NCBI GenBank assembly: GCA_963704755.1
Contig: OY969938.1
Location: forward strand, 3,600,001 to 3,632,000
Direction: 5' to 3'
Source: an uncultured Chloroflexia bacterium
GTDB taxonomy: Bacteria; Chloroflexota; Anaerolineae; Anaerolineales; Anaerolineaceae
Length of the DNA stretch: 32,000 bases
In this document: in pieces, positions 1 through 32,000 of the stretch
How positions within the stretch are numbered: position 1 is the stretch's first letter
Layout of the letters: each line of letters starts with the position of its first letter
Translations under genes and position numbers: made by a program
Notes under the pieces: model-generated
The model's database searches: none
What the model was told of the DNA's origin: nothing
The model's input: the letters and a program-made list of their open reading frames with translations, nothing else

Positions 1-119
1 AGGCTAAAGATCTCGCCTTTCTGAATCTGCAAATCTATGCCTTTAACCGCCTGGACCTCATCATGCTGGGCGTTGCGGTAGGTTTTTGCCAGGTCTTTCG
101 TTTCAACCATTGGGTCCAT
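1..119 (-). CDS. ABC transporter ATP-binding protein, N-terminal fragment (gene continues past the left edge)
   Basis: Minus-strand ATG at 119-117, preceded by AAGGAG (revcomp of 126-131) with a 6-nt spacer. My translation is MDPMVETKDLAKTYRNAQHDEVQAVKGIDLQIQKGEIFSL, which looks like the usual start of an ABC ATPase just before Walker A. Too short to appear in the ORF track. Confidence 0.55.
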   Translation of the reverse strand, partial: MDPMVETKDLAKTYRNAQHDEVQAVKGIDLQIQKGEIFS

Positions 120-752
120 CGTCGACTCCTTATCATCTTTCTTTGGCATAAAGGTTCCACGCCTGGGTGGGAATGGCTTTCTCAAGAAAGGGCTTGTCAC
201 CATATGGCAGAAGCGACCAGGCCTCGCGATGAAAATGTTCCTGTTTTTTATTTAGTGAACATGAGAAAGACATGCCCGGGTGGTCCTTGGGAAAAAGCGA
301 TTTTTATAACTCCTCAGGCTTCTGCCGTAGAGGCCCTGAATTTAGGTTTCTTCGCTGTCAGGCTGAGAAGTTACCGATGTTTTCTTTTTACGGAAAGGTA
401 AATCAATTTGTAGCAATTGTTTATACGAGAAGTAAACCGAATCGTTGCTCACAGCCGGGACCAGTTTTACTGTGAAGGAGTCTTCGATTGCTAAGGCAGT
501 TCGATGGATATTCTTGTGGGGATGATTTCCGGCTTAGCGGGAGACCGACCATGTCACCGCGCATGTGACACTCAGCGGGATTCACTTCTTAAATATAAAC
601 ACCGCGCGGTGCTCGTAAGGATCGCCTAAAAATAATTTGTCTTTCTACCGGCGTCGGGGAGAATTTTAAAACCGTCTCTTTTACAGAGAGGTCTGGCTGT
701 TTGATTCAGCGAAGTTAATATTATTTTAGCGCAAAAGGGAAGGGGATTAAAC

Positions 753-807
753 CCCCAAATCAGGTTATCTACGCGGGCTTCGCGCGCGCAGATAACCTGA
801 TTTGGGG
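753..807 (-). terminator. Long hairpin downstream of the che operon (candidate terminator)
   Basis: CCCCAAATCAGGTTATCT (753-770) pairs perfectly with AGATAACCTGATTTGGGG (790-807), around a GC-rich, partly self-pairing centre. It lies about 80 nt past the cheA-long stop at 890. On the minus strand it is followed by GTTTAAT, only a weak T tract. Confidence 0.4.
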
Positions 808-889
808 AATATTTCCATACGAGCGAGAGTGATTTCCTCTGGTCATGCAAAAGGGCCGGGTGGCTCGTCGCCGGGAAAAACCGGCTCCA

Positions 890-3085
890 TCAGGCCAGAT
901 CAGGATCCATTTGGCTTTCGCCTTGAAAGCGGCTGGAAATCGAACTCAGGTCTAACAGGATGGCCACTTCGCCTTCGCCCAATAAGGCACAGCCGGCCGC
1001 GTCGCGGGCGTGGGCGAGCTGCCCGGTCAGGGAACGGATGAGCACCTGCTGGCGCCCGATCAATTCGTCCACGGCCAGGGCGACCTGGCGATTTTCTCTT
1101 TCGATCACCACAACCAGGCAACCCAGGTAGCCATTCACCCGTTTTTCCAGCCCGCTCAACGGATAAATCGGCAGCCAGTGTTCGGCCTGGCGTACGAGCG
1201 TGTACCCGCCGCCGGCCGATGCGCACGCCAGGTCGGCCTGATCCGGTACGGCGATGCGCTGGATGGCGCTGACCGGTACGACATACAGAATCGATCCGGC
1301 CCGCATGACCATCCCGTCCACGACGGTCAGGTCGATCGGTACCTGAAGGCTGAAGCACAGCCCGCCCTGGGGATTATTTTGGATCTGTAATCCGCCATCC
1401 CGGCTGGCAAGCGCCTGACTTACTTCAATCAGATCGGCTCTAACGGCGTCCCGGCCAGTTCGCGGGCTATCGATTCCCGCACCGTCATCCTGCACCAGCA
1501 CCTGGATAGCCGTCTCCTTCTGGGCCAGGCTAATCTCCAGCCGGGCCTGGCGCGGCTTGCCGGCGGCTTCGCGTTGCGCGGGTGTTTCGATACTGCGCTC
1601 GATCGCATAGCGGACCAGATCGGGCAGCACCCTGCCCAAAACTTCGACGATGGCCTGGTCAAGCTCTACTTCGCCGCCTTCCAGAACCAATCCAACCTCT
1701 TTTTCGTTACGAGTTGAAAACTCATGAACCATCGCGACCAATGGGTCGAGTAGGTCGGCTGCAGGGCAGATGCCCAGGGAACGGACCTGTTCCTGCAGCT
1801 CGGATAAGGCCGCACCCAGTTTCACGTCCACGCGATAGAGTGTGTCCATGTGATGCGACCATTCCTCCAGGAACGAGACCAGGCAGCGGCGAACGTCGGT
1901 CCCATCCGCCAGGGCAGTCTCGACCAGGCGCAGGATCGATTTTCCCAGGTCGTCGTCGATCAATCGTGTCAGCAGCCGGTGGGATGTGGCCTGGTCGGCG
2001 ACCATTTCGCCCACCGCTTCCATCAGCCCCGGCAGGGCTCGGGAGGTCCTGTCCGGAGCGGATTCCAACCGGGAGTCATCCCTGCCCGGAGAAAGAGGGA
2101 GCAAAAGGGGTGCCGGCTGGACTTCCGATTTTATGCCTTTGACCGGCCAGATAAAAGCGGCGAGGTCGAGCGATCGCTCGACCCCCAATTGGCCGGCGCA
2201 ATCCAGGATGTGCAGAAATTCGTCGGCCAGGTCCAGTTTACTGCGTTGGAGAGCCAGGAGATTTTGCGTGCTCGCAGTCACAGAATCAGAACGGGAGAGG
2301 GCCTGGGCCGTCTCGAGAATGCTGTCCAGCAAGGCGCACACTTCCGTGAAACCCATTCCTTCGGCGGCCAGTTTCAGCGTGTCGATTTCCGCAACCAGCG
2401 CGGCGAATGCGCCTTGGGGATGGGCGGCCAGGCCCTGCAAGCCATCCTCGAGCTTGGGAATCTGTTCCGCGGCGATTTCCAGGAAGATGTCCAGGTAGGT
2501 CGAATTGCAAGCCGGATCGATGTGCTCGACGACCAGTTCGGCAACCGGCTCTGGTTCGCGAGGCGTTTCCGCTGCAGGTGGGGGAATGGCCTCCGGTTCG
2601 GCCGGCGCTGGCCCGGCGGGAGCAGGCTCTTGAGCCGTGGACGCTTGTTGGGGAAGCGGGCTGGTGCCCCCGCTGGGTTTTCGGCTCTCGATCAGGTAGG
2701 ACAGGCGGGCCAGGGCAGGTTCGACCTGTTCGGGCGCGGCATCCGTGTGGCTGGAAAGCACTTCGGCTTGCAGGCTGCGTAATTGGTCGATGATGGCGTA
2801 GAGCATTTCGGTCATCTCGCTGTCCAGCGGAACCCCTTCGTCGCGTACCAGCGATACCAGGGTTTCTGCCCGGTGAGACAACCCCTCCAACACCGATAAA
2901 CCCATCATGCGGGCTACCCCTTTGAAGGTGTGCATGGCGCGAAACAGAGCCGCTACCATTCCACTATCGGCCGGTTCACCCTCCAGCTTGAGCAGGACGT
3001 CTTCGGCCAGATCGAGATTTTCTCGAAAATCCTGGTCGAAGGCGGCCCACAGTTCATCGATTTCGGACGAATTATTTGGACTCAT
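890..3085 (-). CDS. cheA: CheA-like protein: HPt, Pro-rich linker, HPt-like domain with Asp at the His position, degenerate P3/P4, CheW-like P5 (predicted phospho-acceptor pseudokinase)
   Basis: 731-aa ORF. N-terminal HPt motif FRAMHTFKGVARMMGL (His52, codon 2930-2932). Pro/Ala/Glu linker at residues ~136-183. Second HPt-like segment YLDIFLEIAAEQ...VAEIDTLKLAAEGMGFTEV with Asp235 (codon 2381-2383) where His is expected. The kinase-core-like region keeps G1 (DDGAGID), but its N box reads DLVRYAIERSIE and no GxGxG G2 box is visible. The C-terminal CheW-like domain ends ...GCALLGEGEVAILLD. Confidence 0.85.
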   Translation of the reverse strand: MSPNNSSEIDELWAAFDQDFRENLDLAEDVLLKLEGEPADSGMVAALFRAMHTFKGVARMMGLSVLEGLSHRAETLVSLVRDEGVPLDSEMTEMLYAIIDQLRSLQAEVLSSHTDAAPEQVEPALARLSYLIESRKPSGGTSPLPQQASTAQEPAPAGPAPAEPEAIPPPAAETPREPEPVAELVVEHIDPACNSTYLDIFLEIAAEQIPKLEDGLQGLAAHPQGAFAALVAEIDTLKLAAEGMGFTEVCALLDSILETAQALSRSDSVTASTQNLLALQRSKLDLADEFLHILDCAGQLGVERSLDLAAFIWPVKGIKSEVQPAPLLLPLSPGRDDSRLESAPDRTSRALPGLMEAVGEMVADQATSHRLLTRLIDDDLGKSILRLVETALADGTDVRRCLVSFLEEWSHHMDTLYRVDVKLGAALSELQEQVRSLGICPAADLLDPLVAMVHEFSTRNEKEVGLVLEGGEVELDQAIVEVLGRVLPDLVRYAIERSIETPAQREAAGKPRQARLEISLAQKETAIQVLVQDDGAGIDSPRTGRDAVRADLIEVSQALASRDGGLQIQNNPQGGLCFSLQVPIDLTVVDGMVMRAGSILYVVPVSAIQRIAVPDQADLACASAGGGYTLVRQAEHWLPIYPLSGLEKRVNGYLGCLVVVIERENRQVALAVDELIGRQQVLIRSLTGQLAHARDAAGCALLGEGEVAILLDLSSISSRFQGESQMDPDLA

Positions 3086-3091
3086 GATCGA

Positions 3092-3514
3092 TCATGGTTT
3101 AGGGCTCATTTCCATACCGAGGACTTTGTAGATCGCCTGAAATATCTCGCTTGCCCGGCGATCTTCGAGATCGAAGGATACTGAACCCGAAGGTTTAGAA
3201 ACAAACGCATCCGCGCCAAGTCCGAGCGCCTGGCCTACCCGGCGGTGATCGCTGCCGACCAGCGAACTGAGAATGATGATCTTTGCGCGCGTCCGCAAGC
3301 GCGCATGGCGCAAGAATTCCAGGCCGTCCATCTCCGGCATTTCGATATCCAGGAGGATCACGTCCGGTTTTACTTCGGACAGTTTTTGCAAGGCCTCTTT
3401 TCCGTTGGCGGCAGTACAGGCTACCTCCAGCGCGGGGTCCTTGCCGATAATTCTACTGATTGCCAGACGCATTGTCCCTGAATCGTCCACAACCATGATC
3501 TTTTTCTTATCCAT
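3092..3514 (-). CDS. cheY: Stand-alone receiver domain protein (CheY-like, with CheB-type receiver features)
   Basis: 140 aa. Acidic pocket VVDDS, phospho-acceptor LLDIEMPEMDG, IILSS and FVSKP. The stop lies 6 nt before the cheA-long start. Confidence 0.85.
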   Translation of the reverse strand: MDKKKIMVVDDSGTMRLAISRIIGKDPALEVACTAANGKEALQKLSEVKPDVILLDIEMPEMDGLEFLRHARLRTRAKIIILSSLVGSDHRRVGQALGLGADAFVSKPSGSVSFDLEDRRASEIFQAIYKVLGMEMSPKP

Positions 3515-3555
3515 TTCGCCTTCTTTCGATCCACTTACAAATGAGCAGGCGCTTT

Positions 3556-5490
3556 TTAGAAATCTGCGTAGCCGCGTTCGTCGCGGTCGATGGAAGCCGG
3601 CGCCAGGCGGCGGCTGCCATTGCCGCCTTTGGGTTTAGCGCTCCGAGCCGGCTGCTTGTTCGGCGTCTCGGCCGCCGGCCGGATCGCCTGCGCCGTCAAG
3701 TTGGCCGCCTGGCCGGCCCGCAGTTGAAAGCGGGCCACTTCTTCACGCAGCCGGTCGGCCAGCCCGCCCAGTTCGTCCGCCGTGCTGGCCAGCTCTTCGC
3801 TCTGCGAGCTGTTCGACTGGGTGCCCTGGCTGACCTGGCTCATGGCGATGTTGATCTGACCGAGAGCCTTGCTCTGCTCTTCGCTGGCCGCGGCGATCTC
3901 GGCGACCAGGTCCTTGACCTTGACCACGTTCTGGACGATTTCGCCCAGGGAGGTGGAAGTCTCGGCGCTGATGCTGACGCCTTCCTGGACACGGCGGTTG
4001 GAGTCCTCGATCAGCTCGGCCGTCGAATGGGCGGCCTTGGCGCTGCGCTCGGCCAGGTTGCGCACTTCCTGGGCGACCACCGCGAAGCCGCGGCCGTGCT
4101 GGCCGGCCCGGGCGGCTTCCACGGCCGCATTGAGGGCCAGGAGGTTGGTCTGGAAGGCGATCTCGTCGATCACCTTAATGATCTTGGCAATCTCTTGCGA
4201 AGAGCGTGAGATCGAATCCATGGCAGTGGTCATGGTTTTCATCTTCTCCAGCCCAACGGAGGCTAAAGTACTGGTCTGGCTGGCCAACTGGTTGGCAAAG
4301 CTGGCATTTTCAGCGGAAGCCTTGACCTGGGAGTCCGACTCCTCCAGGTTGGAGGCCACTTCCTCGACCGAGGCGGACTGTTCCTGGGCATTGGCGGCCA
4401 GGTCCTGGCTGGAAGCCTGCACCTGCTCGGTGGCCTGGCCTACCTGAGTCACGACCGAATCCACCTGCTGCAAGGTATTGTTCAGCCCTTCGATGGCTGC
4501 TGAGAGGGCCGTCCTGATCCTGGAAAATTCGCCCTTATAATCGCCGTTCGGCTCGACTTTGAGATCGCCTTCCGCCATTTTCTCGGATACGTTGACGATA
4601 TCCGCGACAACCTCACGCAGGTCGGCATTCATCTGGCCGTAGGCCGACCCGGTTTCCTGCAATTTGGCGATCATGGCATTGAAAGCCAGGGCCAAATCGC
4701 CGATCTCATCCGAAGAATGGTAGGTTAACGCTTCGGCCTGGAGGGAAAAAGATTGGGTCAGGTCGCCCTGGGACATGGCCTGCATTGCACCGGCCAGGCT
4801 GGGCAGGTCGGTTTGCGAGATCTGGCGGGCAGTGGCGGCCACCACCCGGGCCCCATTGGACAGCGAGCGAGACAGGAAGAAGGCGATGCCCAGGCCCAGC
4901 AGGATGGCCGCGGCCAGGACGCCCAGGATCTCCATACGTGCCTGGCCATAGGTCTGGCCGGCTTCCTGATAGCTCAGGTCGGCCTGGGTTTCTTTGGCCT
5001 GGACCAACTGGGCCGCATTTTCCTGGATAACGGAGGCATCCGCTTCGGCTGTGGCGAGCAATTCCACGGCCTGGTTATCCTGGTCGGTCTGGGCCAGTTG
5101 CAAGGCGCCCTCGACGACGTTGGCGTAATCGGTGGCGTGGGCATCGATTTGGGCCAGGTAAGCCTGGTCCTGGCTGCTGGCATCCTGATTGAGGACCTTC
5201 ATATCCGCGTCGATGGTTGCGCGAGCGTCGGATTCCTGTTGGACGCGCTGAGAGAATTCAGTCGAACCGGCCTGGTCGATGATCGCATTGGACACGGCGG
5301 CATCGATCGAGACGATGTTCTTCTCCAGGTCATTGGCCACGATGATGCCTTGCAGGTCATTTTGGTAAAGGCCGTCGGTGTCGCTCTTGATCGAATTGGC
5401 GCTCAGAATACCGAACACCCCGACAATGCCGGTCAAAACCAGCACTGCGGCAAAGGCTAACAACAATTTGTTGCGGATATTCAACTTCAT
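3556..5490 (-). CDS. Methyl-accepting chemotaxis protein, two TM helices, periplasmic helical sensor, HAMP plus an extra HAMP-like unit
   Basis: I place the start at MKLNIRNK (ATG 5490), preceded by AGGGAGGGG; the track ORF begins 7 codons earlier. TM1 is [21 protein letters not shown] and TM2 is [23 protein letters not shown] motif: GDLTQS...[14 protein letters not shown]. Signalling hairpin: [40 protein letters not shown]. Confidence 0.9.
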
Positions 5491-5546
5491 TCCAACCCCT
5501 CCCTGTAACAATTAGGTATTTTTATAAATCGACTTTTTGTTTGTTG

Positions 5547-5574
5547 CTGAGTTTCGGAAAAGCTGAAAACTCAG
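5547..5574 (-). other. Intra-operon stem-loop abutting the cheW stop codon
   Basis: CTGAGTTT (5547-5554) pairs with AAACTCAG (5567-5574). It sits directly 3' of the cheW stop (5576-5578) on the minus strand, and no T tract follows. Confidence 0.3.
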
Positions 5575-5575
5575 A

Positions 5576-6121
5576 TTATGCCTCAGGTAATTCACTGTTC
5601 TCCATGGTCGTCAGGTCAACGTCTTGAGGATCCATTAATAGCCGGGTTATATCTAAAATCATGCTGACGCTGTTGTTTTGTTTTGCCAGGCCCAGGACCA
5701 CACCGCGGCTTTCGTTACTGTGCCAGTTCGGCGGTGGGTCGATGTATTCCTGGGGGATCGTGACCACATCCGTGACGCGATCGACGACCAGCCCGGTCTG
5801 AGAATTATTCTGGTCCAGTACGACAATCGTGGTGCGGTCGTCATAATCCCGCCAGGGCAAGCCAAACCGGAGCCTCAGGTCCATCACCGGGATCACTTTC
5901 CCACGCAGGTTCATCGCCCCGCGAATGAAATCCGGCATGTCCGGCACAGCCGAAATGCGCTGCATCCCGACAATTTCGGTCACGTATTGGATATTTACCG
6001 CATAGGTTTCACCGGCTAAATCAAACGTCATGTACATGTGTTCGATTTCCCCGCCTTCGGCAGCCTCGGATAAGGAACCATCGCGCATCGAGATTTGCTG
6101 GTCCGATAATTGTTCTGTCAT
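5576..6121 (-). CDS. cheW: CheW coupling protein
   Basis: CheW-like sequence: FDLAGETYAVNIQYVTEIVGMQRISAVPDMPDFIRGAMNLRGKVIPVMDLRLRFG. AGGAGG lies immediately upstream of ATG-TAC-ATG, so I prefer the second ATG (6121) for spacing; 6127 is the alternative. The upstream part of the track ORF overlaps the mcp stop and is unlikely to be coding. Confidence 0.85.
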   Translation of the reverse strand: MTEQLSDQQISMRDGSLSEAAEGGEIEHMYMTFDLAGETYAVNIQYVTEIVGMQRISAVPDMPDFIRGAMNLRGKVIPVMDLRLRFGLPWRDYDDRTTIVVLDQNNSQTGLVVDRVTDVVTIPQEYIDPPPNWHSNESRGVVLGLAKQNNSVSMILDITRLLMDPQDVDLTTMENSELPEA

Positions 6122-6137
6122 GTACATCCTCCTGATA

Positions 6138-7916
6138 TTAGAAATCTGCGTAACCGCGTTCGTCGCGGTCGATGGAAGCCGGCGCCAGACGGTTGCTGCC
6201 ATTGCCGCCTTTTGGTTTAGCGCTCCGAGCCGGCTGCTTGCGCGACGTCTCGGCCCCTGGCCGGATCGTCTGGCCGGCCCGCAGTTGAAAGCGGGCCACT
6301 TCTTCGCGCAGCCGGTCGGCCAGCCCGCCCAGCTCGTCCGCCGTGCTGGCCAGCTCTTCGCTCTGCGAGCTGTTCGACTGGGTGCCCTGGCTGACCTGGC
6401 TCATGGCGATGTTGATCTGACCGAGAGCCTTGCTCTGCTCTTCGCTGGCCGCGGCGATCTCGGCGACCAGGTCCTTGACCTTGACCACATTCTGGACGAT
6501 TTCGCCCAGGGAGGTGGATGTCTCGGCGCTGATGCTGACGCCTTCCTGGACACGGCGGTTGGAGTCCTCGATCAGCTCGGCCGTCGAGTGGGCGGCCTTG
6601 GCGCTGCGCTCGGCCAGGTTGCGCACTTCCTGGGCGACCACCGCGAAGCCACGGCCGTGCTGGCCGGCCCGGGCGGCTTCCACGGCCGCGTTGAGGGCCA
6701 GGAGGTTGGTCTGGAAGGCGATCTCGTCGATCACCTTGATGATCTTGGCAATCTCTTGCGAAGAGCGTGAGATCGAATCCATGGCAGTGGTCATGGTTTT
6801 CATCTTCTCCAGCCCCACAGAGGCTAAAGTACTGGTCTGGCTGGCCAACTGGTTGGCAAAGCTGGCATTTTCAGCGGAAGCCTTGACCTGGGAGTTCGAC
6901 TCCTCCAGGTTGGAGGCCACTTCCTCGACCGAGGCGGACTGTTCCTGGGCATTGGCGGCCAGGTCCTGGCTGGAAGCCTGCACCTGCTCGGTGGCCTGGC
7001 CGACCTGCACTACGACCGAATCCACCTGCTGCAGCGTATCATTGAGTCCCTCATTCATCTGGGTGTAGGCGGCTGCAGTTTCCTGCAATTTGGCGATCAT
7101 GGCATTGAAAGCCAGGGCCAAATCGCCGATCTCATCCGAAGAATGGTAGGTTAGCGCTTCGGCCTGGAGGGAAAAAGATTGGGTCAGGTCGCCCTGGGAC
7201 ATGGCCTGCATCGCGCCGGCCAGGCCGGGCAGGTCGGTTTGCGAGATCTGGCGGGCAGTGGCGGCCACCACCCGGGCCCCATTGGACAGCGAGCGAGACA
7301 GGAAGAAAGCGATGCCCAGGCCCAGCAGGATGGCCGCGGCCAGGACGCCCAGGATCTCCATGCGTGCCTGGCCGTAGGTCTGGCCGGCTTCCTGGTAGCT
7401 CAGATCGGCCTGGGTTTCTTTGGCCTGCACCAACTGGGCCGCATTTTCCTGGATAACGGAGGCATCCGCTTCGGCTGTGGCGAGCAATTCCACGGCCTGG
7501 TTATCCTGGTCGGTCTGGGCCAGTTGCAAGGCGCCCTCGACGACGTTGGCGTAATCGGTGGCGTGGGCATCGATTTGGGCCAGGTAAGCCTGGTCCTGGC
7601 TGCTGGCATCCTGATTGAGGACCTTCATATCCGCGTCGATGGTTGCGCGAGCGTCGGATTCCTGTTGGACGCGCTGAGAGAATTCAGTCGAACCGGCCTG
7701 GTCGATGATCGCGTTGGACACGGCGGCATCGATCGAGACGATGTTCTTCTCCAGGTCATTGGCCACGACGATGCCTTGCAGGTCATTTTGGTAAAGGCCA
7801 TCGGTATCGCTCTTGATCGAATTGGCACTCAGAATACCGAACACCCCGACAATGCCGGTCAAAACCAGCACTGCGGCAAAGGCTAACAACAATTTGTTGC
7901 GGATGTTTAATTTCAT
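6138..7916 (-). CDS. Methyl-accepting chemotaxis protein, near-identical paralog of 3556-5490 with a single HAMP
   Basis: Same N-terminus ([19 protein letters not shown]), sensor, HAMP and signalling domain as the other MCP. It lacks 45 aa after the HAMP and 7 aa in the C-terminal tail. An alternative start at 7994 forms an ATGA overlap with the cheB stop and would add 26 aa not present in the paralog. Confidence 0.88.
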
Positions 7917-7990
7917 TTCCAAACATTCCTTGATATATTCGTCTGCAATGCTATTAAAAATATTAACTGGGGGATTAATCCCACTTAATT

Positions 7991-9076
7991 TCATTGGAGC
8001 GCTCGCAATAGATAGTTCGCGACGCTATCGATAGGCAATAATTTTTCAGCGGCACCCAGGGCCCAGGCAGCACCGGGCATACCAAAAACAATGCTGGTTT
8101 CTTCGTCCTGGGCAAAGGTATGGCCTCCAGATTGCCGAATTTCTAATAAACCGGCCGCGCCATCGTTCCCCATTCCAGTCAACAAAGCTGCGGCGGCATT
8201 CTTGCCCACATTTTTCCCGATCGAGCGGAAAAGGACATCCACAGAAGGGCAATGGCCGTTTACTTTGTCGGCCTGGATCAACAAGGCCCGGTATTCACCG
8301 CCGGACTGGTGGATTTCGAGATGCCGGTTTCCACCCGGCGCTAACAGCGCCAGGCCGGGCCGCACGCGGTCGCCATCTTGTGCTTCCTTCACCTGGATGG
8401 CGCAAAGTGAATTCAGGCGCTCGGCAAAGCTGGTGGTAAAACCGGCCGGCATGTGCTGGACGATGACGATGCCCGGGCAAGCCGCCGGGAACATCGGCAG
8501 GAGGCGCGCCAGGGCCGACACTCCACCGGCCGAGGCGCCGATCGCGATCACACGGTCGGTCGTCGTTACCAACGACGAATGCAGAAAAGCGACCGCCGAC
8601 GGATCGGGGGCCGCCTTTGAGTTTGTTTTGGGTTCGTTGGGCGTGATCCGTGAGAAACGGTGCACGTCGGATTTGGCCGCATCTTTGACCAGTTCACACA
8701 GGTCGTTCATCAGTACGGGCAAGCCGTCCACAATGCCGACCTTTGGTTTTGTAACCACCCCGAACGCCCCAGCTTCCAGCGCGTCCAGGGTGATCTTTTG
8801 GCCGCGCTCGGCCAGCGAACTGACGATCACCGTGGGGGTGGGATATTGGCGCATGTAGCTCTTCATGAAACTTACCCCATCCATCTCGGGCAGTTCGATG
8901 TCCAGGGTAATCACATCTGGCTTTTCGGTAGTAATCAGGTTCAATGCAATCGAAGGAGTACGCGCCGTACCAATCACCTCGATCTGGGGATCCTGTGACA
9001 GGCTATCGCGTAATATTTTTCTGGCCAGGGCCGAATCATCCACCACCAGAACGCGGATTTTATGGTTTGGACTCAT
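7991..9076 (-). CDS. cheB: CheB protein-glutamate methylesterase (receiver plus esterase domains)
   Basis: 361 aa. Receiver motifs [12 protein letters not shown]...[11 protein letters not shown]...VSSL...VTKP, then an esterase domain with [11 protein letters not shown] and GMGNDGA. Confidence 0.9.
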
Positions 9077-9124
9077 AATTCACCACCGTTACCACCAGTA
9101 TGTCCCTTTCGATGCCCCGGCTTT

Positions 9125-9997
9125 TCAGATCTTGTGGTAGATACCATTATCGATCCTCTTCCAGGGAGAGTTCATCCAATGCAAAGTCTCCGTGACGCTC
9201 GTCAACAGCCAGCCACCCGGGTGGGTGACATCGTATAGATCCCAAATCAGTTTTTCTTGGGTTGCACGATCGAAGTAATAAAGCACATTTCGGCAAAAAA
9301 CCACATGAAAAGGATGCTGAAATGGCCAGGGCAGTTTGACCAGGTTCAAACGACGGAAGGTACAGAATTTGGCCAGCGCCGGGTCCACCTGCCACAAATC
9401 AGGGGAAACCGGGCGAAAATAACGCTTGCGTAAGGGCGGGCTGACCAGCTCTATTTTCTGTTGGGGATAGATACCTTTTTCAGCCTGTTGGATCATGGGA
9501 TAGCTAATGTCAGTGCCCAAGATCGCTACCCTTTCCCGCACCCCGGCCTGGCCAAAAATTTCAGCGAGGATGATCGCCAGGGTATAAACTTCCTCGCCGC
9601 TGGCTGCCGCGGCGCTCCAAACCCGCCAGACTTCTTTTTCGGGCAGGGTCGCCAGGATGTGTTCTTGAAAGAACTGCAAGACCTCGGGCTCGCGGAAGAA
9701 AAAGCTGTGATTGGTGGATACCACCCTGGCCAGTTCCGCCGGTAAATCGGGGTAAGCCGCCGTTTGTTGCAAGTGCTGCTGGAGTTCGTCCAATCCAGTA
9801 AGGCCCAACCGCCAGCAGAGGTTGTGGAGACGCCGGTAAAGGGTTAATTCCTTTTTTGCGTTGTAGTGAATGCCGGTATACTCCGAAACCCATTGGCGCA
9901 GCTTTTCGAAGGTCTCCCGTTCGGCCGGCCGAATATGGTCCAACTGAAATCCGCCGGCAGAGGCGGGGAGGCGATCTTCAAGGTTTGGATCAGTCAT
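9125..9997 (-). CDS. cheR: CheR chemotaxis protein methyltransferase
   Basis: 290 aa. Contains TNHSFFFREP, a SAM-binding-like stretch RVWSAAAASGEEVYTLAI, and FCRNVLYYF. Confidence 0.9.
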   Translation of the reverse strand: MTDPNLEDRLPASAGGFQLDHIRPAERETFEKLRQWVSEYTGIHYNAKKELTLYRRLHNLCWRLGLTGLDELQQHLQQTAAYPDLPAELARVVSTNHSFFFREPEVLQFFQEHILATLPEKEVWRVWSAAAASGEEVYTLAIILAEIFGQAGVRERVAILGTDISYPMIQQAEKGIYPQQKIELVSPPLRKRYFRPVSPDLWQVDPALAKFCTFRRLNLVKLPWPFQHPFHVVFCRNVLYYFDRATQEKLIWDLYDVTHPGGWLLTSVTETLHWMNSPWKRIDNGIYHKI

Positions 9998-10027
9998 AAC
10001 GGCCTAGTATCCACGTATTTTCCGGAG

Positions 10028-11218
10028 TTATCCCATTGCCGAGGTAAATAATTGCTCGATATCCAGGACGATCGCGACTTCTCCTGAACCCAGTAAGGCG
10101 CAGCCGGATCCTCCGCGGATGTTTTTCAAATAGCCGGGCAGCTCTTTGATCATCACCTGCTCTTGACCAAGGATTTCATCCACCGGAAAACCGATATTCC
10201 CCCGGCTGGCCTCTACGATAACCACAACCTGCTCGGTAAGTGGTTTAGGGTTTCCGTTCACAGCCGGATCCTCGTGCAGGCCCATCACCGGAATAACCTT
10301 GCCCTGGCGCAAGACCATTTCCTTGCCCTCGGCCGAGTTCCGGATGATTTCGTCTGCCGCGGGTTGGAAGACTTCCGCTACTGTTTCAATCGGCAGCGCA
10401 TACAGTCGATTATTCGAGTTCACCACCAGGCTCTCTAAAAAAGTCAGGGTAACGGGTAAGATCATGGTGATAGCCGTTCCCCGGCCCGGTTCGCTGGTGA
10501 TTTCGATCCTGCCCCGTAAAGCGCGGACCGCCGTCTGGACAACATCCATGCCGACCCCCCGGCCGGAAAGGTTGGTCACCTCCTTTGCCGTGGAAAACCC
10601 CGGGCGAAAAATGAAATTGAACAGCGCCGAATCGGGCAGATCTTCGCCCTCGGTCGCCAGTCCCTGTTCTATTGCCCGCTGCAGGATCTTTTCTCGGTCG
10701 AGTCCGCGGCCATCATCGGCCACGGTGATCGAAATTTCCTGGCCTTTCTGCGCTGCGCGGACCAGGATCCGGCCCTGTTCGGGTTTGCCGGCCGCCTGGC
10801 GGGCATCTGCCGGTTCGATGCCATGGTCCGAGGCGTTGCGGATCAAGTGCAGCAAGGGATCGTTCAATTGATCGACGACGGTCTTGTCGATCTCGACATC
10901 CTCCCCCTCGACGATGATCTCGAGTTGTTTCCCGACCTGGTGGGATAGTTCGCGGGCCAGGCGTTGAATGCGCCTGAATAATTGGCTGGCCGGGACCAGG
11001 CGCATACTGGAAGCCAGGTCCTGCACCTCGTGAGTGAGCAGCTCCAGGTGATGGGCGGCATTTTCGAACCCCTCCAGCTCGCTGCCAGAAATCGAGGGAT
11101 GATGGGTAACCGATAATACTGCCAGGCCAAGCTCGCCCACAAGGTCGAGTAATTGAGTGACTTTATCTGTTTTTATGCGGATAAATGCATCAGGCTGGAT
11201 TGTTGGTTGCATTGACAT
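10028..11218 (-). CDS. cheA: CheA-type histidine kinase core lacking HPt (P1) and P2: P3-P4-P5 only
   Basis: 396 aa. It starts directly with a dimerisation-type helix (KVTQLLDLVGELGLA). N box HLIRNASDHGIE (10814-10849), G1 DDGRGLD, F box FNFIFRPGFST and G2 SGRGVGMDVV are all present, followed by a CheW-like P5. No HTxKG motif occurs anywhere in the protein. Confidence 0.88.
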   Translation of the reverse strand: MSMQPTIQPDAFIRIKTDKVTQLLDLVGELGLAVLSVTHHPSISGSELEGFENAAHHLELLTHEVQDLASSMRLVPASQLFRRIQRLARELSHQVGKQLEIIVEGEDVEIDKTVVDQLNDPLLHLIRNASDHGIEPADARQAAGKPEQGRILVRAAQKGQEISITVADDGRGLDREKILQRAIEQGLATEGEDLPDSALFNFIFRPGFSTAKEVTNLSGRGVGMDVVQTAVRALRGRIEITSEPGRGTAITMILPVTLTFLESLVVNSNNRLYALPIETVAEVFQPAADEIIRNSAEGKEMVLRQGKVIPVMGLHEDPAVNGNPKPLTEQVVVIVEASRGNIGFPVDEILGQEQVMIKELPGYLKNIRGGSGCALLGSGEVAIVLDIEQLFTSAMG

Positions 11219-11461
11219 CCATTACGAATATTTGTTCCATCGGTAAACTGAGACCAGACGACCCCACTCGAGGCAGGGGTTAACCATGCCCCATATACTT
11301 CATAATGAAGTCAAACGATTAATTTCACGTCAATTTATATTTGTCTTCACCTTCTAAGCATACAGGCGCGGGCGAAAATAAACAGTAAAGGTTAAATAAA
11401 TCCAGCATTAAAAAGAGATAAATGAACCAGTCTTGTCAAAAATATCTATATTTAACGTGAA

Positions 11462-11559
11462 TTCGGGATAAATGAAAAGAGAGGTAATTCGAGTGTGTTT
11501 TTATTCGTGGCGGCGTAGCCGCCACGAATAAAAACACACTCGAAAACTCTTATCCCGAA
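11462..11559. repeat. Nested inverted repeat with a 25-bp perfect palindromic core
   Basis: Core: CGAGTGTGTTTTTATTCGTGGCGGC (11490-11514), loop GTA, then GCCGCCACGAATAAAAACACACTCG (11518-11542). Outer arms: TTCGGGATAA (11462-11471) and TTATCCCGAA (11550-11559). Confidence 0.8.
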
Positions 11560-11780
11560 CGGGTGTTATTTAAAAAAGGTGGCTGCTCAGCCCAACGGGG
11601 AAGAAACCCGAATTTGAGGTGTATGCGGGTTGTTCCACTGCACGCACCTAAAATCCGAGAACTTCTTAGCAGGAGCCTGAGTAGTTACTAAAAATAGTAT
11701 ACGTTCAACTCAAACCTGAGCGGTTTAAATTAATAACTATCCCCCTGACCATTTCACATTCGTTCGATATAAAGCCATTG

Positions 11781-11820
11781 CGTGTGAGTTTTGGCGTTTT
11801 CGGCGCCAGAAACTCACACG
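11781..11820 (-). terminator. Hairpin downstream of tatA (candidate terminator)
   Basis: CGTGTGAGTTTTGGCG (11781-11796) pairs with CGCCAGAAACTCACACG (11804-11820), with one bulged base. It lies 25 nt past the tatA stop. No clean T tract follows on the minus strand. Confidence 0.4.
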
Positions 11821-11844
11821 AGATAATTAACTGGAGCCGGCGTC

Positions 11845-12015
11845 TTAGTGCTTTTCTGAGCTGGCTTCTTTCTTCGTATCACCCTGCAGGCCCTTCTTGA
11901 AGGCCCGGATGCCATTACCCATTTCTGAACCGATCTTACCGATCCGTCCAACACCGAATACCAGCAGCACAATCACTAAAATGATGATCAGTTCAGGTGC
12001 ACCGAAAGCGGCCAT
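11845..12015 (-). CDS. tatA: Twin-arginine translocase subunit TatA/E
   Basis: Start at MAAFGAPELIIILVIVLLVFGVGRIGKIGSEMGNGIRAFKKGL, preceded by AAAGGAG. The TM helix, the FG hinge and the amphipathic helix are typical of TatA. The longer track ORF (to 12084) has no support. Confidence 0.8.
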   Translation of the reverse strand: MAAFGAPELIIILVIVLLVFGVGRIGKIGSEMGNGIRAFKKGLQGDTKKEASSEKH

Positions 12016-12405
12016 ATTTTTCTCCTTTAACTTTATCGTTTCGCACGGCGAGTTGGGGTGCCCGGCCGGTACGAAACCAATCATGAAACTCTGGCAATAT
12101 TAGCACAAATTCCCGCCGGTGGTTAAAAGCTGTAAGGTTTACAATACCGGTTTCTGGGAGAGGTTTTCTTATAAGGCTGAGACTGTTCAGCAGAAAGAAT
12201 GTTCTCCGGCCGGACAGGGCGTAAAATAAATCGATAGACCGTAACTAATCAGGTAGGTTCAAAAGGGGAGCGTGTCTTTTTTTTGGAGATGGCTGAATAG
12301 TTGCAATGGATCAAGAATAAATCCACCCAAATTTTGGGTTCTTGCTCGTTGGGTTGATCCATCACCGCTTACAACTAACCCGAAAAAACCTTCAAGGAGA
12401 TCAGC

Positions 12406-13476
12406 ATGGCGTCCTTTTCACCCATCGTTTTCACGGGGGGCTACCAACACGAAAACCAGCCCGGCGTGCGTGCTTTTGGGCTTAACACGGAAACAGGCGC
12501 GCTGGCAGCCTGCGGGGAATATTGTGGAATTACGGCGCCGTCCTTTCTCGCGCTGCACCCCAATGGCCGCTGGCTGTATGCGGTCAGCGAGACCGGGATG
12601 GAAGCCGACCAGACCGCCGGCCACGTTCAGGCGATCGCGCTGGATCGCAGCGGCGAGGCGGTTAAGTTCACCCGGCTGAACACCCGGCCGAGCGGCGGCG
12701 ATTTTCCCTGCCACGCGGTTATCGATCCCTCCGGGAAGTGGCTGGTGGCGAGTAACTACGGCAGCGGGGTGGTGAGCGCCTTTGCGATCCGGGAGGATGG
12801 ATCGTTGGACCCCTGCGATGCGCCTGTCCAGCACCACGGACACGGTCCCAACCCGGAACGGCAGGAAGGCCCGCACACCCATTCGGCGATTTTTACCCCG
12901 GATGGGCAATTCGTGATCGTCGCCGACCTGGGCATAGACGCCCTGGTGATCTACCGGCTGGTGGACGGGCGGTTTGAGAAAGTCACAAATGTGGCTGCCC
13001 GGCCGGGCGCCGGTCCCAGGCATATGGCCTTTCATCCTAACCGGCGGGTGTTGTACGTGGTGAACGAACTGGATAGCACCCTGGTGGCCTACGATTATGC
13101 CGATGGCAATTTGAGCGAGCGCGCGACCTTGCCCACTTTGCCCGAAAGCTCGCCGGGAAACCTGGCTGCCGATCTTCACCTGGCGCCAGGCGGGGAGCGT
13201 GTCTATGTTTCGAACCGGGGCGACAACAGCCTGGCCGTGTTCGCGGCCAACCCCCAAGGGGCGTTGGCACCGTTGACCTTCGCACCCTGCGGCGGCAACT
13301 GGCCGCGCAATTTTGCCCTCGCACCAGACGGGCGGTTTCTCCTGGTGGCCAATCAATACAGCAATGAGGTCGTTACCCTGCCGTTGCAGCCCGGCACAGG
13401 CGAAATCGCTGCACCGCTTGCGCGGGTACCCGTGCCGGGTGTTTCCTGTGTCGTTTTTGCGCCGGCAAGGTTCTGA
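12406..13476 (+). CDS. Lactonase-family 7-bladed beta-propeller protein (6-phosphogluconolactonase-like)
   Basis: 356 aa, RBS AAGGAG. Family-typical stretches: HPNGRWLYAVSE, DPSGKWLVASNYGSG, GPHTHSAIFTPDGQFVIVADLGID, HPNRRVLYVVNELDS, APDGRFLLVANQ. Confidence 0.75.
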   Translation: MASFSPIVFTGGYQHENQPGVRAFGLNTETGALAACGEYCGITAPSFLALHPNGRWLYAVSETGMEADQTAGHVQAIALDRSGEAVKFTRLNTRPSGGDFPCHAVIDPSGKWLVASNYGSGVVSAFAIREDGSLDPCDAPVQHHGHGPNPERQEGPHTHSAIFTPDGQFVIVADLGIDALVIYRLVDGRFEKVTNVAARPGAGPRHMAFHPNRRVLYVVNELDSTLVAYDYADGNLSERATLPTLPESSPGNLAADLHLAPGGERVYVSNRGDNSLAVFAANPQGALAPLTFAPCGGNWPRNFALAPDGRFLLVANQYSNEVVTLPLQPGTGEIAAPLARVPVPGVSCVVFAPARF

Positions 13477-13547
13477 GCGGAGCTCAATTACCTTGGCCCG
13501 GGAGCCCGGCGAACATGGGAAAGCCATAGTCACCCGGGCCAAACGTA

Positions 13548-13576
13548 TTGACTTTTTGTTTTCGTTATGCTAAGAT
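13548..13576 (+). promoter_or_regulatory. Sigma-70-type promoter for the LacI-family gene
   Basis: TTGACT (13548-13553), a 17-nt spacer, then TAAGAT (13571-13576), about 30 nt upstream of the ATG at 13606. Confidence 0.55.
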
Positions 13577-13590
13577 GAAAGAGCTTTCAT
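13575..13590. promoter_or_regulatory. LacI-type palindromic operator overlapping the -10 element
   Basis: ATGAAAG-AG-CTTTCAT has perfect 7-bp arms. A matching site occurs at 14645-14658. Confidence 0.6.
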
Positions 13591-13605
13591 AAAACCATTT
13601 GTACA

Positions 13606-14613
13606 ATGAAAAACGGACTAAAAGACCCCACCATTTACGATGTAGCTGAGCTCTCGGGCGTCAGTATCTCTACCATTTCGCGGGTGATCAATACCCCCGA
13701 AAGGGTGAACGCCGATACTCGCAACAAGGTCAATGAGGCGATCGACAAGTTGAATTTTGTCCCCAAAGCCGAAGCTCGGGCCCGCGCGCTCAAGCTGACC
13801 CATCGTATTGGTGTCATCACCCCGTTTTTCACAGCGCCATCCTTTGCGCAGCGTCTGCGCGGTGTGGCGACTGCCTTGAAAAAAGCCGATTACGACCTGG
13901 TGATTTACACGGTCGAGTCGACCGATCAATTGAAAAGTTATCTGTCTTCTTTGCCCATTACCGGTAACCTGGACGGGCTGATTATCATGTCGCTGTCCGT
14001 GGATGACGCCGATGTGCAGCGGATCGTGGATCACCAACTGCCGGCGGTCTTGATTGAGTATCCGCACCCGTTGTTGAACTGCGTGGAAATCGACGATTTT
14101 CAGGGGGGCAAGCTGGCCGGCGAGTACCTGCTCAAAAAAGGGCATCGCAAAATTGCTTTCCTGGGGGATACCGATCTCCCGGAATATGCCATCCATCCGG
14201 TGAGCCTGCGTTTTCAGGGTTTCAAGAAGGCGTTGCAGGATGCCGGCGTAGAAATTCCTAAAGAGTTTATCCGCCTGGCGCCCTACGATCAGGAAATGGC
14301 GCGCCACGTCGCGAAAGAATTATTCGAATTGCCGGATCGACCCACGGCGATTTTTGCCGCGACCGACCTGCAAGCTTTGGGTGTCATTAAGGCTGCCCGT
14401 CAATTAAAGATCAATGTTCCGGAAGAACTGGCGATTATCGGGTTTGATGATATCGACATGGCGGAATTTGAGGACCTGACCACCATCCGCCAACATCTGG
14501 ATGAATCGGGCCGGTTGGCAGTGGAGATCTTGATGTCTCACATCGACGACAATTCGCGGCCCGTTCAACATTCGCAGCTCCCGTTGGTTGTTGTAGAAAG
14601 ACTGACCGTTTAA
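13606..14613 (+). CDS. LacI-family transcriptional regulator
   Basis: 335 aa. N-terminal HTH TIYDVAELSGVSISTISRVIN, followed by a periplasmic-binding-protein-like sugar-binding fold. Confidence 0.9.
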   Translation: MKNGLKDPTIYDVAELSGVSISTISRVINTPERVNADTRNKVNEAIDKLNFVPKAEARARALKLTHRIGVITPFFTAPSFAQRLRGVATALKKADYDLVIYTVESTDQLKSYLSSLPITGNLDGLIIMSLSVDDADVQRIVDHQLPAVLIEYPHPLLNCVEIDDFQGGKLAGEYLLKKGHRKIAFLGDTDLPEYAIHPVSLRFQGFKKALQDAGVEIPKEFIRLAPYDQEMARHVAKELFELPDRPTAIFAATDLQALGVIKAARQLKINVPEELAIIGFDDIDMAEFEDLTTIRQHLDESGRLAVEILMSHIDDNSRPVQHSQLPLVVVERLTV

Positions 14614-14644
14614 GGAGCAAGGCGTTAAAAAATTTCGCCGTTTA

Positions 14645-14658
14645 TGAAAGTGCTTTCA
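14645..14658. promoter_or_regulatory. Second LacI-type operator, upstream of the ABC binding-protein gene
   Basis: TGAAAG-TG-CTTTCA has the same half-sites as the operator at 13575-13590. It lies about 100 nt upstream of the binding-protein start. Confidence 0.55.
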
Positions 14659-14760
14659 GATAAACAATTTCATGGCAGGAGGTGTACCTATAAGATAGTC
14701 TGATCCTCGGATTGCTCGCTGTAAAAATCATCAAGATATAAGGATTTCAGGAGGATGAAA

Positions 14761-16221
14761 ATGAGCAAGAAAAGATTGTCAGTTTCTATAGTAAGCCTGC
14801 TTCTTCTGGTCTCGCTGCTTCTTACGGGATGCGGCGGGCAGGCTGCGGCTACAACTGTAGCGGCACCTACCGAAGCCCCAACCGTAGCCCCAACCGTAGC
14901 CCCAACCGTAGCCCCAACCGAAGCCCCAACCGTGGCGAACACCGAAGCTGCGACGGTTGCCGCGACAGAAGCCCCGACGGCGGAAACTGTTGCGACCCCG
15001 AACTGCGGCACCGACCCCGTTGTACTCAATGCCTACTTTGAGACCGGGTTCGACCTGCCCTTCAAGCTCGCGGACGAGTTCACGAAACAGTACCCGAATG
15101 TGACCTGGGATATCAAACAGGATCAATTCGCCAACCTGATCAACGAGACGCCGCGCCTCCTGGCCGGAGACAACCCGCCGGATCTCATCCGGCTGCCAAC
15201 CATGGTCTCGTTTGCCAAACAAGGGCTGTTGATGAACCTCGACGATTACGCGAAAGCCTTTGGCTGGGATCAATGGCCGGTTCCTCAACTCAATCAGAAC
15301 CGGGTCGGCGCGGATGGTATCCGTGGCGCCGGATCGCTGTATGCGATGGGCCTCAACTATAGCCTGACGGGCATTTTCTACAACAAAGAACAGGCGGCCC
15401 AGATCGGTATGACCGAGCCTCCTCAAACGCTGGCCGAGTTCGATGACCTGCTGGCCAAAGCCAAAGCTGCCGGCCTGCAACCGATCATGCAGTGGGGTAG
15501 CGCAAAGAGCGGTATGGGCCTGGCCTTCCCGCTGCAGGCGCTCATGGCCTCGGTTGGTGATACTCAACCGATTAGCGAGTGGATTTATAATAAAGCCGGT
15601 GCGACGATCGATACGCCCTCGAACCTGGTCGCTGCTCAACACCTGCAACAGTGGATCACGGAAGGTTACTTCCCCACCGACATCAACGCGATCGAATACA
15701 CCGATGCGAACGCCCGCTTCGTCAAGGGTGAAGGCGTCTTCATCTTCAATGGCGACTGGGAAAATGCTGACTACGATACCAATATGGCCGGTAATGTGGG
15801 CTTCTTCCTGATGCCCGCCGAAAAAGCGGGCGGCAGCCCGGCGGCCATGTCCTCGCCGTTGACCTACGGTATCGCCGCCAAGGCCAAGAACGCCGATTGC
15901 GCCGCTTTCTTCCTGAACTGGGTAGCTTCGAACGACGCGGCTCGCCAGATCGATGTGGAAGTGGGTGGTTCTAACCCCGGTGGCCCGGCCGGTGCGACCA
16001 TGCCGGCAGTGACCGCAGGTTCGGTCACGAATGAAACCCTGGCTGCGGGTACCGTGATCGGCGAAGCCGGTACGGCCATGGACTTCATCGCCAACGCGAC
16101 CAGCGCGATCTTTGCCCAGGGTTGGACACCTGAACTGCAGAAAATGGTGGGCGGCAAGGAAGATGCTGCTGGACTGCTCAAGGCCGTCCAGGCAGAGTAC
16201 GAACTGGAACTGACTCAGTAG
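14761..16221 (+). CDS. ABC sugar transporter substrate-binding lipoprotein (family 1 solute-binding protein)
   Basis: Signal peptide with lipobox LLLTGCGG, then a Thr/Pro/Ala/Glu repeat linker and a CUT1-type binding fold. AGGAGG directly abuts the ATG at 14755, so the ATG at 14761 has the better spacing. Confidence 0.85.
   Translation: MSKKRLSVSIVSLLLLVSLLLTGCGGQAAATTVAAPTEAPTVAPTVAPTVAPTEAPTVANTEAATVAATEAPTAETVATPNCGTDPVVLNAYFETGFDLPFKLADEFTKQYPNVTWDIKQDQFANLINETPRLLAGDNPPDLIRLPTMVSFAKQGLLMNLDDYAKAFGWDQWPVPQLNQNRVGADGIRGAGSLYAMGLNYSLTGIFYNKEQAAQIGMTEPPQTLAEFDDLLAKAKAAGLQPIMQWGSAKSGMGLAFPLQALMASVGDTQPISEWIYNKAGATIDTPSNLVAAQHLQQWITEGYFPTDINAIEYTDANARFVKGEGVFIFNGDWENADYDTNMAGNVGFFLMPAEKAGGSPAAMSSPLTYGIAAKAKNADCAAFFLNWVASNDAARQIDVEVGGSNPGGPAGATMPAVTAGSVTNETLAAGTVIGEAGTAMDFIANATSAIFAQGWTPELQKMVGGKEDAAGLLKAVQAEYELELTQ
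14869..14940 (+). repeat. 12-bp in-frame tandem repeat (about 5-6 units) encoding (P-T-V/E-A)n
   Basis: The units read ACCGAAGCCCCA, then ACCGTAGCCCCA three times, then ACCGAAGCCCCA, then ACCGTGGCGAAC. They lie inside the lipoprotein linker. Confidence 0.9.
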
Positions 16222-16280
16222 TGATAAAGGCCGCGTGACAAGTGCCTGCGTCTAAAAGGTTGACATTGAAATCTAAATCG

Positions 16281-17210
16281 ATGACAGACAACAGCTCCGT
16301 GGCATCTGCATCCTCCCGGCGGATCTTCCCCCAAAAGGTGGTCCGCCGGGAGACCATCACCGGCTGGCTGTACGTGGTGCCCGCGCTGGTGATGTATGCA
16401 GTGTTTGTGCTGGTGCCCCTCTTGATGAGTATTCGGTACTCGTTCTATAGTTGGAACGGTATCGGAGCAATGCATTGGGTGGGGCTGAAGAACTATGTGA
16501 CTGTCTTTAAGGTTCCTGACCTTATAGGTACCATTTTTAATGCATTCAAACTGGTCTTGTTTTTTAGCATCATCCCGGTAGCGCTTGGGCTCCTGGTCGC
16601 GAGTGTCATCCACCGCGTGGCGCCCGGCCAATTCGGAGAGGTAGCCCGGACCGTTTTGTTTCTTCCCCAAATTATTCCGCTCGTCGCAGCGGGGATCATC
16701 TGGGGCTGGCTGCTGGCTCTTCCGGGCCTGGTCAACGAGATCCTCAAGGCAGTTGGGCTCAGTGTGGTTGCCCGCGCCTGGCTGGGTGACTTTACCTGGG
16801 CGCTCCCCGCGGTGGGCTTCATCGGTGTTTGGGTGCTGTTGGGGTTCTGTACTGTCTTGCTGCTGACCGGCATCAATAAGATCGATCCGTCTCTGTACGA
16901 ATTGGCCAGGATCGACGGCGCCAGTTGGTGGGAAGAATTCACCTCGATCACCATGCCGCTGCTGAAAAATGAGATCGGTGTCTGTCTCACCGTCACCGTG
17001 ACCAATGCGCTGGCCGCATTCGATATCGTTTATGTGACCACGGCCGGCGGCCCCGGTAATACCACTTCGGTGCCCGGAATCCAAATTTATATCCTCGCTT
17101 TTACCCAGCAGCGGATTGGCCTGGCCTCTGCTCTGGCGGTTTTGCTCATGATCCTGGTTGTGGTGGTCATTCTTCCTATCCAACGCCTGAGCAGGGAGTC
17201 CACGTTATGA
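16281..17210 (+). CDS. ABC sugar transporter permease (MalF/UgpA-like)
   Basis: Multi-TM protein with the EAA-type loop region ...IDPSLYELARIDGASWWEEFTSITMPLL. The track ORF begins at a GTG (16242); the first ATG is at 16281. Confidence 0.85.
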   Translation: MTDNSSVASASSRRIFPQKVVRRETITGWLYVVPALVMYAVFVLVPLLMSIRYSFYSWNGIGAMHWVGLKNYVTVFKVPDLIGTIFNAFKLVLFFSIIPVALGLLVASVIHRVAPGQFGEVARTVLFLPQIIPLVAAGIIWGWLLALPGLVNEILKAVGLSVVARAWLGDFTWALPAVGFIGVWVLLGFCTVLLLTGINKIDPSLYELARIDGASWWEEFTSITMPLLKNEIGVCLTVTVTNALAAFDIVYVTTAGGPGNTTSVPGIQIYILAFTQQRIGLASALAVLLMILVVVVILPIQRLSRESTL

Positions 17211-18031
17211 AAATTTCGCGCGGCGAACTTATTTCAGGCCATGCTTTATTAGTGATCTTGATGCTGATCACGGTTCTGCCCTTCATCAGCATTTTTACGA
17301 CCGCGCTGTACCCATCGGGAACGGTTCCCGACGGGCTTTCATGGCCTGCAAACCCTCAGTGGGGTAATTTCATCGCTGCTTTCAAAGTGGCGAACATGAG
17401 CACACTCCTGGCTTCGAGCTCATTCATTGTGCTCGCCGTCGTACCGATTTCGTTGCTCATCTCCACCATGGCGGCCTTCGCTATTGGCCAATTAAAGATT
17501 CCGGGATCGCGATTTCTCTTGATCTTGTTTGTATTTGGCCTGACCCTCCCGATGGGTGGCATCATCGTTCCGCTCTATTATCTCGAGCGCCAGATGGGCA
17601 TTTACAACACCCGGTTCGCTATTGTGCTGCCGCTGATCGCCCTGTACATGCCGTTCGCCGTTTTCTGGATGCGCACGCATTTTGTCAACATGCCGCCGGA
17701 AATCTCGGAAGCGGCTCGCGTGGACGGCGCCTCCACCGGTGACCTGTTCTGGCGAATTCATTTACCCCTGGCCCAGGCTCCATTGACCTCGCTCGGCATC
17801 CTTATGTCCGTCTGGACGTGGAACCAGTTCCTGTTAGCCCTGGTGCTGGTCGAGGACCCCTCGCATCGGACGATGGCAGGCGCCTTGGGCGCTTTTCAAG
17901 GGCACTATGCGACCGATGTTCCCCTCCTATGTGCCGGCACGATCCTGATTCTGGTACCTACCCTGATCATCTTCGTGATTTTCCAACGCCAGATCATATC
18001 GGCAATGCTGCAAGGTTCCATCAAGGGTTAA
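17207..18031 (+). CDS. ABC sugar transporter permease (MalG/UgpE-like)
   Basis: 274 aa. ATGA start/stop overlap with the upstream permease. EAA loop: EISEAARVDGASTGDLFWRIHLPLA. Confidence 0.88.
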   Translation: MKISRGELISGHALLVILMLITVLPFISIFTTALYPSGTVPDGLSWPANPQWGNFIAAFKVANMSTLLASSSFIVLAVVPISLLISTMAAFAIGQLKIPGSRFLLILFVFGLTLPMGGIIVPLYYLERQMGIYNTRFAIVLPLIALYMPFAVFWMRTHFVNMPPEISEAARVDGASTGDLFWRIHLPLAQAPLTSLGILMSVWTWNQFLLALVLVEDPSHRTMAGALGAFQGHYATDVPLLCAGTILILVPTLIIFVIFQRQIISAMLQGSIKG

Positions 18032-18200
18032 ACAGCAAGACCAAAAGCAGAAGGTCAATCCATCCGTTGAAGCCTGTACTGTAAATGATGATGGTAGTGA
18101 ATGAGCTTAAGCCATGGAACGTTTATCTGCTTCCAGGCCTGGCTTTATGTTCTTATCGGAAACGATATTTCAGTACACGCATTCAAGTAGCTGGTTACAG

Positions 18201-19667
18201 ATGAGCGTAAAGAATAAAGTTCAATTAATCACCTATGCAGATTCATTAGGCGGAAACCTGAACGCATTGAAGCGTGTTCTGGATACGCATTTCAAAGGTT
18301 TGTTTGCGGGTGGAATCCATATCCTTCCGCCCTTTCCTTCCACAGGGGATCGTGGCTTTTCTCCGGTTTCCTATTTCCAGATCGAGCCGGCTTTTGGAAG
18401 TTGGGAGGACATCCAGGCACTGGCCAGGGACCATGACATTCTGTTGGATTTAATGGTGAACCACATTTCATCCCAATCCACCTATTTCCTGGATTTTCTA
18501 AAAAACGGCTCGAAGTCTGATTGTGCGGATATGTTCCTGCCGGTCCAGAAGATATGGCCGGATGGCAAGCCTAAAAAAGAAGACCTGAAGAAGATATTCT
18601 TGCGCAGGATGGTGCCTTTTTCGGATTTTATGGTTGGCGAGGGCGAAAAACAAACTTTGTGGACCACCTTTGGAGAGGGTGATCCATCCGACCAGGTGGA
18701 TGTGGACGTTCATTCACCGGTGACCCAGGCCTTATTTACCAGAATCATCGAGTTCTTTCACGCGAACCAGGTCAAAATCATTCGATTGGATGCCGTGGGG
18801 TATGTCATCAAAAAAGCCGGCACCTCGTGCTTTTTCGTCGAACCGGAAATCTACCAGTTCATGGATTGGATCCGAGATGTGGCGGCAAAAAACGAGATCG
18901 AGCTGCTGCCCGAGCTTCACGATGAATATGCCACCCAGCACGAATTAACCGAACACGGTTACTGGATGTACGATTTTATCCTGCCTTATTTGATCCTGGA
19001 AACGTTGATCCAAAAGCACAGCCGAAAACTGAAGGAATATTTGAAGATCCGGCCATCCCGGCAGTTCACTATGCTGGATTGTCACGATGGCATTCCGGTC
19101 AAACCCGATTTAAACGGTTTTTACCATCCGGAGGATGTGCGCGAGTTGGTCGATGTGTGTGTACAGCGCGGCGCGGATCTGAGCCGGGTGTTATCCACTG
19201 AACATAAAGACGCGGATGGTTTTGACGTCCATCAAATTTGCGGCACCTATTATTCGATGCTGAACGAGGACGACCAGGCTTATTTTGCCGCCCGGGCGAT
19301 CCAGCTTTTTACGCCGGGAATCCCCCAAATCTATTATGTCGGGCTGCTGGCCGGGTCGAACGACGTCGCGGCGGTAGAGCAATCGGGGGAAAGGCGCGAG
19401 ATCAACCGGCATTCGTATACCCTGGAGGAAATCGAGCGCGAAGTTGAGCGACCGGTGGTCAAACGCTTGCTGCGCCTGATCGAATTTCGAAATACCTACC
19501 CGGCCTTCGATGGGGAGTGCCAGGTTGGCGATGGCAGCGACCAGGAAGTGGCGCTCACATGGACGAAAGACAAATACCGGGTAGAATTGCACATTGATTT
19601 GAGCACCGATTTGGTGCGGATCGCGTACAGCGATGCCATGTCGGGGGAGCAGCTCGAACTGGAATAA
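18201..19667 (+). CDS. Sucrose phosphorylase-family glycoside phosphorylase (GH13 subfamily 18); exact substrate undetermined
   Basis: I place the start at MSVKNKVQLITYADSLGG, the typical family N-terminus. Contains FSPVSYFQIEPAFGSWEDI, nucleophile region IRLDAVGY, acid/base region LPELHDEY and CHDGIPV. Confidence 0.8.
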   Translation: MSVKNKVQLITYADSLGGNLNALKRVLDTHFKGLFAGGIHILPPFPSTGDRGFSPVSYFQIEPAFGSWEDIQALARDHDILLDLMVNHISSQSTYFLDFLKNGSKSDCADMFLPVQKIWPDGKPKKEDLKKIFLRRMVPFSDFMVGEGEKQTLWTTFGEGDPSDQVDVDVHSPVTQALFTRIIEFFHANQVKIIRLDAVGYVIKKAGTSCFFVEPEIYQFMDWIRDVAAKNEIELLPELHDEYATQHELTEHGYWMYDFILPYLILETLIQKHSRKLKEYLKIRPSRQFTMLDCHDGIPVKPDLNGFYHPEDVRELVDVCVQRGADLSRVLSTEHKDADGFDVHQICGTYYSMLNEDDQAYFAARAIQLFTPGIPQIYYVGLLAGSNDVAAVEQSGERREINRHSYTLEEIEREVERPVVKRLLRLIEFRNTYPAFDGECQVGDGSDQEVALTWTKDKYRVELHIDLSTDLVRIAYSDAMSGEQLELE

Positions 19668-19692
19668 GAATAACCATTTTGGGGAAGGATTT

Positions 19693-20670
19693 ATGCCATT
19701 AACTTTTGATTTTCCCATTGAACAATTGCGCACCTACCAGGGCATCAACCCGCGGCCGGCGGACTTCGATGCCTATTGGGCCAATGGCATGCAGGAAATG
19801 AACGCACTCGACCCCGAGCTGGAGCTGGTCCCGGCTGCCTTTCAAGCCGAGGGCTGCGAGTGCTTCGACCTGTATTTTACCGGCGTAGGCGGGGCGCGGA
19901 TCCATACCAAATTGCTGCGGCCGAAAGGGGTGAAAACCCCCCATCCGGCCGTGCTGATGTTCCACGGGTATACCGGCAATGCTGGCGATTGGGTGGACAA
20001 GTTGAGCTATGTGGCCCAGGGGTTCACTGTGGCGGCCATGGACTGCCGCGGGCAGGGCGGCTCGTCGGAAGATGCCGGCCGGGTGAGCGGCAATACCCTG
20101 CACGGGCATATCATCCGCGGGCTGGACGACGCCTTGCGCGGCCACCCGGAAAAGCTGATGTTCCGCCAGGTGTTTCTGGATACCGCCCAACTGGCGAAAA
20201 TCGTGATGGCCATGCCCGAAGTGGACCCCGAACGGGTGGGGGCCCTGGGCGGCAGCCAGGGCGGTGCCTTGACGGTGGCCTGTGCGGCGCTCGAGCCGCG
20301 CATCCAGAAGGCCGCCCCGATGTACCCTTTCCTGAGCGACTTCAAGCGAGTCTGGTCGATGGACCAGGGCTACCTGGCCTACCAGGAATTAAAAGAATAT
20401 TTCCGCTTCTTTGACCCGACCCATGAGAACGAAGAGCGGGTTTTCGAGATGCTGGGTTACATCGATATTCAGAACCTGGCCGGGCGGATCGAGGCCGAGG
20501 TGCTCTGGGCGACCGGTTTGATGGACATTACCTGCCCGCCTTCCTCGCAGTTTGCCGCCTATAACAAGATCACCGCGAAGAAAACGATGGTGATCTACCC
20601 TGACTATGATCACGAGGCGCTGCCCGGTTTTAGCGACAGGGCCTTCCAGTTTATGATGGATTTGAAGTAA
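19693..20670 (+). CDS. CE7 acetyl xylan esterase / cephalosporin-C deacetylase family esterase
   Basis: Start at MPLTFDFPIEQLRTYQG after GGAAGGA. CE7 signatures are CRGQGGS, the nucleophile elbow GGSQGG, and DHE near the C-terminus. Confidence 0.85.
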   Translation: MPLTFDFPIEQLRTYQGINPRPADFDAYWANGMQEMNALDPELELVPAAFQAEGCECFDLYFTGVGGARIHTKLLRPKGVKTPHPAVLMFHGYTGNAGDWVDKLSYVAQGFTVAAMDCRGQGGSSEDAGRVSGNTLHGHIIRGLDDALRGHPEKLMFRQVFLDTAQLAKIVMAMPEVDPERVGALGGSQGGALTVACAALEPRIQKAAPMYPFLSDFKRVWSMDQGYLAYQELKEYFRFFDPTHENEERVFEMLGYIDIQNLAGRIEAEVLWATGLMDITCPPSSQFAAYNKITAKKTMVIYPDYDHEALPGFSDRAFQFMMDLK

Positions 20671-20742
20671 GCAGTTTGAAACCCTGCTTGTGCCAGGTGA
20701 ATAATTGAAGCAATGCGGTCTCGTTAAGGCGATTCGCACTTA

Positions 20743-20771
20743 TTGACAGCCCCCAGGGGTTATGCTATTAT
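20743..20771 (+). promoter_or_regulatory. Near-consensus sigma-70 promoter for the GntR-family gene
   Basis: TTGACA (20743-20748), a 17-nt spacer, then TATTAT (20766-20771). Confidence 0.65.
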
Positions 20772-20774
20772 ATA

Positions 20775-20823
20775 GATGTCTATATATATCGAATCGTGAC
20801 GTCTATACAGCGCACGCGTATAC
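20775..20823. promoter_or_regulatory. Repeated GTCTATA boxes (candidate GntR/HutC-type operators)
   Basis: GATGTCTATATA (20775-20786) and GACGTCTATACA (20798-20809) are direct repeats 23 bp apart, and GCGTATAC follows at 20816-20823. GTCTATAC fits the GT-N-TA-N-AC pattern of HutC-subfamily operators. The boxes start right after the -10 element. Confidence 0.5.
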
Positions 20824-20841
20824 CCAAGTTGGGGAGAATCA

Positions 20842-21573
20842 ATGGCTTCACAAATAAACCAAATTAATGGTATTCCTCGTTATGTTCAGGTGCGTGAAAC
20901 CCTGCGTGACGAAATCCAATCCAAGCGGCTGCTTCCAGGGACAAAATTACCTTCTGAAGATGAGCTGGCCAGTCAATACGGCGTCAGCCGGATGACCATC
21001 CGGCAAGGAATGGCTGATCTGTTGGATGAAGGGCTTTTATATCGCAAGCACGGGGTAGGGACGTTTGTTGCCCAACCTCAGGTCAGTCGTGACCATACTC
21101 GGCTGACGAATTTTTTTGAAAGTTCGCAGGCAAACCATGTCGTTGCGACCATGCATGTGTTGATCGCGGATATCCTTCCTTCCAATCTGAAGGTGTCCAA
21201 GGCATTGGCGTTGAAGGAAGGCGAGCTTGCAATCCGGATTAAAACATTACGTTTGGCGGATGGCATCCCGGTGACGGTCCACGACGCGCATGTACCTTAC
21301 AAAATCTTCCCGCAACTCTTGCAGGAAGATTTGGAATCTCACCACTTGTGGGACTACATGGAGCAATATGGATACCCCGTTAAGCGGGCAGTTCAACGCC
21401 TGGAAGCCCACGAAGCTGACGAAGAGATTGCTAGACTGCTAGAGATCGAGGTAGGTGCGCCAATTCTTTACAAAGAGCGCACGGTATATGCCGAAAATGG
21501 CACCCCGGTCGAGTTTACTTACTGCTATAACCGGGGTGATCGGTATTCATTGACTGTTTCCCTCTCACGGTAG
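20842..21573 (+). CDS. GntR-family transcriptional regulator, HutC subfamily (winged HTH plus UTRA domain)
   Basis: 243 aa. N-terminal YVQVRETLRDEIQSKRLLPGTKLPSEDELASQYGVSRMTIRQGMADLLDEGLLYRKHGVGTFV, with a UTRA-like C-terminal half. Confidence 0.88.
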   Translation: MASQINQINGIPRYVQVRETLRDEIQSKRLLPGTKLPSEDELASQYGVSRMTIRQGMADLLDEGLLYRKHGVGTFVAQPQVSRDHTRLTNFFESSQANHVVATMHVLIADILPSNLKVSKALALKEGELAIRIKTLRLADGIPVTVHDAHVPYKIFPQLLQEDLESHHLWDYMEQYGYPVKRAVQRLEAHEADEEIARLLEIEVGAPILYKERTVYAENGTPVEFTYCYNRGDRYSLTVSLSR

Positions 21574-21595
21574 TGAGTGAGCGAGAAGAAAAAGA

Positions 21596-22363
21596 CTATT
21601 CCAGCAGGCCGGCCAGGTCGTGACAGGTTAACCAGGCCCCTGGCGTTATCGGGCTGCGATTGGCTGCAAGTCGCATTGGAGCATCCGGTTCTCCCAGGTC
21701 GCTGACAACCAGGCATGCTTCCGAAAAGTCTTCTTCGACCGTGTAACTGCTCATGGTGATTACGCATTGTAATCCGGCTGCATTAGCGGCCAGTAACCCA
21801 TTGCGTAAGTCCTCGATGACAATGGCCTGTTGGGAGGATAAATGCAGTTCTTTGAGGGCCAGAAGGTAAATATCTGGAGCAGGTTTTTTGTGGGGAACAA
21901 CGTCACCGGCCAGCACCAGAAAATGACCGGCCAACTCGGGCCCAACAACGTGTTCCAGCACACCGCGCACCAATTCCTCAGCCGAGGTCGAAGCTACGGC
22001 CAGCTTCCAACCCAGCGCAAAGGCTTCCTGGCTGATCCGCCGGATGCCGGGGCGGCCGGGCAAACGGCCTGCGCGGATAAATTGCTTGAAAATCTCGGTC
22101 TTTTCGTGATGCCAGGTACTGAGATAGCTATTGAGCGCGCTGGCTTCCTGTGCCAGGCCGGCGGATGTGCAAAACTCCGGTGTAAGCAAACTGGCCATGC
22201 GCTCTTTGCCCCCACCAATCTTCAGCTTCTCAGCGTACTCCTCCTCGCTCCAGTGTACCGGCAGCCCATATTTTTGGAAAGTTTGGTTAAAGGCAGGCAA
22301 ATGGCCGTAGCGTTCTGTGTCCGCAAGAACGCCATCGCAGTCGAAGATCAGGGCATTGTTCAT
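21596..22363 (-). CDS. HAD-IA family phosphatase (CbbY-like sugar-phosphate phosphatase)
   Basis: Start at MNNALIFDCDGVLADTE (DxDG motif I). The upstream part of the track ORF is actually the other-frame C-terminus of the aldolase. Also contains VASTS and a late GDVVPHKKPAPDIY...IEDLRNG. Confidence 0.8.
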   Translation of the reverse strand: MNNALIFDCDGVLADTERYGHLPAFNQTFQKYGLPVHWSEEEYAEKLKIGGGKERMASLLTPEFCTSAGLAQEASALNSYLSTWHHEKTEIFKQFIRAGRLPGRPGIRRISQEAFALGWKLAVASTSAEELVRGVLEHVVGPELAGHFLVLAGDVVPHKKPAPDIYLLALKELHLSSQQAIVIEDLRNGLLAANAAGLQCVITMSSYTVEEDFSEACLVVSDLGEPDAPMRLAANRSPITPGAWLTCHDLAGLLE

Positions 22364-23216
22364 GCTTTTCCTGCCGATCCAAATACATTTAAGTACCCTG
22401 TCACCATTTCTTCCAGATTTCGCCGAATGTAGTCGAATAATTTCACCGGTTCCCATTGAGCTTTCTGCTCTGCCTCTTTAAAGATCCCAGGCTAGACTGC
22501 ATATAGTTCATTTTTAGGGCGGTGGATATATTTACCTTAGCACAGCCACGCGCGATCAAATCACGGAACTGGTCATCGGAAAGACCGGTGCCGCCATGAA
22601 GCGCCATTGGAATGGGATGCGCAGTCGCGATATCGGTAATTAAATTCGCATTTAGATGCGGCGTATCTTTATACAATCCGTGGGCGTTACCGATAGCCGG
22701 CGCAAAACAGTCGATCCCAGTAGCAGCAATGAAATCGAGTGAAGCTTGCAAACTGTTCTGGGCTCCCGGACTGGCCTGGCTTTCGATTTCTTCGACGCGG
22801 TGAATGGGCTCTATTTCGCCTTCCACCCCGGCACCAAATCGTTTTGCTTCAGCCACCACCTCAATCGTTTGGCGGCGGTTTTCCGCCAATGGGAGCCTGG
22901 ACGCGTCAAACAGGACAGAGCCCCATCCGGCCGCCAGGCAGGTGGAAATCAGTGTGCGGTCAGCACAATGATCCAAATGGAGGCAGGCAGGTACCCGTAC
23001 CTTTTTAGCCATTTCGGCCCACATCGCAAAAAGCACATCTGGGCCGATCGCCTGAACCGTTTTAACCGAGGTTTGGAGGATGACCGGAGAGTTCGCTTCT
23101 TCAGCAGCGTGCAGCACCGCTTGCATGCTGAGACCATCGACAATGTTGAAAGCACCGATGCCATACCGATGAGAGAAGGCATCCTTTATAATTTCCTGGA
23201 ATGAAGTAATTGGCAT
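22360..23216 (-). pseudogene. Class II fructose/tagatose-bisphosphate aldolase family gene interrupted by a 1-nt frameshift near 22486-22488
   Basis: The annotated frame reads ...CAKVNISTALKMNYMQSSLGSLKRQSRKLNGNR* and stops at 22443. The -1 frame continues from the GGG run as IFKEAEQKAQWEPVKLFDYIRRNLEEMVTGYLNVFGSAGKA*. That restores a family-typical length and C-terminus, and its TGA (22360-22362) overlaps the HAD ATG as ATGA. Confidence 0.65.
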
Positions 23217-23314
23217 AGTGAATACCTCCCTTCACGATTATTTTACACTCGAACGTAGATTCATGAGAGAAATTTTCCCGGATAGGTTAGCCTAACAAGT
23301 TGCTTGTTTATCAA

Positions 23315-23345
23315 ATCTTCCAGCCGGTCTGACCGGCTGGAAGAT
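23315..23345 (-). terminator. Hairpin terminator candidate after rpiA
   Basis: ATCTTCCAGCCGGTC (23315-23329) pairs with GACCGGCTGGAAGAT (23331-23345). It lies 8 nt past the rpiA stop and is T-rich on both flanks (TTTGAT on the minus strand, TTTCG on the plus strand). Confidence 0.55.
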
Positions 23346-23352
23346 TTTCGCT

Positions 23353-24036
23353 TCAGGCTCCCTTGTGCAAGGTGCGCACACCGCCGGATGCAGCAATGAT
23401 GCACTCGTCGGCCATATCAAGAAAAAGACCGTGCCCGAGGACACCCGGGTAAGTGTTCAACCGGGCTGCCAGACGGCCTGCGTAAAAAATACCACAATCG
23501 AACCGGCACAACGCGATAAAGTTGCCATTATCGGTCACCACCGGTTGCCCGTTGGCTTCCAGGTACAGTTCTGCCCGACTACAGAGTGACGCCAACCACC
23601 TCAAGTGCGTTTCAGCTTCAAATTGCAGGATTTCCACCGGAAGTGGGCCACGCCCCAGCCGCTTCACCTGTTTGGATTCGTCAGCAATAATGACGATCCG
23701 CCTGGCATAGGTCAATACGACCTTTTCTCGTAACAATGCCCGTCCCAAGCCCTTGATCAGGTTCAAGTGCATATCTATTTCGTCGGCTCCGTCCACTGCC
23801 AGGTCCAGGCTGGGACGGTCCTTTAGGCTTGTCAATGGAATGCCCATCTGTTCGGCTAGCGCCTCAGTTGCTTTGGATGCCGGGACGGCACGAATGTCCC
23901 GTAATTCGCCGTGCTGGATTTTATCTCCCAGTAAACGAGTGAAGCAGTCAACCGTCGAGCCGCTGCCAATTCCCAGGGTTTGTCCATCGCTAACGTGAGA
24001 TAGCGCCTGGGCAGCCGCCATTTCTTTTAAATTCAT
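23353..24036 (-). CDS. rpiA: Ribose-5-phosphate isomerase A
   Basis: 227 aa. Contains GIGSGSTV, DLAVDGADEID and LIKGLGRALLREKV. ATGA overlap with the transketolase stop. Confidence 0.88.
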   Translation of the reverse strand: MNLKEMAAAQALSHVSDGQTLGIGSGSTVDCFTRLLGDKIQHGELRDIRAVPASKATEALAEQMGIPLTSLKDRPSLDLAVDGADEIDMHLNLIKGLGRALLREKVVLTYARRIVIIADESKQVKRLGRGPLPVEILQFEAETHLRWLASLCSRAELYLEANGQPVVTDNGNFIALCRFDCGIFYAGRLAARLNTYPGVLGHGLFLDMADECIIAASGGVRTLHKGA

Positions 24037-26069
24037 GCTGTTTCCCTTATAAGTGCCTGCGCCTGCCGGGCAATATTTTCAGCGGTCAAGCCAAACTTTT
24101 CGAAAAGGACTTGATACGGTGCCGACGCACCAAATCGATCGATGCCCATAGATGCGCCAGACTTGCCGGTATAGCGGGGCCAGGCCAGGGTAAGGCCGGC
24201 TTCAATTGAAAGGCAGGGTAAACCCTCCGGGAGTACTTCCTGGCGATATTCGGGTGGTTGAGCGTCAAAAAGTTCCCAACTGGGCATCGAGACTACCCGA
24301 GCCGCCACCCCTTGACCGGCCAGCACCTTTTGGGCATCCAGGGCCAGGCTGACTTCTGATCCGGTTCCCAAGAGGACGACCTGCGGATCCTTCCCATCCC
24401 GCGGGTCTGCCAAAATGTAGGCGCCTTGTGCTGCCGGGTTAGCGGATGGGCTGATCAGCGGCAGAGACTGGCGCGTGAGAATGAGCGCAGTCGGGCCGCC
24501 AGTGCGTTTCAATGCCGCGTGCCAGGCCGCGCGCGTTTCGTGAGCGTCTGCCGGACGAAAAACCACCAGGTTGGGAATAGAGCGTAAAGCGGTCAAGTGT
24601 TCCACCGGCTGGTGGGTAGGGCCATCCTCTCCAAGGCCAATGCTGTCGTGGGTAAACACGTAGATCACCGGCAGTTTCATGAGCGCCGCCAGCCGGATGG
24701 AAGGACGCATGTAGTCAGAAAATACCAGGAATGTGCCACCATACGGATGCAGCCCATGTAATGCCAACCCATTCATAATAGATCCCATTGCGTGCTCGCG
24801 AACGCCATAATGAATGTATCTTCCAGTGTAATCGGGTGGCAGCAGGTCCGCAGCGCTTTTTGCCCGAGTATTATTACTGGGCGTCAGGTCGGCCGACCCG
24901 CCTACCAGGAAGGGAAGATGGGGAAAGATCGCATCCAAAACTTTTCCGGAGGCTGCACGGGTAGCCAGTTTTTGGTTTTCATCGAAGACAGGCAGGTTGG
25001 CTTCCCAATCCGCCGGTAAAACACCCGCCTGCCACTCGCGCCAGGCGACCGCCAGGTCAGGGTAATCAACGAAGTAGCGATCCAGCATTTGATTCCATAC
25101 GTTTTGGCGATCCGCCAGGCGCTGCCCGATCCCATCCAGATAAGTGCGCACCGCTTCCGGTATGTAGAAATCTGTTTCTACTGGAAAGCCCAGGGCTTCC
25201 TTTGTACTGCGTAAATCATCTGCACCTAGCGGCTCACCGTGTGCCTTGGAGCTATCCTGGCGGGGGCTGCCCCAGCCGATATGAGTTTTACAGATCAGGA
25301 TAGAAGGGTAGTCTGTCTCTTGTTGAGCGGCTGCCAGTGCCCAACTAATCTCACCCATATTATGCCCATCAACTTCCTGGACGTGCCAGTGGTAAGCGCG
25401 GAACCGGGCAGCGGTATCATCGGCAAAGCTCAACGATGTGGGCCCGTCGATAGAAATACTATTATCGTCGTAAAGGACGATCAGTTTGCCTAATTTCCAG
25501 CAGCCGGCCAGGGACGCCGCTTCGTGGGATAGCCCTTCCATCAGGTCGCCATCCGAAGCCAGTACATAGGTGAAATGATCTAACACGGCATAGCCCGGGC
25601 GGTTGAAATATGAAGCCAGCCAACGTTCTGCAAGAGCCAGCCCTACAGCACTGGCAAAGCCCTGACCTAACGGGCCGGTGGTGATTTCGACGCCGTGTTT
25701 GATATCATATTCCGGATGGCCGGGAGTAACACTACCCCATTGTCGGAACTGTCCCAGGTCTTGCAATGAATAGTGCTGTCCCCATAAGTGGAGCAGGCTG
25801 TACAACAAAGCCGATCCGTGTCCGGCCGAGAGGACAAAGCGATCCCGGTCGGCCCAGGTGGGATCCTGCGGATTGAACTTCATAAAGTGCGTCCAAAGGG
25901 TCGTCACCAGGTCGGCTACGCCGAGCGGTAACCCCGGATGTCCAGAGTTGGCTTTCTGAACAGTATCTACTGCTAGAAAGCGTAATGTATGCGCCAGCAA
26001 GATGTCCGGGTCAGGGTAACGATCGCGGAGGGCTGCATCGGCAAAAGGGATAGATTCGGAAGGTTCCAT
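24033..26069 (-). CDS. tkt: Transketolase
   Basis: 678 aa. Contains NSGHPGLPLGVAD, GHGSALLYSLLHL, GPLGQGFASAVGLA, SDGDLMEG and THDSIGLGEDGPTHQP. RBS GAGGAG. Confidence 0.93.
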   Translation of the reverse strand: MEPSESIPFADAALRDRYPDPDILLAHTLRFLAVDTVQKANSGHPGLPLGVADLVTTLWTHFMKFNPQDPTWADRDRFVLSAGHGSALLYSLLHLWGQHYSLQDLGQFRQWGSVTPGHPEYDIKHGVEITTGPLGQGFASAVGLALAERWLASYFNRPGYAVLDHFTYVLASDGDLMEGLSHEAASLAGCWKLGKLIVLYDDNSISIDGPTSLSFADDTAARFRAYHWHVQEVDGHNMGEISWALAAAQQETDYPSILICKTHIGWGSPRQDSSKAHGEPLGADDLRSTKEALGFPVETDFYIPEAVRTYLDGIGQRLADRQNVWNQMLDRYFVDYPDLAVAWREWQAGVLPADWEANLPVFDENQKLATRAASGKVLDAIFPHLPFLVGGSADLTPSNNTRAKSAADLLPPDYTGRYIHYGVREHAMGSIMNGLALHGLHPYGGTFLVFSDYMRPSIRLAALMKLPVIYVFTHDSIGLGEDGPTHQPVEHLTALRSIPNLVVFRPADAHETRAAWHAALKRTGGPTALILTRQSLPLISPSANPAAQGAYILADPRDGKDPQVVLLGTGSEVSLALDAQKVLAGQGVAARVVSMPSWELFDAQPPEYRQEVLPEGLPCLSIEAGLTLAWPRYTGKSGASMGIDRFGASAPYQVLFEKFGLTAENIARQAQALIRETA

Positions 26070-26280
26070 AAAAGTCTCCTCAATTTTATTTTGGGTTTAT
26101 CGAGCACCTGGCGAAAAGCAAAATATTCTCAACCTTTTTCCCTGGGACTCTTCCGGATACGCCCATCCCAAAAATATCGAACCAGGGGCAACCAATACTT
26201 GCTACTTTCGAGCGTAAGTTGGGGCGAATGCAGGTTGGCTTGTATCTTCACAAATGCTCTAAACCATGTAAATGCATCTA

Positions 26281-26317
26281 ATAAAACTGCCCGTAGGTTA
26301 TATTCCCCTACGGGCAG
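26281..26317 (-). terminator. Rho-independent terminator after the transaldolase gene
   Basis: On the minus strand: CTGCCCGTAGG, a 9-nt loop, CCTACGGGCAG, then TTTTATTAG. It begins about 20 nt past the stop at 26337. Confidence 0.7.
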
Positions 26318-26336
26318 AACCGTTTCAAAATTGCGG

Positions 26337-27557
26337 TTAAAACTTGGGCATTCGTTCCTGTACAAAGTCAACCATTTTCTGGGTGGCCCCGGAGAATTCT
26401 TTATAGGTACTGACCAGGGACGGAATGGTATTGAATTCTGCCTGGCTGTAGCCATCTGGTTCGTATGAACGGGTGAAATAAGGGATCTTCATCAATCGTT
26501 CCATCACATCTGATGGAATATCTTCCCAAATACGCGGTTTAAATTGAAGGTTCTCACCCTGGATAAAGAGTTCGCTCAGGAAATTAGGGGGGAGGGTGAA
26601 AACCGCATCTGCACCAGCCGTCTCTTCCAGATGGCTGCAATGGACGGCCCCATCAAAGTTAGGCCCCATACGCACAGAACAGATGAGCATCTTGCTGGGA
26701 TAGGCATTCTCGCGGTAAATCCGATAAGCCTTCTTGAACAAAGCCAATCCAGCCCAACGCCGATCATTTGGGGTTATTTCAACCCCGGCTGCCATGGCCT
26801 CTTCGGTAAAAGCCTCTGAATTTTCCCAGCGGGCACTCATATACGTTACTACCGAGCGCCAATGGGTCAAATCCACCCCTTTTTTACGGGCTTCGATCAA
26901 GCCTTCCTGAACGGCTTTGGCAACGGCAAGGAACTGCGGGATAATATAGCCGGCAGTGCAATTGGTTGGAATACCCCGGGCAGTTAATTCGCGAATTACA
27001 TCCACGCCTTCGGTTGTGCCGGGAATTTTAACCATCACGTTTGGAGCCAGGGCGCTCAATTCCAGCGCCTGGCGAAGCATCAATTCGCCGTCGAAGAACT
27101 TGCGGGGATCTACCTGGCCGGAAAGATACCCATACACGAAACCTGAGGACTTAAAAACAGGCAGGTAGCTTTTTGCGCCCAGGAGCACAATTTCTTTGTA
27201 CAATGCCCAGAACACATCTTCAACGCTGGCACCACGGTTCTTCTGGCAATAATCTCGGATCCAGCCTTCCCAGCGTTCAGGGTCATTTTTCATCGCATTA
27301 AGCGAAAGCGGGGGATTGGTCGTCACACCCCGGAAAAGAGTATTTTCGGGATGATCGGGATCATATAATCGAACCAATTGGGCATGAAGAGTGGCTTGTT
27401 TCTCGGTGGGACACTGGTTCATTAGTTGATCTACCCAGTTTTGGTAAACCAGGGGAGAGGAGTCCCACCACACCTCCAATCCCGGGGAGGTTTTTAAGAG
27501 TTGTTCAACTACACTCTCGGGGACGCTGCCCGAAGCGTTTTCTATAGAAATACCCAT
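26337..27557 (-). CDS. tal: Transaldolase-family protein (long form)
   Basis: I place the start at MGISIENASG (ATG 27557) after AAGGA. Contains NVMVKIPGTTEGVDVIRELTARGIPTNCTAGY, with the Schiff-base Lys context KIP.T.EG. The 29 extra N-terminal codons of the track ORF are unsupported. Confidence 0.8.
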   Translation of the reverse strand: MGISIENASGSVPESVVEQLLKTSPGLEVWWDSSPLVYQNWVDQLMNQCPTEKQATLHAQLVRLYDPDHPENTLFRGVTTNPPLSLNAMKNDPERWEGWIRDYCQKNRGASVEDVFWALYKEIVLLGAKSYLPVFKSSGFVYGYLSGQVDPRKFFDGELMLRQALELSALAPNVMVKIPGTTEGVDVIRELTARGIPTNCTAGYIIPQFLAVAKAVQEGLIEARKKGVDLTHWRSVVTYMSARWENSEAFTEEAMAAGVEITPNDRRWAGLALFKKAYRIYRENAYPSKMLICSVRMGPNFDGAVHCSHLEETAGADAVFTLPPNFLSELFIQGENLQFKPRIWEDIPSDVMERLMKIPYFTRSYEPDGYSQAEFNTIPSLVSTYKEFSGATQKMVDFVQERMPKF

Positions 27558-27611
27558 ATTCAACTGTCCTTTTCTATAATTAGTTTGTTCTGACCAATCG
27601 CTTCTGCCCTG

Positions 27612-27640
27612 GGGAGAAACCGGAAATCCCGGTTTCTCCC
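27612..27640. other. Perfect 12-bp GC-rich stem-loop between the kinase gene/IS and the transaldolase gene
   Basis: GGGAGAAACCGG (27612-27623), loop AAATC, then CCGGTTTCTCCC (27629-27640). No T tract on either strand. Confidence 0.35.
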
Positions 27641-27683
27641 TCAAACGAGTTTATTCCGCTCCCACCAGAACCGATCAGGCCAT

Positions 27684-27723
27684 TGACCTTTCCCCGAATC
27701 AGTAGACACGAATGAAGGGTGAG
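27684..27723 (+). repeat. IS left terminal inverted repeat
   Basis: TGACCTTTCCCCGAATCAGTAGACACGAATGAAGGGTGAG. Confidence 0.85.
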
Positions 27724-27755
27724 AGATGTACAGTAAAAGGGAACGGAGGAAGGTC

Positions 27756-28064
27756 ATGAGTGACAAGAAATATCGAGAATACACCGATGAGTTCAAGCGG
27801 GAAGCGTTAGAGCTGCTGAAAAGCAGCGGGAAGAGTGCAGGACAGCTTGAGCGGGAACTGGGGATAACGCCAGGGATGTTGCTAAAGTGGCGGGATCGAT
27901 ACGAGGTGGTGTTGCCAGAGAACCAGGAGCCGAAGCTGGTACCGAGTGATTTAGAAGCGGCCAAAAGGGAGATTGTGCGTTTGCAACGGGAGCTGAAGGA
28001 GATAGCCGAAGAGCGAGAGATCCTAAAAAAAGTAGTCAACATTTTCTCCCGGAAAGGCGGATGA
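27756..28064 (+). CDS. IS3-family transposase OrfA (HTH)
   Basis: Begins MSDKKYREYTDEFKREALELL... after GGAGGAAGG. The track ORF starts 10 codons earlier at 27726. Confidence 0.85.
   Translation: MSDKKYREYTDEFKREALELLKSSGKSAGQLERELGITPGMLLKWRDRYEVVLPENQEPKLVPSDLEAAKREIVRLQRELKEIAEEREILKKVVNIFSRKGG
28025..28031 (+). promoter_or_regulatory. Programmed -1 ribosomal frameshift slippery heptamer A-AAA-AAA
   Basis: In orfA phase the site reads CTA AAA AAA GTA. The -1 frame is open from here (KKSSQHFLPERR) into the orfB ATG at 28061, so an OrfAB fusion is possible. Confidence 0.7.
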
Positions 28065-28918
28065 AGTACACGTTTATGGCTGCCCACGAAGAGCAATTTC
28101 AGATCAAGCGGATGTGCCGGATGCTGAGTGTGAAGCGCAGTGGGTATTACGCCTGGCGGAAACGAACGCCCAGCACGCGGGAACAAGCCAACCAGGCTCT
28201 GCTGGAGCTGATTACAGCAGAGCATGAGCGCAGCCGGAAAACATATGGCAGCCCGCGTGTGTACGTGGTTCTGCGGCGAAAAGGGGTAGTGTGTGGGCAT
28301 AATCGGGTGGCACGCCTGATGCGTTTGCATGGGATCGCAGCCCTTGCAAGGCGCAAGTACCGTCCAGTGACCACCCACCGCCAGCCAGGGGCGATTCCTG
28401 CCCCCAACCGGCTGAACCAGGACTTCTCCGCCTCTGCCCCCAACCAGAAATGGGTCAGTGATTTTACCTACATCGAGACCGGAGAAGGCTGGTTGTATCT
28501 GGCCGTGGTCTTGGACTTGTTCTCCCGCAAAGTGATTGGGTGGTCGATGAGCCAGAAGATGGACACCGCCTTGGTAGAAACAGCTTTGCGTATGGCCCTC
28601 CTGGGACGTCATCCACCGGCTGGCCTGCTGCACCACTCCGATCAGGGCAGCCAGTACACCAGCGCTGCCTACCGCTCCTGCTTGACCGAAGCTCTGGCCC
28701 AACTGAGTATGAGCGGGGCTGGCAACTGTTACGACAATGCGGTCATGGAGAGTTTCTTTGGCACTCTGAAAACCGAATGCGTTACGGGTCCATTTCTTAC
28801 CCGTACCTTGGCTCGCACGACCATTTTTGAATACCTGGAGGTTTGGTACAATCGCCAACGACTACACTCTACTTTGGGCTACCTCAGCCCCGTTGATTTC
28901 GAAAACCTCACCCTTTAA
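28061..28918 (+). CDS. IS3-family transposase OrfB (DDE integrase core)
   Basis: Contains WVSDFTYIETGEGWLYLAVVLDLFSRKVIGW, HHSDQGSQYTS and NCYDNAVMESFFGTLKTE. ATGA overlap with the orfA stop. The stop lies inside the right IR. Confidence 0.9.
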   Translation: MKYTFMAAHEEQFQIKRMCRMLSVKRSGYYAWRKRTPSTREQANQALLELITAEHERSRKTYGSPRVYVVLRRKGVVCGHNRVARLMRLHGIAALARRKYRPVTTHRQPGAIPAPNRLNQDFSASAPNQKWVSDFTYIETGEGWLYLAVVLDLFSRKVIGWSMSQKMDTALVETALRMALLGRHPPAGLLHHSDQGSQYTSAAYRSCLTEALAQLSMSGAGNCYDNAVMESFFGTLKTECVTGPFLTRTLARTTIFEYLEVWYNRQRLHSTLGYLSPVDFENLTL

Positions 28919-28946
28919 CTATGTCTACTAAACCGGGGAAAGGTCA
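28907..28946 (+). repeat. IS right terminal inverted repeat
   Basis: Its reverse complement reads TGACCTTTCCCCGGTTTAGTAGACATAGTTAAAGGGTGAG. Confidence 0.85.
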
Positions 28947-30482
28947 CATTTGCAGATTGGCAATTTTGTCGAAGGTGCCGGAATTCGTTAGACCGTCGTA
29001 AGCCTTCGTGTATGCCTCATACATTTCCTCGTAGATTGCGTGGTTCTTCAGATCGGGTTCAACCGTGCCGGTCACTTCCACCATATTGTCCACAGCCTCG
29101 GGGATGGAGGCGAACACGCCGGCGCCTACACCGCCCAGAATAGCTGCGCCCAGGACCGTGGATTCGCCGACTTTCAGAGTTTGGACCGGGCGACCGTACA
29201 CATCCGCCTGGATATGATTCCAAAGTGGCGATTTCGTTGCTCCGCCGCCCAGACGTAAAGATTTGATCTCCACACCTGCCTTCAACCAGCCATCCATCAT
29301 ATCCCGTACCTCGAGGGTGACACCTTCCAGCACGGAGCGCACCATTTCGGGGCGACCATGCGCAAACGACATGCCGATGAAGGCAGAGCGAGCATTGGCA
29401 TTCCAGCGCGGAGTTGCAGCCGTGCCCAGGTAAGGCAGATACAAAAGACCTTTGCTGCCCGGTACGGATTTTGCGGCTTCCTCATTGAGGAATTCGTAGG
29501 CATCCTTGTCCATTTCCTTCGCCCAGGCGACTTCCTGAGTGCCGATCACATCGCGGAACCAGCGATAGGAGCTGGCGGCGGCGTTGGAAAGACCTTCCAT
29601 TTCCCACATTCCAGGCACAGCGTGATTGGTGATCATCATTCCGCCAAAGCCAGGAATGCGTTTGTCCAGCGAAAGGATAGCCAGCCCGGCCGTTCCAAGG
29701 GTGACCGTGACGATTCCGCTTTTGACCGAACCCATACCGACAACACCGCAGTTCTGATCGCCGGCACCGACACAGATAGCTGTGCCAACCGCAAAGCCGG
29801 TCTTTTCGGCGACGTTTTTGTTTACCGTGGCAACCTGAGTTCCTGCCGGGGTGGGTTTCCCCATCATTTCGGGGCGGACCTCGAATAAATCACAAAGTTC
29901 TTTATCCCACTGGAGCTCGGCAACATTCCAGACCCCATAGAATGCCATATCACAGATATCGGTATAAAAATCATCCGCGCCAAAGGCTTTTAAGACCGCG
30001 TCCTGGTTCTGAACGAACTTGTAAGTCTTTTTATAAAGTTCTGGTTCGTTCTTGCGCATCCACAGCATCTTGGTAATATTCCAGGTTGTGCCCATGGGCA
30101 TACCCGAAATACTGTAATAACGTTCCCCATCGATGAGTTTCTGCATATCCGAAACTTCATTCCCGGTCCGTGCGTCCTGCCAACCGATCATCGGACGAAC
30201 TTTGCCGCCATCTTCGTTGACAGGTACCGTGACCGAACGTTGGGTGGAGAAGCCAATAGAAGCTATTTCCTTTGGATCGACGCCCGACGCAGCAATTGTC
30301 GCTTTGCACGCTTCCATCGTCATCGCCACCATTTCGTCCAGGTCCTGTTCTACCCAACCAGGTTTCGGATAGGTGGCGGAATACTCCCGATATTTGCTGG
30401 CGATAAAATTACCTTCCATATCGAAGATTGCGCAGCGCGCGCCCGTTGTGCCCACATCAATTCCCGCAAGGTACTTGGCCAT
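28944..30482 (-). CDS. FGGY-family carbohydrate kinase (substrate not assignable from sequence)
   Basis: 512 aa, RBS GGAG. N-terminal ATPase motif LAGIDVGTTGARCAIFD. Also contains GAGDQNCGVVGMG and LRLGGGATKSPLWNHIQADVYG. The stop codon TGA (28944-28946) is formed by the last 3 nt of the IS. Confidence 0.85.
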   Translation of the reverse strand: MAKYLAGIDVGTTGARCAIFDMEGNFIASKYREYSATYPKPGWVEQDLDEMVAMTMEACKATIAASGVDPKEIASIGFSTQRSVTVPVNEDGGKVRPMIGWQDARTGNEVSDMQKLIDGERYYSISGMPMGTTWNITKMLWMRKNEPELYKKTYKFVQNQDAVLKAFGADDFYTDICDMAFYGVWNVAELQWDKELCDLFEVRPEMMGKPTPAGTQVATVNKNVAEKTGFAVGTAICVGAGDQNCGVVGMGSVKSGIVTVTLGTAGLAILSLDKRIPGFGGMMITNHAVPGMWEMEGLSNAAASSYRWFRDVIGTQEVAWAKEMDKDAYEFLNEEAAKSVPGSKGLLYLPYLGTAATPRWNANARSAFIGMSFAHGRPEMVRSVLEGVTLEVRDMMDGWLKAGVEIKSLRLGGGATKSPLWNHIQADVYGRPVQTLKVGESTVLGAAILGGVGAGVFASIPEAVDNMVEVTGTVEPDLKNHAIYEEMYEAYTKAYDGLTNSGTFDKIANLQM

Positions 30483-30514
30483 TTTAATAATCTCCTATTC
30501 GCGATCAAAAATGA

Positions 30515-31253
30515 TTAGTTGGGGTAGAGTGTTTTGACTACATCGGGCAACGATTCGATTATTTCAACCGCTGCACGAGTACCTATTAAGGAGGCTCCCA
30601 TACGAATAAAAGCGTACGCATTAATAACCCGCGGTTCAACCACCCCCGAAACTTTGAGTTTGCAGTGAGTGCCCGTTTCCGCTAAGGTGTCCAAGATGAT
30701 CTGGGCATCTTTGAAGTTGGGACGGCCGCTTGGGCCGGCTCCGGTCGCTGTTTTGACAAAGTCCGCGCCTGAACTCGGCAACAATTTTTGTGGCAATTTT
30801 CGTTTCTTCGTTGGTCAGGTATCCCACCTTGATGATGACTTTGGCGATCAGGCCGGCATCGTGACAAAGTTTGACAAACCGGTTGCATTCTGCGGCATAC
30901 AGGTCGTATTTGCCGTCCTTCAGCCAGGCAATGTTCGCAACCATGTCCAGTACAGTACAGCCAATGTGAATTTGATCTTCCGCCTCTGCTAACTTGGCGG
31001 TAGTGGTGGCCGACCCGTACGGGAAGGAAATGCCTGTGCCAATGAGCACCTTGTTCTCGCGGCAAAAGTCGCCGATTTCGTGAACGATCAAAGGCGTCCA
31101 ATGAGGCAGCACATAATATGCGGCGAACTTATATTTGCGAACATCCTCACAGCCAGCGAGCTGATGCTTATCTTGCCAATCCGGCGCCAGAATAGCATAG
31201 TCGATCATCCTGGCAACGTCTTCCTTGCTCAACTTCGAAATATCTGTGGGCAT
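30515..31253 (-). pseudogene. Deoxyribose-phosphate aldolase (DeoC/DERA)-like gene split by a 1-nt frameshift near 30770-30773
   Basis: ORF 30636-31253 matches the N-terminal two-thirds of the neighbouring paralog up to ...NEETKIATKIVAE. ORF 30515-30796, in the other frame, supplies GADFVKTATGAGPSG... (the KT.TG Schiff-base Lys motif) through the C-terminus. Confidence 0.65.
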
Positions 31254-31295
31254 AATCCTTATCCTTGAAAGGCAAATGGAAGCAGGTGAATAGGA

Positions 31296-31997
31296 CTACT
31301 GAAATTTGGGGACCATACCGATTTCGCGCAGCAGATCCAGCGAATCAATGATTTCTGGGGCGGCCCGTGTACCAATCCGATCGGCGCCGGCGAGCAAGAA
31401 TGTAAAAGCGTTCTGCGGGCGGGGGAACTTTACTCCGGCCACCTTGAGCTTGACATCGGTGCCTTCCAGAGTTTTGCGCATCACCATGAATTGCTCCAGG
31501 GTGGGGCCTTCGAATTGCCCGGTAGAGGTTTTTGCATACTGCACACCGGTTTCTTCGATCATTTTACAGGCCGCAGCGATATCCTCATTACTAAGAAAAC
31601 AGACTTCGAGGATACATTTCGTGACAGCTTTACCGGCCGCTTTGACAAAGCTCTCCAACTCCTCACGGATCACGGTATACCGCTTATCCTTCAGAGCGCC
31701 CACGTTCAATACCACGTCTACCGCCGTACAACCGCGTTTGACCGCATCTTCAGTCTCGAAGGCTTTAACGCTGGCAGGGGCGCTTCCAAACGGAAAGGAA
31801 ATGCCAGTCCCGATTTCAATATTTGGGAACCCGGCCAGCTCTTCCTTGATGATAGGAGTCCAGTAGGCGCTGCTGGAATAGAAGGCAGCGAATTGATACT
31901 CGCGTGTCAGCGCACACCCTTTACGAATGGCATCTTCGTTTGTGTCTTTGGGGAGAACTGAGTAATCAAAGACCTTTGCAAGTGCTTTTTTGTCCAT
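31296..31997 (-). CDS. Deoxyribose-phosphate aldolase (DeoC/DERA)-like aldolase
   Basis: 233 aa, complete. Contains TAVDVVLNVGAL, KCILEVCFLSNEDI, YAKTSTGQ and LKVAGVKFP, which correspond to DERA active-site regions. Confidence 0.75.
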   Translation of the reverse strand: MDKKALAKVFDYSVLPKDTNEDAIRKGCALTREYQFAAFYSSSAYWTPIIKEELAGFPNIEIGTGISFPFGSAPASVKAFETEDAVKRGCTAVDVVLNVGALKDKRYTVIREELESFVKAAGKAVTKCILEVCFLSNEDIAAACKMIEETGVQYAKTSTGQFEGPTLEQFMVMRKTLEGTDVKLKVAGVKFPRPQNAFTFLLAGADRIGTRAAPEIIDSLDLLREIGMVPKFQ

Positions 31998-32000
31998 CTT

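Follow-up and report, generated by a model that had tools for sequence, protein, structure and literature searches.

In dimers of canonical CheA, the P1 domain is phosphorylated in trans by the P4 domain of the partner subunit, and the N-box Asn of P4 is a Mg2+ ligand. A different arrangement has been described in the cheOp3 operon of Rhodobacter (Cereibacter) sphaeroides, a member of the Alphaproteobacteria, which encodes CheA4, CheR3, CheB2, CheW4, PpfA, TlpT, CheY6, and CheA3. CheA4 phosphorylates His51 of CheA3, neither protein autophosphorylates, and the specificity toward CheA3-P1 is set by A12 and M13 of CheY6 (PMC2817712). Formation of a CheA3:CheA4 complex is also documented (PMC2817712, PMC3591291). 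A 794-aa region of CheA3 was reported to carry CheY6-P phosphatase activity (PMC2817712), and a 2023 publication describes degenerate versions of Hpt, P2, P3, and P4 in the same protein (PMC10542144). The literature consulted places the CheA4/CheA3 system only in Rhodobacteraceae, whereas the DNA considered here probably has an Anaerolineae (Chloroflexota) host. In this stretch of 32,000 nucleotides, hereafter the window, the analysis established the domains, the lost ATP-binding motifs, the orthology, and the conserved gene order of a cluster that is very probably an orthologous, divergent member of the split-kinase system first described in cheOp3.

Operon layout and receptors

ORF calling and Pfam searches delineated an eight-gene chemotaxis operon on the minus strand (11218..890), read 5' to 3' as short CheA, CheR, CheB, MCP, CheW, MCP, REC, and long CheA (Table 1); these are the same eight genes, with exactly the same boundaries, as in a preliminary description of the locus. 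Some of the annotated starts are likely to be displaced. The true start of MCP 1 is likely Met27 (~7916), by comparison with MCP 2, for which Met8 (~5490) is the likely start, and the CheW start is probably internal since the 5' end of its ORF overlaps the MCP 1 stop codon. Of the two hairpins near the operon, the upstream one is a candidate terminator of the tatA-like gene beyond it, which could insulate the operon. The Pfam search detected no CheZ, CheC, or CheX family in the operon.

Table 1. Positions in the window of the operon genes, neighbouring hairpins, and domains of the long CheA
Feature	Coordinates	Strand	Evidence
Short CheA (CheA4-like), 396 aa	10028..11218	-	Pfam; phmmer vs PDB; CheA4 identity
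CheR methyltransferase (CheR3-like)	9125..9997	-	Pfam CheR E 7e-45 and CheR_N; 39% identity to CheR3
CheB methylesterase with N-terminal receiver (CheB2-like)	7991..9076	-	Pfam CheB_methylest E 9e-61 and Response_reg; 49.6% identity to CheB2
MCP 1	6138..7994	-	Pfam 4HB_MCP_1, HAMP, MCPsignal
CheW adaptor (CheW4-like)	5576..6202	-	Pfam CheW E 3e-38; 49.6% identity to CheW4
MCP 2	3556..5511	-	Pfam, direct repeats, translations
Single-domain response regulator, CheY6-like, 140 aa	3092..3514	-	PDB search; 49% identity to CheY6
Long CheA (CheA3-like pseudokinase), 731 aa	890..3085	-	Pfam, BLASTP, AF2 model, Foldseek
P1/HPt of long CheA, residues 5-135	2681..3073	-	phmmer, Foldseek
Second four-helix bundle (pseudo-HPt), residues 195-299	2189..2503	-	AF2, weak Pfam/hhalign, family motif
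P3-like dimerisation helices, residues 346-438	1772..2050	-	AF2; Foldseek to 1b3q, 6s1k E ~1e-21
Degenerate P4, residues 439-586	1328..1771	-	BLASTP; Pfam HATPase_c E 0.0055; Foldseek
P5/CheW-like domain, residues 587-718	932..1327	-	Pfam CheW E 8e-13
Hairpin, 26-nt arm, ~85 nt past the last stop codon of the operon; candidate terminator	753..807
Perfect hairpin, 27-nt arm, in the AT-rich upstream spacer	11488..11544

MCP 1 consists of two transmembrane segments, a periplasmic 4HB sensor flanked by them (hydropathy segments 36-54 and 214-232), a HAMP domain, and a signalling domain, and shows 47% identity to the cytoplasmic part of TlpT. MCP 2 is a near-identical paralog (direct repeats with 96-98% DNA identity) carrying an extra HAMP_2-like insert of ~33 aa. 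The signalling domain aligns without gaps, over equal lengths, to E. coli Tsr (query 23-261 to Tsr 280-518), and its length differs by 14 residues from that of a 44H T. maritima receptor, so that both receptors belong to the 36H class as judged by alignment length to Tsr. Each has two transmembrane segments and is thus not a cytoplasmic receptor of the TlpT type. The ORFs of the window include no ParA-like gene and none with the Walker-A motif of ParA, which bears out the preliminary description in both its transmembrane receptors and its lack of a ParA-like partner.

Domains and motifs of the two CheA proteins

Pfam searches of both CheA proteins, which the preliminary description had proposed, revealed a split domain content. 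The short CheA matches H-kinase_dim (weakly), HATPase_c (E 7e-18), and CheW (E 2e-21) but not HPt, and comprises P3 (residues ~12-71), P4 (~73-257), and P5 (264-394), in which the ATP boxes are intact (N, HLIRNASDHG; G1, DDGRGLD; F, FIFRPGFST; G2, GRGVGMD). It aligns end to end with the P3-P4-P5 part of T. maritima CheA (3ja6/1b3q; phmmer against PDB, E 9e-83) and is 48.5% identical over its full length to CheA4 of C. sphaeroides; a protein named Cereibacter sphaeroides CheA (P0293) shows 48% identity. The possibility that an upstream HPt or alternative start had been overlooked, which was raised earlier, found no support, since the ORF already uses the first start codon following an in-frame stop and the 620-bp AT-rich spacer upstream contains no HPt-like ORF, the gene further up being TatA-like. 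The database copy of this protein begins at Met3 (394 aa).

In the long CheA, only Hpt (residues 11-104, E 9e-15) and CheW (591-718, E 8e-13) exceed the Pfam thresholds, and the remaining domains were recognised with the help of an AF2 model (mean pLDDT 78.9) and of BLASTP, by which residues 372-722 align with the short CheA at about 27% identity (E 1e-40). The P1 domain carries His52 (codon at 2930-2932) in the motif FRAMHTFKG, together with conserved K55, H71, and E74. Its best PDB match is CheA3-P1 (3kyi_A; phmmer E 2e-22), on which it superimposes with a target-normalised TM of 0.94 and an rmsd of 1.3 Å at 39% identity (Foldseek). The second four-helix bundle, in which Asp235 occupies the position of the phospho-His, is predicted with pLDDT values of ~80-94 in its helices; its matches to Pfam Hpt (E 0.014) and, by hhalign, to P1 (E 0.018) are weak. 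The P4 relic resembles CheA P4 structures with target-normalised TM values of 0.72-0.75 (Foldseek). Its G1 box is kept (DDGAGID), whereas the N box reads DLVRYAIERS, with His replaced by Asp and Asn by Tyr, and F box, G2 box, and ATP lid have all been lost through a deletion visible as a 37-residue gap. The earlier account of this protein, a good HPt joined to a core lacking the N-box Asn/His and G2, is therefore correct and can be extended to the F box.

Neither CheA of the window combines an HPt domain with a competent HATPase_c domain in one polypeptide, as canonical CheA does. The P1, P3, P4, and P5 folds of the canonical enzyme (E. coli, T. maritima) can all be recognised when the two proteins are taken together; however, their functions lie on two polypeptides, P2 is absent, one P4 is dead, and an extra pseudo-HPt bundle is present. 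These domains and motifs give good support to a kinase divided in two, with ATP bound by the short CheA and the phosphoryl group accepted by the long CheA, as had been proposed for an ATP-competent protein without HPt and an HPt-bearing pseudokinase.

Relationship to cheOp3 and family distribution

With the cheOp3 locus of C. sphaeroides as reference for gene-by-gene BLASTP, seven genes show 39-50% identity and CheA3 30-31%, and gene order and components match, in line with the outline given in the preliminary description. Both cheA genes lie in one operon with a CheY6-type regulator directly before the long one, the short protein is P3-P4-P5, the long protein runs from P1 through dead P3/P4 to P5, and the receptor signalling domain is of the 36H type. 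The differences are that the receptors are transmembrane, have a 4HB sensor, and are duplicated, with one copy between cheB and cheW; that PpfA is missing; that the long protein has 731 aa, compared to 1028-1095 aa; and that no flagellar genes flank the operon in the window, whereas the cheOp3 locus sits among fli genes. The response regulator retains D10, D11, D56, and K107, and its best PDB match is CheY6 (3kyj_B, 117 bits; next match, 77 bits). The positions of A12 and M13 of CheY6 are taken by G13 and T14, indicating that the P1-REC interface is not identical.

Among 80 fetched genome loci, about 60 have the order short CheA, CheR, CheB, CheW, MCP, REC, long CheA, and these come from Rhodobacterales, Rhodospirillales, Methylococcales, Hyphomicrobiales, Polyangiaceae, and Chloroflexi. 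Of 66 related loci, just 14 have PpfA, which is thus not defining for the wider family. The window and four metagenomic loci of Anaerolineae/Chloroflexi (L001, L002, L083, L084) share the short CheA, the long pseudokinase CheA, CheR, CheB, CheW, REC, and 4HB transmembrane MCPs. L001 has an identical eight-gene order and a long protein of 726 aa with 65% identity to that of the window. The long proteins of the other three are full-length (1012-1066 aa) and contain the middle block; the number and order of MCPs vary among them, and in L083 cheR and cheB lie upstream of the short cheA.

Proposed phosphorelay and alternative readings

By analogy with the R. sphaeroides biochemistry (PMC2817712, PMC3591291), from which we infer trans-phosphorylation, phosphotransfer targets, and complex formation, the following scheme can be proposed. 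A membrane array would be built from CheW, the two 36H-type transmembrane receptors, and the P5 domain of each CheA; in it, the short CheA would dimerise via P3, bind ATP in its intact P4, and, because it has no HPt of its own, phosphorylate His52 in the P1 of the long protein in trans. The phosphorylated P1 may then serve as phospho-donor both for the CheY6-like regulator, at its Asp56, and for the receiver domain of CheB, with adaptation performed by CheR and CheB. The P3/P4 of the long protein would be a catalytically dead, conserved scaffold that probably keeps this protein close to the short CheA, either within the array or by complex formation.

The preliminary description had regarded the locus as a second, apparently independent example of the architecture, which would mean that the canonical cheA of the lineage was duplicated and sub-functionalised apart from the Rhodobacter event. 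Such a convergent origin might be suggested by the different phylum of the host, the transmembrane receptors, and a P4 relic less eroded than in the Rhodobacterales proteins, with the DDGAG of G1 and the loop ETPAQREAAGKP after the N box kept, but it is extremely improbable in view of the phylogeny. In an NJ tree of 376 columns that includes a fast-evolving clade, the CheA3-like cores including that of the window form one clade in 100/100 bootstraps, and the short and long CheAs of the window are sisters in 0/100; they share 27.7% identity, compared to 48-55% between the short protein and other short CheAs. The window and L001 group together in 100/100 in both the long and short subtrees, whereas the CheA4-like group including the short CheA is weak as a clade (31/100) because a canonical CheA (L053) nests inside. 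The link between the CheA3-like clade and R. sphaeroides is provided by one locus (L044), which matches the crystallised CheA3-P1 with 228 bits. The gene order conserved across loci, the pseudo-HPt2 motif common to the long CheA and its family, and the closest matches of P1 and REC to CheA3-P1 and CheY6 also argue against independence. On these sequence comparisons, every operon gene is regarded as an ortholog of a cheOp3 gene, and the operon as truly, though distantly, related to the R. sphaeroides system rather than reinvented independently. Neither do the P3/P4 relics mark an evolutionary intermediate, as had been suggested, since they occur in nearly all family members and have been published for CheA3 (PMC10542144); in one respect, the loss of the counterpart of CheA3 residues ~294-667, the long CheA is even more reduced.

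The function of the long protein could be read in three other ways. If it were an autonomous kinase using ATP in its reduced pocket, with the short CheA as an accessory second kinase, the predicted P4 fold (pLDDT ~85-95), the kept G1 box, and the invariant Asp533 would be explained; however, the substituted N box, the missing F box, G2 box, and ATP lid, a Pfam HATPase_c score of just 17.6 bits, and the lack of autophosphorylation by R. sphaeroides CheA3 (PMC2817712) make this exceedingly unlikely. It is also very unlikely that the gene is a functionless, decaying remnant, with the short CheA using an HPt from elsewhere or the operon inactive. Compared with most relatives, the protein has a truncated central part, but the 731-codon ORF is intact, His52 and the motif FRA[MV]HTFKG are invariant in 85/85 family members, and at least nine further relatives that appear to be full-length have the same compact form. 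Identity to the L001 ortholog is 81% in P1, 82% in P5, 74% in P3, and 60% in the P4 relic, compared to ~40% in the linkers, which points to purifying selection. A third reading retains the split kinase but makes the long protein monofunctional, a phospho-donor and scaffold that has lost the phosphatase, so that signalling would be terminated by autodephosphorylation of REC; this is a serious possibility, although not the favoured one. The long protein lacks ~310-370 residues, the missing stretch (CheA3 residues ~294-667) being a third HPt-like and P2-like block that falls inside the 794-aa region reported as phosphatase, and the combined kinase and phosphatase function of CheA3 may therefore not be shared. 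The absence of the otherwise family-conserved H/Y239 and Q243 from the second bundle, and of the CheZ, CheC, and CheX families from the operon, is consistent with such a loss. On the other hand, this bundle with its Asp235, the only part that is kept of a CheA3 middle with two extra degenerate HPt domains and a degenerate P2, is moderately conserved.

Domain content of the two CheA proteins

ORF calling places eight consecutive minus-strand genes at 11218..890, exactly the coordinates of the preliminary description, and the Pfam domain search confirms the gene order and domain content that it had claimed. The features are collected in the table below.

Features of the chemotaxis operon, its long CheA and the remainder of the window (window coordinates; residue numbers refer to the long CheA)
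Feature	Window position	Strand	Length or residues	Content and source
Short CheA		-	396 aa	Pfam: H-kinase_dim (weak), HATPase_c, CheW; no Hpt
CheR		-		Pfam
CheB		-		Pfam: REC and methylesterase
MCP 1	6138-7994	-		Pfam: 4HB_MCP_1, HAMP, MCPsignal
CheW, between the two MCP genes		-		Pfam
MCP 2	3556-5511	-		Pfam
Receiver (REC)	3092-3514	-	140 aa	Pfam
Long CheA		-	731 aa	Pfam above threshold: Hpt (11-104) and CheW (591-718), nothing else
Long CheA P1			5-135	Five helices; AlphaFold2
Long CheA Pro-rich linker			139-187	Disordered; AlphaFold2
Long CheA second four-helix bundle	2189-2503		195-299	pLDDT about 80-94; AlphaFold2
Long CheA second disordered stretch			315-346	AlphaFold2
Long CheA P3-like helices			346-438	Long helices; AlphaFold2
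Long CheA P4-like domain			439-586	Alpha/beta; AlphaFold2
Long CheA P5			587-712	AlphaFold2
Hairpin	753-807		26-nt arms	92% complementary; ~85 nt past the operon's last stop codon
Hairpin	11488-11544		27-nt arms	Perfect; in the spacer upstream of the operon
TatA/E-like gene	11845-12015	-		Sequence MAAFGAPELIIILVIVLLVFGVGRIGKIGSEMGNGIRAFKKG...
Regulators	12406-32000			LacI-family, GntR-family
Carbohydrate genes	12406-32000			Sugar ABC transporter, sucrose phosphorylase
Further genes	12406-32000			6-phosphogluconolactonase-like protein, beta-phosphoglucomutase-family hydrolase, class II aldolase
Carbohydrate and pentose-phosphate genes	12406-32000			RpiA, transketolase, transaldolase-like protein, xylulokinase
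Two tandem deoC paralogs	30636-31253 and 31296-31997

The short CheA aligns end to end with the P3-P4-P5 part of T. maritima CheA (E about 1e-82). Its N, G1, F and G2 boxes read HLIRNASDHG, DDGRGLD, FIFRPGFST and GRGVGMD, respectively, and the claim that this protein has all ATP-binding boxes and no HPt is borne out by Pfam and motif inspection. An N-terminal extension or missed exon is rejected because the ORF is not extendable and no HPt-like ORF is found in the 620-bp AT-rich spacer that separates the 5′ end of the gene from a TatA-like gene. The upstream HPt or alternative start raised in the preliminary description was thus looked for and not found.

Residues 372-722 of the long CheA align to the short CheA with 27% identity (BLASTP, E 1e-40). 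In this region the N box has become DLVRYAIERS, G1 is kept as DDGAGID, and F box, G2 box and lid are all lost in a 37-residue gap; comparison with CheA proteins in the PDB gives the same pattern of box loss. His52 lies within FRAMHTFKG (codon at 2930-2932). A good HPt on a kinase core lacking the N-box Asn/His and G2 is present, as had been described. The AlphaFold2 model of the long CheA, built from 19 homologs, has a mean pLDDT of 78.9. Foldseek matches its P1 to the crystal structure of R. sphaeroides CheA3-P1 (TM 0.94, rmsd 1.3 A, 39% identity), its C-terminal half to CheA P3-P4-P5 in the PDB (1b3q and 6s1k, E about 1e-21) and its P4 part to isolated CheA P4 structures (target-normalised TM 0.72-0.75). 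Together with sub-threshold Pfam matches of isolated fragments to Hpt (E 0.014), HATPase_c (E 0.0055) and H-kinase_dim (E 0.26), these results establish that the recognisable P3/P4 relics in the acceptor are real.

An exhaustive HMMER search of 1.84 billion representatives yielded a single close relative of the long CheA, P0002, with ~65-66% identity, from a locus of identical gene order (L001). The two proteins share 81% identity over P1 and 82% over P5; the P3-like helices reach 74%, the dead P4 60%, the second bundle 54% and the linkers ~40%. The dead core is therefore under constraint, as its identity is above that of the linkers. This fits a scaffold or pairing role beside the short kinase, parallel to the array-packing proposal for R. 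sphaeroides (PMC3964821).

Kinship with cheOp3 and distribution of the class

The proposal of a split kinase, with a short HPt-less kinase and an HPt-bearing pseudokinase as in R. sphaeroides, is supported. The CheA4/CheA3 split kinase is the textbook case of a bipartite, bifunctional chemotaxis kinase. CheA4 phosphorylates His51 of CheA3, neither protein autophosphorylates, and CheA3-P donates to CheY6 and CheB2 (PMC2817712). The two also form a complex, and CheY6-P is dephosphorylated better by free CheA3 (PMC3591291).

Among solved structures, the best sequence match of the window P1 is the CheA3-P1:CheY6 complex (3kyi/3kyj; 82.8 bits vs 49 for T. maritima P1), and that of the receiver is CheY6 of the same entries (117 bits, with the next at 77 bits). 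Among the homologs of the short CheA is a Cereibacter sphaeroides protein (P0293, 48% identity), the contig of which yields cheOp3 itself (L082) in the order CheA4, CheR3, CheB2, CheW4, ParA-like, TlpT, CheY6 and CheA3, adjoining fli genes. BLASTP identities of the window proteins are 48.5% to CheA4 over its full length, 39% to CheR3, 49.6% each to CheB2 and CheW4, 45-47% to TlpT (cytoplasmic part only) and 49% to CheY6. The long CheA matches CheA3 in two blocks, with 31% (6-288 vs 2-293) and 30% (352-724 vs 668-1027) identity.

When 185,579 species genomes were scanned with a long-protein profile, 170 relatives emerged, and ORFs were classified in the best 80 loci. About 60 of these contain a short CheA with intact boxes, CheR, CheB, CheW, MCP, REC and a long CheA without N box and G2; most of the rest lie on truncated contigs. 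Rhodobacterales are frequent among the hosts, which further comprise Rhodospirillales, Methylococcales, Methylocystis/Hyphomicrobiales, Rhodomicrobium, Polyangiaceae and a Chloroflexi MAG. A Cereibacter ovatus locus (L044) links the CheA3-like clade to the crystallised CheA3-P1 (228 bits).

The preliminary description had taken the cluster for an independent second example of this architecture and its acceptor for a possible evolutionary intermediate. In a neighbor-joining (NJ) tree of P3-P5 cores (Kimura distances, 59 sequences, 376 columns, 100 bootstraps), the long proteins, including that of the window, are monophyletic in 100/100 bootstraps, and the two CheA proteins of the window are sisters in 0/100. 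The window and L001 pair in 100/100 bootstraps in the short and long subtrees alike. The short CheA shows 82% identity to that of L001, 55% to that of a Chloroflexi MAG and ~49% to Rhodobacterales CheA4s, vs 27.7% to its own long partner. These clades and the within- and between-protein identities are accounted for by a single ancient split, after which the two genes were inherited together, and not by convergence. Hence, given also the BLASTP kinship and gene order shared with cheOp3, independence is not supported. Nor is the intermediate: the P3/P4 relics are a property of the whole family and have been published for CheA3, so they are no mark of a transitional form. In HHpred and AlphaFold analyses by Berry, Andrianova and Zhulin, the "794-aa linker" of CheA3 resolves into two further degenerate Hpt domains, a degenerate P2, an H-kinase_dim and a HATPase_c, the last of which lacks one helix and the Mg/ATP residues; an origin of CheA4 by duplication of the CheA3 core was proposed (PMC10542144).

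The split system has been termed unique, with orthologs in twenty other Rhodobacteraceae genomes (PMC10542144), and was called rare in earlier surveys (PMC2829493; PMC10924463); these papers confine it to Rhodobacteraceae and tie it to a cytoplasmic receptor cluster (PMC10542144, PMC10924463, PMC2829493). Full-text literature searches found no report of it outside Rhodobacteraceae. The distribution found here extends beyond that stated in these papers to several proteobacterial orders, Polyangiaceae and Chloroflexi/Anaerolineae. What is new here is a CheA4/CheA3 system outside Rhodobacteraceae, with transmembrane receptors and a compact acceptor; it amends the published range of a well-known oddity and adds naturally occurring deletion variants, but no new mechanism or kind of system.

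Several unsplit CheA proteins with an HPt and intact boxes (L053, from a Deltaproteobacteria MAG, and P0288, P0290, P0299 and P0307, the last four each roughly 600 aa long) show 48-50% identity to the window short CheA, about as close as Rhodobacter CheA4, and one falls within the CheA4-like group of the NJ tree. These proteins are candidates for the unsplit form from which the class arose.

Receptors, receiver and the compact acceptor

Both MCPs have two hydrophobic segments around the 4HB sensor, which agrees with the description of the receptors as transmembrane. Their signalling domain aligns gap-free to E. coli Tsr and is therefore of the 36H type, as TlpT is reported to be. The operon MCP of nearly all proteobacterial loci compared has no transmembrane segment. 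4HB MCPs number one to three in each of the Chloroflexi-type loci L001, L002, L083 and L084. Together with the distribution described above, the ordinary transmembrane receptors of these loci imply that the split is older and more widespread than stated and is no adaptation to cytoplasmic arrays. A ParA-like gene is absent from the window, as had been noted, and just 14/66 related loci have one after cheW. Receiver residues 12-15 are S-G-T-M, compared to A-A-M-M in CheY6, in which A12 and M13 were shown to set CheA3-P1 specificity; G13/T14 in their place resemble S15 and T16 of E. coli CheY.

The two MCP genes, which flank cheW, are 96-98% identical in DNA (repeat blocks 3706-4005/6267-6566 and 4626-4925/7052-7351), indicating that they were duplicated in tandem recently or still undergo gene conversion; the main difference is an additional HAMP_2-like segment of ~33 aa in MCP 2. 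In L001, the first MCP (4667-6481) is called as three pieces of 37, 344 and 179 aa; this copy of the duplicated MCP is a pseudogene, or else the assembly has a frameshift there.

By analogy with the R. sphaeroides work, the transmembrane MCPs, CheW and both P5 domains would most probably form a membrane array, in which the short CheA, as the only ATP-competent kinase, would phosphorylate His52 of the long CheA in trans. CheB and the CheY6-like receiver (at Asp56) would then accept the phosphoryl group from P1, and CheR and CheB would adapt the receptors.

The window long CheA lacks the counterpart of CheA3 residues about 294-667, a third HPt-like bundle and a P2-like domain with the family consensus ...FYI.RAD.N.D...ITNVTVF...LFDFL...LDP.G.... 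Lengths are bimodal among the 75 CheA3-like proteins in the best 150 matches of the HMMER search, with ~60 at 970-1530 aa and ~14 at 547-760 aa. At least nine of these shorter proteins appear complete and lack the same middle block, which makes the compact long CheA a recurrent minority subtype and not a peculiarity of this genome. A 792-aa CheA3-like protein from a Hyphomicrobiales MAG (L008, 1691-4069) has no middle block and keeps a longer ATP-lid remnant; different lineages thus seem to have shortened the middle and the lid independently of one another.

The second bundle is assigned as a pseudo-HPt mainly from its AlphaFold2 four-helix fold, its weak Pfam match and the published HHpred result for CheA3. 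Its conserved motif across 85 family members is [DE]-x-L-x-[HY]-A-A-x-Q-[MLI]-G, with D in 48/85 and E in 13/85 at the acidic position, which aligns to the P1 phospho-His position in a weak hhalign of the bundle against P1 (E 0.018, probability 2.6%). The window bundle keeps D235, L237, A240 and A241, and has L239 and G243 in place of H/Y and Q; L001 deviates at the same two positions. The conservation pattern is a lead and not yet a finding: it may connect the motif with the site of CheY6-P phosphatase activity in CheA3. It is conceivable, though rather unlikely, that the long CheA is a natural minimal CheA3 (P1, pseudo-HPt bundle and dead P3-P4-P5) in a family whose motif may be the CheY6-P phosphatase site, docking the receiver and hydrolysing without donation; the window lineage, having lost H/Y and Q, would then be a kinase-only form within a transmembrane array, where short and long CheA might pair as a heterodimer via the conserved P3-like helices. 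The compact acceptor offers a natural deletion series to map the phosphatase part of CheA3 and the role of the dead core.

Operon flanks and the remainder of the window

The two hairpins bracketing the operon are unrelated in sequence and are probably terminators or insulators. The flanks are AT-rich, with a GC of 0.485 at 1-1000 and 0.451 at 11001-12000, vs 0.53-0.62 inside the operon. No mobile-element genes were seen, and a sigma-70 promoter scan showed no enrichment (4 sites vs 4.7 expected). The operon's immediate upstream neighbour, on the same strand, is the small TatA/E-like gene, named from sequence alone.

The remaining part of the window is devoted to carbohydrate and pentose-phosphate metabolism, and contains no motility genes. 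Taxonomic placement is by best named match: the nearest named relatives of its transketolase are labelled "Anaerolineae bacterium" (70% identity), and for the short CheA the labels (52-59% identity) are either "Anaerolineae bacterium" or "Chloroflexi bacterium"; two of the top named matches of the long CheA are likewise from Anaerolineae bacterium.

What the first reader, a model, noticed from the sequence alone, without database searches (positions are those of the whole stretch)
4492..4626. One MCP carries an extra 45-aa HAMP-like unit on an otherwise identical receptor: possible signal-inverted twin
MCP1 contains [45 protein letters not shown] between the first HAMP and the signalling domain. 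MCP2 joins ...YTQMN directly to [11 protein letters not shown].

The insert has the HAMP pattern: a hydrophobic heptad helix, GDL, a connector, G-E-F, then a second heptad helix. Its length also fits one HAMP unit. Substitutions are denser right at the indel borders.

Established knowledge: in poly-HAMP arrays such as Aer2, neighbouring HAMP units adopt opposing conformations, so adding one unit is expected to invert or rephase the output.

Inference: the cell may read the same ligand through two receptors of opposite or shifted sign. This would be a push-pull or band-pass arrangement feeding one kinase array.
Basis: partly seen in the sequence, partly recalled or inferred. Interest (0 to 1): 0.65.

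Follow-up and report, generated by a model that had tools for sequence, protein, structure and literature searches.

The report
Twin chemoreceptors differing by one HAMP unit
Two neighbouring, almost identical chemotaxis receptor genes differ by exactly one copy of a known 45-residue signal-relay (HAMP) module; this is ordinary copy-number variation for this receptor family, but it gives a clean natural pair for testing what one extra HAMP does.

Summary
MCP1 (3556-5490, minus strand) carries a 135-nt in-frame segment at 4492-4626 that MCP2 (6138-7916, minus strand) lacks. The rest differs by 13 residues and a 7-residue tail indel.

The 45 residues are one copy of a divergent, Aer2/Pfam HAMP_2-type HAMP module. 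In Chloroflexi relatives this module occurs in 0 to 5 tandem copies at a 45-residue period, always directly before the signalling domain. AlphaFold2 predicts helix-connector-helix with confidence. Removing the unit keeps the heptad register, so both architectures look native. Homologous operons in other species use a single receptor with either 0 or 1 unit.

The genes are old tandem paralogues homogenised by gene conversion: 247 sites group paralogues and 3 group orthologues. A sister genome has the same pair with the same indel. The dense substitutions at the indel borders (p about 1e-9) are unconverted old divergence, not adaptation.

The identical sensor is a recent conversion product: the sister species' sensors are only 81% identical.

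Sign inversion is predicted by HAMP models and has an engineered precedent, but cannot be tested here. The extra unit also lengthens MCP1 by an estimated 2-2.5 nm, which argues against a shared array. Ordinary in kind, moderately useful.

The parts
4492..4626 (-). The 45-codon unit present only in MCP1 (residues 289-333). It is one divergent, HAMP_2/Aer2-type HAMP module. AS1 runs about L291-E307, the connector G308-G320, and AS2 starts at E321/F322 and continues into the shared EGLNNT... helix.
   Evidence: Indel. Pfam HAMP_2 E = 4.8e-4. A unit HMM finds 0-5 tandem copies in homologues. The unit profile hits Aer2 3VOL at E = 9.9e-5, and 24 of 28 units hit HAMP_2. AlphaFold2 gives H262-306, coil 307-321, H322-461 with pLDDT 75-87. 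Against the orthologue there are 19 synonymous-only and 6 non-synonymous codon differences.
3556..5490 (-). MCP1 coding sequence, 644 aa: 4HB sensor, TM2, canonical DExG HAMP1, 14-residue helical spacer, 45-residue HAMP unit, signalling domain, disordered tail, C-terminal ...[10 protein letters not shown].
6138..7916 (-). MCP2 coding sequence, 592 aa from the ATG at 7916. An in-frame upstream ATG at 7994 overlaps the CheB stop. The architecture matches MCP1 without the unit.
   Evidence: AlphaFold2 predicts one continuous helix from HAMP1 AS2 to the hairpin tip (H288-442 in the 618-aa numbering).
7050..7055 (-). Junction codons N288|E289 of MCP2, where the unit is absent. The heptad register runs straight through.
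4654..4872 (-). HAMP1 of MCP1 (about residues 207-279). It is canonical and membrane-proximal, has the DEIG (DExG) motif, and has an unusually long AS1. The equivalent region in MCP2 is about 7080-7298.
   Evidence: Pfam HAMP E = 4.3e-15. AlphaFold2 gives coil 241-261 between helices. Alignment.
4627..4668 (-). 14-residue (two-heptad) helical spacer, A275-N288, between HAMP1 AS2 and the unit in MCP1, or between HAMP1 AS2 and the signalling domain in MCP2.
   Evidence: Zero-unit relatives P0035-38, P0061 and P0072 have a spacer of the same length.
4447..4491 (-). 3' flank of the indel (in gene orientation) with raised paralogue divergence.
4627..4671 (-). 5' flank of the indel (in gene orientation) with raised paralogue divergence.
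3691..3711 (-). Second, 21-nt indel (about AANLTAQ) in the low-confidence C-terminal tether of MCP1.
   Evidence: pLDDT is below 50 for residues 599-635.
5576..6120 (-). CheW gene lying between the two MCP genes. It is not part of the duplicated DNA.
7991..11218 (-). Upstream operon genes: short CheA (dimerisation + HATPase_c + CheW domains, no Hpt; 10028-11218), CheR (9125-9997), CheB (7991-9076).
890..3514 (-). Downstream operon genes: CheY-like receiver (3092-3514) and long CheA-like protein (Hpt + degenerate HATPase_c + CheW; 890-3085).

Best explanation
MCP1 and MCP2 are old tandem paralogues inside one chemosensory operon, kept about 97% identical by gene conversion. The only structured difference is one copy of a modular 45-residue divergent HAMP domain (Pfam HAMP_2 / Aer2 type).

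In this Chloroflexi receptor family the module sits directly before the signalling domain in 0 to 5 tandem copies. The unit begins and ends at equivalent helix positions, and 45 residues is a register-neutral step. Both architectures are therefore native and competent:
- MCP2: TM2, HAMP1, 14-residue helix, signalling domain.
- MCP1: TM2, HAMP1, 14-residue helix, HAMP2, signalling domain.

These points are shown: the indel, its HAMP nature, the modularity, the preserved register, purifying selection, concerted evolution, and conservation of the 1-unit/0-unit pair in a second species.

This point is inferred: because nothing else differs, any effect of the extra four-helix relay is uncompensated. 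The two receptors should therefore couple the same sensor to the kinase-control bundle differently. The most likely difference is an opposite or strongly shifted ON/OFF bias. MCP1 should also reach about 2-2.5 nm further into the cytoplasm.

The dense substitutions at the indel borders are old divergence left where conversion tracts stop at the heterology.
For: - The indel lies exactly at 4492-4626.
- A unit HMM finds 0/1/2/3/4/5 copies in 52/50/8/3/4/3 of the 120 best homologues. Spacing is 45 residues (range 44-48). The last unit ends 116 residues before the NLLALNA hairpin motif in 67 of 68 proteins.
- The best PDB match of the unit profile is Aer2 3VOL, E = 9.9e-5. 24 of 28 units hit Pfam HAMP_2 at E < 0.01.
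- G308, L310, Y318 and G320 are invariant or nearly invariant.
- AlphaFold2 predicts MCP1 as H262-306, coil 307-321, H322-461 with pLDDT 75-87 across the insert. MCP2 has one continuous 155-residue helix to the tip.
- The MCP1 model superposes on the Af1503-HAMP/Tsr fusion 3ZX6 (TM-score 0.88 normalised to the target, rmsd 2.9 A, 302 columns).
- The a/d heptads are continuous through both junctions.
- dN/dS is 0.12 for MCP1 against MCP2, 0.08 for MCP1 against its orthologue, and 0.09 for MCP2 against its orthologue. Within the unit, 19 codons differ synonymously and 6 non-synonymously.
- The sister genome L001 has the same MCP2'-CheW-MCP1' synteny and the same indel state.
- 247 sites group paralogues, 3 group orthologues and 4 are crossed.
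- In the first 115 aa, L2 is 72-73% identical to the three MCP1-type sequences (its paralogue L1 and both window copies), below the 83% between the L1 and W1 orthologues, and about 44% to the next relative. The duplication therefore predates the species split.
- Border divergence has p = 2e-9 in this genome and 2e-11 in the sister genome.
- Homologous split-CheA operons elsewhere carry a single MCP with 0 units (P0038, P0036) or 1 unit (P0007).
- Literature: neighbouring HAMPs adopt alternating conformations, and each HAMP reverses the sense of helix rotation (PMC13446029). Tar chimeras H1 and H1-2 give opposite outputs (PMC3570549).
Against: - The window's own unit scores below Pfam's gathering threshold (20.5-21.5 bits against 24.3).
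- The structure models are monomers with pTM 0.35, so the dimeric four-helix bundle is not shown.
- The MCP2 orthologue in L001 carries three 1-nt insertions. It may be a pseudogene there or carry assembly errors, which weakens the argument that both forms are kept by selection.
- The indel could persist simply because a 135-nt heterology blocks conversion, without any selection.
- Copy number in the family changes in single steps with no preference for odd or even counts. That would be odd if every unit flipped the behavioural sign.
- The three-HAMP chimera H1-23 did not behave as the alternation model predicts.
- There are no expression or functional data.
Confidence: 0.7

Rival explanations
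1. The pair is a selected push-pull or band-pass device: one ligand is read through two receptors of opposite sign that feed the same kinase array.
For: - The sensors are identical in this genome (160 of 161 residues).
- One HAMP is predicted to reverse rotation or stability coupling.
- The H1 and H1-2 chimeras have opposite bias.
- The 1-unit/0-unit pair is kept in two species despite conversion on both flanks.
Against: - The sensors are not identical in the sister species (131 of 161 residues, and 54 of 81 over residues 30-110). 'Same ligand' is therefore a recent by-product of conversion.
- The estimated 2-2.5 nm length difference is in the range reported to segregate receptors into separate arrays.
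- Equal and opposite receptors in one array would cancel each other.
- The family shows no preference for odd or even unit counts.
- H1-23 failed the alternation prediction.
Confidence: 0.15
2. The unit is mainly a length, gain or bias tuner. It keeps the response sign but changes receptor height, stiffness, set-point or sensitivity. It may sort the two receptors into different arrays or baseplates of this split-CheA system.
For: - Family copy number ranges from 0 to 5, which corresponds to roughly 0-12 nm of extra length. It changes in single steps with no preference for odd or even counts.
- All units are of one sequence type. The published gearbox logic expects a one-type chain to stall rather than relay alternately.
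- Arrays form between receptors of the same length class.
- The operon encodes two CheA-like proteins, each with a CheW-like domain, plus a separate CheW.
Against: - In MCP1 the unit follows a canonical DExG HAMP. That is the two-type arrangement for which alternation was proposed.
- There is no direct evidence on array composition.
- The length estimate comes from monomer models only.
Confidence: 0.3
3. MCP2 is a decaying deletion derivative of MCP1 and has no function of its own.
For: - The MCP2 orthologue in L001 is interrupted by three 1-nt insertions.
- Gene conversion could keep a dead copy looking intact.
Against: - The ORF in the window is intact.
- The deletion is exact to the module and preserves the register.
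- The junction and the 14-residue spacer match natural zero-unit relatives.
- Zero-unit MCPs are the only receptor in homologous operons.
- dN/dS is 0.09-0.12.
- MCP2 is embedded in the operon with a Shine-Dalgarno-like site and the CheW gene immediately after it.
Confidence: 0.07
4. The pair or the indel is an assembly artefact arising from a repeated gene.
For: Near-identical tandem repeats are prone to misassembly.
Against: - The copies have different flanks and 59 scattered substitutions.
- They sit on a 4.87-Mb contig.
- An independent assembly from another sample shows the same arrangement and the same indel.
Confidence: 0.02

Closest known systems
Aer2 of Pseudomonas aeruginosa (multi-HAMP soluble receptor; PDB 3LNR, 3VOL)
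   Same: - It is the best solved-structure match of the unit profile (3VOL, E = 9.9e-5).
- It has a single conserved Gly at the connector/AS2 junction instead of DExG.
- AS2 of one HAMP continues as a helix into AS1 of the next.
- A HAMP lies directly before the kinase-control module.
   Different: - Aer2 is soluble, has a haem-PAS sensor and has five HAMPs of differing types.
- Here a single unit follows a canonical transmembrane-proximal HAMP after a 14-residue spacer.
Engineered Aer2-Tar chimeras H1 and H1-2 (Airola et al. 2013, PMC3570549)
   Same: The same receptor with one or two HAMPs before an unchanged kinase-control module. This is the laboratory analogue of MCP2 and MCP1. The two chimeras gave opposite kinase biases in cells lacking CheR and CheB.
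   Different: - The chimeras are artificial and mostly locked, not ligand-responsive.
- The three-HAMP version did not follow the prediction.
- The pair here is natural, under purifying selection and co-encoded in one operon.
Poly-HAMP arrays of soluble chemoreceptors and AskA-type kinases (Dunin-Horkawicz & Lupas 2010; Coles et al. 2026, PMC13446029)
   Same: HAMP units are concatenated, expanded by intragenic amplification and placed upstream of the methyl-accepting domain, with conserved junction glycines.
   Different: - Published arrays repeat two-type di-HAMP modules (canonical plus non-canonical) in soluble proteins.
- Here the relatives repeat a single 45-residue type in steps of one, in transmembrane receptors.
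- The window itself has only 1 copy against 0.
NpHtrII, the two-HAMP phototaxis transducer
   Same: It is a transmembrane transducer with two HAMPs in series before the signalling domain. Its two HAMPs are reported to move in opposite ways.
   Different: It is archaeal, takes its input from sensory rhodopsin II and has a different inter-HAMP linker. No near-identical single-HAMP twin is known.
E. coli Tsr/Tar-type single-HAMP receptors (1QU7, 3ZX6, 8C5V)
   Same: The signalling domain is 40-48% identical and superposes well. MCP2 has the same overall plan of sensor, TM2, one HAMP and a kinase-control module.
   Different: - HAMP1 here has an extended AS1 and a two-heptad spacer.
- The C-terminal motif is ...DRDERGYxxF, not NWETF.
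- The operon has a split CheA.

Membership tests
HAMP domain (Pfam PF00672 / PF18947 HAMP_2) | The profile-HMM match reaches the curated threshold. | tested here: inconclusive
   The window unit alone scores 20.5-21.5 bits on HAMP_2 against a cut-off of 24.3 (E = 2e-4 to 5e-4), and E = 0.038 on PF00672. At family level, 24 of 28 homologous units match HAMP_2 at E < 0.01 (best 7.9e-7). Many homologues carry a precomputed PF18947 hit.
HAMP domain (Pfam PF00672 / PF18947 HAMP_2) | About 50 residues forming helix (AS1), a connector of about 12-15 residues, and helix (AS2). | tested here: met
   The AlphaFold2 model gives a helix to residue 306, coil 307-321, and a helix from 322, with pLDDT 75-87. 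The model superposes on the Af1503-HAMP/Tsr fusion 3ZX6 with a target-normalised TM-score of 0.88.
HAMP domain (Pfam PF00672 / PF18947 HAMP_2) | Heptad a/d hydrophobic core in both helices, Gly at the AS1/connector junction, and hydrophobic connector residues. | tested here: met
   AS1 core: L291a, V294d, I298a, V301d, M305a. AS2 core: F322a, I325d, L329a, A332d, L336a. G308, L310, Y318 and G320 are invariant or nearly invariant in 28 units.
HAMP domain (Pfam PF00672 / PF18947 HAMP_2) | Parallel four-helix bundle in the receptor dimer. | not testable with these tools
   Only single-chain models can be made here.
Divergent / poly-HAMP-type HAMP in the sense of Airola (Aer2-like) | A single conserved Gly at the connector-AS2 junction in place of the DExG motif of membrane-proximal HAMPs. 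| tested here: met
   The unit has YKG320EF, with the Gly invariant. HAMP1 of the same proteins has DEIG. The definition is taken from PMC3570549.
Poly-HAMP array (Dunin-Horkawicz & Lupas; Coles et al. 2026) | Repeating di-HAMP modules made of alternating canonical and non-canonical HAMP types. | tested here: not met
   The window has a single unit. In relatives with 2-5 units, every unit matches the same 45-residue profile at 55-77 bits with a 45-residue period.
Poly-HAMP array (Dunin-Horkawicz & Lupas; Coles et al. 2026) | Tight concatenation with no linker between successive HAMPs. | tested here: not met
   In MCP1 a 14-residue helical spacer separates HAMP1 AS2 from the unit. Between units in the relatives' arrays the concatenation is direct.
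Methyl-accepting chemotaxis protein | MCPsignal hairpin domain with the conserved tip, in a che operon context. | tested here: met
   PF00015 matches both proteins at E = 2e-48. The tip motif [21 protein letters not shown] is invariant. The genes are flanked by CheA, CheW, CheR, CheB and a CheY-like gene.
Concerted evolution by gene conversion between tandem paralogues | Paralogues within a genome are more alike than orthologues between genomes, although the duplication predates the split. | tested here: met
   247 sites group paralogues and 3 group orthologues. Synteny and indel state are shared. The unconverted N-terminus in L001 gives the topology (L2,(L1,W1=W2)).
Signal-inverted receptor pair (functional class) | Opposite-sign kinase response to the same stimulus. 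| not testable with these tools
   This needs FRET, phosphotransfer or behavioural assays.

The most novel reading that the evidence does not exclude
The 1-unit/0-unit pair is kept by selection as a natural two-channel sensor. The same or nearly the same sensor domain drives two kinase-control modules with opposite sign or strongly offset set-point, because of one uncompensated HAMP relay. Gene conversion keeps everything else matched. This would be a natural, near-isogenic demonstration that adding one HAMP inverts chemoreceptor output.
Probability: 0.15. Interest if true: 0.7.

Novelty: new member of a known kind. Interest (0 to 1): 0.38.

Why it matters
How HAMP domains relay signals is still debated, between helix rotation (the gearbox model) and changes in bundle stability (the dynamic-bundle model). 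Whether chained HAMPs alternate state has been tested mostly with artificial chimeras. This pair is a natural near-isogenic construct: the same sensor, first HAMP, adaptation region and tip, with or without one HAMP. Both copies are under purifying selection and both sit in one operon. That makes it a ready test system for sign, bias and array-height effects of a single HAMP.

The evolutionary pattern is also a clear small example of gene conversion homogenising paralogues while a domain-sized indel survives. As a kind of object, however, receptors with one or two HAMPs and poly-HAMP copy-number variation are already known.

Tried and rejected
- The scan of species-representative genomes with full-length MCP1 was swamped by the universal tip motif DEIAFQTN.
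- I looked for orthologue-specific substitutions next to the indel that would indicate adaptation to the presence or absence of the unit. Only one such site was found (alignment column 845). The spacer residues are not conserved by type: GS..G in W1, QV..H in L1, AA..T in W2, AG..V in L2. The adaptation idea was rejected in favour of unconverted old divergence.
- I looked for microhomology or direct repeats at the indel ends that would indicate a recent slippage or excision event. None were seen.
- The promoter and terminator scan of the operon found nothing above shuffled expectation. There is no evidence that the two MCP genes are regulated separately. An 8-bp hairpin in the CheW-MCP1 spacer is not conserved in L001.
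- P0048 (663 aa) and P0076 (618 aa), on one contig and differing by 45 aa in length, looked like a second twin pair. They are only 61% identical and have different repeat layouts.
- The automatic sliding heptad-phase scan was ambiguous between a/d-swapped phases, so I relied on the explicit a/d listing.
- A Foldseek search with the whole model is dominated by the long hairpin. It supports only that the region from the unit onward looks like a HAMP-Tsr fusion.
- I could not decide whether the unit was gained by MCP1 or lost by MCP2. Relatives and homologous operons have either state.
Full report
**Context.** The window's minus strand carries one chemosensory operon. In order it encodes:
- a short CheA with dimerisation, HATPase_c and CheW domains and no Hpt (11218-10028);
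- CheR (9997-9125);
- CheB (9076-7991);
- MCP2 (7916-6138);
- CheW (6120-5576);
- MCP1 (5490-3556);
- a CheY-like receiver (3514-3092);
- a long CheA-like protein with Hpt, a degenerate ATPase domain and a CheW domain (3085-890).

The closest database relatives of the MCPs are from Chloroflexi/Anaerolineae metagenome-assembled genomes.

**Checking the observation.** Protein and DNA alignments of the two MCP genes show a 135-nt in-frame indel at exactly 4492-4626. MCP2 joins QMN directly to EGLNDT.

DNA similarity begins about 5 nt before the start codons and ends at the stop codons, so only the coding sequences are shared. The two BLAST blocks are 97% and 95% identical. Outside the indel there are 13 amino-acid differences and a second 21-nt indel in the C-terminal tail.

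In the 30 nt on each side, 14 of 60 positions differ, against 45 of 1719 elsewhere (Fisher p = 2e-9).

**Is the insert a HAMP?** Taken alone it is a sub-threshold Pfam HAMP_2 hit: 20.5 bits against a cut-off of 24.3, E = 4.8e-4. The family context settles the question.
- An HMM built from seven orthologous segments finds the same 45-residue unit in 68 of the 120 best homologues.
- The copy-number distribution is 0, 1, 2, 3, 4, 5 copies in 52, 50, 8, 3, 4, 3 proteins.
- Units lie back to back at a 45-residue period. The last unit ends 116 residues before the hairpin motif in 67 of 68 cases.
- A profile of 28 units has Aer2 (PDB 3VOL) as its best solved-structure match (E = 9.9e-5), aligning GDL...YxG(D/T)F.
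- 24 of 28 units match Pfam HAMP_2 at E < 0.01.
- 2728 representative proteins in the 1.8-billion-protein library match the profile at E <= 0.001. Some have up to 24 matched stretches, which are long poly-HAMP proteins.

The unit has an invariant single Gly at the connector/AS2 junction (YKG320EF). HAMP1 of the same proteins has DEIG. This is the criterion Airola et al. use to separate poly-HAMP-type domains from membrane-proximal HAMPs.

AlphaFold2, run with a 120-sequence alignment, predicts a continuous helix 262-306 (HAMP1 AS2, spacer and unit AS1). It then predicts a 15-residue coil (307-321) and a helix 322-461 running to the hairpin tip. pLDDT is 75-87 over the insert.

The model superposes on the Af1503-HAMP/Tsr fusion 3ZX6 (target-normalised TM-score 0.88, rmsd 2.9 A over 302 columns). 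The models are monomers with pTM 0.35, so the dimeric bundle itself is not shown.

**Register.**
- Core positions run I263a, L266d, F270a, M273d, L277a, T280d, Y284a, M287d, L291a, V294d, I298a, V301d, M305a through HAMP1 AS2, the 14-residue spacer and the unit's AS1.
- They run F322a, I325d, L329a, A332d, L336a, T339d, V343a... from the unit's AS2 into the methylation helix.

Deleting residues 289-333 puts L336 exactly where L291 was, so MCP2 has an uninterrupted heptad pattern. AlphaFold2 predicts one 155-residue helix there.

Zero-unit relatives (P0035-38, P0061, P0072) have the same 14-residue spacer before xGLNxT. The start of the signalling domain (xGLNxT) resembles the start of a unit (xDLxxV). 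The step of 45 residues is therefore modular and register-neutral. The 'rephasing' alternative can be set aside.

**Evolution.** A contig from another sample (L001; the MCP1 orthologue is 84% identical) has the same operon, including MCP2'-CheW-MCP1'. Its MCP2' also lacks the unit, joining QMN to AGLNGT.

In a four-sequence alignment, 247 informative sites group the two paralogues of each genome. Only 3 group orthologues and 4 are crossed.

In L001 the first 300 nt or so escaped homogenisation. There L1 and L2 are only 67-75% identical, less than L1 and W1 at 79-82%. L2 is still far closer to this group (72-73% amino-acid identity) than to any other family member (about 44%). The duplication therefore predates the species split, and both lineages have since undergone gene conversion. 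In the window lineage the MCP2 sensor was overwritten with MCP1-type sequence.

Divergence peaks at the indel in both genomes. These sites are not shared between orthologues. They are best explained as old divergence left where conversion tracts stop at the 135-nt heterology.

Both copies are constrained. dN/dS is 0.12 between paralogues, 0.08 for MCP1 against its orthologue and 0.09 for MCP2 against its orthologue. Within the unit, 19 codons differ synonymously and 6 non-synonymously.

One caveat applies. MCP2' in L001 contains three 1-nt insertions, net +3. These may be assembly errors or a real inactivation.

**Wider operon comparison.** Homologous split-CheA operons in more distant Chloroflexi carry a single MCP. 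It has zero units in two cases (P0038, P0036) and one unit in a third (P0007). Both architectures therefore serve this type of pathway as the sole operon-encoded receptor. The two-receptor state is specific to the window/L001 lineage.

**Function: what is shown and what is inferred.** It is shown that the two receptors have the same sensor (160 of 161 residues), HAMP1, adaptation region and tip, and differ by one HAMP module. It follows by inference that any effect of the module is uncompensated.

Published models predict inverse coupling across each HAMP. The input and output helices rotate in opposite senses, neighbouring HAMPs alternate in conformation, and a canonical plus a non-canonical HAMP together restore the original sense (PMC13446029). 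In Tar chimeras, one Aer2 HAMP gave a kinase-on bias and two gave a kinase-off bias in cells lacking CheR and CheB (PMC3570549).

Several points count against a simple inversion:
- The three-HAMP chimera did not follow the rule.
- Unit number in this family changes in single steps with no preference for odd or even counts.
- The sister species' two sensors are only 81% identical. A 'same ligand, two signs' design is therefore not conserved.

The extra bundle also adds about 14-16 helical residues of axial length, roughly 2-2.5 nm. I estimated this from the helix lengths. A difference of about 2 nm has been reported to segregate receptors into separate arrays (PMC6759762).

**Verdict.** The feature is real and correctly located. 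It is a one-copy difference in a known type of HAMP module between two gene-converted tandem paralogues. It is a new member of a known kind. Its main value is as a natural near-isogenic pair for testing HAMP relay logic. The sign-inversion idea is plausible but unproven, and I put it at roughly 0.3. The full 'push-pull in one array' reading I put at about 0.15.

Noticed in passing
window 10028-11218 (-) and 890-3085 (-); also L001 4141-5325 and 12695-14875: The kinase of this operon is split. A 396-aa protein has dimerisation, HATPase_c and CheW domains but no Hpt. A 731-aa protein has Hpt and CheW domains but only a degenerate ATPase region (HATPase_c 14 bits, E = 0.06). The same split occurs in L001 and in the more distant operons L082 and L084. 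From my own knowledge, it resembles the CheA4/CheA3 division of labour in Rhodobacter sphaeroides.
   Followed up: partly
homologues P0005, P0009, P0020, P0014, P0012, P0016: Chloroflexi relatives carry arrays of 3-5 copies of the same 45-residue HAMP unit at an exact 45-residue period, in transmembrane MCPs. Published poly-HAMP arrays are described as repeats of two-type di-HAMP modules in soluble proteins (PMC13446029). One-type arrays that change in steps of one may be an undescribed variant.
   Followed up: partly
window about 4770-4872 (-) (MCP1 residues about 207-240); the same region in MCP2: HAMP1 has an unusually long AS1. An extra segment of about 22 residues ([16 protein letters not shown] after ARQISQTDL) looks like a second AS1 end. 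Relatives P0025, P0030 and P0032 lack it. AlphaFold2 predicts one helix 138-240 followed by a 21-residue connector.
   Followed up: no
window 3556-3690 (-) (C-terminal about 45 residues of MCP1); the same region in MCP2 at 6138-6272: A low-confidence tether of about 40 residues ends in a motif that is nearly invariant across the family, LDRDERGY(A/G)xF. It may be a docking tail for CheR or CheB, analogous to the NWETF pentapeptide. The second indel between the twins (7 residues) lies in this tether.
   Followed up: no
L001 about 8540-8560 and about 9155-9160: The MCP2 orthologue in the sister genome has three single-T insertions: TCG to TCTG twice, and AGTC to AGTTC once. The net change is +3, which splits the gene call into 344-aa and 179-aa products. 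The cause could be sequencing error or a real pseudogene.
   Followed up: partly
window about 11490-11542: A perfect inverted repeat of about 24 bp, followed by a T-rich stretch on the minus strand, lies between a small TatA-like ORF (11845-12084, minus strand) and the start of the che operon. It is probably a terminator that insulates the operon.
   Followed up: no
window 7917-7994 (-): In the window an in-frame ATG that overlaps the CheB stop (ATGA) would add 26 residues to MCP2. In L001 the equivalent region is a separate 37-codon ORF. The true MCP2 start, and possible translational coupling to CheB, are unresolved.
   Followed up: no
window 12406-31997: The rest of the window encodes sugar and pentose-phosphate metabolism: a lactonase, a LacI-family regulator, an ABC sugar transporter, an alpha-amylase-family protein, an acetyl-xylan esterase, a GntR regulator, an aldolase, ribose-5-phosphate isomerase, transketolase and transaldolase. 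No flagellar or pilus genes lie near the che operon, so the output of the pathway is unknown.
   Followed up: no
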